A DNA stretch of 63,051 bases, the filler included, from Chrysochromulina tobinii (lineage: Eukaryota), in NCBI GenBank assembly GCA_001275005.1. It is 5 parts of 5 records of this genome, joined end to end, with 100 filler letters (N's around TTAATTAATTAA, not from the genome) between each part and the next. Parts side by side here need not be neighbours in the genome. Positions count along the whole stretch, not along the records: positions 1 to 20,531 come from JWZX01000934.1; 4 more parts are not named here. The stretch is one strand, 5' to 3'. The notes beneath the pieces are model-generated. The model worked only from the letters and a program-made list of their open reading frames with translations. It made no database searches and was not told the origin of the DNA. Every line of letters starts with the position of its first letter. Position 1 is the first letter of the stretch. Below, piece after piece: positions 1 through 63,051 of the stretch. Made by a program: the position numbers and the translations under genes.

Positions 1-2387
1 GCCGTCCCGGGCACGCGCCCTCCAGGGGGAGCGCCCGGGACGGCGCCGGTCGCTCCCGCCGCGCCCGGGACGGCGCCCGCCGTCTTGAGCTTCTTGCCGT
101 CGCGATCTCGGGCCTTTTGTCGGATGTTAAAGCGGACGCCGCACGCGACGCAGAACTGGCGCGCCGTCGGGTTGAGGGCGGCGCAGTGCTCGCACTTTTT
201 GCGAGGGGGGGTCTTGGGGGGCCCGCGCGGCTGACGGTGGGGGGGCAGCCCGGGGCCCGAGAGCTGCGGCCCCGACGGGAGAGGCTGCTGCGGGGCACCT
301 GCCGTGTAAGGAGCACCTTTGGGTGCCCCCGCCGCCACCGCGCCCGGCGCGGCGCCCGGTGCTGACAAACTGGCGGCAACCGACGGGGCGGCGGCAGAGC
401 TATTGGCCGTTGGTGCCTTATTAGGCAAGTCCTCGTAGCAAGTCCGCGTCCCGGCGCCCGACACGGCGCCCGTCCCGGCCACCTCCGCCGCTGCGGCCGC
501 TTCGGTCCCGACCGAGGCCGCGCCACCGGCGCCCGACACGGCGCCGGTGAGGCTCTCCACGCCCGACATGGCGCCCCCGGCGCCCGACACGGCGCCGGTG
601 AGGCTCTCCACCGCACCGGCCCCGTCCCCCGGGCTCACCACGGCGCCCTTTCCCCACAGGTGCTCCTCGCCTAGGCTGCTCTCGCCGAGGGTCGTGGCGC
701 CCGACTCGGCGCTCGGCCGGCGCGTCACCCCCTCGCCGCCCGCGACGACGCCGCGCCCTTCCAAATTTGGCAAGCCCGCTCGCGCGCTTCCCGAGAGGGC
801 GTGCAGCGAGGCACTCGTGACTTGCAGTCCTCCTCCGTGCAGATGAGGGAGGAGGCCGCCCGGTGCGGGGGGCTGCGCGCCGTGTTGAGCGATCGAGTCG
901 ACCGTCGAGCCCGATCTCGAGCCCGCGAGATCGCTTGCGCTGGGCAGCAGCGCCGTGTTGGGCGGCGCCTGGGAGTAAGGTGAGCTACTCCTTGGCGCAG
1001 ACGGCAGCCCCGACCCGTTCCCAGCCGCCCCGCCGCCACTGCTCGCCCCCATCATCGAGGAAGAGGAGGAGGAGGTGGCGAGCGGATGGGTGGAGTCCAC
1101 GGCAGCGCTGGAGGCGCCCACGGCAGCGCGGGAGGCGCCCACGGCAGCGCGGGTGGAGTCCACGGCAGCGCTGGAACCATTCCCCGCGGCGCCCGCTCCC
1201 GCCCCGGGCTGTGAAAGCACCGAGGGGTTCGTCAACGAGGGGTTCGTCAACGAGGGGTTCGTCGATGAGTGCATCGAGGGCGGCTGGCTTGCGGACTGTG
1301 CCCCGTTGGCGGCGGCGGCGGCGCTGGTCGAGGTCGACGACCCTGCGCCGTTGCCGCCGCTTTCGCCGCCACACCTGCCGCCGCCGCCAACGAGGGTGCT
1401 GCCCAACGCGGCGCTGCTGCCCAGGCCCAGGCCGATGCCGTCGCCCAGACCGCCGAGCCCGCCGCCCAACACAGCGCTGCTGCCCAGGCCGCCGAGCCCG
1501 CCGCTTGCCTGGCGGGAGAGGCTGGGCGCCCCACCCAAATTAGGCAATCCGTTGGCGAGGCCTCCGTTCGCTTGTCGAGCGAGGAAGCCATACCCGAGCG
1601 CGTTCACCAGGGAGCCACCGGCGAGGCCGAGGCCGAGGCCGCCGCCCAGGCCGCCGAGCCCGGCACCGAGGCCGAGCCCGCCGCCGAGGCCGAGGCCGCC
1701 CAGGCCGCCGCCGCCGAGACCAGCGCCCCCCAGCCCGCCGCCGCCGCCGCCGTGCGTCTCGCTGAACCGATGGCTGCCGCTGCTTCGATCGGCGGAGGAG
1801 TGGCTGCCGCGGCGCGGCACCCCGCTGGCGTACGACAGCATCTCTTCGAAGCTCTGCATACTCTTGCCGCCGCCGCTCACACTGCCGCCGCCGCTGCAGC
1901 TGTGCGCAGGCGGCAGCGGCGGCAGCGACATCTCATCGACGCCATTCTCATTCTGCAGCAGCTCGAGCGCCGAGGAGGCAAGCTCTGAGAGCACGGCGCC
2001 CGTCAGCGCCTGCTGCGACACGGTTGAGTCGACCGACTCCCGCCCAATGGAGTTCAGCCCGCCGAGTGTACCGAGCGTCGCCGAGAGCGAGGGCGAGAGG
2101 GCACCCTCGATACGGCCGCAGTCCGATAGGAAGGACAGGTCGATGCGGCTGCCGGTGCTCTCGGTTCGGCGGGCGGCGCTCGGCACTGCTATGCCCATGC
2201 CTCCGGCGCCCTCGGCAGCGTGCTGCGACCAGGCGGCCACTCCGCCGCTGCTGCCGGGAGAACACGACGCGTCCGCCAGTGGAGCCTCACCTCTGCGCCG
2301 CGCGTCGTAGGGCCGCCCAGCACCACCGCCTAGCAGCGCTAGGACGTGCGGCGGTAGCGGCACGCGCGTGCCACCATACTCCGCCAT
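1..2387 (-). CDS. Low-complexity Gly/Ala/Ser-rich protein with a C4 zinc ribbon; 3' end lies outside the window
   Basis: ATG at 2387 (MAEYGGTRVPLPP). The frame appears open to the window edge, which explains its absence from the stop-terminated ORF track. Near 125-200 it reads RKKCEHCAALNPTARQFCVACGVRF, a CxxC-x10-CxxC zinc ribbon. Divergent from RPS9. Confidence 0.7.
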   Translation of the reverse strand, partial: MAEYGGTRVPLPPHVLALLGGGAGRPYDARRRGEAPLADASCSPGSSGGVAAWSQHAAEGAGGMGIAVPSAARRTESTGSRIDLSFLSDCGRIEGALSPSLSATLGTLGGLNSIGRESVDSTVSQQALTGAVLSELASSALELLQNENGVDEMSLPPLPPAHSCSGGGSVSGGGKSMQSFEEMLSYASGVPRRGSHSSADRSSGSHRFSETHGGGGGGLGGAGLGGGGLGGLGLGGGLGLGAGLGGLGGGLGLGLAGGSLVNALGYGFLARQANGGLANGLPNLGGAPSLSRQASGGLGGLGSSAVLGGGLGGLGDGIGLGLGSSAALGSTLVGGGGRCGGESGGNGAGSSTSTSAAAAANGAQSASQPPSMHSSTNPSLTNPSLTNPSVLSQPGAGAGAAGNGSSAAVDSTRAAVGASRAAVGASSAAVDSTHPLATSSSSSSMMGASSGGGAAGNGSGLPSAPRSSSPYSQAPPNTALLPSASDLAGSRSGSTVDSIAQHGAQPPAPGGLLPHLHGGGLQVTSASLHALSGSARAGLPNLEGRGVVAGGEGVTRRPSAESGATTLGESSLGEEHLWGKGAVVSPGDGAGAVESLTGAVSGAGGAMSGVESLTGAVSGAGGAASVGTEAAAAAEVAGTGAVSGAGTRTCYEDLPNKAPTANSSAAAPSVAASLSAPGAAPGAVAAGAPKGAPYTAGAPQQPLPSGPQLSGPGLPPHRQPRGPPKTPPRKKCEHCAALNPTARQFCVACGVRFNIRQKARDRDGKKLKTAGAVPGAAGATGAVPGAPPGGRVPGT

Positions 2388-2599
2388 TGGGGGGCGCGCG
2401 CGCACCTCGCCTTTCTAGCAATTAGTGCCGTCTCGTTCCAGGAAACCCGACGAGCGGAGCGCAGGGGAGGTGCTGATTTGTCATCATGAGTCATCGCGAT
2501 TCGTCATGATTCTTCATCTCGTAACTTCTGACGTTTTGTCTCGGAGACCTGATGTCGAAACGACCGACACGCGTTCGATGCGGGGGGGCTGCAGACTGA

Positions 2600-2637
2600 C
2601 TTGAATTTGAACTTGAACTTGAACTTGAACTTGAACT
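2600..2637. repeat. (TTGAAC)n microsatellite in the divergent promoter region upstream of RPS9
   Basis: ttgaatttgaacttgaacttgaacttgaacttgaact read directly. Confidence 0.8.
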
Positions 2638-2720
2638 CGCCACAAGCTGTGGGGAAAGCTGCAACCCCACAGTCTCGCGTAGGTCACGTAGCAAAGGCGG
2701 GGCCGTGCTCTTGTTGAGGC

Positions 2721-3305
2721 ATGCCGAGCCTCTCCTTCCTCCGCAACCACGGCAAGACCGGCCGTACGCCGCGCCGTCCTTTCGAGAAGGAGCGCCTTGA
2801 CAATGAGATGAAACTCATTGGTGAGTATGGCCTGCGCAACAAGCGTGAGGTGTGGCGCAACCAGCTGATGCTGGCGCGCATCCGCAAGGCCGCCCGTACT
2901 CTGCTCACTCTGGATGAGAAGGACCCGAAGCGCATCTTCGAGGGCACGTGCTTGCTGCGCCGGCTGCAGCGTCTGGGCGTGCTCGACGAGAGCAAGTCGC
3001 AGCTTGATTACGTCCTCGCGCTCAAGCAGGGCGATTTCCTCGAGCGTCGCCTGCAGACGCAGGTCTTCAAGCTGGGCCTCGCGAAGTCGATCCACCACGC
3101 GCGCGTGCTGATCCGCCATCGCCACATCCGCGTCGGCAAGCAGATTGTCAACATTCCCTCCTTCATGGTGCGCACGGACTCGCAGAAGCACATCGACTTT
3201 GCTGTCACCTCGCCCTATGGCGGCGGCCGGCCGGGCCGCAACAAGCGCAAGGCGATCAAAGCCAAGGGCGGCGGCGGCGGCGATGCCGAGGAGGAAATGG
3301 AGTAG
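2721..3305 (+). CDS. RPS9: 40S ribosomal protein S9 (uS4), intronless
   Basis: [60 protein letters not shown]. Confidence 0.98.
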
Positions 3306-4339
3306 AGGCGGGCCGTGCACGACCCGGTGATGGCAGCGCCCCGCCCATGCTGTGGGCTGCAAGGGTACGCGTGCTCGGTGCACCACAGTGGCCCCCCCCA
3401 CTGTGTGTAACTCGCATGTGACGAGAAAGTGTTGTAGTGCGTCCTGGATATTAATGACATGAGTACATGTACTCCGAAAAAAGGGGGAGTAGCTTTGCGA
3501 GTGGCAGAGCATTTTCCACGAATGATACGGCGTAGCGTTGCGTCCGCGCAAGCGCCAAGCCGCAACCTGAACCTGCAACCTCGGTCCTCGCCCCGCGCGG
3601 CAGTTGCAGGGGTGTGACCGGGTGTGGGCGGGCGGGGCCGCGGAACGATCGCGGCGCGATCGTGTGCCGTCGGTGTCGCCGCGGCGGTCGCACGTGTGCA
3701 TTTTGAGTTTTGTGGCTATGGCGGCGTCTCGGATCAAGCGGTCGTCCTATTAAAATCCGGGAGAACCGGGATCGTTGTTCGTTCGATCCTCCCTTCCTCC
3801 GGGGTAACTCCGGTACATTGTAACTCCGGGGTCCATAGAGCAAACGACTCTGCCCAGTGCTGCCTGCACCCGGGTTTTCTGTGCGGCAATCTACTCGCTA
3901 ATAACACCGCCGGGGCGCGGCCGCGCCCCTCGTGCGAGAACGTGTTCGTGTGTCGTGGGATGTGTGCTGTGGGTGTGTTGTAATTAGTGTATGTGGCTCC
4001 GGCTGCACTGCGCTGCCGATGCCGCGAGGCGGAGGCTGGCCGCTGGCTCCACGGGCTTCAGGCCCGGGGTTGACCCGGGCGGGGCGGCCCGAGGCGCGTC
4101 AGCACGGCCGACTGCCCGCGGAGGAGCCGTCGTGGGCGGTGTCCGTCAGCAGCTCGCTGCTCGGGGCTTGAGTGTCTACATGTACATGTATCTGTGTCTG
4201 TTTGCAAGTGGGGCGTGGTGCTGCCGACCGCTTCAGCCGTTTGGCTAGGTCGTGACGCTTTTGGCTCAAGAGGAATTGATAAGCGCGAAGCGCCGAACTC
4301 CCAACTCTCGAAACCGTCGAGCGAAGCGAAATCTGATTC

Positions 4340-7300
4340 ATGTCCGGCGGGTCCAAGGTAGGCAAGGGACCTGCAACCAAGGAGGCGCCGGCCGCTATGG
4401 CTGTGTCACCGCCTCCGGCACCGGAGCCGGTGCCAGATTCTCCGGTGCTGCCCGCGTCCGCCGATCACTGCCGAATCATGGGCTTGACTGGCTGTTCGGC
4501 AAACACAGAATCTTTCTTCGAGATTGAGGCTGTCGACGAAAACGGCAAGCGCAGCACGAGCGGCGGTGACTCTTTCTTCATTGCCATCCGCGGAGCCTCT
4601 CGTGTCCGTGCCCGGGTGAGCGACAACAAGGACGGCACCTATACGGTCATGTGGAAGCCGGAACTCTCGGGCAACTATGAGGTGGCCATATCACTCTTTG
4701 GCAACGCCATCGCAGGAAGCCCCTTTACTCTGCACGTACACGACCACTTACCGTGTGCGCCCAACTGCGAGGTGAAGGGCAGATCGTTGCATCACATCAT
4801 CGCGCGTACCAACTCGTCCTTCGAGATCATCTATCGCGACCGTAGTGGCATCGTGTGTCAAGCGGTTGAGCTCGACGTGTACGTCATGCCGATCGGAGAG
4901 GGTGAAGAAATTTACCTCTGGAAGGCGGCCACGCAACCAAATTGGGGACCGGAAGAGGACGCGTCGGCCGTACGCGAAGTCAACGCGATCGATCTGTCAC
5001 CTCAAGACGACAAGACGAAGAAGAAGAAGAAGGATGCACTCGAGAAAGCACTTGAGAAATCCGAGAAAGCCGAGAAGGGCGAGAAGACGGATAAGAAGAA
5101 ATCGCCCACGAAGCTAACCCAGCCAGCGCTCGCTGCCGCAGAGAAGACCGAGAAGAAGGAGAAGGGCGACAAGGCCGAGAAGACTGAGAGAAGCGAGAAG
5201 ACCGAGAAAACGCCCTCCAAGCCGGCCCAGCCGGCGTCCGCTGGCGCAGAGAAGACAGACAAGGTTGAGAACACCGATAGCGCTGCGAAGAGTCCGAAGG
5301 GTGACAAGCCCGAGAAGAAGGATAAGAAGGCTGACAAGAAGGAGGCCAATGGCGACAAGAAGGACCCGAACAACTCGCCCCCTCCTCCTCCCATGCCCAA
5401 GACGATGGCCTCGTCGCTGAAAAGCTGGGAAGCACGCAACCCGCTGCCGGGCTTTGATGAGCTCGAGATGCAGAGCTGTACAAGCGCGGTCGCTCTCGCC
5501 GAGCAGGGTTTGCAGCTCCGGCAACGTGCGCTGCGCGTGCAGGTGGGCGATAAGCCGCTGATCGTGCGCACCGGACCGGCACTGGACAGCAAACAGCTCG
5601 GGCTGCTGCTGCCCAGCCACATCGGGGTTGTCGTCGAGGAGCACATCGCGGCCGATGGCAACGTGCGCGCACGCATCACCTTCGACGAGACGGCGCTGCT
5701 CAAACTGTATGACTACGCAGGCTCCCTTTCGCCGCCGGTCATCGATGCCGGTCCGTCGGTGACGAGCATCGATGGCAGCGTCGTCGGATCGCCCCGTCTG
5801 CCGACGAGTCGCACGTCGCGGAGTCCAGAGGCGCGGATCGGCACACAGCTCACCGGGTGGGTCACGCTTAAAAAGGAGGGCAAGAAGCTCGTGAGCAGTC
5901 GGCTGAAGCTCGAGCCGACCAACCGGGAGCAGTACATTCAACAGTGGCAGCGGCGGCAGCTCAACGACAAGCTCCATCGCAGCGTGCAATGCGAGGTGGA
6001 CGCGTGCACCCTGATCAGCGACGAGTCGCATGTCGCCTTTGCCTATGGTGGTGTCCACCCGGGCTGGCTGCACTCAAAGGGGCAGGTGGTCGACAAGCAC
6101 AAAGTTTCTTACTCGGTGGGCAAGGTCGGCCGGTACCTGCTGCACGTGCGGCTACGCAATCATGCGGCGGCCGTGCCCGGCTCACCCTTCGCACTGACTG
6201 TCACGCCCGGCCCCGCGCACTATAGCTCGACGGTGTTCGCGCCCACCGAAAAGTCGCTCACCGGCATCGTGGGCGAGGATCCCAACGCTGGTATCACGCT
6301 GATCATGCATTCGTCGGACCAGATGGGGAATGCATGCACCGAGGGCGGGGCGATCGTCAAGACCACCTGCGTCCCATTGGGCCTCAGCGAGGAACAGGCG
6401 TGGGAAATCAAGGTCCTGACCGAGGTCGAGGACTTGTATGACGGACGCTACCGCATGAGGTACCGCAGCAAAAGTAGCGGCGCCTACCAAGTCGCGGTGA
6501 CCATCAACGGCGAGCCCGTCAACGGCTCGCCGTGGACAATGAAGCTGGTGAGCAGCACCCCCCTGCTGCAGAAGAGCTCGCTCGATGGACCCGGGCTCAA
6601 GGTCGCCGTTGCGGGCGAACGCGCACTGTTCTCCATCCGCTTTGTGGACCAGTTTGGCAACCTCGCCAACCCAGCCGGCACCGCCTTCAAGATGGGCATG
6701 GCGGTGACGTCGGAGCTGCGCAAAAAGGTCCAGGACGTCAAGGAAACCGCGTTCGAAGGGGTGTGGAGCGCCGAGGGCACTTACCAGATCCACTACATCG
6801 CGCAGGTGGCGGGCAACCTGGAGCTGCACGTCTGGTGCGATCTCAACGGCGGCAAGAGTGAGCGCATGGCCTTCCCCGGATCGCCCTTCAGCGTGTCCGT
6901 GAGCGCTGGTACGCCGTCGGCGAGCGCCTCGCACGTCGACGGCTGGACGCTCGAGAAGCGCGCCTCTAGCGACAAGAACAACGTTCTAAGCAAAAAGAAG
7001 TCCTCTGGCGAGGACGACGCAGGCAAGATCATCGCGGGTGACACGGTCTTCGTGCGCCCGCTCATCGTGGACTCCTTCCAAAATCCGGCGTCCAAGATCA
7101 ACGTGGACAAGCTCCTCGCGAAGGTTGTGCGCCCCAACGGCTCTGAGGTCGTGCTGGCGGTACAGCAGGAGGTGAGGCAGATAAAGGGGTCGGGAAGCGA
7201 GATGGTGTATGGGGTGCGATATGAGACGTCGCTCTCTGGAAAGCACGCGATGCACGTGATGCTCGGCGGTGTCAGCATCTCCGGTTCGCCCGTTGCCTTC

Positions 7301-7678
7301 GAGGTGTACGCGTCGGCGGTGGAACCGACCCTTAGCAAGCTGCTGCCGCCCGAGAACGGCAGTTTCGACTCGCTCGTTGCGGACTATGACAAGCCAAGCG
7401 AGATCATCCTGAGAACCTATGATCGTTTCGGCAATCCGTGCACCACCGGCGGTCTAAATCCTACCGGCAAGCTAACCCTCATCAAAAATCCTGTCGACAA
7501 CACCATATTGATGCCGAACAATCATTTCGTGAATACCGTGGACCGGAAGGACGGCACCTATGCGATCAATGTTGGCATGACGTTCACTAGCACGGTGAGG
7601 CTCCAGGTCAATCTCGACAAGAACGTGCAGAACGGTGACCTGCCGCCCTTGGTGCTGAAATACACCAAAAAAGAGTAG
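4340..7678 (+). CDS. Filamin/ABP280 Ig-repeat protein with a Lys/Glu-rich linker and an SH3b-like insert, intronless
   Basis: 1112-aa ORF with repeated filamin motifs: DNKDGTYTV, IAGSPF, VPGSPF, DLYDGRY, VNGSPW, FPGSPF, ISGSPV, DRKDGTY. Confidence 0.85.
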   Translation: MSGGSKVGKGPATKEAPAAMAVSPPPAPEPVPDSPVLPASADHCRIMGLTGCSANTESFFEIEAVDENGKRSTSGGDSFFIAIRGASRVRARVSDNKDGTYTVMWKPELSGNYEVAISLFGNAIAGSPFTLHVHDHLPCAPNCEVKGRSLHHIIARTNSSFEIIYRDRSGIVCQAVELDVYVMPIGEGEEIYLWKAATQPNWGPEEDASAVREVNAIDLSPQDDKTKKKKKDALEKALEKSEKAEKGEKTDKKKSPTKLTQPALAAAEKTEKKEKGDKAEKTERSEKTEKTPSKPAQPASAGAEKTDKVENTDSAAKSPKGDKPEKKDKKADKKEANGDKKDPNNSPPPPPMPKTMASSLKSWEARNPLPGFDELEMQSCTSAVALAEQGLQLRQRALRVQVGDKPLIVRTGPALDSKQLGLLLPSHIGVVVEEHIAADGNVRARITFDETALLKLYDYAGSLSPPVIDAGPSVTSIDGSVVGSPRLPTSRTSRSPEARIGTQLTGWVTLKKEGKKLVSSRLKLEPTNREQYIQQWQRRQLNDKLHRSVQCEVDACTLISDESHVAFAYGGVHPGWLHSKGQVVDKHKVSYSVGKVGRYLLHVRLRNHAAAVPGSPFALTVTPGPAHYSSTVFAPTEKSLTGIVGEDPNAGITLIMHSSDQMGNACTEGGAIVKTTCVPLGLSEEQAWEIKVLTEVEDLYDGRYRMRYRSKSSGAYQVAVTINGEPVNGSPWTMKLVSSTPLLQKSSLDGPGLKVAVAGERALFSIRFVDQFGNLANPAGTAFKMGMAVTSELRKKVQDVKETAFEGVWSAEGTYQIHYIAQVAGNLELHVWCDLNGGKSERMAFPGSPFSVSVSAGTPSASASHVDGWTLEKRASSDKNNVLSKKKSSGEDDAGKIIAGDTVFVRPLIVDSFQNPASKINVDKLLAKVVRPNGSEVVLAVQQEVRQIKGSGSEMVYGVRYETSLSGKHAMHVMLGGVSISGSPVAFEVYASAVEPTLSKLLPPENGSFDSLVADYDKPSEIILRTYDRFGNPCTTGGLNPTGKLTLIKNPVDNTILMPNNHFVNTVDRKDGTYAINVGMTFTSTVRLQVNLDKNVQNGDLPPLVLKYTKKE

Positions 7679-7878
7679 CCCGCAGGGCTGTGTTGTATAG
7701 CGGCCAGTTACAGAGTTGAGAGGTTTTAACGATCGCACGAGAAACGGCCGCGATGTTCCATCTTCTTCAATGCAAAATGTGACCTTTTTCGCGAAGTTCA
7801 CAGGAAGAGAATGTTGACGAACGTCCGCTCGCGAGATCATGCCCAGATTCTTCCAGGACCGTCCACAGCCTTTCATCG

Positions 7879-8973
7879 ATGTTGGTCGTTCCGCTATGCT
7901 TGGGCTTTGCTAGGCCTCCGTGGATACCAAAGACATGTCCCGCTCCCCGGGTGGGCTCATCTATCTCTATGCAGGTCCCTGACCGGTGGAAGAAGAGCTC
8001 GCCAACCGAGAGGTGGCAGGCCTCCAATTCCAATCAATTGTACCCGCCACCCTCGTCGCCGATGTACCCGCCACCATCCAATCCGCTCTATTCGCCGCCT
8101 GGCATGCCCCCGCCGGGCATGAGCGTACCAGGGCAGAACTATAACCAACCTCCGATGGGTCAACAGCCCTACAACCAGCCTCCGATGGGTCAACAGCCCT
8201 TCGGACAGCCTCCGATTAATCAGCCGTACGGCCAGCCTGGGATGAATCAGCAACCGATGAATCAGCCGTACGGCCAGTCTGGGATGGGTCAGTCTGGGAT
8301 GGGTCAGCCTGGGATGCAACCGATGAATCAGCCGTACGGCCAGTCTGGGATGGGTCAATCTGGGATGGACAACTCGCGGCCGTATGGGACAGGGGCATAC
8401 GAAAGCCCCTCGTCCTGGGAGGCGCGAGCGCGGGCGCGGGAAATGGCCCGCCTGATCGCGCCGCCGTTTGGTCCGCCCACGCCGTACCGCGCGCCGCCGC
8501 CGCCTCGCGGCCCCGTCTACCTGACGCCCAAATCTCCCGATCGACTGGACTCGATCAAGGATGCAATGTTGCGACAGCAGCGGCGTCAGATGTTCTCTTA
8601 CGGCACACCCTACCAGCCGATGCCTTCGATGGCGAATATGAAGCCACAGTACGTGCCACCCAAACGCCCAGATCAGCTCGACTCCGTGCGCGACGCGACG
8701 CTGCGGAAGCAGCGGCGATACGGGCCGTACGCGGGTGGCTACGGCGGCGGGGGCGGCTACGGCGGCGGCGGCGGCTACGGCGGTGGTATGATGGGCGGCG
8801 GCGTGGGCTACCAGCCGCCCGGTATGCCGAGCGGCGGCTACAACCAGCCCTACCAACAACCGTTGGGGGGCATGAGTGCACCCATGGGTGGCATGAACCA
8901 GCAGCCCTACGGCTCGACCGACAGTAGTGGTTACGGCGGATCGAGCCGGGGCCAGCCTTGGCGACCGTCGTGA
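7879..8973 (+). CDS. Gln/Pro/Gly/Met/Tyr-rich low-complexity repeat protein, probably plastid-targeted
   Basis: 364-aa ORF. N-terminus MLVVPLCLGFARPP...SISMQ resembles a bipartite signal plus transit peptide. It has NQPPMGQQPY and GQSGMGQ repeats and two copies of PKxPDxLDSxxDAxLRxQRR. Confidence 0.75.
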   Translation: MLVVPLCLGFARPPWIPKTCPAPRVGSSISMQVPDRWKKSSPTERWQASNSNQLYPPPSSPMYPPPSNPLYSPPGMPPPGMSVPGQNYNQPPMGQQPYNQPPMGQQPFGQPPINQPYGQPGMNQQPMNQPYGQSGMGQSGMGQPGMQPMNQPYGQSGMGQSGMDNSRPYGTGAYESPSSWEARARAREMARLIAPPFGPPTPYRAPPPPRGPVYLTPKSPDRLDSIKDAMLRQQRRQMFSYGTPYQPMPSMANMKPQYVPPKRPDQLDSVRDATLRKQRRYGPYAGGYGGGGGYGGGGGYGGGMMGGGVGYQPPGMPSGGYNQPYQQPLGGMSAPMGGMNQQPYGSTDSSGYGGSSRGQPWRPS

Positions 8974-8997
8974 GTGATTGGTTTGAGTGATTGGATT

Positions 8998-9110
8998 GAG
9001 TGGTTGGTCGGTGCACCGCCGAGATCTTCGCCGATATTGAGTGGTTGGATGGTGCACCGCCGAGATCTTCGCCGAGATTGAGTGGTTGGACGGTGCACCG
9101 CCGAGATACT
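8998..9110. repeat. Degenerate ~35-41 nt tandem repeat just downstream of the stop codon
   Basis: gagtggttgg(n)2-3ggtgcaccgccgagat occurs three times. Confidence 0.7.
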
Positions 9111-9840
9111 CGACGAGATTATCGCTCAGTCAGTTTGGGGCGGTGCCCGCGACGCCCGAGATACTCGCCGAGATGATCACCGAGATCAGAATGGCCTCTC
9201 GACTGATGGCCGTCATCCACGGTGACAAATGGTCTACGGATGGGTCGATCCCTTCACACACACACACACACGCATGTCAGCATCCATGCAGTCTTGTCAC
9301 TTGTGCGTTTCCCCACACGCGTGTATGCCTCGAGAGGGTGTAATATGAACGTGCCGCGTTCCAGTCGATCAGCGCATGGTGCCAGATGGATGATGTCGTG
9401 CGTGTTGTATGCCGGGTCGCGTATCGCCTTAAGCGAACTGAGTTAGTCCGGAAAACTGCGTCGTCGTCGTCCGAAAGTCTCCATCTCGTCCGTGGTGATA
9501 TTCCTATCTGAGGCGCGTCGCTCCACTGTCCGCACAGCGTAGGCTTGAGCCGAGCCTGAGCGGCTGAGGCTTGAGCGCAACGCTGATCGTCGCTCGGCTG
9601 TCACTGTACGCTGAGTGCGGCTCCTGACTCCCCGCTGATCCTGTCCCGTGGTCCACGCCGACGGCCGGGTGTCGGCAGGCGACGCGATCAGAACGCCGAC
9701 GCCCGTCCCGACTTCCAATCGGAATCGCGCCAGGCGAGGAGCGCGCGAAAGGCGCGCTGCAACGGAAAAAAGCTCTCACGCCTTATACGCGCCGTGCTTT
9801 CATTCTAAAAGCCGTATAAAAGCCGTAGAGAAAAACAGAG

Positions 9841-10584
9841 TCAGACCCTTGGCGACAGCTGCGGGCTCGTGCACCCGCGGGCTCGTACACCATGCGAGTG
9901 GCGTGGGCTGCAGCTGTTGAGAAACGGATGAGTGGCGCGCGGGGACAGCGATCGCACCGAGCACGAGCTCGCCGACGAAAAGCTCTCACTCTTGCTCGTT
10001 GGGCTCCTGGGCTGCATATCAGCGCTGTGGTTGAGGAGTTCTTTGCTTCTGGTGCTCGCAAGGACCTGCACTCTTCGGCTATTAAAGGGATCTGCGACCA
10101 TTGGCGATCGCGGTTCATCGTCTCCTCGGTCAGTTGCCAGAGTCAGCACACCCTTCTCTGTCTTGTAGGTCAGCCAACCGAGCACCGTCTTCTGCCCGAC
10201 AAGTACAACGCTAACGCGATGGGCGCTGTTCGACATCCGATGAGACCTCACGATGTGCACGCGAGCTCCAGCTGGAAGCGTGCACACCGCCGTTGAGCAC
10301 AAATCCACCTTGCGGCGGACAATCCGCGGGACGAGAAGCACAAAGACATGGCTGAGCGTGCTGGCCGCCGGCAATGCAAGCTTGCTGCTATTCGCTGCCT
10401 CGAGCAGTGGCGCGCCTGTGAGACGATGCGTGCGGCGTGCTCCTGGAACTGCATGCTCCTCCTTGCCCTCGGCAGCAGGTGACACTTGGACCGGACGTGG
10501 CCGTGCCGATCTTGAGGCTCCTCTTCCTGCCGCGAGCGGCGGCGGCGGCTCTTGCCAAGCCAATGATTCGTGGCTCACAGCCAT
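9841..10584 (-). CDS. Hypothetical protein with an SH3b-like domain
   Basis: Within ORF 9841-10662, likely ATG at 10584. Motif PRIVRRKVDLCSTAVCTLPAGARVHIV...HRVSV...LGWLT. Confidence 0.55.
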   Translation of the reverse strand: MAVSHESLAWQEPPPPLAAGRGASRSARPRPVQVSPAAEGKEEHAVPGARRTHRLTGAPLLEAANSSKLALPAASTLSHVFVLLVPRIVRRKVDLCSTAVCTLPAGARVHIVRSHRMSNSAHRVSVVLVGQKTVLGWLTYKTEKGVLTLATDRGDDEPRSPMVADPFNSRRVQVLASTRSKELLNHSADMQPRSPTSKSESFSSASSCSVRSLSPRATHPFLNSCSPRHSHGVRARGCTSPQLSPRV

Positions 10585-10912
10585 GTTGGGGCTTCCCGCT
10601 GCAAAGTCGAACTTTTTGTTCTTTTCCAATAAATCTCGGTTTCCTAAAGGGGAACCTCGCATTTGTCGGTTTCAGATCCCAGATGCTCGCAGCGCGGCTC
10701 AGGATTGCTTGTGCCGTGACAGTGTTGTGTGTCGTGGGAGGAAGCCCTCCAGGGAGCTCGTCGAGACCTTAGTCGAGCTCCCCCCGTGCATGCCAATTGC
10801 GTGCGCCAAAGCCCCTTGCCAAAGCCGAACCGCGAAACTGCCGACGCAGCGCCGTTTTTTCAACGTCCCTTTCCTTAAAATCCTTATGCACGCACACATC
10901 GCACGCAGCACA

Positions 10913-11090
10913 CAGTTTGAAATCAGGGTATGAGGATTGTGTGCAAATCCAGATATTAATCTCTCCCCTGCTACCCCCCTTCTTGGGTAAATCATTCCGA
11001 GTTTGTTGTGTAGAACTCAGGGTATGAGGATGATCGTGTGCAAATCCAGACGAGATACCTGACGAGATATTATCCCTCTACCCCCTTTGG
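10913..11090 (-). repeat. Two degenerate copies of the 77-bp satellite unit of 30595-31083, in inverted orientation
   Basis: aatcagggtatgaggattgtgtgcaaatccaga...cccctgctacccccct aligns by eye with the reverse complement of the unit (aatcaggtggtggggatagtgtgtgaatccaga...ccctcccctacccct). Confidence 0.7.
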
Positions 11091-11331
11091 ATAAAAGCAG
11101 AGCACATAGTTGCGTAACATACACCCGCAGTACACCCGTCACAACTATTGTATTCATGGTCACGATAAGGTCACGATGTGTCATAGTGTCAACATGCTCA
11201 CACGCTATCGTGGACGCTCACAATGGCGCTTTGTTCGAAGGCGCGGTCGATGGAAGGATGCAACACAGCACAGCACATCACTCGGAGGCACCCATAACGC
11301 GCCCCGCACTCTCACTCCGCAATTACCGCAA

Positions 11332-14300
11332 TCACTCCGCAATCGCCGCCAGCATGGCGCCCGCTTCTTTAGCCACCTTGGCGCCTCCCTTGGCGCGACT
11401 GGTGGACGCCGCTTTATTGGCACCCTTTTTGGCGCCCGCGCCTGCGCCTGACGCGTTCGATCGGTCGCTCTCGTTCCCGGTCGCACGTGACGTCTTGGCG
11501 ATCGCCTTCTTCTCCTTTTTGGAGAGCTCATTCGCGGGCGCCGTACTGGGCACTGTATCGGCGGCACCACGCGCTGCGGGCGGCGGCGGTGCCGGCGTCT
11601 GTGGAACGGCGCCCGGCTCGGCGCCAGCGTCTCCGTCGGCGACTTTGGCGTCCTTCCCACTGACCTTGGGAACCGACAAGTGTGGTGTGTCCTTCTTGAC
11701 GCCAAAGCGCGCCGTCGTCTTCGCGTCCTCCTTTGGCGAGGTAGGCCGCCATCCTGGTGTGCCTGGCCCCCCCGCCCCCAGGCCGCTGCCCTCCCCCCCG
11801 TCGCGGGCCGGCGAGTTCTCTTGACGTAACAGTGCTCTAGACGTACGTGGCCGATTGTACCTGTGGGGACGAGGCGCTGTGGTGAGCCCATGCATGCAAG
11901 GCGGGTCATCAGTGGCAATCAGTGGGGCCGATCGTACCCATGGGCGCTGTGGTGAGCCCATGCATGCAAGGCGGGTCATCAGTGGCAATCAGTGGGGCCG
12001 ATCGTACCCATAGGTGCCGAGCAGCTCCGAAGGCGCCGTCGTGGGCGTGGGCGGGCTGCCGGGTGTGCCGGGCGCGCGGTACGAGCGGTCGTGGATGGCG
12101 AAGCCCATCTTGGTTGCTTTCGACTTGAAGCGGGGGGAGAAGAGCAGATGCTGCAACGACTCCACCTGAACGCCGAGGGTTGGCCATCAGAGGGTCGGTC
12201 ATCAGAGGGTCATCAGAGGGTCATCAGAGGGTCATCAGATAGCCATCAGAGGGTCATCAGAGAGTCATCAGAGGGTCATCAGAGGGTCATCAGAGGGTCA
12301 TCAGAGAGTCATCAGAGGGTCATCAGAGGGTCATCAGAGGGTCATCAGAGAGCCATCAGAGGGTCATCAGAGGGTCATCAGAGGGTCATCAGAAAGCCAT
12401 CAGAGGGTCATCAGAGGGTCATCAGAGGGTCATCAGAGGGCCATCAGAGGGTCATCAGACGGTACCTGAAGCCTTGGGTTAGCATGGCATGAGTCCCAGC
12501 CTCGCCCCTTGATGGTGGGGTTCGTCTCGCCGTTCGCGCGCTTCTCCGCCAACTCCTCGGCCGCCTGTGTCGCGTAGGGGGACCATCAGTCGGCATCAGT
12601 CGCAATCAGTCGCCATCAGTCGCCATCAGTCGCCATCAGTCGCCATCAGTCGCCATCAATCGCCATCAGTTGCCATCAGTTGCCATCTGTCGCCATCACG
12701 CACCTGCGCCTTGAGGGTCTGGAAATCGGGGTACTCGTGTGTAATCATGTGTAATCAGGGGTACTCGTGTGTAATCAGGTGTCCTCGCGCACCTGCGCTT
12801 CTAGGGTCTGGAAATACGATTTCTGCACTGGGATCTTGATGGCGAACGTTCGATCAGGCTGTGGAGCATCGACGTTGAGCAATTGCAAGATGCCCACAGC
12901 TTGCTTTCTCAGCCAGTTCTCGGGGCCGTGCGAGATCGCAATCAGCGGCTCGATGGCGCCGTCCTCGGAGATTTGGCGAGCTGCGGACGGATCTCCCGCC
13001 AGGTTGCACAGCGCGGCGGCCGCATAACCCTGCGCCTCCGACTTGCTCTTGAGCAGCAAGACCAGCGGCGCGATCGCGGCGGCTTCGGTCACCGCCTTGC
13101 AGAACATCGGCTCAGAGGTCAAACCCCACAGCGCACACGAGGCATGCTTCTGCGCAGGAAAGACAATGAGCGACACTCAGAAGGCAATCAACGGCCATGA
13201 ACGACACTCAGAAGGCAAGCAGCGGCCATGAACGACACTCAGAAGGCAATCAGCGGCCATGAACGACACTCAGAAGGCACTGTGTGTCGACTATTGACCG
13301 TTCACACCTGTGCTCCCGCAGACCCATGGGTGAGAAGCTGGACGAGGTGTGGGATGCCGCCCGCTTGGACGAGGCATTGCTTCACCCCCCCCTGCTTGTC
13401 CTTGGCGAGGTCTGCAAGCAGTGCCGCGATCGAATCCTGAGCTTCGGGGCTGTCGGTGCGCCCGAGGAGCTTGACTAGAGGCGCGATGCCTGATGAGGAC
13501 AGCAATCAGAGTGAACTCAGTTCGCGCTCAGTGCCAATCAGAGGACCATCCGTCCACTCATCAGCTGATGAGGACAGCAATCAGAGTGGAGCTCAGTTCG
13601 CGATCAGTGCCAATCAGAGGACCATCCGTCCACTCATCAGCTGATGAGGACAGCAATCAGAGTGGAGCTCAGTTCGCGATCAGTGCCAATCAGAGGACCA
13701 TCCGTCCACTCGTCAGCATGCACTTATCAGCATGCACTTATCAGCATGCACTTATCAACATGCACTTATCAACATGCACTCGTCAGCATGCACTCGTCAG
13801 CATGCACTCATCAGCATGCACTCATCAGCATGCACTCATCAGCATGCACTCATCAGCATGCACTCATCAGCATGCACTCATCATGGGCGATCCCTCCGCA
13901 GGCAATCCCCGGCCTTGCCGAATCTCAAAGGGCAATCCCCGGTCTTGACGAATCTCAAAGGGCAATCCCTCCGGGCTCACCCCCGGCCTTGACGAATCTC
14001 AAAGGGCAATCCCTCCAAGCTCACCCCCTGCCTTGACGATCGCGGCCTTATTCGCGGTGGACGAGTCGAGATGGAAGAGAGCACATGCGGCATGGTTGGC
14101 CGCTGTGACACGCTCGCTCGTCAGCAGTGCGACGAGCAAACCGATGCCGTCGGCTTCGGTGATGCGCTGCTGTGCCGTCGTGGATGAGGACAAGTGCCAG
14201 AGCGCCGCGCTCGCCCTTGTCTGTGCCTCGAGAGCCATCTTCTGAGCCTCGGCGCCCACCTGCATGCATGCAATCAATCGCCATCAGGGTGCAATTAGGG

Positions 14301-17300
14301 TGCCATCTCAGGTACCATCAGAGTGCCCTCAGGGTGCAATCAGGGTGCAATCAGGGTACCATCAGGGTGGAGTCAGGGTGCAATTAGGGTACCATCAGTC
14401 ACAGCCAGAGGCCATTAGAGGCAATGAACGACGCTCACCTTATGAGCCGAGCTTGCGCCGAGCATCTTGACGAGAGGCTCGACACCGCCCGCCGCCACGA
14501 TCTGCTGCTTGCACTCCGAGCCGCGCGCGAGGTCGGAGAGCGCCGCGGCGGCGCGCACCTGTGGGGAAGGGAGGAGGTCGCGCCGTGGTGAGCACTTGCA
14601 TGCAAGGCAGAGGTTGGAGAGAGCCGCGGCGGCGCGCACCTGCATGCATGCAATTGGAGGCCACCGGACGCCATCAGGGGCACTCAGACGCAATCAGTCG
14701 CACTCAGCGCGCGCACCTGCGACTTGTTCACGTTGCGACCGTCCCCGAGGAGCTGTACGAGAGGGAGGATGGCGCCTGCCGCCGCGATGACCAGCCGATT
14801 CTCTGCGGACCGGTTCGCGAGCATGGCGAGGGTTTCTGCGGACTTCATCTGCGCCGCGGCGTTCCTCCCTTCGAGGAGGGCCACGAGGGGCTTGACGACC
14901 GCGTTGCGATTCTCTTGATTCGGCGCCGCGATGTGAAGGATCGCCCCCTGAGCATACCTGTGAAACGCGAGGTGTGAAACGCGAGGTGTGAAGCGCGAGG
15001 TGTGAAGTGCGAGGTGTGCACGCGAAAGCGCCGTAGTGAGCTCTCGCATGCAAGGCTGCTCGTTCATCAGTGGCCATCAGCGTACCCTTGCGTCGCCTCC
15101 GACTCGGCGCCCAGGAGGCCAACCAGAGGTGCGATGGCTCCAGCGCGTGCGAGGGACACCTGTGGGGACGCAGTGGGGGCGTCGTGGTGAGCACTTGCAT
15201 GCGGAGAGGTGCGATGGCTCCAGCGCGTGCACGGGCCAATCTCGGACCAATCTCGGTCCGGTGTCGGGGCAATCTCGGACAAATCTCGGTCCGATGTCGG
15301 GGCAACCTCGGGGCGATCTCGTGAGGGTGTTGGGTGAGCACCTGGTTCTCGGGGCAATCTCGGGGCAATCTGGGAGCGATCTCGTGAGCACCTGGTTCTC
15401 GGGGCAATCTCGCGAGAGGCTTTCCATCGCAGCGGCGGCGAACTCCTGCGCACGGTCCGAGTCCGCAGAGAGGTTGGCGACGAGCGCGGGCAGCGCGCCT
15501 TCGCGCGCGATCATGAGCTGGTTGTCGGGGGTCGACGAGAGGTGCCAGAGCGCTCTGGTCGCGTTCTCGCGAGGCCCGAGGGCGTTGGCGCACAGCACCT
15601 GTGGGGAAGCAGGCGCGGCGTCGTGGTGAGCACTTGCATGCTGAGAGGCCCGAGGGCGTTGGCGCACAGCGCCTCGACGAGCGGTCCTCAGAGGTCACCA
15701 GAGGTCATCAGAGGTCATCAGAGGTCGTCAGAGGTCATGAGCACCTCGACGAGCGGTGGAATCCCGCCTTCGTCCGCGACCGCAATCTTATTCATCTGGC
15801 TGCCCGCGGCCACCGCCGCAAGCGCGCCCGCCGCCCACTTTTGGGCATCGGCCTTCGCATCAAAGTCCGCACTGCGCTTGAGGGTGCCATCATCTCCCGG
15901 CAAGGCCCCCTTGGCGCCATGCTTGAGCATCGAGACGAGCGGGCGGATGGCGCCGGCTTCGACGATGGTCGTCTGCGCGTCGGAGGTAGGGCGCATGTAA
16001 TGAGAGGGCTCATCAGGGCTCATCATGGGCTCATCAGAGGCTCATCAGGGCTCATCAGGGCTCATCAGGGCTCATCAGGGCTCATCGGGGCTCATCGGGG
16101 CTCATCAGGGCTCAACAGAGGTGTCCTCAATCGCACTCACCTGCACGTCAGGCGAATCGCGCGCGAGGTCCGCCAGGGCGCGAGCGGCCATCTGCGGCGG
16201 TCCGAGGCTTGGGTCCACCTGTGGGGACGCACAAGGGAGGCGTCGTGGTGAGCACTTGCATGCTGAGAGGTGCGATGGCTTGGGTCCGATGGAGGCTAAG
16301 GTGCACCAGCCACTCCACGAGCGCCGAGATGGCGCCGGCCGCCGCGATCGAGAATTGCGTCGCCGAGTTCGCGCCCGGCAGTGCAGCGCGTGACATTTGA
16401 GCGAGGGCGAGTGCCGCGTGTCGTTTGGCGCCTCGAGAGCCGGTGCGGAGGAGCTTGACGAGAGGCAGGATGCCGCCTGATGAGGGAGGCCATCACGAGT
16501 CAATCAAGAGGTCATCAGTGGGAGGAGCTCGACGAGGGGCAAGAGCGGGCGGGCGTACCCGCAGACACGATGTCGGCCTTGTTGACGGCGGTGAAGGAGA
16601 TGACGGCCGGGATATCATCCGAAGTAATCCCCGAGAGCACCGCGGCAGCATGCTCCTGCGCGACGAGGGAAAGGTTGCCGGACCGCAGGATCTTGATGAT
16701 CGGGTCCGCACAGCCCGCGCTCGCGATGGACACCTTCGAGACGATGTCGGATGCCGAGTACAGCAGCCAGAGCGCGTACCTGGGCACAAGGAGGGAGGAG
16801 GCGCCGTGGTGAGCGTCCGCATGCAAGGCAGCTAGGTCATCAGTGCGGCAATCAACGTACTCTTGGGCTTCGAGTGACCCAGTGGCAATCAGTGGCAATC
16901 AGTGGCAATCAGTGGCAATCAGTGGCAATCAGTGGCAATCAACGTACTCTTGGGCTTCGAGTGACCCAGTGGCAATCAGTGGCAATCAGTGGCAATCAGT
17001 GGCAATCAACGTACTCTTGGGCTTCGAGTGACCCATCCTTGAGTAGGCTGACGAAACGCTCGATGCCGCCCGCCATCTGGACCGTCATCTGGGACTCGGC
17101 GCCCCCCGACTCTGCCATGCCCTTGAGGGCCGTCCACGCGCGCTGGCGTACTTTGACGTCAGGCGATCCGAGCAGTTGGATGAGTTGTGCCGTCACCTGA
17201 TGAGGGAGGCAATCATCAGGTCATCAGAGGCAATTAGAGGGCAATCAGAGGTCATCCGACGCAATCAAGAGGCAATCATCAGGTCATCCGACGCAATCAG

Positions 17301-20300
17301 AGGGCAATCAGAGGTCATCCGACGCAATCAAGAGGCAATCAGAGGTCATCCGAGTCATGTAGGCGGGTCGCACAGCGGTCAGAGATCTACAATCGTCAAA
17401 GGTGTGATCACACCTCCGAGTCCGTAGCGATACGTAATGAGACTCATCAGCCCGCGGCAGGCAATCACATGCAATTACAGAGGTCATCAGAGACTCATCA
17501 GAGACTCATCAGAGACTCATCAGAGACTCATCAGGGATGCAATCACGAGATCAGATGGATCGAGTGCCGTCAGTGTTCGTCAGTGGCAATCAGATGCACA
17601 CAGATGCAATCAGATGCAATCAGATGCGATCGAGTGTCGTCAACGTTCGTCAGTGGCAATCACCTGCACGCGATGCTGTGCCGACTTGAGCGCAATCTGC
17701 CCAAGCGCCGATGCAGCGTGCGTCTGCCCCTGTGCAGTCTGCCCATCCCGCAGCTTGCGAGCGAGCTGTGGGATGGCGCCCCACTTTGCGAGCGCCCCCC
17801 GGTTCTCCGAATCGAGAGAGAGTGAATAGAGCAGCTGGGTTACGGTGTCCTGATGAGGGAGGCAATCAAGAGGTCATCAGAGGTCATCAGGGAGTAGAGC
17901 AGTTGACGAAGTCCAGTGGCGGGAGCCCGCGCGCCGTGACGAGCACTTGCACGCGGGCGGCTCGCGGCTCGGGCGGCGCGAGTGCCCACGACGACGCGGG
18001 GTGGCGGCTCACCTGCGCCTCATTCGAGGAGGTGTCCTGACTGAGCATCGCGACAAGGTTCTGGGCGACCGTCGATTGGTTGTCAGCGTTGGCGACGACC
18101 ATAGTGGAGAGGGCTCCGGCGGCTTGCGTCTTCGCCTCGGCCGTGCCTGTCTCAACGAGCGCCACAGGTCATCAGAGGCCATCAGAGGCCATCAGAGGTC
18201 ATCAGAGGTCATCAGAGGTCATCAGAGGTCATCAGAGGCCATCAGAGGCCATCAGAGGTCATCAGAGGGCCATCAGAGGGCCATCAAAAGGCAACAGAAG
18301 TTCTCAGAAGTCGTCAGCACACCTGTCTCGAAGAGCGCCACGAGAGCAGGTACGCCACCCGCCTTAGCGATGGCCACTCCGTTGCTGTGAAGCTTGGCTA
18401 GTGAGTGCAGCGCGCCCGCCGCCGTCTCTGCGGCCAGGGCGCCCCCCTCGCTACCTGATGAGGGAGGCAATCAAGAGGTGTCCTCAGCGATCATATGAGG
18501 TCATCAGGTGTCATCAAGCTACCAGATGAGGGAGGCAATCAAGAGGTGTCCTCAGAGACATCTCAAAGGCCATCAGAGGCAACCGGAGGTGATTAGAGTC
18601 CATCAGAGGCCATCAGAGGTGATCAGAGGTCATCAGAGGTCATCAGAGGTCATCAGAGGTGATCAGAGGTCATCAGAGGCCATCAGAGGTCATCAGAGGT
18701 CCCTCGGCAGTCCCCCACCTGGCTGCAGCAGCGCGACCAGCGGAATGATGCCGCCGCATTCGAAGATGAGCTGCTGATTGGGCGCGTGATCAGCGGCGAG
18801 GCTCCAGAGAGCCCCGGCGGCATCTCGATGCACCTCGGGAGATCCTTTCGAGAGTAGGCCGATGAGCAGTGGCACGCCGCCCGCCGTGGCGATCGCCTTT
18901 TGATTGGGCCCGTTTTGGAAGGCCATCGACCAAAGCGCCGAGGCAACCTCCTTTTGGAGGAGCACCTGATGATGAGGGGGGGCAATCGAGACGTGTCATC
19001 AAGAGGTCATCAGTGGTCATCAGAGGTCATCAGTGGTCATCAGAGGCGCGTATCGGAGGCACGGAGAGGTCATCAGCCTCTTGGTACGCAACCAGTCACG
19101 CAACCAGTCACGCAAGCAGTGCTCCTCAAGGGAGATCGCACCTCGGCCTTGTCGATCCCCTTGACGCCCGATGAGAGCATGCCAACGAGCGGCCCGATGG
19201 CGCCCCACCTGCATGCAATCAGTGGCAAGCATCAGTGGCAATCATCAGTGGCAATCAGTGGCAGCATGCCAATGGCGGCCCGACGGCGCCTCACTTGGCG
19301 AGCGCCTCTTGATTGGACGTAATCAGAGGTCATCAGAGGTCGTCAGAGGTCATCAGCGGCCCGACGGCGCCTCACTTGGCGAGCGCCTCTTGATTGGATG
19401 TGTGAGCTCGCGCGAGGTTCGAGATCGCACGAGCTGCCTTCGTGCGCGTCGGCGTATCGGGCGCAGTGAGCAGCTGCACGAGCATCGTCGCGATCGTGTT
19501 CTGATTCTGCGGATTATCGAGTGCGATCGCTGCTAGCGCCCCCGCCGCCTGAAGTTGCGTCTCGGCACCGCCGACTCCCAACAAGGCAACCAGCGGCGCT
19601 AGTCCCCCCGCCTCCGCAATCGCCGCCTGGTTCTGCGCATGGTTCGCCGAGAACGACCAGAGCGCCGAGGCGGCGGCTTTCTTCGCCGACTCGGCCCCGT
19701 CGCCTTCGAACCACGAGACACGAAGGGGCGCGCTGTGGTGAGCACTTGCATGCAAGGCGGGTGCACAGAGACCATCCGCGTGATTCGCGAGTCTTGCACG
19801 TACCTTGGAGTAGCGCCACGAAGGGTGCGATGCCCCCAGCCTGGGCGGCGGCGCTCTGGTTGGCCGGGTTGTCGCGCGCGAGCTCGGAGAGGGCAGAGGC
19901 CGCGCGGGCATTCACCTGATGAGGGATGCAATCAGATGTCATCAGAGATCATCAGAGGCCATCAGCGGCCATCAGCGGTCATCAGCGGTCATCAGCGGCC
20001 ATCAGAAGCCATCAGGAGCAATCACCTCGTCTCCGTGCTCGCGTGACAGAAGGCTCACGAGGGGCGCGATGCCACCCGCCGCCGCGATCGCCGTTTGGTT
20101 GTCCTTCGAGCCCATCGCTATCGACGCCAGTGCGCCCGCCGCCTTGCCCTGCGCCTTAGTCGACTCTTCGTGCAGCAGTCTCACGAGTGGTGTGATGGCG
20201 CCGATGCCCGCAATCGCCTGATGAGGAATGCAATCCGAGGTCATCAGAGGCCATCAGAAGGTGTCGCGAGTGGCGTGATGGCGCCGATGCCCGTAATCAC

Positions 20301-20531
20301 CTGCGAGTTGGCAATCAGAGGCACTCAGAGGCACTCAGAGGCAATCACCTGCGAGTTGGCCTTGTTGTTCCGCGAGAGCGACCAGAGGGCGCCGGCGGCT
20401 TCGGAGCGGGCCTCCACCCCCCGGCTCGCTACGATGTTGACCTCACCCGCGCTGATGACGAGCTCAATCGAATTCCTTCTCTCTCGAGTGGCGGCGGCGA
20501 CGGCGGCGGCGGCGCCCTGTAGAGAATCATC
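11332..20531 (-). CDS. Armadillo (ARM) repeat protein, about 24 exons, 5' end lost at the linker
   Basis: Exon translations repeatedly give ARM consensus (AAGALWSL, NQxAIAxAGGIAPLVxLL, AGAIRPLVSML), separated by GT-AG introns full of tandem repeats. Stop at 11332. One apparent +1 homopolymer slip near 19205. Confidence 0.9.
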
Positions 20532-20631
20532 NNNNNNNNNNNNNNNNNNNNNNNNNNNNNNNNNNNNNNNNNNNNTTAATTAATTAANNNNNNNNNNNNN
20601 NNNNNNNNNNNNNNNNNNNNNNNNNNNNNNN
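20532..20631. other. Artificial contig linker
   Basis: N44-TTAATTAATTAA-N44, with stops in all six frames. Confidence 0.98.
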
Positions 20632-20895
20632 ATGCCGTGGCGGCAAGGGCGGCGGCGGCGGCGAGGGCAGCGGCGGTGGCGGCGGCAAGGGCGGTGGCGG
20701 CGGCGGCGGCAAGGGCGGTGGCGGCGGCGGCGGCAAGGGCGGTGGCGGCGGCGGCGTGGGCTTTGGCGGCAAGGGCGGTGGCGGCCGCTTTGCGATGCGC
20801 CCAACGAACTGGCCGTTCTCCATACTGAACGCCGGGGCAGGAGCCAAACGGCTGCCGTCAGCCCCCTCCCATGCGAACAACTCGAGTGAGGCCAT
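20632..20895 (-). CDS. Partial proline-rich ORF running into the linker (strand uncertain)
   Basis: MASLELFAWEG...PPPLPPKPTPPPPPPLPPP. The opposite strand reads as Gly/Lys-rich. Confidence 0.3.
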
Positions 20896-21473
20896 GAAGA
20901 CGACGGGTTCTCCTCACTCACGAGTCGTGGACCATTCGGGCGTCGCGGGTCGCGTGTGATACCAGTATGAATTAACACGACAAACGCGACATCCGGTGCT
21001 ACGGCACTGTGACGCGTGTGAACGTTAACACGACAGACAACCGGTGCTACGGCACTGTTACTGCCCGCTCAGAATACGCACACCTTACACCACGCGTGTT
21101 GAGGAATCTGCCGTGAAGCGAAGGAGTCAAAAGACAAAAGTCAAGCGTCAACCGTCAACGGTCAAGTCAGTCCGAGAGTTATGGCCTGCAGTTACACTGG
21201 ATTACAAACCTCACCCCTCCACACCAAGCATTCAAACACCGCCTTTCCCGCTCTTATCCCGCTCGGTGCGACACGACGCAATATGCAATTTGGGTGGGCG
21301 GTGCAGGTTTCTTTTATTGTGTGTGGTGATGCGCGTGTCGTGCTCGTGCGCTTTGGATAACGCGTAGCTGGTGTGGACAGTTTGTACGAGGCACGCCTGG
21401 GATGTGTTGACCTCAGTTGCAGGTGATCCGTGCGCACCGCACTGTCCACAATGCTCATGAGGCCGGCAGCAGC

Positions 21474-23207
21474 TCAATCAACTTTTGGTGCAAAGCATAG
21501 GATGGCGCTGGGAGGCACTGCAGCAGATTTGAGAATGCTGTCATCGAAGCCGGCGGGCAGCTTGATCAACGTCAACGAAGAGCAGCCACGGAAGGCCCCC
21601 TTACCGATGCTCGTGAGGCTGGCGGGCAGCTCGATCGACGTCAATGAGGAGCAGCCATAGAAGGCGCGCTCACCGAGGCTCGTGAGGCCGGCGGGCAGCT
21701 CGATCGACGTCAATGAGGAGCAGCCTTCGAAGGCCCACTTACCGATGCTCGCGAGGCCAGCGGGCAGCTCGATCGACGTCAACGAGGAGCAGCCATAGAA
21801 GGCGTACCTACCGAGGCTCGTGAGGCTGGCAGGTAGCTCGATCGACGTCAACGAGGAGCAGTTAAAGAAGGCGCCATCACCGATGCTCGTGAGGCCGGCG
21901 GGCAGCTCAATCGACGTCAACGAGGAGCAGCCAGCAAAGGCGCTCCTACCGATGCTTGTGAGGCCGGCGGGCAGCGCGATCGACGTCATCGAGGAGCAGC
22001 CGTAGAAGGCGCACACACCGATGCTCATGAGGCTGGCGGGCAGCGCGATTGACGTCAACGAGGAGCAGTCCTCGAAGGCGCTCTCACCGATGCTCGTGAG
22101 GCCGGTGGGCAGCGCGATCGACGTCATCGACATGTCGTCGCGGAACGCGTTCACCGGCACGTGCGCCTCGCCATGGCGCAGCACGCACGCCGCGAGCAGC
22201 ACCTCCATCGGCACCTTGCCCTCGCCGCGGATGCACGCGCGCACCCCTGCCATCGGATACGGTTGCGTACCATCATCATATTCTTCCGATACATCCGAAG
22301 ACTCCACGCTCCTCAGCGCGGCCACGTCCACCTCGAAACCGCCCAGCCCCGTCACCTTTGCCAGGTTGGGCAGCCAGCGCGACGCGTCGACCGCGTCGGC
22401 GATGAGGCGACCGGCGGCGCGGCTGCCCGAGAGGTCGAGCTCGGTCACCTCGAGGAGGTTGCTCGTGAGCGGCAGGCCGACGCGTGCGCACAGCCGCGCG
22501 CACAGGACGCGCCGCGCTCGCGCACGCCACGCGAGGCTCACGCCCTTGAGTGCACACAGTGTCGGCACGTCAGCGTCTGCGAGGGCGTCCTCGAGGGCGT
22601 CCTCGTTGACGAGCTGCGTCGAGAGCCAGCACACGGGCGCTGGCGGTGCGGGAGCGTCGGCCGCTCGCGGTGCAGTGGCGTCGTGCTGAGCGTCGTCGTG
22701 CGTGAAGATCGGCTCTTCCGTCGCCGCCTGCCGCTCCGCCTCGGTGGGGAAGTCGCTCACGACGCCCAGCAGCCGCCCGAGCTCCGCGCCACTCTTGCCG
22801 GCGAGGTGGCCGGTGCACAGGGAACGTGAGAGGAGTCGGAGAAGCTCGACGTCCACGTCGAGAAAGTGCGCGCCATGCAAAAGCTGCGCGAGGTGCGCGA
22901 GCGAGCACCCCTCCAGCGCCCCGCCCTCCTCCGCGCCGCCCTCGGCGACGCGCGAGAGCGTGCGGAGCGCAGCCGCAGGCACCAGAGTGGCGAACGCCCC
23001 CTCGGCGCCGCCCGTGTCGCCCACCCAGTTGGCGAGCGCCGCCGATCGCGCCGCGGCCAAACGGGACCACGCGACCACCTTGCCCTCGACGCTTCGCACC
23101 CTCACATCGCCGTCAACGCCGTCGCCGCCGATGACGTCGCCGCCGCCGCTGTCACCGCCGCTGCCGTCTCTTTCCCGACATCGCTTCATGCTAAAAAAGG
23201 ATATCAT
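21474..23207 (-). CDS. Skp1-like + F-box-like + BspA-type (LRR_5) leucine-rich repeat fusion protein
   Basis: LLHGAHFLDV...LAGKSGAELGRLLGVVSDFPTEAERQ matches the Skp1 C-terminal domain pattern. NEDALEDALADADVPTLCALKGVSLAWR matches the F-box pattern. Eight full 23-aa repeats SLTSIxLPAxLTSIGxxAFxxCS follow. Confidence 0.8.
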   Translation of the reverse strand: MISFFSMKRCRERDGSGGDSGGGDVIGGDGVDGDVRVRSVEGKVVAWSRLAAARSAALANWVGDTGGAEGAFATLVPAAALRTLSRVAEGGAEEGGALEGCSLAHLAQLLHGAHFLDVDVELLRLLSRSLCTGHLAGKSGAELGRLLGVVSDFPTEAERQAATEEPIFTHDDAQHDATAPRAADAPAPPAPVCWLSTQLVNEDALEDALADADVPTLCALKGVSLAWRARARRVLCARLCARVGLPLTSNLLEVTELDLSGSRAAGRLIADAVDASRWLPNLAKVTGLGGFEVDVAALRSVESSDVSEEYDDGTQPYPMAGVRACIRGEGKVPMEVLLAACVLRHGEAHVPVNAFRDDMSMTSIALPTGLTSIGESAFEDCSSLTSIALPASLMSIGVCAFYGCSSMTSIALPAGLTSIGRSAFAGCSSLTSIELPAGLTSIGDGAFFNCSSLTSIELPASLTSLGRYAFYGCSSLTSIELPAGLASIGKWAFEGCSSLTSIELPAGLTSLGERAFYGCSSLTSIELPASLTSIGKGAFRGCSSLTLIKLPAGFDDSILKSAAVPPSAILCFAPKVD

Positions 23208-23561
23208 AGACGCCTCCGAGGAAATTCCGTTTTTGTGAACAGGATAGTCAAGCTTAGTTCAAGTCCAGTCAAGGACTCCGAGAGCGCAGAAGTCATGGTT
23301 TGAGCTCCATCCATCATGTGCACATAATCACAAAGCAACACATCAAGAAACAACCATACACACTGCTCCATCGCGTGCAGTTTCACAGTGCGCTAAGCAT
23401 TTTTCTACTCCCGTTCACGCGAGTCCCATGCAATCTTCCTCAGCAGCCTGTACCATTCCCGCTCAATCACCGAATCACACACGTCTCGAAGGCCACACAC
23501 GTCTCGAAGGACGTGTGTAACCACCAAGTGTAACCACCAAGTGTAACCACCACGTGCGCGC

Positions 23562-25160
<1,599 letters not shown>

Positions 25161-25518
25161 GGCTTCGCGGCGACGATTGTCGGAGGAGATTGAAGTCGAC
25201 GAGATCGTCGCTCGACGGGGTTGATGAGGTTATTAATGAGAAACCTTGGTGACGAACGATGTAAACTTGGACGCTTTGGAACAGGTTCAAGTTCAAGTTC
25301 AAGTGGCTTCCGTTAGGTTGTTTATGAAGTAACTTGAACTTGAACTTGGAACAGGAACGGCCTTCCCCTCCCCCGGAATCTCCGCGCCCGCTCAGTCGGC
25401 ATCAATACATGTACCCACACTCGTACTCGAGTCATCAAACGAGTTGAGGTGCTCCGTCTCCTCCTCGTCAAACCGCCTCCGCTCGTCACACGGCTCAAGG
25501 GCTCATACGGTGTCCATC

Positions 25519-28500
25519 TCAGACCATGTCATCGTCGTCGTCGCTGCTCGGCTGCTTCTTCTTCGTTGCCTTGGCGCCTTTGCTCGTGCTGGCGGCGGCA
25601 GCACGCTGACCATTACATGCACGCTGATCCCCCTGACCATTACACGCACGCTGACCCCCCTGGGCTTTGCTGCTGCCGCCGCTGCCGCCGCTGCCGCCGC
25701 TGCCGCCGCTGCCGCCGCTGCCGCCCTGATCGACCTTGCCGCCCTTACTGCTTCCAAGCTTGCCACTAGCGCCCAAGACTGCGCTCACGGCGCCCTTATT
25801 GGAGGCGCTCACGGGCATGCTGAGCGCCGTCTTGGGCATACCAAGCGCCGTCTTGGGCATGCTAAGCGCCGTCTTGGGCGTCGCCTTGAGCGAGCGCCGC
25901 TCCGACGGCTTCGTGTCTCTGCTGCTGCAGCGCGCGTCCTCGTCCTCGTCCTCATCGTCCTCGTCGTCGTCGTCGTCGTCCTGCTGCTCACGCGTGCGTG
26001 TGGCGCCTGCCTTGCCCTTCTTCTTCACAAGACCCTTCGCAAGGCCCTTCACGGTCAGCGGAGCGCCGTCGCGAGCATCCGCGAGCGCCATCGCGAGCGC
26101 CATCGCGTTTAGACGTCCCTTACCCAACTTAGACCCCGGCCGAGTGGTGTACACGTACGTGCCCGTGCCTGCCAGGACAACGAACGCCAGCAGCACCAGC
26201 GTTGGGGCCATCGCCATGCCGCCGCCGCCGCCCGCGTCGCCCGACAGGTCGGGCGCGCCGTCCTGAGCAGAGTGATCGATGAACGGGGGAGGTGGCGCGA
26301 GATCCAGCCGGATCGGTCCAGTTGCATGCGTCGAGGAGGACCCAAATAAGGCATGCGTCGACGAGGTGCCAAATATGGATCCAGTGTCAGTTTCCATATT
26401 TGGGTCGGAGCTTGTGGGTGGCGGCGGGGAGGGCACTTCACCCTCTTCAACCTGCGGCGAGGGCGGCGGCGGGGAGCGGGAGGGCGGCGGGTGTGGCGCT
26501 GAGGGCGACCTCTGCGGCGGAGGCGTGCGCGGCGGCACAGGCGGCTGCATCGCCATCACGCTCGTGCCCGGGAGATCCGCAAGGGCCGCGAGCTTGGCTC
26601 CGTTGGTTCTCGTCCAGTCCTCGAGAAGGATGCCGCCGGTGTCCTCGGAGTCGGGGTTGAGGCAAAAGTAGAAGAGACCCATCCCTCGGCGCTTGATCTG
26701 GCCGAACGCCCAGTCTTGCCATACCTTGTCCTTGCCCGTATACTTGCCCCCCATCTCACCTATAAAGATCATCGCATGGATGGCCATCAGCATGCAATGA
26801 GGGATGCAATCAGCATGCCAATGCCTTGGCACTCATCTCTCACCGATGATGATGGGCTGGCCATCAGCATGCAATGAGGGATGCAATCAGCATGCTAATG
26901 CCTTGGCACTCATCTCTCACCGATGACGATGGGCTGGCCCGTCGCCTGCTGCACAAACGCAAAGTGCTGGTCCCACACCGCCTCCATATTCGAAGGGAAG
27001 GAGCCGTCTTGGAAGTAGGGCTGCATGAAGACGCCCGGTCCGTACGTGTGCGGCGTGTACACGAGCCGCCGCTGGTTTGAGAGCTGCACCGGCGCCACCC
27101 TGTGGGGAGTGGGCGCCGTAGTGAGCACTTGCATGCAGCGCCGCTGGTTCGAGAGCTGTACTGCCCCCCACCCTGCCTCCCCTGCCGCCCTGCCCCCCTA
27201 CTCCCCTTGCCCCCCCGCTCTCCGCGAGATTCTCACCCCACCAAACTCCCTTGGACGCGTCATCAATCATAATCAACGGCAATCACCTGGCCCCTGCGAG
27301 GTTCTCACCCCACCAAACTCCCTTGGACGCGTCATCAAGCCCCGGAGCGCCCGGCTTGTACCTGCGAGGGTGAAACGTACAACCAGACGAAATCTCACGC
27401 AATCTCACGCAATCTCACGCAATCCCACGCAATCAGATGCAATCAGTAGATGCAATCAGCTTGTACCCGACCCCCTCGACCATGATGAGCCAGCGAGGGC
27501 ACTGCGTCAACACATGGTTCCCGATGCGCTCAGCCGCCTTGTTCCAATCCGTCGCCGGGTCCTTTGCCCAGGACGACGCGTGTGGCTCGTTCTGCAGGTC
27601 GACGGCGAAGACGTTCCAGCGGGAGCAGAGAGCACGGGCGATCTTGTCCCAAGACTGCAGCACCTTGGCCTCTGGGATGGCGCTGTCGTACCTGATGAGG
27701 GAGGCCATCGGAGGCACTCAAAGCCCCATCAAAGGCGATCAGCTGCAATCAAACACAATCAATGGCGATCGATCAAAGGCAATCAAAAGCAACCAAAGGA
27801 AAACCAATGCCCTATCCAAGGCAATCGGCTGCAATCATGCGTCCGACGGGATCGCGTTGATCAAGGATCGCGTCGAGGTCCGAGCTAAGGATCGCGCTGT
27901 CCGGGGCACTGTCTACGTACCACTTGCCTCCGCCAGGCCAAGCGGTCGGGTTCAGTCAGTCAGTCAGTTTTCGTCGCGTACCACTTGCCGCCGCCAGGCC
28001 AAGCGGTCGGGTTGAGCCGATGGCACGCGAGCATGACGAGCAGGCCCTTCTGCGCGGCGCGGTCGGCGATCTCGGCAAACATCTCGAGGTACGTCATCCC
28101 AAAGAGCTGTGGGGAAAAGCGCACGTCCACCGTCTCGATCGGCCCGTCGTGCAACGCCGACTCGTGGTTGAACAGCAGCCGCAGGGCGTTGAAGCCATTC
28201 TCGGCGAGGAGGTCGATGTACCAGTCGATTGAATGCTTGTGCAAGCCGGTGGGCGCGCCCGTGCGCCCTTCGCTCCCGTACCAGTTGATGCCCTTGACGT
28301 AAAACTTCTTGCCGTTCGCCCACAGCGCTCCCTCGTGCGCCGAGAAGTCGATCGGCACGCCCGGCGCAGGCGCGGCCGAGTATCCAGCCTGTGTCGATGC
28401 GGCGTAGTCGGCCGCGCCAAAGTCGAGCACCTGGAGGCCACGGGCACCGGCAGTCGATCGCCAGTGCTCGCCGAGCATCATCTTTGTGCCGTTTCCGGCG

Positions 28501-28544
28501 GCCAGCGCCGTCGTCAGTGGCGCGACGAGCGACCACAACGTCAT
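25519..28544 (-). CDS. Glycoside hydrolase family 5 (endoglucanase-like) with signal peptide, Pro-rich linker, C-terminal TM helix and tail; about 5 exons
   Basis: GINWYGSE, FNALRL, AVDLQNEPH (acid/base Glu), VEG, YTPHTYGP, IGEMGG (nucleophile Glu), FCLNPDSEDTGG; TM segment TLVLLAFVVLAGTGTYVY. Confidence 0.9.
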
Positions 28545-28732
28545 GTGAAATAATTGTGAATACTTAGCAGGGCTCCGTCCACAACCCATATTCGGACTCT
28601 CCTTGGCGGGCGCCCCAATTGCATGCGGGCGCTCCAATTGCATGCGCCGGTGTGGAGAACGCACGCTCGGCGAGAGCAGCTGTGAAGGGTTTTTTCACAC
28701 CGGCGGCGCGCTCTTCACGACCCTCGCGCGCC

Positions 28733-30202
28733 ATGGCATCCGTGCGCGCGCTGCTCGAGACGAGCGTGCCGATCTGGAATTACAACTGGACGTGGCTGGC
28801 GCCCCACGGCGAGGCGCGGCAGCTCCGCTTCGTCGTGTCACACGATCGCTCCATTGACGTCATCCTGAACAACCAGCGCGGCGAGGGCTTCGTCAAGCAG
28901 GTCTTCCTCGCCACGCTCGCGGGCTGCTCGGGATCGATGACCGTGCTCGATATAGGCTCGAACACGGGTTATTACTCCATGCTCGCCGCGGCACACGGCT
29001 GCTCGGTCCTTGCGATCGACGCGCAGCCGGGCTGCGCGCAGTGGTTTGAGTGGGCGCGCAACGCCAACCACGCCAACCACAGCCGCGTGGGATCGCAGCA
29101 GTTCAGTGCGCGCTCGGTGCGGATTGTCACACGGCCAGTGAGCAACAGCCGCGCGCCTGTGGAAGTGGACCAATTCTCGTGCTGGGTGATGCACAAGACC
29201 GACATTCGGCTGCGCCGGCGCCGACGACGAGCCGCGGCGGCCGCGGCGGCCGCAGCAGCAGAGGCCGCAGAGGCTGCGGCTGCAGCGCCGCCAGCTGCGG
29301 GCGAGGCGGGCGAGTCGGGCGAGGCGGGCGAGGCGGTGGGGAATGGGAAGGTGGCGGCACACCCGCTTGGCTTCACAGAGCTTGGCGCCCTCTTGTCGTC
29401 AGGGGCTCCGAGCGCCATCGTGAGCACCAGTGGCAGCAGTGGCACCATTGGCAGCAGTGGCACCAGTGGCACCAGTGGCAGCAGTGGCAGCAGCAGCAGC
29501 GGCGGCAGCAGCGGTACCAACGGCGGCGCCCGTGCCGACAGGAGCGAAGGCGCCCACCTCGGCGCCCCACCTGTGCTCCTTGCCAAGGTCGACGTGGAGG
29601 GCGCCGAGTTGGGCGTCCTCGCGGCGATCACCCCTCTGCTGCCTCGCGTGCGCAATCTCCTCGTCGAGATTGCGCCTGGCTGGTGGCCGCTCTACTCGAA
29701 TTCGAGCGCGAAGCGCATCGTGGGCGTGCTGGACCAGAGTCATTCGAGGGCGCGCACCACCACCACCACCACCACCACCACCACCACCACCGGCGGCGGC
29801 GGCGGTGGCCGCAGCGGCGGCGGCGGCGGTGGCCGCAGCGGCGGCGCGGACACGCTCGTGAGGGTCGTAGGGCAACTCAATCGTGTCCACGAGCTGCCGC
29901 TTGCCGAGGCGACCCGAATCCGCTCCGAGGGCGCCGGGTCGATCGCGCAGCTGCTTGCACCCGTCGCCGAGGGTGGCGCGGGCTTTACAGCCGCCCTGAC
30001 AAGCAATGGGCGGGCTTTCTTTGGAGCGGAGCCCATGCGCGACTTTCTGATCCATATGGGGAGTAACGGCTACTGGCATCAGGTCGACGTGTGGTTCTCG
30101 CGCGACGCGCCGGCGCTCCGGCGCGCCCGCCGCCTCGTCTGCCTGCGCCAGCAAAAGTATCGCAACGAGAAGGCGGCGCGCCGAATGTGTGACGTTGCCT
30201 AA
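28733..30202 (+). CDS. FkbM-family SAM-dependent methyltransferase with low-complexity inserts
   Basis: VLDIGSNTGYYS and LAKVDVEGAELGVL motifs; ATG at 28733. Confidence 0.85.
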   Translation: MASVRALLETSVPIWNYNWTWLAPHGEARQLRFVVSHDRSIDVILNNQRGEGFVKQVFLATLAGCSGSMTVLDIGSNTGYYSMLAAAHGCSVLAIDAQPGCAQWFEWARNANHANHSRVGSQQFSARSVRIVTRPVSNSRAPVEVDQFSCWVMHKTDIRLRRRRRRAAAAAAAAAAEAAEAAAAAPPAAGEAGESGEAGEAVGNGKVAAHPLGFTELGALLSSGAPSAIVSTSGSSGTIGSSGTSGTSGSSGSSSSGGSSGTNGGARADRSEGAHLGAPPVLLAKVDVEGAELGVLAAITPLLPRVRNLLVEIAPGWWPLYSNSSAKRIVGVLDQSHSRARTTTTTTTTTTTTGGGGGGRSGGGGGGRSGGADTLVRVVGQLNRVHELPLAEATRIRSEGAGSIAQLLAPVAEGGAGFTAALTSNGRAFFGAEPMRDFLIHMGSNGYWHQVDVWFSRDAPALRRARRLVCLRQQKYRNEKAARRMCDVA

Positions 30203-30268
30203 TATGGAGAAGGCGGCGCGCCGAATGTGTGACGTTGCCTAATATGGAGAAGGCGGCGCGCCGAATTT
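30167..30268. repeat. 40-nt tandem duplication of the stop-codon region (2.5 copies)
   Basis: gagaaggcggcgcgccgaatgtgtgacgttgcctaatatg repeated. Confidence 0.85.
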
Positions 30269-30594
30269 ATGACGCCCCGGCGGTCGATGTCAGATGAGAC
30301 TAGAGACCTTACACTCGAGGCCCCTGTGCGCTGCCGACACTGCGGACTCCAGCGCGCGCACGCCACACGGGGTCGTGCATATTAATCACGCGCGCCTTGC
30401 TCACTTGCGTCTGGCCATGCGGTGCAGTGGTGCGGTGTGCGACGCGCGGCGCCGGATGTGGCGTGGTATTACAGCGTACTACGCAGCGTGTATCCGAAGG
30501 TTGTTTCTGCGTCAGATTTGTCTTCTCGCCGGGCGAGTTAATCAAGGGCGGTTGGGCCGGGGTGAAGGTTTGGTGAAGGTAGCCACGGCGAGAC

Positions 30595-31083
30595 TTGACC
30601 CATAGGGGAGGGTATTCTTTCTGGATTCACACACTATCCCCACCACCTGATTTTGAACTCAGTGGTTGACCCAAAGGGGTAGGGGAGGGTATTCTTTCTG
30701 GATTCACACACTATCCCCACCACGGCACCAGCACCACCTGATTTTGAACTCAGTGGTTGACCCAAAGGGGTAGGGGAGGGTATTCTTATTTCTTTCTGGA
30801 TTCACACACTATCCCCACCACCTGATGATTTTGAACTCAGTGGTTGACCCAAAGGGGTAGGGGAGGGTATTCTTTCTGGATTCACACACTATCCCCACCA
30901 GCACCACCTGATTTTGAACTCAGTGGTTGACCCAAAGGGGTAGGGGAGGGTATTCTTTCTGGATTCACACACTATCCCCACCACCTGATGATTTTGAACT
31001 CAGTGGTTGACCCAAAGGGGTAGGGGAGGGTATTCTTTCTGGATTCACACACTATCCCCACCACCTGATTTTGAACTCAGTGG
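30595..31083. repeat. Minisatellite, six copies of a 77-bp unit
   Basis: ttgacccaaaggggtaggggagggtattctttctggattcacacactatccccaccacctgattttgaactcagtgg; copies differ only by short indels. Confidence 0.95.
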
Positions 31084-31429
31084 AGTTAGGAACCAGAGCG
31101 CGCAGGGCGCGCTCCCACCACCAGCCGGAGGGTACGGTGGGGAGCGCCCACCCCAAGGGGGGGGGACGGGCACGACCAGAGTCTTGATAGAGTACATTTA
31201 CCTAGTCCCGTCCTACTGTCGTTCACATTAGATTGACCACGATTCCTAACGGTTATTCAGAACTAACCGCGCGTACCGACTCGGAATGTGCACCGCCGCC
31301 GGCCTCACAGGCTCCAGCTGCTTGACGGGGTGCTTGCACTTGAACTGCTTGCCCACCATGTCGCAGAGCTCCAGGATGTTCGTCGTTGGGAAGTCGGGCG
31401 GTTCACAGCTTGGCGTGCGCTTGAGCCAC

Positions 31430-31985
31430 TCAGAGCTCCAAGTGGGAAGGATCGCGTCCTCGCCAAGCGTCTCGGAGGGCTTGCTTGGCTTGCTCATCGA
31501 GGCCATTGTTGTCGAGTCTGCGCACACAGAGAGAGGGCAGAGGGGCATCGTCGTCAGATGGCAAGGAGCGGTGGTGAGTGTCCGATGGCAGGATATGCAA
31601 GGAAGGAGCAAAGAGCAGTGGTGAGCAACCGATGGCAGGATGCAAGGAAGGAGTGCTCAGGGATTTTGGTGCAGGGATTTTGGCCCAAAAGTCCCTCCAG
31701 TTTGAGGCGAAACGTACCTCATTTTGGTCAGCCCGCCTGTGACGGCCGCCATGGCGGCAACAGACTTTGCTCCCACAGGACCGATGCTGTTGGCGCCCAT
31801 GTTGAGTGACGCAAGCTTGGTCTCCTTGTTGTTCTGGATGGCCTCGCAGACTGCGCTTACGCCATCATCATTGAGGTCGTTGAAGGACAAATCCAGGGCC
31901 GTCAGCGCGCCTGTGACAGCCACCATAGCCGCCACAGCGTTTGCTCCAACTGGATGGATGCCGTTGTTCCCGAAGTTGAGCGACG
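31430..31985 (-). CDS. 3' part of an RNI-like (NLRC3-type) LRR protein; exons 31985-31718 and 31517-31430
   Basis: LNFGNNGIHPVGANAVAAMVAVTGALTALDLSFNDL...LNMGANSIGPVGAKSVA. A GT-AG intron restores KMR|LDNNGL...DAWRGRDPSHLEL*. Confidence 0.8.
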
Positions 31986-32085
31986 NNNNNNNNNNNNNNN
32001 NNNNNNNNNNNNNNNNNNNNNNNNNNNNNTTAATTAATTAANNNNNNNNNNNNNNNNNNNNNNNNNNNNNNNNNNNNNNNNNNNN
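31986..32085. other. Artificial contig linker
   Basis: N44-TTAATTAATTAA-N44. Confidence 0.98.
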
Positions 32086-32107
32086 GTTGTCTGTCTAGAA
32101 CACCCTT

Positions 32108-32168
32108 TGCGCACTCCGCGTGCGACGTCTAAGGTTACTCACCACTACTCAAGTAGTCACTCTTTCCC
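32108..32168. repeat. 61-bp dispersed repeat, copy 1 (copy 2 at 52969-53029)
   Basis: tgcgcactccgcgtgcgacgtctaaggttactcac(c/t)actactcaagtagtcactctttccc, 60/61 identical. Confidence 0.9.
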
Positions 32169-32281
32169 GCGCGCCTGAATACAATCTGTGTGTCTGTGAG
32201 TGTCAGGTTTCGGACTCGACGAGCTGGGTCAGTGTACAGTGCATGCGCATGCGCGCGCGTCGTATCCTCTTCGACCCAAAA

Positions 32282-33382
32282 ATGGGTGCGAATTTTTCAT
32301 GCTTGACTATGCGCAAGGCCGATGGCCAAGCTGATTTTATCACTGCGATGCCCGAGATAACCTTTCTGGCCGCTCTGGAGGGGGAGGTGGCGGAGATGGA
32401 GGAGCCGGCGAGGGTGGAGGAGGAGGCGAGAGCGGCAGAAATGGTGGCAAGGGGAAGGGAAGCGAGCATGTCGGCGGCAGAACCGGCAGTGCGGTTGACA
32501 GGCTGCACACAGGGATGTTTTGACGCGGATGCGGCTTCTGCCTACATCGAATTTCTTGGCCACATTGAACGCAGCTTCTTTGTCTACGTCTTCCCTGAGG
32601 AGCCGCCCACTGTCCCCGAGCCATCGACCAAGCAGCCGGCAGAATGGCCGTGGTGGTGGGAGCCCGGCGAGCTCGCTATCGACGGTAGCCTAGAGCTCAT
32701 TCTCGATCCGCTCGCCTCTTTCCTCGAGCAGAATGGCTTCCAAGTCGACGAGGAGAGAGTTGCGGACCACAAGACGCCCTTCATGCCGCTCTTCTTTGGG
32801 TCCAAATGGAACAGCCCGCTCAAGACGGCGCTCATCGGCTTCCTCAAGAAAAGCGAGGGCTCAAGCCCTGTCATCGGATGCAACCTCTCGGGCATGAGCC
32901 CGATCGTAGGCGTGCGCGACCCTCGATACGACTCGACCCCTGGCATTGCCAAGGAGCTGGTCGATGAGGTCGCCTTTGAGGCGCAGCACGGCTGCAAGCC
33001 GCGCACTTGTGCGGAGTGGGGCGAGGTGTGGGCTGATCACGAGAGGCACGCGGCCCTGCGCAAGGTGGCCAAGGAGAAGGAGGCGAAGGAGGAGGCAGCC
33101 GCCATACATGTATCTTCTGACGCCACAGTTGTCATTCGCTCGGGCGGTGATGGCAAGAGCGACGTCCGCCTGCCGTTAAGCACGGGCACCGTCAGGACCG
33201 ACGAATTGGTGACTGCGCTGCAGACGTTCCTCAAGAACAATGGCGCGGACGACCTCGAAATCACGCATCGGATGGGCCTCAACGGCGACGTGCTCTTCGG
33301 CGTGTGTGACAACGACCCGACGATCATGGCGCTTCAGGGCTTCCTCAACCGGCAGATGCTACCTAGGATGATGCCATTCTAA
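32282..33382 (+). CDS. Hypothetical protein
   Basis: Long ORF with normal codon usage; likely start MGANFSC (possible myristoylation); no family recognised. Confidence 0.65.
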   Translation: MGANFSCLTMRKADGQADFITAMPEITFLAALEGEVAEMEEPARVEEEARAAEMVARGREASMSAAEPAVRLTGCTQGCFDADAASAYIEFLGHIERSFFVYVFPEEPPTVPEPSTKQPAEWPWWWEPGELAIDGSLELILDPLASFLEQNGFQVDEERVADHKTPFMPLFFGSKWNSPLKTALIGFLKKSEGSSPVIGCNLSGMSPIVGVRDPRYDSTPGIAKELVDEVAFEAQHGCKPRTCAEWGEVWADHERHAALRKVAKEKEAKEEAAAIHVSSDATVVIRSGGDGKSDVRLPLSTGTVRTDELVTALQTFLKNNGADDLEITHRMGLNGDVLFGVCDNDPTIMALQGFLNRQMLPRMMPF

Positions 33383-33524
33383 TATGAGTGAGAAGTCGTG
33401 TAGACTGTCTGACCGGGCGCATGCTGGCGGTGCGGGGTACAGAGACTGATGATTGTCGGGACCTCGGCGACGTAATTCAGCTGCGTAATTAGGACTTCGC
33501 GCATAGATTCCCCTCTCTCTCGCA

Positions 33525-35063
33525 ATGGCCGATGATGCCGACGCCATTGCCAATCAGCTCGTGAAGAAAATCCCGTCAACGATCTCGCAAGACTCCCTTC
33601 GATTCGCTACAACCGATGTCTCGCCGCCGTCATCGCCAATGGCCGCATACCCTGCGAGTGGCCCTCCGCCGCCTCCCCTGCGTATCCGTGGCGACTCCTA
33701 CGCACAAGGACTTTCGGAGCTCGATCGGGTCAAGGACGGAGACAACCATGAAGGCATGATGGCCGCTGTTGCTTTGAGCTATCCGCCGCCACCGCACCAC
33801 CACGGGCCGATTGTGCTCGTCTCCTCCTACTCTGACTTCTCGGATCTTGCGCACGGGCCCCGTGGCGTGCCCGCCAACCGTGCGCTCCGCACGTACCGTC
33901 TTGACACGGTCGAGGGCACGCTCACGCTCCTCTCCATGACGAAGACCGGCTTCGTGCACAACCCTGCCTTCAGCCGTCGTCACCCGACTTTGCCGATCAT
34001 CTACGCGTGCACGGAGTCCGTCAAGATGGATGGCCAAGTGATTTCCCTTGCGATCAATCTCAAGACCGGCGCCATGTCTGAGCACTGCCCGCCCGTGAGC
34101 GCCCGCGGCACGTCCACCTGCTACCTGACGATCCACAAGCACGCGCGGCGTATGCTTCTCGTCAATTACTGGGACAGTACCATCGGCACGCTCGAGTTGC
34201 TTCCCGACGGGCGCATCGGACGCTACCTGGCCACTTACGACCCCAAGGGAGGCAAGCCGATGAAGGCGCGCGCCGATAAGCACGTGAATCACTCGCTCAA
34301 CGACGAGAATGCGCAAAAGGAGCGCCAGGGCGACCCGCACTCGCACGCGATCGTCCTCGAGCCCACGACCGGTACGATCGCGTACGTTCCTGACCTCGGG
34401 ATGGACATTATCCGGCAGTTCCTCTTCGACGAAGAGTCAGGCAACGTCATCCCGTGCGGCGAGATCCCGAGTGGCGTCAAGGCGAGCCGTCGCGGCCTCG
34501 GCCCGCGCTACATGATGTTCGCCAAGGACATTCCGACGTGCTACGTCGTCAACGAACTTAGTTCACAGATTGCCGTCTTCTCATTCCATCCTGACGTGGC
34601 GATCCGCCTCGCCAAGGCGTGGGCCGATGCGCCCACGCCCGAAGAGAAGACGAAAGCTCTTGCGGCTCTGCAGCAGCCCACGCTCACCCTCGTCCAGACC
34701 GTGTCCACGGTGCCCGAGGACTTCCCCTTCGACATGAACACGTGCGGCCGGGTCACCATCCACCCGACGGGCGACTTCGTCATCACCAGCAATCGCGGCC
34801 ACGACTCGGTGTCAGTGCACCGCATCCACCGCGACTCGACGCCGCCCGGCATGCTCACGCTCGCGGGCATCTTCCACACGCGCGGAGAGACGCCCCGCCA
34901 CTTCCAGTTCGACAAGAGTGGCCAGTTTCTCCTGGTGGCCAATCAAGACTCGGGCTCAGTGGCCGTCTTCGCCTTCAACGTCTCCACGGGCCGCATCTCG
35001 TACACAGGCAACTCGTACTCGTGCCCGTCCCCGAACTTCGTCTGCGTCTGGGATGGTGCGTGA
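33525..35063 (+). CDS. pgl: 6-phosphogluconolactonase-like lactonase, 7-bladed beta-propeller (YbhE/Pgl family), with N-terminal extension
   Basis: NPAF, CYL, VNYWDS, PHSHAI, VPDLGMD, GPRY, VNELSS, SNRGHDS, GETPRHF, LVANQDS. Confidence 0.88.
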   Translation: MADDADAIANQLVKKIPSTISQDSLRFATTDVSPPSSPMAAYPASGPPPPPLRIRGDSYAQGLSELDRVKDGDNHEGMMAAVALSYPPPPHHHGPIVLVSSYSDFSDLAHGPRGVPANRALRTYRLDTVEGTLTLLSMTKTGFVHNPAFSRRHPTLPIIYACTESVKMDGQVISLAINLKTGAMSEHCPPVSARGTSTCYLTIHKHARRMLLVNYWDSTIGTLELLPDGRIGRYLATYDPKGGKPMKARADKHVNHSLNDENAQKERQGDPHSHAIVLEPTTGTIAYVPDLGMDIIRQFLFDEESGNVIPCGEIPSGVKASRRGLGPRYMMFAKDIPTCYVVNELSSQIAVFSFHPDVAIRLAKAWADAPTPEEKTKALAALQQPTLTLVQTVSTVPEDFPFDMNTCGRVTIHPTGDFVITSNRGHDSVSVHRIHRDSTPPGMLTLAGIFHTRGETPRHFQFDKSGQFLLVANQDSGSVAVFAFNVSTGRISYTGNSYSCPSPNFVCVWDGA

Positions 35064-35758
35064 GCCGCGCCGAGGGTGCGCGTCCTCCTGCACGATTCGA
35101 GGGGTGGGGGACAAAGTCCATGGCCTGCGAGGGTGTGCTCGCTTGCGGAGACGAGCGGCGACGCGACGACGCGAGGGCCCATGGAGGGCCTTGCAGATGC
35201 AAGCGCGCTGCTAGCTGATTCATTTCAATTTGTGCTACGTTGTACATGCATGTAGGCTACTAGAAGTGCTACGACGTAGTCATGTGGGAAGGGGTTGGAG
35301 GGGGGGGCGGCGGGTCACACGTGCACGGGAGTCATGTGTAATATGGTCGGGCGTCGGGGGCCCGGGGAGGCGATCTCGGATCGTATGACGTAGGCAGCAA
35401 TACACAATAGAGAATGCCATGGTGAATGCGTGCCCGGTCAAGCCGGTAACGCGCGTCGGGTAGTCTCGGGCTCTCGCGTACCGGGTTCTTGATCGCCGTG
35501 GCGCGGTAATTATAACGAATAACCAAATGTACGCGTACCGACCTCAAAACATCCGAAACAACCCACCGGGCGATCGAGAACGCCACGTAGTAGCTAGTAC
35601 GCGCATGAGTACACGCTAACGCGCCTTGGCGTTGGGCGGAATTCTATCGTGAATCACGAACCAGCTAAATACAGAGTCTCAACAGACTGAGGTCATACCA
35701 GGGAGTGATACACAGCGGGTCTCGGTTGTAGCTTACACACTTTAGCACACTCCTGCTC

Positions 35759-36742
35759 TCAACGGCTACGAAGCCGCTCAACTATTCCCGGGACGTGCTG
35801 CGCACCCACGACAGCCACGACGATCGGGTAGCCAACCACGGTGGCATCCTCGCCTCGGCCGAGCTCGTCTCGGAGTGCGCGAAGCCGCCTTGCCATCACC
35901 TCATCGGGCGTGGCGACGCGCCGGGCATACTCACGCGGCAGCATCTCGAGCATCGCCTGGTTCAAGGCGGCCACACCGACAGCGTCGCAACTGCGCTCGT
36001 CAAAACCCGGGCACAGCGCGTGGACGCGCAGCCAGCCTGCAAACAAGGCGAGCCTCCGACGCGCCGAGCGCACCACGCTGCTGTGCGTTTCGACGCTCGT
36101 ACCGGGGGCGGGCTCCTCCATCCACTTGGCACCCGGCTGGAGGCACACCACGCGGCAGCCTGCGTCGGCAGCTGCCTGTGCCGCAGCTGCCATCTCGCTG
36201 CCCCACAGCACGCCATCGCTCCGCAAGTAGCGCACCACCTCGGGCTGAAGTCCCACTTGCGAGGGCGAGCTGAGCTCTGCACGGCCGCGGGCTCGGGCCA
36301 TGTCGCGGACAGCTTCCGATTCGAAAAGTGCCTGGCGCACACGGCCTATGTGGAAGAGTGCGTCCTTGCGGATCTGCTCAGCCTCCAAGCCCTGCAGCGC
36401 CCTCGCAGCTGCCTTTCGCACCTCGAGCGTGTTCGCATCGCACTCCAACGCAACCGCTGCAGCACTGGAGCAGCGTGCGATGGTAGCGATCGCCGCCTGT
36501 GCCGAAGCCACCTCGACGTGTGAGATGCCGCACAGGTACACGCCGTTACTGACCACCTCGAAGCTTGGCACTCGTGGCCGCCGTGGAGCGCATGCCCCCG
36601 CGATGCCAGAGGGCAGCAAGGACACAACCGTAAGACCCGAGACGGGATACTCCTCGTCACCCGGTGGCACGAGTGCGAGAGCTGCAGTGGCCGCGGCCGC
36701 AGTCGCGAATGATCGACGCACGAGGGAGGCGCGCGCGCGCAT
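35759..36742 (-). CDS. TraB/PrgY (TIKI-superfamily) domain protein, possibly mitochondrial
   Basis: VYLCGISHV, VALEC, GSEM, DEVMA, VAVVGAQHVPGI; Arg-rich N-terminus MRARASLVRRSFATA. Confidence 0.75.
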   Translation of the reverse strand: MRARASLVRRSFATAAAATAALALVPPGDEEYPVSGLTVVSLLPSGIAGACAPRRPRVPSFEVVSNGVYLCGISHVEVASAQAAIATIARCSSAAAVALECDANTLEVRKAAARALQGLEAEQIRKDALFHIGRVRQALFESEAVRDMARARGRAELSSPSQVGLQPEVVRYLRSDGVLWGSEMAAAAQAAADAGCRVVCLQPGAKWMEEPAPGTSVETHSSVVRSARRRLALFAGWLRVHALCPGFDERSCDAVGVAALNQAMLEMLPREYARRVATPDEVMARRLRALRDELGRGEDATVVGYPIVVAVVGAQHVPGIVERLRSR

Positions 36743-36877
36743 GTTTTGAGCGTGAAAGCCCGTGTAGTGTGAAATTGGGAGTTTCGAATGAAATCCATGA
36801 TGTCACCATACTGGCGAGGCTGTGGTGTCCCGTGTGCACAATGCAGTACATAGAACCGTTAACTGCAGTTTTCGAAA

Positions 36878-37729
36878 ATGCTCAGGTCCTTGCTAGGCGT
36901 CAATGATAGCGTCAGGTTGATACTGCCGGGCGATCGAGCTGCACTGGTGGGCCAGCAGCGAAGCCATGATGCAGCTCGACGCTTCTGCCGCGACTCTGCA
37001 AAGCAGACAGCGGCGCACGGCGGATGGTGCTTGGAGACGATGGCTCGCAATCGTCTCTTTGGATCACAGCGCTTGATTGACATCGACGGCGGGTATCTTC
37101 TGCCGGCCGCGCATGTGCCAGCAGATGAGCTTGTGCTCCAAGAACTTTATCGTCTCGTGGAGAAGCAGGGCATCCGTTCGTTCCTCGATTTGGGCGCTGG
37201 CGTGGGCCAGTACGGCCACTCCTTGCGCAGCCGCTACGGAGATACTGTGTGGTACCGCGGCTTTGATGGCGCCGGTGACGTGGAGAATTACACCAACGGC
37301 TTCGTCAAATACGTGGATTTGACGCTGCCACTCGCCTTGCGCGGCAAGGCCGAATGGGTCATTTCTCTTGAGGTCGGAGAGCATGTGCCTCGCGACTTTG
37401 AGCTCATGTTCGTTCGCAATGTGCACGCTCATGCGTGCTACGGCGTGGTGCTCTCGTGGGCATGCTACGGTGGCCATCAGCACGTCAACAAGCGTTCGAA
37501 TGAGTATGTGATTGCGCTCTTCGAGGGTCTTGGGTACCGGTACGAAAAGGAGGCCTCAGAACGGATACGCCAGCCGGCGACTAGGGCGAGGCTCGGTGCC
37601 AACCGCTCCTTGGAGGACGCGAATAGAGTCTACAGCTGGTTTGCAAGGAGCGTCATGGTGTTTGAGCGGATTGCACCACTTTCGTGTGGTACTCGGCACG
37701 TTGGCAAGAGCACAGCTGTGCGGGTTTAA
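36878..37729 (+). CDS. Class I SAM-dependent methyltransferase
   Basis: FLDLGAGVGQYG, GFDGA, WVISLEVGEHVP, GGHQHVN. Confidence 0.85.
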   Translation: MLRSLLGVNDSVRLILPGDRAALVGQQRSHDAARRFCRDSAKQTAAHGGWCLETMARNRLFGSQRLIDIDGGYLLPAAHVPADELVLQELYRLVEKQGIRSFLDLGAGVGQYGHSLRSRYGDTVWYRGFDGAGDVENYTNGFVKYVDLTLPLALRGKAEWVISLEVGEHVPRDFELMFVRNVHAHACYGVVLSWACYGGHQHVNKRSNEYVIALFEGLGYRYEKEASERIRQPATRARLGANRSLEDANRVYSWFARSVMVFERIAPLSCGTRHVGKSTAVRV

Positions 37730-38817
37730 GCTCTTTCGAGGTGTACACTTCAGGGGCGTCAGACCCGACGGCGGCGGACCGTGGTTGTTTAGAGATTGTT
37801 GTTTTCGAGCCCGAAACACCGTTATGACAGACAAAGTTGCTGCTCCATTTCGATCGCTCGGGCCCGGCGCGCGCTCACGCAGCACACGCACCGCAGGGGC
37901 CCCCTTGGCACACGCTTGAACCTTTCGTACGTGGCAGCCGGCGATGGGCGACTACGGGACTACGAGGTTCGTGTGGCCCTCCAGCGTATGGCGTCTTTCT
38001 GTTGCCTTGCCAACATGCGAATCGTTGCACACTTCACTGGAGTAAATGGCTCATCCCGTGCCGGCGATGCTATCAGCACGATGAACACAATCAAGCGCTC
38101 ATCTCACCTGCCATGCATGCCATGTGTGACATCGTCGACTGTTGTGACATGCGAGGTGCAAATGCAAACTATCTCGCCGTAGAATTTGCTGAGGGCCTCT
38201 GAAATCTCGCACGTCTCAAACATCGAACCAGCATAGGGGGGAAACCCACCCTCCGCAGAGCACACCCAGTACTCAAGGTTGGCAGCTGATGGCTCCAGAT
38301 CAGAGAGAATGGTGCCTTCACCAACGCGCACGCACCCTGTTTGAATTTTGGTGAGCATAGGCAGCCCAGATCTCATTTCAGCACGCGATGTCCACAGGAT
38401 ACCATCATCTGACCACTTCTGGAGAACGGTGCGGAGGGAACGGGAGTCTGCGATGCGAAGTGCACTCGACGCGAGCAGCGCTAGAGTTGCCACCTCGTGA
38501 CTCCACCCGTGGTTTGCAAAGGCGAGCGCCAACGTGCGCATCACAAGCGCTCTCTGTTCGCTGATCTTACCCCTGTAGTGCGCTGCGCTCCGTCGGCCGG
38601 CCGGGACTTCGGTTTGTCCAAGACGTGACCGAGACCGAAATGCCGATTTTGACGAGAACTCTGCGGACTTTGTTTTTTTTCTCTAGGTGCCGACGACCGG
38701 TGATTCGTGTGAGAGTCTCGCTGCCCGGAGAGCTGTTGTTTGTGTGTGAAAAACGCAGTGTTTGTGTGTTTCCTATGAAGAACACGCTGAGAACTTGCGA
38801 GCCACGCTGCCAGATCG

Positions 38818-39399
38818 ATGATCAGGCGCTCAGCGTATGCGGTGACGCTGCTATGCCTGCCGGCGTTGAGCTCAGCGCGTCCGGCGGTCGACGCCGTGCA
38901 CAGCCTCATGGAGGCCGCCATCGAGCGACCCAAACTGCCGCACCTGAAGCTGCCCACGAGGCACTCTGGCCTCGGAGCGCTGCTCACGCCGAAGAGAGCT
39001 GTGGTGCTGCTGCCAGCGGTGCTTGGCGGCATGGCGGTCGTATGCCCTGACGTGCTCGCGGGGCTGCTCGTGCAGCTCATCTGCTATATCGGCTCGCTCT
39101 TCGAACCCTACGACTCCGTACTTCCTGAGAAGGGCTTGCTGCGGACGCTCGTTACCACGGTGCAGCGTGCAAAGAAGGCGTATAACGTGAAGCACGGCCT
39201 GATCTCGATCGACGAGCAGCAGTTCTTCGACGACGAGGATGCATCTTCCAGGGATGAGGCCGCCGATGAGGCCGCTGCCGCTGATCGCGAGGGCGGAAGC
39301 AAGGAGGCTCTGGACGATGCTGCGGCGGCTGTGCTAGAGGAGGCTGTCGGTGACAGAGTCGTTAAGGGTAAGGAGGACGACGAGGAAATCTACAAGTGA
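38818..39399 (+). CDS. Hypothetical secreted/membrane protein with acidic tail
   Basis: Signal-like N-terminus, hydrophobic segment VVLLPAVLGGMAVV...LICYIGSLF, acidic C-terminus. Confidence 0.65.
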   Translation: MIRRSAYAVTLLCLPALSSARPAVDAVHSLMEAAIERPKLPHLKLPTRHSGLGALLTPKRAVVLLPAVLGGMAVVCPDVLAGLLVQLICYIGSLFEPYDSVLPEKGLLRTLVTTVQRAKKAYNVKHGLISIDEQQFFDDEDASSRDEAADEAAAADREGGSKEALDDAAAAVLEEAVGDRVVKGKEDDEEIYK

Positions 39400-39616
39400 A
39401 CAGCAGCTCAGCAACAGCAGGAGAGCCGAAGGTGGGATGGATGTTTCTTAGTCAAGTTTTTACTGCATGATCTCAAACTCTCATTTCAGTGCGGTGTGGT
39501 GTTGCAGCTTGCACGTGCGGACGCGCGTCGTCCTCTCTCGACTTCTCACGGTTCGCGTGCGAAATGTCGAATGCACACGCAGTGACAACACAGACATTGA
39601 ATGTGACTCAGATCAT

Positions 39617-40033
39617 TCAGGGCTTCTTAGTCAGCTTGACGATGTGGGTTCCGAATGACGTCTTTACGATTTCCAACGCACCCACCTTGGAGTCCGGGTC
39701 GAAGCAGTAGCTATCGAAGGGACCAACCATCTGGCCGCGGCCAAAGGTACCGAGATTGCCGCCTTTGCTGGCGGATGGGCACTCGCTGAACTCTTTGGCA
39801 GCCGCTTCAAAAGTCATTCTCCCTTTCTCGATCTCCTCTTTGATGTACCGCGCCTTTGATGAGCCGGGCGGCAGCAGGATGTGCGATGCGCCCGCCTTGC
39901 CGACGGCCAAGAAGTCGAAGAGGCCAGCAGCCGGCGCGGGCGCACGAGCCGTCGCCGCGCTGCGTACGGATGGAGTTTGAAACGCGGCAGTTTGACCAAC
40001 CATCCCGACGAGAATCACGGCGAGTCGAGACAT
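39617..40033 (-). CDS. Parvulin-type peptidyl-prolyl isomerase (PpiC-like), probably plastid-targeted
   Basis: ASHILL, FEAAAKEFSECPS, GGNLGTFGRGQMVGPFD, VKTSFGTHIV; signal peptide ending TAA-FQTP. Confidence 0.92.
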   Translation of the reverse strand: MSRLAVILVGMVGQTAAFQTPSVRSAATARAPAPAAGLFDFLAVGKAGASHILLPPGSSKARYIKEEIEKGRMTFEAAAKEFSECPSASKGGNLGTFGRGQMVGPFDSYCFDPDSKVGALEIVKTSFGTHIVKLTKKP

Positions 40034-40495
40034 CGCGCTCGGACGACTCTCTGTCACGGCGCTCTCGCGGGGCCACCCTGATTAGAACTGCAATTTCAAG
40101 ACCTCTGTCACGTTCACGTTCACGTTAAATTGCCATCTCGGCAAGACGCACGACCACAGGTCCCGTGGAGACACAACGTGGAGGGCGCGGTGTATTTCAG
40201 CTGACCTCTTGCCCTGCGCACATCCCGCGAGACCCCAGTCCCAGATTCCCTTGACCCTGTTCCGTGTGAGAGCAAACAAACCATGGCAACCCAGATTCCC
40301 TTCAGGAGAGTAAATTTGACTCCGCAGAGAAACGCGCCATGTATCGATGATGCCGTTGATGGCCATGTAGATTGCGTTCATTCGCCCGGACGCGTCCGCC
40401 CCCTTATTTTCGTAAACATATCATTCTACACTGTACTGCGATATGTCCTCTCCATAAGAATAAGAACGCTAACATGTCTACTCGTGAAAAGAACG

Positions 40496-40907
40496 CTATG
40501 AAGTCGAACGTGGCCCTCCGCGCGGCGTATGCGGCGGTGTCGCCGGTCGAGCTGAGTGCTTCAGGAGCGCCGAGCCGATTGGCAGGCCGTCGCGCTCAGC
40601 CAAAGAGCACTGAGCGAGCGCGTGGCCGCTCACGTAGCAGTAGGCGCACACGCGGTGGCAGTGGCGAAAAAAATGCTCACGCTCGGTCGTCGGGCACGGC
40701 AGTCCTATGTTCTCCCAAGGGCAGAGGCATTTGCCCGCGTATGGCGCGGTGGGCAGCGTCTTCGGGTGCAGCAGCAGCTTGGTACGCCCCTCGGGGTGAG
40801 TGAGCATCTGACGAAGCCGCGTCTGAGCGGCAAGCCGCGCCGCACGCTCCTCCACGCTCACAAGGGCCCATGCCTCCGCCGCGAGCATCTCGGGCGTCGG
40901 CTCGTCG

Positions 40908-40957
<50 letters not shown>

Positions 40958-43900
40958 GTTCAGAGGCGAGCCCGGCGGCAGCGCGCCCTCGCCTGCGTAC
41001 ATGCCGAGCGGAAGCGGCGGCGCACCGTGGGCATAAGACGCCTCCGCGCGTCCCCACTCGACAGCCGAGGCCCGCCCGGCGGCAGCGGCCACATCCCGCG
41101 CAGAGGCCACACGAGACGGCGAAATGGGCCGAGGTGAGCCGAGGCCCTCTCTGCGCGGCGATGCGAGAGCCGCGCGCGGCGATGCGAGTGCCGCGCGAGG
41201 GGTGTTCTCGCTCGCATAGAGAGCTGTTCCACGAGGGGTGTTCGTGCGAGGGGTGCTCGGGCTCGCAGCACGTGGAGACGAGGGCACTCCTGGTGGCGCT
41301 GTAGTGGGCACTCCTGGCGGCGCGACGCGCCCGGAGACGGACAAGAGGGCAAGCGACAATCGGAGAGGCTGAGCGTCGGACGCGCTGTCGCTCGCGTAGA
41401 GAGCCTTTGCGAGCCCTCGGCGCGCCTCGGCCTCCTCTTCGACGAAGTACACGTCCCCCGCCACGGTGACGCACCCGGCCGTCTCACGCACCTCCGCTGC
41501 CGGCGAGCCGTGGCGCAGGGGGCTCGGAATGTGGCCGGAGGAGGCGTGGGCGCGCGGGGTGCGGCTTGTCGCCTGGGCCGCCTCGCTCTTGGCCGTGCTC
41601 TCGCACTTGCTGGCAGCACCGTCCACGACGTCCCTCACAAGCTTGCGCTCCTGAGGCTGGGGAAGGGATCTCCCCGAGGGCTTCTCCACGGCAGATGGCA
41701 AGGCGAACGACGAGGACATGCAGCGCGAGAAGATCTCGGGCGCACCGTCGACGGCACCACAGTTGCCACTCGTACTACTCGTCTGCCGCGGCGTTGTCGG
41801 CCTGGGCGCGCCGTCGTGGGCGTTCGAGGCCCCACTGGCGCGGGGGGAGGGCGGGGGCGGCGAAGAGGCCCGAGGCGTGACGCTTCCCGCCTTGGCTGGG
41901 GTCTGAGCGAGCCTGCCCGCCACGACGCCGGGCAAGGTGCCGCTTGCAGTGCCGAGCAGCGCGCAGTTGGGATGCCAGCCGTTGAGATCGACGGACGCAC
42001 ACGGCGTTGAGCGCACTGAGCGCGGCGAGGGCGCGAAACGTGCGTACACTTGATGCTCCTCATTGATGACCTCGATCGGCGGCGGCGGCAGCGGCGGGGG
42101 GGGCATGTGCTCCTCCGACTCGTAAGGATGGTGATCGACGGCCGTTGGCTTGCCATTCACAGTCACACCTCCGTCGACGGCCGTTGGCTCCCCCATCTTC
42201 GCCGTAGGCTGCTCGCCCACCATCTGTAGTCGCTTGGTGGCGGGTGCTGGTGCAGGTGCCGGTGTCGGCGCCGGAGCGCCGAGTTGGTGCGTTGAGCGTC
42301 GAGCCGCCTCCACGCCGTGGGTCATTGCAAGACGAGTGAGGTCGCGATGGCGCTTCGCATCGGCGGCGGCGGTGAGGGCGCGACACTCGGGTGGCGGTAA
42401 ACGGCAGATCGCGGCGAGGGCGTGCATGTTGATGAGCTCATTCTCGCCCACCTCCGTCTCCGCCGCCGTCGAGGCCAACGGCCGCTGCTTTAGGAGCGAT
42501 CGGAAGCCGTCGAGGCGCGCGCGACACGTGTCGAACCGGCCGGCGAGCGCCTCGAGCGCCGCGTTCACTACGTCCTTGGCGATCACGCTCGAGGCGGTGT
42601 CACCGACGGCCGCGGGCGGGGGCAACGTCGCGATGTACGCGACCTGCTTCTCGAGCGTCGCGCGCAGCGAGGGCGCCACGAGCTCGCGGTCGCAGTGTGC
42701 CAGGCCGTCGTAGATTGCAATCCCGAGACGCGTGGGTACGACATAACGGCCCGGCAGGAGCGGCGGCCTGACGTAGCCCTTCCTCGCGGTGAGCGTCATC
42801 ATCGGATCGGGCGTAGCGTCTGCGCTGCCAGCGGGCTCGCCCGTAACTTCAATTGCAGCATCGGCAGCATCGGCAGCGAGGGCGGTGGCGCGCTCGCTGC
42901 CGGCGCCGGCGCCTCGGTCATCTCCGTTGCCCACGTCCCCGATCACCCTGCCGCCCGCCGAGCGGATCTCAAGGTAGCCAGAGCGCACGGCGGCGCCAAG
43001 GTGCTGTGGAAGAGACCCGTCGGTGCCCACACCGTTGGCATGGAGAAGGGAGTAGAGCTCGGCTTCGGTGAACGGCTTGGGCGGCGGTGTGAACCCAACC
43101 GTCAGGTCGATTTGCACGTTCTGGATCGTATCGCCGGGCAGATAGGCATCCAGCTCCGGCTCGATGCCCTCGAGCTTCATCCCCAGGTCCTTGAGCCGCC
43201 ACGGCTGTGCATGCATCCACCCGTGATCAAGGATCTTATGCCACGTGGTCGCGAACTCGAAGGTGTGCGACGCATTGTCCAGCTTCGCCTGCAGCCGTTT
43301 CTCCTGGTACACTGCATCCGGGAAGAGCGATGCCAAGAAATGGACGCACACCGCCTCATACACGTGCCAGCCATGCATGCCACAGGAAGTCTCGACTTCC
43401 TTTCGACTCAAACGGCCCACGGGCAGGATGGGCGGGTGCTCGCCGCTCGCCTCGCCGCGGCGCGGCACGGGCGGCGGTGCAAGCAGCAGCCAGCGCGCGA
43501 GCGGCGCAAAGTCAGTTTGCTCCGTGGCGAGCAGCGAGAGCGTGCCCACGACGTCGAGGTTGCTCGGGTACTTGGTCGAATGAGTGCGCGGGTACGTGAT
43601 CAGTCCGCGCGCGTAGAGCTCCTCAGCGACTGCGAGCGTACGCTCGCCGCTCAGGCACAGGTAGTCGGCACCGATGCGCAGCAGGCCGAGCTCCGACAGC
43701 CCCGCCGGTGGCGGCAGCCGCCTCTCCTCATGAGCCACCGACAGAACGAGGAGCTCGGGTTTGCTCCCCGTGCGGTTGCTGCCGTGCTTGAACAGGCTCA
43801 TCATCTTCTCGGCCTGCACCTTGCTGTGCGTGGGCCCTCCGCACCACTGCATCTCGATGGTGCGGTCCGGCACCGTCTGCCCCTTTCGTGTCAACTCCGC

Positions 43901-45226
43901 GCCGCTCGCCGCCGTGCCCAGTACGGCGCCGTCGGCCGTCCGCGCCCAGTACGGCGCCTTCTTGAGCACGTCTTGGAGGTAGAGCTCTCGCGCCTGGTTC
44001 GCGGCGAGAGCCTCGACCACCGACGCGCTGCTCTCCGCCGCGGCCGCGGCCTCCACGGCCGCCTCGAGTCGAGCTTTGAGCTCGGCTGGCATGTCGCCAC
44101 CAGAGGCGCCTCCCTTGCGCGGCGACTTGGGCCGAGCGAAAGAGGGGCCACCTTTCGAACGCTTCGCGGTCTCTTTTGTCTCCTTGGGCGCGAGGATGGT
44201 GACCGTCGCGCGGATGTCGTAAAACGGCGTGGGCCGGTGCAGCCGGACCTCGCGCTTGCGCGTCACGCAAAGCCCGAGCACCGCGATATGCCCCATGCCG
44301 TACGTGAGCGTGCGCACCCGCGGCAGGCTCAGTGCCTCGCGGACCGCCTGGCGCAGCGCGCGCGTGAGCAGACGGGAGAAGGCCAGGTATGTTTTGAGCT
44401 CGAGCTCGAGCCGCGCGTCTACCGCAGCCGCGCCCGTCGGGTCAGGCTTGACCAGACGGCGCAGCGAGCGCTGCAGCGCCGCGGGAGCGATGCTCGAGAA
44501 GCGCGCGCGCCACACGCGGTCGGGTGTGAAGCGCGGCAGACAACGAAGCACTTCGAAGATGATCGATTCACCCTCGAGATCGCACGAGGTCCAGAAGCAC
44601 ACCCAGCCGCGCCCGTGCGACTCACGCGCGAGGTGCTCGCGCACGCCGACGCGCTCGCTCGCGGGCTCGGCGACGCGGCGCATCTTGGCACCGAAGAGCT
44701 CGCGGAGGTCACGCTCGCGCGGCTCGCCAATCGGCGCCACGAGCTCGAGCGACTGCAGGTGGCCGCACACCGACGTGATCGCAAACGAACACGATTTGTT
44801 GCCCGCAGGCGGGAAGTGACCAAAGCAGTCGTGCACTTTGAGCAGGCCGTGGCCGCGCGTGCGCCGATTGCCCGACGATAAGGCCTCGGCGATCGCGAGC
44901 GCGACCGACGGCCGGTCGGCGATGTGCAGCACGCTCGCGTCGTCGTACGTCTCCGCGACCGAGCGGCCCCACTGCGTCGTGCCGGCGCCCGTTGGCGTGC
45001 TGCGCGACTTCGGCGAGGCGGAGCGGCCGCGCAGTTGCGGACCGGCCGCCGAACGCGCCATCGAAAAGCTCTCGCGCGCGGGCAATACCGAGCGGCCGGC
45101 ACGTGCATACGCACGCTCCTGCGCCACCGAGGGTTGTGTCGTGTCGGGTGTGATGCTGATGTCCAAGGTCTGCCCGATGCCCGATGGCATCCCCGCCCGA
45201 GGAAGAAGGTGCGAGGACGCTCGCAT
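40496..45226 (-). CDS. TOP3B: Type IA DNA topoisomerase, TOP3B-like, with degenerate TOPRIM, long low-complexity C-terminus and terminal CCHC zinc knuckle; intronless
   Basis: TSVCGHL, CDLEGESIIFEV, RARFSSI, AVDAR, AEELY..GLITYPRT, HPPI, GVGTDGS; C-terminal CAYCYVSGHALAQC. Confidence 0.85.
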
Positions 45227-45654
45227 ATGAATGAGGGTTCAGGTAGCCCAAAATTTCATGAAACATGAACTATAAGGTCAGCTCTAATCCTACGCTGTAA
45301 AAGGGAGAAGCGCAGGCGGGGGTGTCGTCATGTCAGTATGATTTAATGGACTGGGAGCGCGCTGGATCACTGACGCGACGCTGTCCTACAATTTGTATAA
45401 CATCCTCGACATCGAAGGTCGCGCCCGTCTCGACTCTCGTAGAGAATCGCCCATGCCTAACATGCCAGCAACGAAGAAGCAGGCGAGCTTGTCCTCGGGC
45501 GAAGAAAGCACGCCCTCTCGTCGGCCGGTACTGTATACTGTATGAGTATGTGCCACTTGGACTGGCATCGAGGGGATCCCCTCAAGAGGAGTGCGACCAC
45601 AGCGCTGGTTGAGAGCGTCGATTGATTCCTCGATGGCACGAGAGCAACGGCCGG

Positions 45655-46275
45655 TCACACCACATAGAGCGCGCTAGTCCGCACGTGTGGATTGGTCGCA
45701 TTCACGAACAAGCCGGCCGTGCGCGGTGACAGCACGTCTGACGGACAGGGCGGATCCGGCTCCGGAATGTCGGGCACGCCGTCCATAAACTCGATGAGTG
45801 AGAGAACGTCATCGACTTGCTCATCCAATTGCTGATCTGACATCATGTCCTGGCACCAAGAGTGATCCACAGTCTTGGACCCAATCTGCTGGCGCTTTGG
45901 TAACAACTCTGCATCCACGTCGGTGCGAGGCCTGCGCTCCGCCATGCGCTCCGCCTGTGACGATTGAGATGGTAGCGGGCGAAACGGCATGAAAGGTGCT
46001 TCGAGAAAAGCAGGCACTGGAGCTGGCAAATGGAGCTGGCTGGGAGAAGCGGCCGCCATAGCGAAAGCAGCTTCCACCGATAGCTCGAGCTGTCGGTGGA
46101 AGCTGTCACATTGCGCTATGTAAACCTCCGCTGGATGATGACGGTGATGCATCTCGACCAGCCCCTGCTGCTGTAATTGACGAATGTCGACCAGTCCCTG
46201 CTGCTGCGCATGTCCTCTGTCGGCAAGCCGCTGCTTCTGTGCTTGCTGCAATTCGGCAACATGCGAAATGTGAGC

Positions 46276-46328
<53 letters not shown>

Positions 46329-46373
46329 GCTGCTGATGATGATGATGATGAAGCTGCTGCTGAAGCTGCTGAA

Positions 46374-46464
<91 letters not shown>

Positions 46465-47623
46465 ATCATTCGGGCTTCCAGTCAGGTGCATCGTGCGGAA
46501 GCTGCCGTCTCGCATCTGCGCCGACGCACGCAGGTGTCAGTGGCGGCAATCGCGTCTGTTTCCTCCCGGCGGCGTGCTAGCTAGCCGGCGGAGAAGAAAG
46601 CGGCGCAGGGCGGCGCTGGGCGGCGCAGGAAGCGGCGCAGGAAGCGGCTCAGGGCGGCGCAGCGCAGGGCGGCGCGGCGCGGTGGCGCGGGCAGCAGGAG
46701 CGGTGGTCGGCGTGCGTGACGGGGGGGGGCGTGTCGTGGGGTGCGTGTGCCGTAGTATTTTGTGCGCGTGTGTGCACGCGCACCGCGATGATGTACGACG
46801 CGCGGTAAGACCATTGAAACAGTCGCGAGAGGGCGAGGCCTGTCACTGTGCCAATAGAGACGGCCATGGTCGAGTTGGTGCGGCTCAAGATTGGGTTCAT
46901 GAAGCCGCCCGCAGAGTGGAAGATCAGGCACGCAGCTACAAGCAGCTGCGTGCCAAACGAAAAGCACGAGGTGCAGATCATCGCGGATATCAGCGTGAAC
47001 CTCGCGCAGCACATGATGCCTAAGAACACGAGAATGTCAGAGTCTATAGGAACTTGCTGGGTGCGTTCGGCGGCCGCCTTCCAGCACATGAGATTGACGA
47101 TGGGGGTGAGAAAGCACATGTAAATGGCGGGCAGGACAGAAAACCTTCGCGCACGCTCCACCGCACGCTCGTGGTCGTTGTCCATGTGGAGAAAGATGCG
47201 GACAAGGACAAGACTTGCCGAAGACATAAAGTGCACCTTCCAGCTTGGGCCAGCGAACCGCGGCATGATCCATTGGTTCATCAGAAAGGTGAGGGCAACC
47301 AACGTTACACAGATGATGTGGAAGGCAAAGTGCTCCCGGTACATGGTTGAGACGATTTTGCGCTCGTGACGTTCGTCATACAGCTGGAGCGTGAGGCAGT
47401 CGACTGCCAGCTGGTCGGGTAAGTCCTCCTCCAACTCGTCGTCGTCGTAGTCAAGCAGCTCGTCCCCATCCTCTTCCGGAGGATCTGGGACGCGGGCAGG
47501 CGGGTTGGGGCTGCGATGGCGCCGACGCAGGCTTGGTGCTTTCGGGTTCGGATCGAGTGAGATGAATGGCGCAAAGTCAATAGCAGTGGGCGCTCCCTGC
47601 GCCGGCATCAGCGAGGTTGGCAT
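45655..47623 (-). CDS. Multi-pass membrane protein with a polyglutamine cytoplasmic tail; exons 47623-46784 and 46515-45655
   Basis: Several hydrophobic helices in exon 1. A phase-0 GT-AG intron joins it to an exon encoding Q-rich tracts. Confidence 0.65.
46276..46462. repeat. (CTG/CAG)n trinucleotide tract encoding polyQ
   Basis: Long ctgctg runs read directly. Confidence 0.95.
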
Positions 47624-48087
47624 CTTCAGTCTTTTCTCCGCGCGCGGCCTGTTTACCGGGTAGCTCCACGACAATTATCTTTGTCCGTTTTGGGGCGGTC
47701 CTCATCAATTTTAAGGCACGGGTCACACATCCGTGAACCCCGACCGTGATCGTGAGCCGTGACCGTGATCGCATGCGCTTGTCGCTCACGGTCACGGTCG
47801 TGACCGTGATCACGCGGCGTCGCGCCCGGTTCCGCTCCGAGGCCACATTCTATGGCGTGAGCCGTGAGATGAGGCCTCGGGATTGGGCGGGAGCGCTCCC
47901 GCCATTGGCGCGAAAGAGCGGAGCAAGACAGAGCAGCAATGGAGGTGAGTGCAATGCAACCCAACACATTCTACCGCGCCGCCGTGGGCCATCCTGCTGC
48001 CGGCTGCGAATGCAGCGCGCACGACCGCCCTTCCGTGACTCTCTGTCCCATCTGCGCCGGCGTGAGCGCCCAGCTGGTCGCTCATTC

Positions 48088-49278
48088 ATGTCTCGTATGC
48101 TGATGCGCGCACAAGCTGCAGACGCTAACGATCGTATCGCGTTGTGTGTGGCAGCACAACAACCCCCGTACGCGCTCTCCCATGTACCCCATGAAGCGCT
48201 TGCTCGATGTCGAGACCGAGAACTTGGGGGCCTGCACACGATGATGCGAGCGCAGCTGCCCTGGCTCATCGCCTGGTGGCTCGACCGCGGCTTCCCACTC
48301 GTCACATTCCCGCACCACTGGCTCACCGAGAGCGGCCGAAGCACCCCAGTCGAGCGCACCGAGAGCGGCCACGTGCGCATCGACGGCCCGAGCGGCCGCG
48401 ACGAGCCACTCAAGGGCTTCTACCAATCGCACTGCCTGCGGCTGCTCCCGGCGCTGCTCGAGCGCGCCTTTGCGCCGGGCGACTCAGCCGTCGCCAAGCG
48501 CGCGGCCGCAGAGAGGGGGCCGCTCGAGCGACTGCTTGGGCTGCCGCTCTCGCAGCTGCTTCGGCGGCGAGAGCCCGATGGAAAGGACCTGACGGGTGTC
48601 GCGTCCGCGCCAGTGGGCGCGATCGTGCAGGTCCTCGGCAGTACACTCCCGCTCCGGTGGACGGCGCGCGAGCAGCTGGGCGAGCGCGCCCACTGGGAGG
48701 ACCTCGCGGGCTACCTCGAGAAGCTCCTTCAGGCTGCGGCCGCCGAGGAGGCGCCCGCCGAGGTGGCCGCGCGTGCGCTGCCACAGCAGCCGCGCCTCTC
48801 GCACGTCCTCGTCAAAAGCACGGACGCCCTGCTCGTTGCCATGCTCAGCCAGCTCGCCGCCGACGCGACGCCGCTCAGCGCCACGCCCTTCGCCGCCACC
48901 GCCGCAGCCGCACCCGCCGCGCCCGCTGCCGCTGCCGACGCGGCCGCGTGCGCCATCGGCCTGTCGTCGGACGCAGTGCGCAAGGCGGCGGAGGCACTCG
49001 CGCACGCGGCGGGCCTCGCTGACGCGACTGCGATGATGTGTGACATCCCGGGGCGCGTTCTCGACCTGGTGTTGGTGCTTCACTATGCGCACCGCGCGCC
49101 GGCCCGCGACCGGCTGCACCGGCACGCCGCGCCCTCGTCGATGCTGCCCACGCTAGAGCTGCTCACGGCAGCGCCCAATGGGCTGCTCCCGCCGCGCCTC
49201 GCGCCTCCGCCCACCGTCGACAGCCAGAAGCAGGGTCTCTTCCCGTCGTGGCCATCGCGCGGCTACTGCGCCACGTGA
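48088..49278 (+). pseudogene. Isolated fragment resembling the central HEAT region of ATM kinase; no kinase domain
   Basis: QLPWLIAWWLDRGFPLVTFPHHWL...GFYQSHCLRLLPALL recalls the ATM central solenoid from memory. The ORF stops early and is linked to an inverted duplication. Confidence 0.4.
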
Positions 49279-49804
49279 CGCTCAGCCTCTTGCCCGAGCC
49301 CTCCGACTTTGCGTTGCCGCCGCCGGCACAGGATTTATGACTCGAAATTTCTGAAGCTGCAGCGCGGCTGCACCGTCTTGATGGCCGTGCTCGACGCCAT
49401 CATCAATCCGGCAGGAGAGGTGAAGAGCCTCGAGGCGGAGGCGACGAAGGCGCTGCGGCGCGACCATTGCGCGGCGCTCTTCCACGCGCTCCTTCCGCTC
49501 GCGGCCGCAGCCGGCAGCGCACGCGCGGCCACCTCGGCGGGCGCCTCCTCGGCGGCCGCAGCCTGAAGGAGCTTCTCGATGAGAGCGAGGGCCTCCGCGG
49601 CGGCACGGCCTGCAGCGGCCGAGGCAGCCGAGACGGCGGCCGGCGCACTGGCGGACGAGGGGAAGGCGGCAGCTTGGTGCGTGGTCTGGGCGTCGTCGCC
49701 GAGAGTGCGCATGAGCGCTCAGCCACCTCGCTCGCGTGCGCCTCCATGACTGACGCGAGCCGCGCTTGCTGCGCCTGTAGCGCGGCCGCCGCCTCCGCCT
49801 CGAG

Positions 49805-49904
49805 NNNNNNNNNNNNNNNNNNNNNNNNNNNNNNNNNNNNNNNNNNNNTTAATTAATTAANNNNNNNNNNNNNNNNNNNNNNNNNNNNNNNNNNNNNNNN
49901 NNNN
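49805..49904. other. Artificial contig linker
   Basis: N44-TTAATTAATTAA-N44. Confidence 0.98.
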
Positions 49905-51152
49905 GGCGACGGCTTTGGCCGAGGGCTGCTGCGTGCGGCCGGGGTGACGGGCGGCACGCTCGACCTCTCGCAGAAGCTCGGCGGCGACCCGCCGACCGTG
50001 CGGCGTGTTCTGGCGGCGATGATGAAGACCACGGCGCTGACAAGTCTTTCAGTCGCCAACAACAACATCGACGGAGAGGGGGCGCAGCAGCTGGCGACGG
50101 CAGTGCTCAACTGCTCGTCGCTCGAGGTGCTCTCGGGAGTGCCGATCAAGAAGCTGCGCGCGGGAAAGCTGACAAAGCTCGACCTGCAGGGCAAGGGTCT
50201 CGGGGCGACCGAGGGCATTGTGCTGGCCGAGCTGATTCAGCTCAGCCCGGTGCTTGAAAACCTCTCCGTCGCCAACAACAACATCGACGGGGAGGCGGCG
50301 CAGCAGCTCGCGAGAGTAGTCCTCAGGAGCGCATCTCTCGAGGTCTTCTCGGAGATCCCAATCAAGAAGCTACGCGCGGACGCGCTGACGAAGCTGGACC
50401 TGAGAGGTGTTGGGGTCTCCGGCGCCCTCGTCCTCTCTGATCTGCTCAAGTTCAGCGCGGTGTTGACCTCGGTGGACCTCCGGGTCAACGACATCGGCGA
50501 CGATGGTGCCAAGGCGATCGCGGAGGCGCTGAAGGTCAACGCGGTCTTGACCAAGCTGGATTTGCACTACAACTCCATCGGCAACGACGGTGCTAAGGCG
50601 ATCGCGGAGGCGCTGAAGGTCAACGCGGTCTTGACCGAGCTGGAGTTGGGCAGCAACTCCATAGGCGAAGACGGAGCCAAGGCGATCGCGGAGGCGCTGA
50701 AGGTCAACGCGGTCTTGACCACTCTGCACCTGGACGGGAACGAGATCGGTTCGGAGGGAGCCATCGCGATCGCGGAGGCGCTCAAGGTCAACGCGGTCTT
50801 GACCTCCCTGGGCCTGAACTCCAACGACATCGGTCCAGAGGGAGCCATCGCGATCGCGGAGGCGCTGAAGGTCAACGCGGTCTTGACCACCCTCTCCCTC
50901 TGGGAAAACAGCATCGGGGACGAGGGAGCCACCGCGATCGCTCAGGCGCTGAAGGTCAACGCGGTGGTGAAGAACCTCCACCTCCAAGGCAACAGCATCT
51001 GGGACGAGGGTGCCATCGCGATCGCCGAGGCGCTGAAGGTCAACGCGGTCCTGACCAAACTGGACATCCGGATCAACAGAATGGGAGATGCAGGGGAAAA
51101 AGCAGTGCGAGACGCGGTGAAGGACCGGAGTGGATTTGTGTTGCAGCTGTAG
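49905..51152 (+). CDS. RNI-like (NLRC3-type) LRR protein, probably 5'-partial
   Basis: Seven 28-aa repeats AVLTxLxLxxNxIGxxGAxAIAEALKVN plus a capping repeat. Confidence 0.9.
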   Translation, partial: GDGFGRGLLRAAGVTGGTLDLSQKLGGDPPTVRRVLAAMMKTTALTSLSVANNNIDGEGAQQLATAVLNCSSLEVLSGVPIKKLRAGKLTKLDLQGKGLGATEGIVLAELIQLSPVLENLSVANNNIDGEAAQQLARVVLRSASLEVFSEIPIKKLRADALTKLDLRGVGVSGALVLSDLLKFSAVLTSVDLRVNDIGDDGAKAIAEALKVNAVLTKLDLHYNSIGNDGAKAIAEALKVNAVLTELELGSNSIGEDGAKAIAEALKVNAVLTTLHLDGNEIGSEGAIAIAEALKVNAVLTSLGLNSNDIGPEGAIAIAEALKVNAVLTTLSLWENSIGDEGATAIAQALKVNAVVKNLHLQGNSIWDEGAIAIAEALKVNAVLTKLDIRINRMGDAGEKAVRDAVKDRSGFVLQL

Positions 51153-51419
51153 AAAATGATTGCGAGAGCACTGTGAACATGTGTGGATCGCTGTTTTGGG
51201 GTTTGTGAAGATATTTCCTAATTTGGCAGCTGCCTTAAAAGGCGTTTTCAATAGGGTGCTGAAAAATTTACGCAAAGCGAGCGCCCAACTCGGAAAACGC
51301 AGGAAAAGTGGAAAACCGTCGCGCAAAATGCTCGCCTTCCATTCGGGAAAACCGTCGAGGCAAAAATGCTCGCCTTCCATTCGCGTTCCAATCGCGAGCT
51401 TCCAGACATCCGCTCAGGT

Positions 51420-52000
51420 CTTCCATGCTCTGGAGCTCGTGTCAAAACGAGCTCAACGACGACGCCGGGGACGCCCTCCGAACCGCCGCCCAGCCGGGAT
51501 TCCCGATCGATCTGTGACGGCTGGCGCCCAAAGCCCCGGCACGACCGCCGCCCACGGGTGCCGGCTCATCGCCTGCGTGTGCGGACCAGCCCGCCCAACC
51601 GGTCCAACTGTCCAAGATGGCGCGCAAGCGAGAGAATTACAGCGTTAGGCTGCTCACGCGCAATCCCAAGCAGGTGCGTGCTACGCTCCGTGACGCACTG
51701 TGGACCGACTTCGTCGCGCACGCCAACGCGTGCTACAAGGACGCCTTCTTGAGTGCCTTCCCCAAGCCGGTTCTTCGCTGCGTGGGGCCCCGCACGGCGT
51801 TGCGGGCCCGCACAAATTCAGCGTCAACCTGACATGCGCGAGAGCGTATCTATATGCGACGCACGGCGAGCTGCACCTCTGGACCATGAGCAGGACTTGG
51901 TCGTGACGGTGGTTGCAGGCGCTCGCGGCGCTCGCCACGTGGGACGACGGCGTCGACGGCGCATTTATCGGTGCCCGACGACCCGGCGGACGGGGCGGCA
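51420..52000 (+). pseudogene. Degenerate gene fragments (LRR C-terminal cap-like piece followed by a frameshifted unknown ORF)
   Basis: QNELNDDAGDALRTAAQPGFPIDL* resembles an LRR-gene terminus; protein-like text continues across shifting frames. Confidence 0.35.
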
Positions 52001-52318
52001 ATGGGCCGATGCTGCACAATACCAACTACAGCCGACCACGACCTGAGCCTCACACGCGCTGCAGCCCGGTAGCGCCTGTACCCCGTTCCCGCCCGTAACG
52101 GCCTGCGCTCTCAAGTTCGTAGACAACTTATTAGCCTACCCTAAGGGAACCATTTTCTGTTGTTGGACGAGTGTATGCCGCGTGCGTGAGATGATTGCTT
52201 TTCTTAAGTACTTGAAACATCCGAATCCGCGTTCCGCGGTTGATTCTTCAGAGTGATGCGAGACAGGGGGGGACGATGTGGGTCAATTCCAGATGTGTGC
52301 CCTTCGACCATCGGGTGT

Positions 52319-53750
52319 TCACTCGTATGCGGCGAGCTCTGTGGCGGCCAAGGGCGCCGTCGCGGTGGCACTCGTGCTGGAGCTCGCTTTTGGCGCGCGA
52401 GCCGGCACCGGCTTGAGCAGCGCATAGAGCACGACGCCCGCCGTGCAGATGCAGAACGAGAGCGGCTTCTGCAAGTGCGACCACAGCGCGTCGTGCCCGT
52501 CGAAGTGCGTGCTGCCGTTGACACTCGCGCCGGTCATGCACAGGTTCGGGTCGCCACGGAAGAGTTGCGCGTCGTCGCGGGCGGAGTGGCAGAATAGGAT
52601 GTGCGACAGGAGGAAGGGGAGTGCCTGCTGCGTCCCCTTGGATACTGCCACTGGCACGGTGCTCAGCCTGCGCATCGTCATCCAAAAGGCGAGCCGTGTG
52701 GAAGCCGACGAGCAGACCGCGTCCGAAGGAAATGCCTGAGGCTATCCTGAGGCTGCCCTGTCAGATGGTCCCTACCGTCTTGTGCTAGTGTGTGCCCCCT
52801 GTGTGTGGCCCTTGTCCTGGCTTGCGGCCCCCGGAGCGTGGCACCGCGCTCCGATTTCCTAATCGGGCGCGCGTTCGCCTTTCACTTAGGGGAATTGCGA
52901 TCGCTTTCCGCGAGCGCGCTTTTCTTCCTTGGGTGTGAGTCGGGGGCTGCTCGTTTGTTGTAGCTCTCTGCGCACTCCGCGTGCGACGTCTAAGGTTACT
53001 CACTACTACTCAAGTAGTCACTCTTTCCCACGGACCGTATCTTGCGTATAGAGCAGCACGACGAGGGCGGGCGTGATCGGGAAAGGAGCGCCATACTGGG
53101 CGTGAACGGGTAGGGAGCGCCATACTGGGCGCGCCATCTTGGGCGCAATCGGGATTGGAGCACCGCGCGCCGGTCCGAGCACGAGCGCGTCCCAGCGCGG
53201 CGCCGCGTAGATCAGCGTCCAGACGCCGAAGCCGAGCACGTTCACACCGAGCACGTTCACGAGTGCCCCCGCGAACGCGCACGTGGCCTCGGTGGGCCGC
53301 CCGCCCTGCGGTGCGAGCGCGAAGAGCATCTCGTTGAGGCCTAGGACGACCGCCACGACCGCCACTCATTGGCCTCTGATGGCTTCTGATGATGGCCTCT
53401 GATTGCCTCTGATTGCTTCTGATGACCGCCACACATTGGCCGTGGGTGACGTGCGTGCGCAGGAGCAGGACAGCGATGGTGCACGCAAAGAGCGTGGCCG
53501 TAGAGTGCAAGATGACGCAGAGCTGCACACCCGACTCGTCGAGCGCCACGTAGTCGAGCGCCTGCGCGAAGCCGTTGCCGACCGACGAGAGCGGCAGAGC
53601 GCAAACCATGCTGCGCGTCCAAATGCCCAGCCTCTACGAGCGATTGGCAAGCATCCACAAGCCGCCGACGAGCATCTGCGCGACGCAGGAGGCCAAGGCG
53701 AGGAGGAAGGACTCCGCGGCCGGGCCAGCGTGGTTCATGTTGATGACCGA
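52319..53750 (-). pseudogene. Disrupted DMT/EamA-like multi-pass transporter gene
   Basis: TM-rich pieces (AQALDYVAL..SGVQLCVILHST; AVSKGTQQALPFLLSHILFC; KPLSFCICTAGVVLY). Lesions: in-frame TAG at 53634-53636, a 67-nt frameshifting insertion, a ~300-nt interruption at ~52730-53040 and an apparent frameshift near 52695. Confidence 0.6.
52969..53029. repeat. 61-bp dispersed repeat, copy 2
   Basis: 60/61 identical to 32108-32168. Confidence 0.9.
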
Positions 53751-54055
53751 GCGGACGGCATTTTAGGCCGACCAAATGGACTCCTAAAGTCCAGCCCCTC
53801 TTTTCTCATTGTGAATGGGGGCTCCCCCGCCGAGCGTGAGAAGCCGGCTTGTGAGAATCCACAAGCCGGGCCGACTCCCCTGTGGGGAAAACGGGGAGGA
53901 GTGCCTAAAGTCGCGCCACGAGACATCGAAACTCAACTTTGTCAGACAACTCCATGACTGCGGAAGCGTGACGCTTGCGGAATGAGGGCGTGGCGCCTAA
54001 TGCGTTGTTTTTTCACAGCAAGTCTGCCGGAAGCCCCGTCTGAGTCCCGTGAACG

Positions 54056-57000
54056 ATGCGCGCGCCCCTCATCAACAATGACGGGCCGGCCACGTTGAGC
54101 GGCCGCGATCCACACGCGTCGCACAACAACCTCGGCATCATCAACGGCTGCTACGTCCCGGTTCTGCTCAACATCCTCGGCGCGGTTCTCTTCAGCCGCG
54201 TGGGCTTTTCGGTCGGCTTCCTCGGCTGGGCGGGTTCACTCCTCCTCTTCTGCTTCTCGGAGTCGATTGCATACCTGACGATCACCTCGTTCTCGGCGCT
54301 CGTGACCAACGGGCGCATGCGCGGCGGTGGCGCCTACTATATGATCTCGCGCTCGCTCGGCCCAGCGTTCGGAGGCTCGTGCGGCCTGCTCTTCTGGCTG
54401 ACGTACTGCCTCAACGTGACGTTCAACACGGTCGCGTTCACCGAAATGTTCGTGACGACCTTCCTGCCCGAGTGGAGCGGCGGCAACGAAGGTCAGATTG
54501 ACTGCAACGTCGAAGTCGACCCAAGCGGCAACGCGTTCGCCAACACGTTCGCGATGAGCCCCGAACAACTCAAAAAGGTCGCCGTTTCGTCCTTCACGCT
54601 CTTCCTTGTGTTCCTCGTGGGCTTCAAGGGCGCGGGCGCGTTCGCGCGTGTGAACGTCGTCATCTTCAGTGGCCTCATGCTCTCGCTCGCCGTGGGCATC
54701 GGCACCATCTGGCTCTCCCGCACACCACGTGCCATTGAGAAGAAGCTGATGTTCCTGGTGACCGACGCTGATGATTGCATGCTAATGGCCCTCTGATGGC
54801 CCTCTGATTGCATGCCCATGGCCCTCTGATGGCCCTCTGATGGCCCTTCCTCTTCGCGTGCTGAGTACCCCCTACTGGCATGCAGGTGAACCTCTCCGGC
54901 GCCCTCGAGGACATCGAAGCAGAGCTCTTGCCTTCGCGCTGGGCTGACGCTCAGAAGGGCAACCTGTCTGTGGCTTTGTTCCCTTTCGCCTGGTCCGCAG
55001 ACTGTCCCGTGGCAAGCCTCGACGGTGTCGCGCTCTCATGCGGGCCCAATGGCAAGGTGAGTACCACCGAGTACCACTGATGACCGCTGATGACCGCTGA
55101 TGACCTCTGACGGCCACTGATGACGATTTCTTCTCGCGCTTTCCGAATGGGTACAGTACGGTCTGGCGGAGACAGCGTGGCCCAAGTGGGGTATCCGCTC
55201 GTCTCAGTGTGGGTGCGCCGAGTGTGACCTCTCCCACGTGTTCGGGATCATCTTCCCTGCCGTGTGTGGGCTGATGGAGGGCGCCAATCTCTCGGGTGAT
55301 CTCGCCGACCTCTGATGACCTCTGATGACCGCTGATGACCGCTGATGACCTCTGATGACCGCTGATGACCGCTGATGACCGCTGATGACCGCTGATGACC
55401 GCTGATGACCTCTGATGACCTCTGATGACCTCTGATGACCTCTGATTGGAGGGCGCCAATCTCTCAGGTGATCTCGCCGACCCGGGATTCGCCATCCCGT
55501 ACGGCACCCTCGCGGCTGTCTCGACCGCCTTCTTTTTCTACATCATGCTCATCTTTGGTCAGGTGAGTCCTCTGATTACCTCTGATTACCTCTGATTACC
55601 TCTGATTACCTCTGATTACCTCTGATTACATCATGCTCATCTTTGGTCAGGTGAGTCCGAGGACCTCTGATTACCTCTCTGATTGCGTCCGAGTGCGTCC
55701 GAGTGCGTCTGATTGCGTTTGAGTGCATAAGTTTACCACTGATTGCCGCCCCTTGAATGCGCTCATCATCTTTCGTCTGTGTGCAGGCGGGCTCGCTCGA
55801 CCGCATCGCCCTACAATTTGACATGGATGTGATGCAGGTGAGTGCAACTGATGACCACTGATGGCCACTGATGACCACTGATGACCACTGATGACCACTG
55901 ATGACCACTGATGACCACTGATGACCACTGATGACCACTGATGACCACTGATGACCACTGATGACCACTCACAATTCGACAATGGATGTGATGCAGGATG
56001 CCTGCATCAACCAATACTTCATTGTGATGGGCATCAGCACAGCCTGCCTCTCGACCTCCCTAGGATCCCTCTTTGGAGCCTCGCGCATCTTGCAAGCCAT
56101 CGCGCGCGACAACATCTACCCGTGCCTGCGCCCGTTTGCGTACGGCTCGCGCACCGGGGACGAGCCTCGGGTCGCGATCGTGCTCTGCTGGGCTGTGGCG
56201 CAGATAGGCTTGATGCTCGGCGACCTCTCAGCTGTCGCCCCTATCTTGACCAACTTCTTTCTGATCACGTATGCGTTGACGAACCTCTCGGCCTTCTTCT
56301 TGGCAATCTCCAAGGTGCCTCCCTCATGGTCACTGAGTGCCACTGATTGGCACTGATTGCGATCTCTCAGGTGCCTCACTCATCATGGCCACTGATTGCC
56401 ACTGATTGGCACTGATTACGATCTCCCAGGTGCCTCACTCATCATGGCCACTGATTGCCACTGATTGGCACTGATTACGATCTCTCAGGTGCCCAACTAC
56501 CGGCCGCACTTCAAGTACACGCACCCGCTCCTCTCCCTCCTCGGTGCCTTCCTCACTCTCGCCGCGATGGTCTATTTGAATGCGCTCTTCGCGCTGATCA
56601 CCGTCCTCTTCGTGCTCGCCCTCTTCGTCTACATCACCTTCAGCTTCAAGGTGAGTGAATCTCGGAGTGACCTCTAATTGCCCTCTAATAGCCCTCTATT
56701 GCCCTCTAATTGCCTCTGAATGCCTACCTCATCAGGAGCACTCGCGATGGGTCGATATCTCATACGCGCTCGCATACAAGGTCGCCGTGGCCGCGCTGCG
56801 CACCATGGAAGGCCAACGGCGCGATCCCAAATATTGGAGAGCTTCCCTCGCGCTGCTCCTTCCGATCGAAGGTAACCCTCACTCCCAACCCCAAACCCCA
56901 ACCCCAACCCCAACCTTAGCTTTAACCCCAACCCCAACATCATCCTTAGCCTTAACCCCAACCCCAACTTCAATCTTAGCCTGAACCCTAACTCGCGCTG

Positions 57001-57971
57001 CTCCTCCCGATCGAAGGACGCGAAGCCACGTCGCTCTTGGGCCGCCCCTGATGACCTCCCTCATTGGGTGATGGCCTCCCTCATCAGGACGCGAAGCCAC
57101 GTCGCTCTTGGGCCGCCCCTGATGACCTCCCTCATTGGGTGATGGCCTCCCTCATCAGGACGCGAAGCCACGTCGCTCTTGGGCTGCTTCGCCTCCATCG
57201 CCTCCGGTGCGCCGATCACCGTAGGGCGCGCCGTCCTCGTGCCCACGACGACGCCCTTGGGCTCTTCACCCACGTCGCCGCCCTCGCCGCCTGGCGCCGA
57301 GCTGGGCGCGAGCGGCATGGCGGCGGCGGTGCTCAACGCGCAGCAGCTGCTCGGCGCCCAACTCGGCGCCATTCGCGCGGCCCTGCCGCTCGGCGCCCCC
57401 GACGCGTATCCGCAGGTCGTCTAATGGCCCTCTAATGGCCCTCTAATGGCCCTCTAATGGCCCTCTAATTGCCCTCTAATAGCCCTCTAATTGCCCACTA
57501 ATTGCCCACTAATTGCCGCTCGGCGCCCCCGACGCGTATCCGCAGGTCGTCGTCGGCGCTTCCTTCGTAAACGCGTGCCTCAACCTGATGCTAGGCGCCG
57601 GGATGGGCGCGTTGGCGCCCGACGCCCTCGTGATCCCGCTGCCGCCCGCGCCCTCGTCCCCGACGAGCGCCGTCCCGGGCGTACCCGAGCCCGGCGTGCC
57701 TGCCGCGACCATCCGTGCGAACATGGAGATGGAGATGGTGGTGCACGAGACGATCGCCCTTGGTCGAAACTGCCTCGTCGCTGCGAATTTCGGGTCCGCG
57801 CGCGCCGCCGAGTGCTGGGGCGCCAAGTCCCACGGCCTGCAGCTGATGGCGAGGCAGGCGGCGGAGGCCCTGAGCGGCGGCGCCGGCGCCGGCGCCGGCA
57901 CCGGCGGCACCGGCGGGGGCGGCGGCGGCAGCGGCGGCAGCGGCAGCGGCAGTGGCAGCGGCGGCAGCGGC
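54056..57971 (+). CDS. Cation-chloride cotransporter (SLC12/CCC family), multi-exon, 3' end lost at the linker
   Basis: GCYVPVLLNILGAVLFSR, TNGRMRGGGAYYMISRSLGPAFGG, FPAVCGLMEGANLSGDLADP..AIPYGT, GASRILQAIARD, APILTNFFLITYA, PNYRPHFKY. Confidence 0.93.
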
Positions 57972-58071
57972 NNNNNNNNNNNNNNNNNNNNNNNNNNNNN
58001 NNNNNNNNNNNNNNNTTAATTAATTAANNNNNNNNNNNNNNNNNNNNNNNNNNNNNNNNNNNNNNNNNNNN
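57972..58071. other. Artificial contig linker
   Basis: N44-TTAATTAATTAA-N44. Confidence 0.98.
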
Positions 58072-60434
58072 ACGACTGCTCGGGCTGGCTGCAGCGCCTC
58101 GGCGGGCTGCTCGGCTCGTCCGTCGGGGGCCAGACGGGCCGCACGCACCGCGACTCGAATAACCTCGCGGGCTTCTCGGAGGCTACGAAGGAGGCGCTGC
58201 GCGTGCTCCAGCAAGAGATGGCGGAGCTCCATCGCACCTTCCAGGCCGCCTACCCCGGCCGCAAGGGCTTCGCGATGAGCGGCACGCCGCGCGCGTCCAA
58301 GATGGCGGGCGGCGCGGCCAGCGCGCTGCTCCACCTCGGACAGACGCCGCGTACGCGCGAGCTCTTCATGTCGGGCGCGGGCACCGGCGACGGCACCGAC
58401 CGTGCGGTGCACGGCTCAACCCTCTCCGACTTTTTCGGCGTCACCTCGACGGGTGCCACCACGCAAAGCTCCCAGCAGCTGCGCGCTCGCTCGGCGGCGC
58501 CGACGGCCCTCGAGCAGCAGCTCACGCGTCGTGAGGACGCCAGCACGGCGCGTGGCGAGATCGACGGCCAGTCGCCGCCGCACAACTCGCCTCGCGGCAA
58601 CGACTCGCCAAGCCGCCCGCCCGCCCTGAAGCCCTCGGATGCCCGCGCCCGTCGTGCCCAAGCTCCGGCTGGGCGGTGGCATCAGCGGCGACTCTTGCAG
58701 CGCGCGCGCGGCGCCGGTGCCGCCGGTGAGCGTGCCCAAGATCAACATCAGCCGCACGACCGAGCCGTCGCAGCGCTCGGCGCGCGGCGCGGGCATCCCT
58801 ACGATGACGTTGCCGCCCGCGAAGCTCGACTTGGGCGCGCAGCTCGAGGCGGCCCTCGCCGAGGACGATGACATCCGTCCCCGTGCGGACGACTCAAACC
58901 AGATGTTCATGCAGGAGGTGGCCATCCTGCAGATGCAGGCCGAGGGCTGGAAGGCCGAGTGGTCGATCGCGATGCAGGAGAACGAGCGGCTTCGGATGGC
59001 CCTCTTCGACGCGGAGAATGCGCTCGAGCAGCTGCCGCCCAAGGAGGAGGGCGAGGAGGGCAACGAGGCCAATGAGGGCGCCGACGACGAGATGCAGTGG
59101 CGCGAGCTATGCACCTCGATCGCGCGCGCCGCCGACGAGGAGAAGGCGACGCTGCTCGAGGAGCTCAAGATGGTGCGCGCCGAGCTTGAGCATAAGCGCT
59201 CGACGGCCTTCTCGACGCACGACGACCAGCAGCGGGCAGAGGTCGAGGCGAACAAGGCGCGCGCGAACGCGGACAACTGGCGCGCGCAGTACGAGCGCGA
59301 GCAGGAGGAGCTCGAGCGCCTCGCCGCGCAGCTCAAGGAGATGCAATCTCGCTCCGCCGAAGCGCAGAAGACGGCGCGCGGCAACGAGCAGTCGTCGACC
59401 GGTGTCCTCGCCGCGTGGCGAGAGGCGAACAAGAAGCGCAACGAGGCCGAGGCGAAGCTGCACACGAAGAAGCGCGAGGCCGAGGCAAAGCTGACGACCG
59501 TGTACAACGAGCACCGGCAGCAGCTTGAGAAGCTCCAGATGCAGATCCAGTACAAGAAGTCGGAGCAGTCGGAGATCATGCAGCAGATGAACCGATGGCG
59601 CACGCAGTGGGAGGAGGAGATGTCGGAGAAGAACGCCGTCGCCGCCGAGCTGCTCACGCTGCGCTCCGAGTTCGAAAAGTCGTCGGGCACGTACGACAAG
59701 GAGATCGAGGGGCTCAAGGACATGCTAGAGCGAACGCGCGCCGCGTCGGCCGAGTTGCGCGACCGCTGGGAGGACGCCGTTCAGCGCAAGAATGCGATCC
59801 TCGGGCAGCTCGACGATGCGGACAAGGAGATGCAGCGTGCGATGATGTCCGCGCGCGGCGAGTCGCGCTCATTCGCGGCGACGGCGCAGCGCCTCAACGA
59901 CGCCAAGGCTGCCGCGGAGAAGATGAAGGCGCAGGCGGACCAGGCGGAGGCGGACCGCGCCGCGGCCGAGAAGGATTTGATCGCCGCGAAGGAGGAGACG
60001 TCCGGCAACGCCATCAAGCTCAACCAGGACGTCGAGAAGCTGCGCGAGAAGCTCACGGACGCCAAGATGCAGATCGAGGTGGGCGTGTCGCGCCAGCAGC
60101 AGCTCGTCGCGGCGCTCCGAGAGCTCGAGCAGGCGCAGGGCGAGAAGGACGCGGTCGCGTCCGACGCGCAGCAACAGGTGGCTGGCCTAGCGGCCGACGC
60201 GGAGAACCTGCAGAAGCTGCTCGAGAAGACGCGAGCCGAGTCGCGCGCGAAGCAGCAAAGCGCCTCGGCGCGGAGCGTGACGCGCTCAAGGACGAGCTCG
60301 CCGGGCTCAAGGCCGAGGTGGAGGAGCTGATCGTCTCGCACGACCTCGAGGTCGAGCGGCTGCACGGCAGCACTTTGAAAGTCGGAGCTTTGATTTCAGC
60401 AGACCCATTACGTACCGAGCATGATTGTCCTTAA
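58072..60434 (+). CDS. Long coiled-coil protein, 5'-partial, with apparent frameshifts near 58638 and 60265
   Basis: Heptad E/K/A/Q-rich ORF 58639-60330; protein-like text continues in adjacent frames on both sides. Confidence 0.7.
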
Positions 60435-61499
60435 GGGGCTTAGCAATAGCATGTCTGATTATAGCACCGAGTAAGATTATAAGCTTGTACCCATTCCGAC
60501 AGGATGCCGGTCACAGAGCCTGAGCGCCCCAACGAACAGGCCATACGCGAAATCATACTTCTTGTATTTTTAGAGAGAATACGATTCAGTAACGATTCAG
60601 TAACGAAGTTCCTAAAGCGAAAGCAGCGGGTGAGATTCTGATTGGTGTGAAATAGGAAAGCCTTGACTTTGTCAAGTCAAGCTTACAATTGTATACAGAA
60701 ACAACAGGCAACCATACGGTAGCCAATCGACTTGACTTGACTTGACTTGACGTGAATTTCTTCACATTCCACAGCTGCTTTTCCACAGATCGGTCAGGCG
60801 GGAGAAGAGCTCATCCACGCTTGGAATTCCTGGCTCGTCATCGTCGCCGCCTTTGCCATGGCGGCGAGAGATGGATTGGCGATGAAAATCGCTGACAGTG
60901 GCCTTGCCGCGTGCGAATCCAACAGTTTGACACTGGGTGACTTCGCCACCGGTGGGCTCTCGACCGCCGCGGAGATAGTTGCCCCGCACTAACGAAGCGA
61001 GTTCGAGACAGTCATGTGCCTGACGCAATGTCCCGTGTTCTTGGGCGTGTGCGCAGGAAACGCGGTCATGCCCACGTCTACATGCTCTTCGGTACCGCTC
61101 ACCGTCTCTCATTCCTCCATGAGCGGCTGTGGCGATGAGGCTGGCCCTGCAGTTGTAGGAGCCAAGCGTGACCTCGAGACCTCCGAGAGCGCGGGGTTCG
61201 AGCCCCAGCGCACGGAGACGGACAAGAGAGCACACGTCGAGCCGAAAGGTACGCTCCCGAATACCCTATTCGAACTCACTTGCCTCGTGTAGCTCTGACC
61301 GTGTGCCTCTCGCTCGCTTCTCGTCGTGCCACGGGTCTCGGGTGGGCAGCAGATCGTGGACGTGAGCGAGAGGGCCGAGAGCCCTCCAAGTGGCCGCGTC
61401 GTCATGAGGAGGAAAAAGGTAACCACGCTCATACTCACACGCTCATAATCGCACGCTCATACTCGCACGCTCATACTACCGCACGCTCATACTCGCACG

Positions 61500-62093
61500 A
61501 TCTAACAGAATACGGCGCGCCTCCTCGATCGCCTTCGCTGCCTACGTCGCCTGCGCTGGCCGCTGCGGCCTCGCGCCGTGCCGAGCTCGCCGCCGCCTCA
61601 GCCACCTCCTTGGCCACAGCGAGCTCATCGTGCGCCCTGGCCACCTCCGCCGCCGCCGCCGCGCGCGCCCGGTGCGCCTCCTCCGTGAAGGCTCTGTGAA
61701 GACGACGAGTCCGGCTGTGAAGACGACGAGCCGAGCGCCGAGCCGAGCGCCGCGGAGCGACTCGCGCACCTCTGCCACCGACAGCAGCCGCATGCCCGTC
61801 GCCGCCCCTGTGGGGAACTTGCCCTCGGCCTCGAGCGCCGTGCGCAGCTGCTTGAGCTCGGCTCGGAGATCGCTCGCCTCCTGTCGGGAGATTGCGACCT
61901 CGCGGCTGGCTGTGCCTTCTGGCCGAGGCGCAGCGCTTCGAGCTGGGCGCGCACCTGTGGGAATGGCGAGGCGCCGTGGTGAGCATATGCATGCTGGCCG
62001 AGGCGACGCGCGCGCTGCCCGCGACGGCGCCCGCGCCCGCAACGGCGCTCGCCCAACCCTCGCGAGCATGCGTTACGCCTCCGCTGCCAACAC

Positions 62094-62126
<33 letters not shown>

Positions 62127-63051
62127 CGCCGCCGCGGCCACCGCCGCCCGAGGCATAACGCAGCGACGCGGGCGACGGGAGCGTGCGCACATAGGGCGAG
62201 CCGCCCTCCGAGAACGCCTTGGAGGCGCTCGAGACGGCGCTCGACTGTCCGCAGCCAAGCAGGCTCATCCTCCTCGGCTAACGAGCTGCTCCCGCTGGCG
62301 CTCGGGCTGTCGCCATACGTCGTGGGGCTCTCTTCGGGCAGTCGATGGAGCGGCAATGGCATGCCATCCGGATGGCGCTCTTGCCATCAAAACGTCGGCG
62401 GGACTGAGCGCCGTGTCGAGCGCCGCGGGAGCGCCGTTTCGAGCGCATCCACGTCGGCGGCGGCCCCGATTGCGGGGCCCATCAGCGCGATGCCGGAGCG
62501 CTCGAGGCTCTACGCGATGAGCGCATCGAGCTGCCGGTCACGCGCCCTGAGCGCCGCCTCGAGCGCCTCGATCCGCGCCTCGCGAGATCGAATCTGGTGC
62601 TCCGTCTTGTCCGTGCAGCCGTGGAATTCGACAAGACCGTGCAGCCGTTGCTCACGCTGATCGAGGTCGGCGACCACCTGATGATGGAGGCCATCAGACG
62701 CAATCAGAGACGCCATCTATCGCACTAGGACGCACTCAGACGCACTCGGGCGCACTCAGATGCACTCAGAAGCTCCTGCGACCTCACCTTCGCGTGGGCC
62801 GCGTGCTCGGCTTGCAGAAGCGAGATCGTACTCCTCGAGCTCCGACCGGCACGTGCTCGCCTGTGCCTGCGCCTCGGTGCATGCTGCCTCCGCCTCGGTG
62901 CGTTCGATGAGCAACCGCTCAGCCTCCGCCGCACGCTCGTGCAGCTCAACACGGCGCTCGTGCAACTCAACACGGCGCTCGTGCAGCTCGCGAGTCTTAC
63001 AGCCCCTCTTCGCGCCGTCGCTATCGGTCGGCATCGGCCGCCGGCCGCGCC
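61500..63051 (-). CDS. Multi-exon coiled-coil hypothetical protein, partial, possibly frameshifted
   Basis: ELHERRV repeats, EARIEALEAALRARD, DLRAELKQLRTALE; introns ending in the shared acceptor cassettes at ~62678 and ~61955. Confidence 0.5.

Follow-up and report, generated by a model that had tools for sequence, protein, structure and literature searches.

How new introns originate is still debated, and the accounts of intron bursts given in recent surveys attribute most of them to transposons (PMC12130899). The question raised by the present locus is how introns arose that carry, inside themselves, copies of the exon ends that flank them. An earlier note, made from the sequence alone, had described such copies in an ARM-repeat gene and a GH5 gene of Chrysochromulina tobinii and had proposed that junctions are repeatedly re-duplicated after intron birth, creating decoy splice sites. 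A search of mostly open-access literature, taking in the main text of introner surveys, turned up no account of copied exon junctions in the introns of haptophytes; the main text of a 2025 survey, datasets aside, mentions neither haptophytes nor Chrysochromulina.

The DNA analyzed was a single stretch of 63 kb (63,051 nucleotides, hereafter the window), and the genes were chosen for having such introns. Its GC content was about 62%, that reported for Chrysochromulina tobin being 63.4% (PMC4580454). Linkers of N with a short stop-codon spacer at 20532-20631, 31986-32085, 49805-49904 and 57972-58071 mark the window as five joined contigs, and they cut the 5' end of the ARM gene and the 3' end of a transporter gene. 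The sequence of the window was present in ten culture DNA runs and partly in six lake RNA runs. By eye, intron density was very uneven: long genes at 2721-7676, 33526-35061 and 41000-45060 appear intronless, their intron-rich counterparts being the ARM gene (23 introns) and the transporter gene (at least 9). Repeat arrays were noted between genes at 30603-31083 (80-base, tandem) and in coding sequence at 21549-22130 (69-base), and a short stretch near a contig start (32095-32150) recurs, again by eye, 21 kb away at 52965-53030 and is possibly the end of a repeated element.

The intron set comprised 37 introns of 4 genes: ARM (23), GH5 (4), transporter (9) and ALAD (1). Removal of the 23 GT-AG introns of the ARM gene left a single reading frame, open over 1553 codons and running from the edge of the contig (20531), with a Pfam Arm match in exon 4; the protein is 72% identical to P0001/P0029, and alignments with homologues span about 1300-1400 residues. 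The GH5, transporter and ALAD intron sets, modelled from the DNA, each gave an open frame. The transporter junctions were colinear with homologue P0039 at 8 of 9 sites, and the closest named homologue of a transporter exon was from Prymnesium parvum (69% identity). Phase 0 was found in 22 of the 37 introns. Five of the seven phase-2 introns lie one base before a tyrosine codon (16779, 14957, 11860, 27691 and 27361), as expected if the donor was borrowed from the next exon. The features discussed below are collected in Table 1.

Table 1. Positions in the window of the genes, introns and sequence elements discussed in the text.
Feature	Position	Strand	Description
ARM-repeat gene	11335..20531	-	24 exons, 23 introns; 5' end cut at linker
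ARM intron 1	20261..20312	-	52-base spliced-junction copy (-12 to +40); internal AG/GT at 20300
ARM intron 4	19209..19375	-	first 21 bases match next exon start, 2 mismatches
ARM intron 4, internal junction copy	19320-19263	-	-26 to +33; two arrays in intron
ARM intron 7, acceptor echo	18165-18147	-	last 19 bases match upstream exon end, 17/19
ARM intron 10	16780..17014	-	26/26 copies of exon end and donor at 16968-16943 and 16881-16856
ARM intron 14	15599..15744	-	array, 41-base spliced-junction copy (-13 to +28), then module B
ARM intron 15	15160..15391	-	repeated exon-end pieces; spare AG/GT at 15341
ARM intron 17	14559..14716	-	two back-to-back units, 77 and 81 bases
ARM intron 18	14220..14450	-	12 extra codons exactly at junction, absent from P0029, P0009 and P0003
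Acceptor module A, example	17197..17216	-	12 occurrences in window with at most 2 mismatches; in 11/37 introns
Acceptor-side module B, example	16240..16263	-	12 occurrences in window with at most 4 mismatches, always sense; in 9/37 introns
GH5 gene introns	27981-27692, 27466-27362, 27286-27100, 26920-26760	-	long echoes in three, 8-base terminal repeat in the other
SLC12-type transporter gene	54758..57545	+	nine introns
Transporter intron 3	55296-55467	+	terminal copies of 15 and 24 bases flanking a single array
Transporter intron 5	55838-55996	+	acceptor from 26-base exon-end copy
Transporter intron	56315-56488	+	three tandem acceptors, each AG/GT, 59 bases apart
Transporter intron 8	56872-57158	+	54-base junction copy, two tandem acceptors
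Transporter intron 9	57416-57545	+	acceptor from 32-base exon-end copy; 32 + 6 bases exact around one array
Recursive-splicing candidate sites	14640, 12703, 20300, 15341, 55651, 56370, 56429		AG/GT

All the examples of copies (echoes) that had been listed for the ARM gene were found at the sites named, the exon-start copy that precedes the acceptor at 15599 lying at 15685-15645, and those claimed for GH5 were recovered as copies at 27955-27905, 27266-27209, 27185-27139 and 26862-26825. An echo of the intron's own flanks (local score of at least 14 against the flanking 40 exon bases) was detected in 17 of the 37 introns, and the flanks of other introns reached this score in 7 of 1332 pairs; in these 37 introns of one window echo similarity was higher than in controls, which confirms the observation of the earlier note and extends it beyond the examples given there. 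In the ARM gene alone the figures were 9 of 23 introns versus 5 of 506 swapped pairs. The mean echo score was 15.6 versus 7.9 in the control and was reached in none of 100000 permutations. Reverse-complemented flanks gave no echo at the same score in any of the 37 introns (inverted-template test), so the copies are in direct orientation only. Twenty of the 37 introns were without a clear long echo.

The echoes came from the junction: matches were found in 22 of the 74 windows that cover exon bases 0-40, compared with 3 of 72 at 20-60, and successive windows farther out gave 0/64, 1/60, 0/58 and 0/48, a total of 1/230 beyond 40 bases. Exon-end copies often start some 19-26 bases ahead of the junction, and the copies of exon starts often finish at +28 to +40. 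Since the copies range from perfect (26/26, 32/32) to about 85-90% identity, they point to events of several ages. Local duplication was also found elsewhere, in 22 of 53 non-array windows inside introns versus the 22 of 74 at junctions, in 22 of 210 windows between genes (clustered in a small number of arrays) and in 8 of 313 coding windows. Introns thus show local duplication no less often than junctions do, and it occurs between genes too, so that junctions need not be its targets.

The echoes fell into two classes. In the terminal class, an intron end repeats the exon on the far side in register: intron bases 3-6 were identical to next-exon bases 3-6 in 82 of 148 comparisons (expected 49; 0/20000 permutations), and at the 3' side intron bases 3-14 matched the previous exon's end in 171 of 444 (expected 126; 0/20000). 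An exact terminal repeat of at least 7 bases was present in 11/37 introns versus 67/1332 controls; exact terminal repeats measured 2-38 bases and echoes up to 58. The clearest terminal echoes were those of transporter introns 9 and 3. Since a duplication after birth cannot easily place the start of the next exon at the 5' end of an intron, many terminal echoes are, on the sequence evidence, likely scars of intron birth. In transporter introns 3, 5 and 9 and ARM introns 4 and 7 the exon copy supplies splice sites, and the register test, together with ARM introns 7, 14 and 17 and transporter introns 5 and 9, points to one site coming from the duplication and the other being carried. Of the extra codons at ARM intron 18, the downstream part is a 21-base-period repeat (15/24) and likely a retained piece of a duplication, and extra codons at that place are what would be expected of an imprecise intron gain.

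In the later class, the exon end with its donor, or the acceptor with the exon start, was copied inward. Eight of 11 internal donor or junction copies share with the 5' end of their own intron bases that the exon lacks, indicating that the template was genomic DNA and not mRNA. For these copies the proposal that junctions are re-duplicated after intron birth is supported; it does not extend to the many echoes that likely mark birth itself, namely the in-register terminal repeats and the copies of the already spliced junction, 41-59 bases long, that lie inside ARM introns 1, 4 and 14 and transporter intron 8. In ARM intron 14 the donor within this copy reads GC. ARM intron 10 has 10-base arrays between its copies and ends with acceptor module B, and its spare donors are not preceded by AG. 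In ARM intron 15 an exon-start copy ends at 15205, ahead of module B. In ARM intron 17 a complete acceptor lies inside the intron at 14640; a copy of the exon start, 30 bases long (14643-14610), comes next, and then module B. The history of ARM intron 4 reads as a duplication of the exon start with acceptor-bearing filler, followed by two substitutions and then by a duplication of the exon end and the new donor with a second array. The filler of transporter intron 8 (56872-56991) is a C-rich hexamer array unlike those of the other introns and faintly telomere-like; a telomere origin was rejected as weak, there being one true telomere-type hexamer and eight variants.

Two other readings of these classes were weighed. 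The introns may be old and the genome prone to slippage, the echoes being neutral post-birth duplications that happen to straddle junctions. The frequency of duplication inside introns and between genes agrees with this, as do the 8 of 11 internal copies that are plainly later, but it leaves unexplained both the in-register terminal matches to far exons and the 41-59-base spliced-junction copies, and the protein records of homologues run through the intron positions; we consider it very improbable. Alternatively, the spliced-junction copies could have been patched from mRNA or cDNA, by failed intron loss or RNA-templated repair. Those of ARM intron 14 and transporter intron 8 do follow the exon for 28 of 30 bases past the junction without any intron-specific base. 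However, the copies of ARM introns 1 and 4 share 1 and 2 bases, respectively, with the 5' end of their own intron that are absent from the mRNA, and two successive DNA events explain all four copies, which makes patching a highly improbable source.

The copies were separated by filler that introns have in common. Arrays of 6-14-base units, mostly of period 10 or 11, filled 3112 of 7145 intron bases (44%) and occurred in 32 of 37 introns; they covered 219 of 8075 exon bases. The word CTGAT, which resembles the branch-point consensus and would give the arrays a putative branch-point role, occurred 230 times in sense and 14 times in antisense. Rfam gave no match in the window, and thus no known small-RNA family explains the arrays. 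An exon-start echo was found within 45 bases before module B in 6 of 11 cases versus 4 of 110 (this set includes one gene outside the four), and in those 6 of 11 it ended at exon +20 to +36. At the seams between echo and array the mean microhomology was 2.0 bases versus 0.35 expected by chance (16 non-independent seams, one count of 5 leaning on a gap). Contigs of DNA run X1 branched off in numbers at modules A and B and at arrays (4169 on 2.5 kb); since many other X1 contigs do so at the modules, these appear to be spread through the genome. The final 60 bases of ARM intron 12 (16280-16219) recur as those of ARM intron 15 (15219-15160), and 15 of these bases match the exon after intron 15. 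Copying of the 3' end of intron 15 into intron 12 (62 columns, score 48) is suggestive only, intron 12's own exon explaining the shared bases nearly as well.

The shared filler brings in the main rival to duplication with filler, an introner with long duplications. Here a mobile element, SINE-like or otherwise lacking inverted ends, would make long and variable target duplications, the modules and arrays would be its eroded and slippage-extended body, and re-insertion would nest the copies. Shared modules, all of them in sense orientation, agree with a mobile element no less well than with repair; also in its favor are the echoes that stop at +20 to +36 before module B and the role of modules and arrays as hubs for thousands of X1 contigs; moreover, introners with 4-bp duplications and described without inverted ends have been reported from a Chrysochromulina genome (10.1101/2022.06.06.494994). 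Against this, none of 666 intron pairs in the window was 80% or more identical end to end (best 0.77, driven by arrays), intron lengths varied from 82 to 535, inverted termini were absent (4.84 versus 4.97 in the control) and duplication lengths ran from about 5 to 58 instead of being fixed. Some introns have an array as their sole filler, and either splice site may be borrowed. Within the window, then, of the marks of introners site borrowing was found, and an end-to-end family, a fixed short duplication and terminal inverted repeats (typical of many families, not of all) were not. We regard an introner as possible but rather unlikely.

That the repeats were produced in assembly was considered with the same DNA run, the earlier note having made its reading depend on support for the repeats in raw reads. 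Run X1, which may be of the window's own strain, matched 16498-16876, 17006-17210 and 17861-18192 with no difference. Its contigs contain the acceptor echo of intron 7 and two of the three intron 10 copies; among the 32 of 5425 X1 pieces listed, the middle intron 10 copy was absent. This absence and the joining of five contigs in the window are what an artefact would have in its favor. On the other hand, most copies carry substitutions relative to their source, X1 contigs hold several of them unchanged, and the same pattern appears in three genes, which lie on two contigs; the chance of an artefact seems to us close to negligible.

Splice-site use was read from lake RNA contigs. The outermost sites were joined in all 17 of the 23 ARM introns that could be read; ten introns were joined directly by RNA contigs from four lake studies, and introns 4, 7, 8 and 10-13 were read from record coordinates. 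For introns 1, 2, 15, 16, 20 and 23 no joint was present among the RNA rows listed. Of 78 RNA joints 15 were listed; ten were modelled introns, and the other five, short array-to-array joins, were set aside as repeat noise. In ARM intron 4 the outer donor was used (record coordinates, X12 record 10), as it was in intron 10, where X16 record 22 joins 16774 to 17010 with 68 exon bases on the donor side. The intron 7 junction was found in X12 and X11 contigs, the outer joint of intron 14 in three RNA runs, and contigs from three studies skip the inner acceptor of intron 17 and join the outer one. RNA contigs drop rare forms and decay would hide alternative products; the lake strains differ from the window by a few bases per hundred, and their introns may differ too.

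The spare sites could nevertheless be in use, either in recursive splicing through zero-length exons or in alternative splicing coupled to decay. Seven of the 18 read AG/GT and would divide their introns into segments of 48-182 bases (none of the seven lies in ARM intron 4 or 10, the lead examples of the earlier note), and ARM intron 17 consists of two complete units, use of the inner acceptor adding 27 codons in frame. The joints of the outer sites cannot discriminate recursive splicing, since recursion would give the same mRNA. Yet 17 of the 18 inner choices would cause a stop or frameshift, nine sites cannot be ratchet points for want of an adjacent AG or GT, and two more are without a core GT or AG. 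Use of the spare sites is accordingly improbable, and the earlier suggestion that decoy sites allow alternative splicing was not borne out; these sites are likely by-products and not a regulatory device. In the transporter intron at 56315-56488 the frame is kept by the last of the three acceptors only; this intron is a good candidate for recursive splicing.

The age of the ARM introns was judged from homologues. P0029 (72% identical; its contig measures at most 16.8 kb) has no insertion of 8 or more residues across the region shared with ARM, 20 of the 23 intron positions being ungapped in the protein record. The lack of insertions in the shared region suggests that the 23 ARM introns are lineage-specific and were recently gained. 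In its N-terminal part P0029 has two low-complexity insertions, 71 and 61 residues long (at about 267-338 and 416-477), that resemble introns translated by read-through; their first residues are similar to those of the next exon, hinting at an echo there. No polymorphism for the presence of an intron was seen. A metagenome scan with ARM exon 21 (8 of 64 parts) gave at least one relative among 597 candidate stretches; this relative, L001, is a distant locus without introns and may be a transcript. A viral scan with a transporter exon found no relative among 14. When ARM repeats were compared with their paralogues, 4 of the 23 best matches had an intron position in common, which is uninformative.

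Taken together, we find it probable, if only narrowly, that these introns were made and later rebuilt by recurring short local duplication with filler borrowed from other introns. This reading draws directly on the duplications, their anchoring at junctions, the shared filler with its sense polarity, the microhomology at the seams, the nested order and the joining of the outer sites. In the recurring DNA event a short local stretch of about 5-60 bases would be duplicated, and filler would be copied into the space between the resulting repeats. Within an exon, one copy would supply a splice site (the start of the next exon as donor, or the end of the previous exon as acceptor), and parts common in other introns (10-11-base arrays with CTGAT, modules A and B) would supply the rest of the new intron. 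An existing junction hit by the same event would gain, within the intron, an additional donor or acceptor, presumably tolerated since splicing continues to join the outer sites; after two successive events the intron would contain the junction in its intronless form. The molecular cause may be the repair of staggered breaks or template switching. A bolder and rather doubtful version is that introns are made in bulk without a transposase: existing introns would template arrays and modules into exon breaks, the duplicated exon would give the missing site, and repeated hits would stack short introns with zero-length exons that are spliced recursively. If this were true, introns would be a self-feeding source of new introns.

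In the four genes nearly half of the introns retain traces of their assembly, which are of several ages and can be read in a nested order. If the pattern is genome-wide, it offers a testable case of large-scale intron gain, either by duplication with borrowed intron parts or by an introner with long duplications. It also provides short introns with natural competing splice sites, and it is a warning that gene prediction in such algae can choose the wrong copy.

Among known systems, Emiliania huxleyi compares in filler: Read et al. are said to have noted in 2013 that 10-11-base tandem repeats are concentrated in its introns, and repeats of this size in haptophyte introns are the likeness; exon-junction copies are not known to be part of that account. 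The introners described from Chrysochromulina sp., Symbiodinium and Polarella resemble the present introns in carrying one splice site and taking the other from target duplication, and in their phase-0 bias; they differ in their fixed duplications of 3-8 bases and families of similar copies (10.1101/2022.06.06.494994, 10.1101/2020.10.14.339549), whereas here the duplications are long and variable, no pair reaches 80% identity and inverted ends are lacking. In tandem genomic duplication, as set out in PMC3443670, a duplicated exon segment supplies the splice sites and imprecise cases add codons, which compares with ARM intron 18. In the present genes, by contrast, the two copies are separated by foreign filler, which in most cases provides one of the sites; only 25 of the 37 exons have a terminal AG and 21 of the 37 following exons an initial GT, and the introns are not made of the duplicated segment alone, arrays being present in 32 of 37 along with the shared modules. 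Tandem duplications made in the repair of breaks with 3' overhangs, by Pol alpha-primase or Pol theta, are likewise tens of bases long, with seam microhomology in the Pol theta route, although they were described in mammalian cells with engineered breaks (PMC8355091).

In Daphnia pulex, according to the account in PMC4202315, new introns arose from staggered double-strand-break repair with secondary insertions. The gains there were proven by presence/absence alleles, whereas here they are read from the sequence of one window, and the repeats there are 4-17 bases long, compared with about 5-58 here, where they are accompanied by shared sense-strand arrays and acceptor modules. The likeness lies in the direct repeats at intron ends, in internal repeats above chance and in the stepwise, "staggered-then-staggered" growth of the intron (PMC4202315).

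Follow-up and report, generated by a model that had tools for sequence, protein, structure and literature searches.

Introns 3, 5 and 9 of an SLC12-type gene in Chrysochromulina tobinii likely record DNA-repair-type copying of exon junctions

Three introns of an SLC12-type cation-chloride cotransporter gene in Chrysochromulina tobinii (introns 3, 5 and 9; Table 1) hold repetitive filler next to copies of their own exon ends, and they likely record a DNA-repair-type copying process that goes on making and lengthening introns. The window, meaning the whole 63,051-nt stretch of DNA that was analysed, carries this gene and three others with modelled introns. We know of no explanation for the origin of most new introns that do not come from transposons; the evidence for break repair and for tandem duplication comes from a small number of examples, and their repeats are so short that chance can be argued. 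The footprints described here are long, frequent and nested, and the order of events can therefore be read from one genome.

With its nine introns removed, the SLC12 gene gives a model translation of 819 aa with zero stops, which matches PF00324 and is 72.6% like the homolog P0001 and 53.1% like Prymnesium parvum P0003. At the focal junctions the model is unbroken against the homologs, and the GANLSGDLADP motif, which the earlier note on this DNA expected splicing to restore, is indeed restored. Assembly L001 supplies the rest of the gene (1114 aa), with a tenth intron at L001 14478-14649; in the same assembly a Copia-type reverse transcriptase adjoins the gene. Both L001 and L002 are letter-identical to the window at every base across 54056-57971.

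The junctions were also followed in RNA, as the earlier note had advised, and introns 1-7, focal introns 3 and 5 among them, are joined by RNA contigs or by the transcript-like contig L003. Intron 3 is joined in one of the three RNA runs (X17 record 9), and its acceptor is also used in L003. The acceptor of intron 8 is ambiguous, as contigs from X12 and X13 restart at 57086 and keep a 71-nt unit that would, if retained, bring an in-frame stop; either true mis-splicing or an assembly-graph path through both spliced and unspliced reads could be the cause. For intron 9 none of the three runs shows the joint, and contigs are unable to prove one because the copies are identical over 38 nt. An in-frame stop directly follows the intron 9 donor, and the homolog is continuous across the site.

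Table 1. Positions of the genes, introns, duplications and inserts discussed, counted along the window.
Feature	Position	Strand	Remarks
SLC12-type cation-chloride cotransporter gene, exons 1-10	54056..57971	+	Gene continues past contig end
Intron 1	54758..54885	+	Filler, without long junction copy; joined in 3/3 RNA runs and L003
Intron 2	55057..55156	+	Filler, without long junction copy; joined in 3/3 RNA runs
Intron 3, 172 nt	55296..55467	+	Starts GT, ends AG; duplication spans spliced junction on both sides (21 and 15 nt)
Intron 3, duplication copy 1	55275..55310	+	Source of GT; final 4 nt keep the filler's period
Intron 3, insert	55311..55446	+	10-nt CTGATGAC-type minisatellite, ~14 units (TRF)
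Intron 3, duplication copy 2	55447..55482	+	Source of AG; last branch-like A 23 nt from intron end
Intron 4, 224 nt	55563..55786	+	55539-55570 (32 nt) recurs without mismatch at 55627-55658, with 56 nt of filler between; joined in L003
Intron 5, 159 nt	55838..55996	+	3' end copies 26 nt from the end of the upstream exon; joined in L003
Intron 6, 174 nt	56315..56488	+	Three 59-nt head-to-tail units; joined in X13, X17
Intron 7	56651..56735	+	Filler and module-A 3' end, without long junction copy; joined in X13, X17
Intron 8, 287 nt	56872..57158	+	Two nested events
Intron 9, 130 nt	57416..57545	+	Starts GT, ends AG; exact 38-nt duplication spans junction (32 and 6 nt)
Intron 9, duplication copy 1	57384..57421	+	Source of GT
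Intron 9, insert	57422-57513	+	11-nt CTAAT-type minisatellite
Intron 9, duplication copy 2	57514..57551	+	Source of AG; preceding 32 nt without other AG
Armadillo-repeat gene	11332..20531	-	23 modelled introns; 1553 aa up to first stop
HemB (ALAD) gene, single intron	23880..24284	-	Filler-rich, without long junction copy
GH5-type glycoside hydrolase gene	25519..28544	-	4 modelled introns; 760 aa open
Reverse-orientation insertion	53357..53441	-	Reverse-complement filler between 18-nt copies with 1 mismatch, at spacing 67

Intron 9 proved to lie exactly where it had been placed, between identical 38-nt copies and running from GT to AG. The 36-nt copies of intron 3 likewise show the single G/A difference reported for them, which falls on the third base of a serine codon and is synonymous (TCG/TCA); the direction then assigned to it, a substitution creating the AG in copy 2, goes further than the data, as the exon copy may be the changed one because TCG outnumbers TCA by 25 to 5 among the serine codons of this gene. 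Intron 5 does end in a copy of the exon end, with one mismatch and one indel between 55813-55838 and 55971-55997, and its last base is 55996 rather than 55997. Since its duplication contains just the G of the donor, the description "GT from copy 1, AG from copy 2" applies exactly to introns 3 and 9 and in part to intron 5. The inserts between the copies measure 136, 132 and 92 nt in introns 3, 5 and 9, respectively, a branch-point-like motif is present in all units of the intron 3 minisatellite, and the branch-to-end distances of the three introns are 23, 36 and 34 nt (median over 35 introns, 28). Selection for AG-free duplications was considered and is not claimed, as another AG follows the branch motif in two of the four exon-end acceptors inspected (introns 3, 5 and 9 and Armadillo intron 7) and 26-46% of randomly drawn exon stretches lack an AG anyway.

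The same anatomy recurs among the 38 introns modelled in the four genes, 28 of them drawn by eye on the basis of an open frame, without RNA. An intron's own spliced junction is copied inside 14 of the 38, compared to 1 of 1406 mismatched pairs, which bears out the earlier view that the process is recurrent. When introns are aligned locally with the exons on either side of them, the top score is at least 12 in 20/38 (10/1406 for mismatched intron/flank pairs), and the in-register junction score reaches at least 15 in 5/38 (0/1406). Five coding stretches without introns, together 9,139 nt, held two repeats of at least 14 nt at a spacing of 40-500 nt. The junction copies are not due to chance. 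In the Armadillo-repeat gene they occur in 7 of 23 introns (for example 19375-19209, 18322-18147, 15744-15599 and 14716-14559), and four RNA runs gave repeat-sized pieces only for this gene, with no exon cover or joints. The GH5-type gene, whose match to PF00150 (E 2.8e-4) falls short of the curated cut-off, has exon-end copies of 37 and 43 nt. Across 19 introns, the duplications are 13-43 nt long in 21 events with an insert, in addition to four head-to-tail repeats of 69-109 nt, and the shortest in-register duplications are 9-13 nt.

Ordinary tandem duplication or slippage around pre-existing splice sites, under which intron birth would be nothing special, does hold for introns 4 and 6 and for several head-to-tail repeats of 59-93 nt. 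However, duplicating an old boundary gives exon plus intron, whereas it is exon plus next exon that is copied in the 14 introns above. Assembly error at repeats would yield the same deflationary reading, and the supporting assemblies all appear to be short-read, but two of them agree with the window at every base of the SLC12 stretch, and 15 contigs and two alleles carry the start of intron 9. For introns 3, 9 and 10 this reading has mostly been refuted, though less fully in its artefact version, and we regard it as very improbable.

The inserts vary in type (10-mer, 11-mer and telomere-type repeats and two 3'-end modules), and the branch-like motif within introns is strongly oriented, with 272 sense and 7 antisense occurrences versus 8 and 7 in the flanks. 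Only 1 of 29 arrays lies outside the modelled introns; this single example is antisense and in a broken ORF, as would be expected if insertion is strand-blind and selection keeps the inserts that can be spliced. The reverse-orientation insertion sits in a decaying minus-strand ORF, and related ORFs start directly after it. At 18 measurable junctions, microhomology averages 1.56 nt versus 0.70 nt simulated (p ~0.001, with non-independent junctions and a rough null) and is zero at six; this fits the templated repair that the earlier note had in mind. Pairs suggesting that filler was copied from neighbouring introns were not significant (p 0.07-0.13; 0.08-0.27).

Modules A and B, found in 12/38 and 9/38 introns, have fixed 3' ends that in many introns coincide precisely with the acceptor AG, and they recur in other samples (L017, L019) and at many loci of run X2 (with loose ends), which looks element-like. 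Mobile-element machinery could therefore be at work, with a target-primed (non-LTR) or HUH-type enzyme moving short intron-end modules in trans and creating target duplications that are long and vary in length, the filler being later slippage growth; the introns would still be new, but the agent would differ. Replitron-1 is described as inserting after RG with variable-length duplications, a Replitron protein has been found in C. tobinii (PMC10288648), and a Pavlovales introner family is classed as non-LTR in a supplementary listing (PMC12130899 supplement 8). On the other hand, the three focal inserts are minisatellites without a common end, inverted repeats or end-to-end similarity, another insert is telomere-type, and one appears to have been made from local exon. 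None of the 38 introns has a near-terminal inverted run of at least 6 nt (0-1 nt in five focal inserts), none of 703 intron pairs in this window-scale sample reaches at least 80% end to end, and a 2025 introner survey gives zero families for C. tobinii. Hairpins at the module ends were considered and rejected, since their folding does not surpass that of shuffled sequences (z -0.2 to -1.0). We consider a mobile element unlikely as the agent, though the least so of the alternatives.

Many of the events duplicate existing donors or acceptors (introns 4, 6 and 8), a point absent from the earlier note. In intron 4 an existing donor has been duplicated together with the exon end, which is remodelling rather than birth, and in intron 6 an acceptor-like AG|GT closes every 59-nt unit and the junction copy has diverged. 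The first event in intron 8 is a 26-nt exon-end duplication (56847-56872 versus 56992-57017) around a degenerate (TAACCC)n insert, which we take to be telomere-type from its likeness, judged by eye, to the telomere motif. The second consists of two 71-nt units (57015-57085 and 57086-57156), each of which copies 28 nt running from the acceptor into the next exon and adds a module-A 3' end.

The introns could also be old and their junction copies have come from RNA, if spliced mRNA or its cDNA patched a break beside an existing intron (an abortive intron loss) and left a piece of spliced junction at one end. Such a patch would account for spliced-junction copies without intron birth, for one-sided cases such as intron 5, for junction copies in the interior of introns (6/38) and for the sense bias, and a reverse transcriptase is at hand in the Copia-type sequence beside the gene. 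The two-sided introns 3 and 9, however, would require two events rather than one, the interior copies can be read simply as two nested insertions, as in intron 8, the antisense insertion is built in the same way with no intron involved, and intron positions differ in the relative L004. This explanation seems to us improbable.

On balance, we favour, with moderate confidence, the explanation that introns 3, 5 and 9 were founded by repair of a break or stalled end that copied filler and then a short piece of the gene again. What is directly observed in its favour are the duplications, the filler, the splicing of introns 3 and 5 and the recurrence in 14/38 introns. A staggered break or stalled DNA end would arise in an intronless stretch, and repair would copy filler out of existing intron repeats before copying the gene's last 20-40 nt once more, with short microhomologies probably used for switching into and out of the filler. 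Since the copies cross the spliced junction, the template would have been DNA without an intron. An insert would persist if spliceable, its CTRAY branch-like motifs coming from the filler and its splice sites from the duplicated AG and/or GT or from a copied intron end, and the duplicated exon end would fix the branch-to-acceptor distance at 23-36 nt, within the range of other introns. The same event would presumably recur at existing donors and acceptors, giving stronger 3' modules and longer introns, as in the nested intron 8. In plants and animals, break repair is known to yield duplications, wholly or partly tandem, that come with templated filler (PMC7407515, PMC8355091). A broader proposal, which we offer tentatively, is that the lineage has a genome-wide, transposase-free intron factory, in which error-prone repair pastes branch-point arrays and existing-intron ends between 10-45-nt duplications, founds at least a third of introns and then ratchets their splice sites. 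Such a factory would escape introner screens because no two of its products align end to end.

The claim that the process is intron-generating stands on internal anatomy, namely the spliced-junction copies; a search for an intronless allele of introns 3, 5 and 9 found none, with 4/4 ORFs of the shallowly sampled exon-9 cluster ending inside intron 9. Recency, also claimed earlier, agrees with the 0-2 positions at which the focal copies differ, but intron 9 is common to a second allele and intron 10 is present in the relative P0066, which differs at 27 of ~308 aligned residues. The 73%-identical relative L004 has 0/3 intron positions in common over the stretch it covers, and the focal introns lie outside it. 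A metagenome scan gave 15 loci (three of this organism, one of an intron-bearing relative, two decayed-fragment copies and nine distant). Searches for more loci gave 0, 1 and 0 matches in viral contigs and three in prokaryote genomes, where the one inspected was an algal-type contig, and no further contig of that type was found in the genome carrying it.

Public runs of DNA and RNA are available for the organism (17 holders), and related alleles exist in metagenomes. The case would let repair-driven intron gain be tested directly, would show how a newborn intron acquires its branch point and spacing, and would warn that a class of intron gain escapes introner screens.

A literature search, with subscription journals mostly outside its scope, returned no account of a haptophyte in which minisatellite filler lies between long junction duplications. 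The process is not a standard introner, because its duplications are 9-43 nt long and variable, its repeats are branch-point-like, microhomology is in excess, and there are no terminal inverted repeats (TIRs) or end-to-end families. As with introners, splice sites are drawn from a duplicated target, sequence is common to introns of unrelated genes, and haptophyte hosts are known; the target-site duplications (TSDs) described for introners, however, are fixed at 2-8 nt, far shorter than those seen here, as the earlier note had maintained, and introner families align end to end. Chrysochromulina sp. introner family 5, for example, is listed with a 4-bp TSD and no TIR (bioRxiv 2022.06.06.494994), Polarella introner class 14 with a 4-nt AGGH TSD giving both splice sites (bioRxiv 2020.10.14.339549), and Emiliania fam24 with "10bp terminal direct repeats", five copies and mechanism unknown (PMC12130899 supplement 8); the supplements of the Polarella paper could include classes with longer duplications. 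Chlamydomonas Replitron-1 resembles introns 5 and 8 in inserting directly after RG with a variable duplication that includes RG (PMC10288648), but no conserved terminal repeat or transposase was identified here, and Replitron-1 is not known to make introns.

In the tandem genomic duplication model of Rogers, as outlined in a review (PMC3443670), GT also comes from the first copy and AG from the second with coding unchanged, as in introns 3 and 9 and partly in intron 5, but there the intron is duplicated exon sequence, whereas the duplications in this gene are too short to form the intron and enclose 92-136 nt of foreign filler. The review's table has 188 such gains, many imprecise, so that calling this route rarely observed, as had been done, was overstated. 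There is also a close likeness in form to the break-repair neointrons reported from Daphnia pulex (repeats of 4-12 bp in 33 cases, with gains proven by polymorphism; PMC4202315) and Drosophila (8-18 bp, 7/307 introns; PMC2809761), in which an insert lies between direct repeats of the adjacent exon end and secondary events occur in young introns. Presence/absence polymorphism was proven in Daphnia, while none was found here among the 4/4 exon-9 ORFs. The Daphnia-type arrangement, in which the exon terminus recurs as a direct repeat at the far end of the intron, is found here at three to four times the reported length. Where the insert origin is unknown in those accounts, the inserts here are genome-wide intronic repeats, set between 9-43-nt duplications in about one third of the modelled introns.

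The transporter gene, carried by the window piece at 49905-57971, is of SLC12 type by its PF00324 match, and the nearest named homolog of its product is a Prymnesium parvum protein (53.1% over 717 columns), which makes a prymnesiophyte haptophyte, putatively Chrysochromulina-like, the likely source. The window strings together several contigs with N spacers between them, and its GC is about 0.57-0.75 in 2-kb bins. Without its nine introns the gene encodes 819 stop-free residues with 72.6% identity to P0001, a homolog, and the alignment to homologs is unbroken across the focal junctions (introns 3, 5 and 9). L001, another assembly with this gene, carries it on to 1114 residues and holds a tenth intron, in which the first 22 nt duplicate sequence of the following exon without mismatch.

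Coordinates of the features along the stretch
Feature	Position	Strand	Remarks
Satellite	30603-31083		80/163-nt; unrelated to filler
ARM (armadillo-repeat) gene	11332..20531	-	1553 residues up to first stop; 23 introns
HemB (ALAD) intron	23880..24284	-	
GH5 gene	25519..28544	-	760 residues
LTR-like stretch	52719-53030		~310 nt, resembles a solo LTR; within decaying minus-strand ORF
Membrane-protein-like ORF	53040-53740	-	carries stop, antisense filler insertion, LTR
SLC12-type gene	54056..57971	+	introns 1-9
Exon 3	55157-55295	+	139 nt
Intron 3	55296-55467	+	copies 55275-55310, 55447-55482
Intron 5	55838-55996	+	
Intron 8 insert	56873-56991	+	
Intron 8 candidate acceptors	57015-57158	+	three
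Intron 9	57416-57545	+	copies 57384-57421, 57514-57551

The earlier note placed introns 3 and 9 between two copies of an exon junction, and a direct check of the sequence bore out its coordinates for both. The 38-nt copies flanking intron 9 are identical and the 36-nt copies flanking intron 3 differ by one base; both introns start with GT and end with AG, with donor and acceptor at equal offset within their respective copies. The G/A difference at intron 3 occupies a silent position of a serine codon, and either copy may be the changed one. Intron 5 does end, as proposed, in a copy of the upstream exon end (26 nt, one mismatch and one indel), but not at 55997. The template of introns 3 and 9 was very probably intronless. 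Patching of old introns from an RNA template would account for one-sided cases, but fits introns 3 and 9 poorly and is improbable.

Splicing was checked in contigs of three RNA runs (X12, X13 and X17), a DNA run (X2) and L003, a contig that lacks introns and is therefore likely a transcript. All three RNA runs join across introns 1 and 2; X13 and X17 do so across introns 6 and 7 as well, and L003 across introns 1, 4 and 5. The DNA run reads on through introns 1 and 7. The focal junctions proposed earlier were seen in RNA for intron 3 (one of three runs, X12 instead extending 40 nt into it) and in the likely transcript L003 for intron 5, but no joint for intron 9 was found among the contigs of the three runs; its predicted status as an intron rests on a stop directly 3' of the donor and on homolog continuity. 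At L003 870-890 the intron 2 donor is joined to the intron 3 acceptor, dropping exon 3 with a frameshift, a possible sign that the donor of the young intron 3 is leaky. The X17 contig extends past the donor of intron 4 by 36 nt. At intron 8 the contigs of X12 and X13 pick up again at 57086, upstream of the in-frame acceptor, which would retain a stop-bearing unit; this may be mis-splicing or an assembly path. X2 depth is doubled over the 71-nt units of intron 8. The whole gene region is letter-identical in L001 and a further assembly, L002, both of which may be the same strain as the window.

Together with 28 further introns modelled by eye (23 ARM, one HemB, four GH5), the set comprised 38 introns; no cover of the ARM exons was found in the RNA runs. 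A match to the intron's own flanking exon (score at least 12) was present in 20 of 38 introns, compared with 10 of 1406 mismatched pairs. A sharper test asked that the intron hold an exon followed by the next exon, that is, a copy of the spliced junction, because duplication across an old boundary cannot produce this; 14/38 introns contained one versus 1/1406 control pairs, so that the recurrence suggested by the earlier note is upheld. Intron density is very uneven among genes of the window, and filler introns, those with minisatellite inserts, are absent from long genes at 1-8000 and 32100-45300, against 23 introns in the ARM gene.

The basic event is copy, insert, copy. We counted 25 events across 19 introns. 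In 21 of them an insert separates copies of 13-43 nt, and the other four are head-to-tail repeats of 69-109 nt; plain slippage or artefact would explain only part of these and is highly unlikely as their source. Some events probably founded an intron (3, 5, 9 and 10), and others doubled a donor (intron 4) or acceptor (introns 6 and 8) that was already present. Intron 8 is nested: an exon-end duplication lies around a degenerate hexamer repeat, which we take to be telomere-type, and the acceptor was then twice duplicated together with the following exon, each time enclosing a shared 3' module. The hexamer insert could derive from telomerase or telomere-templated repair; the GT donor is completed by its first base. 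Donor duplication left an internal AG|GT point at 55651 and comparable ones within ARM introns, which could serve as recursive splice sites. By eye, internal junction copies at ~18510 (-) and ~15674 (-) have a disabled site (AG to TG; GT vs GC), which may reflect selection against cryptic sites.

The inserts are 10-11-nt minisatellites bearing the branch-point-like CTRAY motif, which occurs 272 times in sense and 7 in antisense in introns versus 8 and 7 in flanks. In the focal introns the distance between the last branch-like A and the intron end is 23, 36 and 34 nt, and its median over the 35 introns having the motif is 28 nt. Filler arrays lie inside modelled introns in 28 of 29 cases, and the remaining one, in the membrane-protein-like ORF, runs antisense and is flanked by an 18-nt duplication. 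This ORF, which has no match in Pfam, is likely a pseudogene given its stop, its insertions and the frameshift variants in its relatives. A Copia-type element in L001 (1-8975, integrase core and RVT_2 matches) ends at the same point as the LTR-like stretch, so window and L001 diverge upstream of 52719; its pol frame is broken by an AT-rich insertion (L001 6961-8133) rich in ATGCAT, with inverted ends of ~40 nt by eye.

Two 3' modules recur in 12/38 and 9/38 introns and are also present in contigs of other samples (L017 and L019), in one instance with a 39-nt duplication of its own. L017 (G001 contig 436), an algal-type contig that has filler introns, lies in the bin of a bacterial genome as contamination. 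The fixed module ends would suit a mobile element driving the insertions, as would the like signature left by Replitron-1 in the available text of PMC10288648, yet we consider such a driver unlikely. Where the filler is periodic, at 18 junctions, its pattern carries on into the duplication by a mean of 1.56 nt versus 0.70 simulated (p ~0.001), with six junctions lacking any microhomology. On balance we lean towards templated break repair, given the variable lengths, mixed inserts, microhomology and antisense case. A staggered break or stalled DNA end would arise, the broken end would be extended on an intronic repeat as template and rejoined 20-40 nt upstream, and products able to be spliced would persist. 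Duplications with filler are described from plant and animal repair in the accessible parts of PMC7407515 and PMC8355091.

The relative L004, 73% identical in exon 1 and ending before the focal introns, has an intron that the focal gene lacks and none at the positions of introns 1 and 2, so intron positions turn over. All four ORFs of the exon-9 cluster (15 contigs, two alleles) end inside intron 9. P0066, a relative with 27 differences over ~308 aligned residues, reads on into intron 10, where the duplication is the same, so that this intron is not confined to the present isolate. No intronless allele was seen in that cluster or in P0066 at intron 10. The footprint, probably one of intron gain and remodelling, is real, frequent and unusually legible.

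We found no account of such long, minisatellite-filled junction duplications from a haptophyte in the literature searched, which covered few subscription papers, and the available portions of the C. tobin genome paper, the Phaeocystales paper, the 2025 introner paper and one review do not describe it. Introners differ in their end-to-end likeness, terminal inverted repeats and short fixed duplication; among the 38 introns there were no end-to-end families and no terminal inverted repeats. The introner sources, as far as their accessible text goes, give 2-5-nt duplications for haptophyte introners (bioRxiv 2022.06.06.494994, PMC12130899), 10-bp terminal direct repeats for one Emiliania family (PMC12130899), and zero introner families for C. 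tobinii (2025 introner survey). The tandem-duplication model, in the part available (PMC3443670), shares the splice-site logic, whereas here a foreign insert is present. For 213 introns of all classes, surveyed by hand, repeats of 4-30 bp with a mean of 11.4 are given in the accessible section of PMC11782384. Daphnia break-repair neointrons work in the same way, with repeats of 4-12 bp in the accessible text (PMC4202315), whereas those described here are longer.
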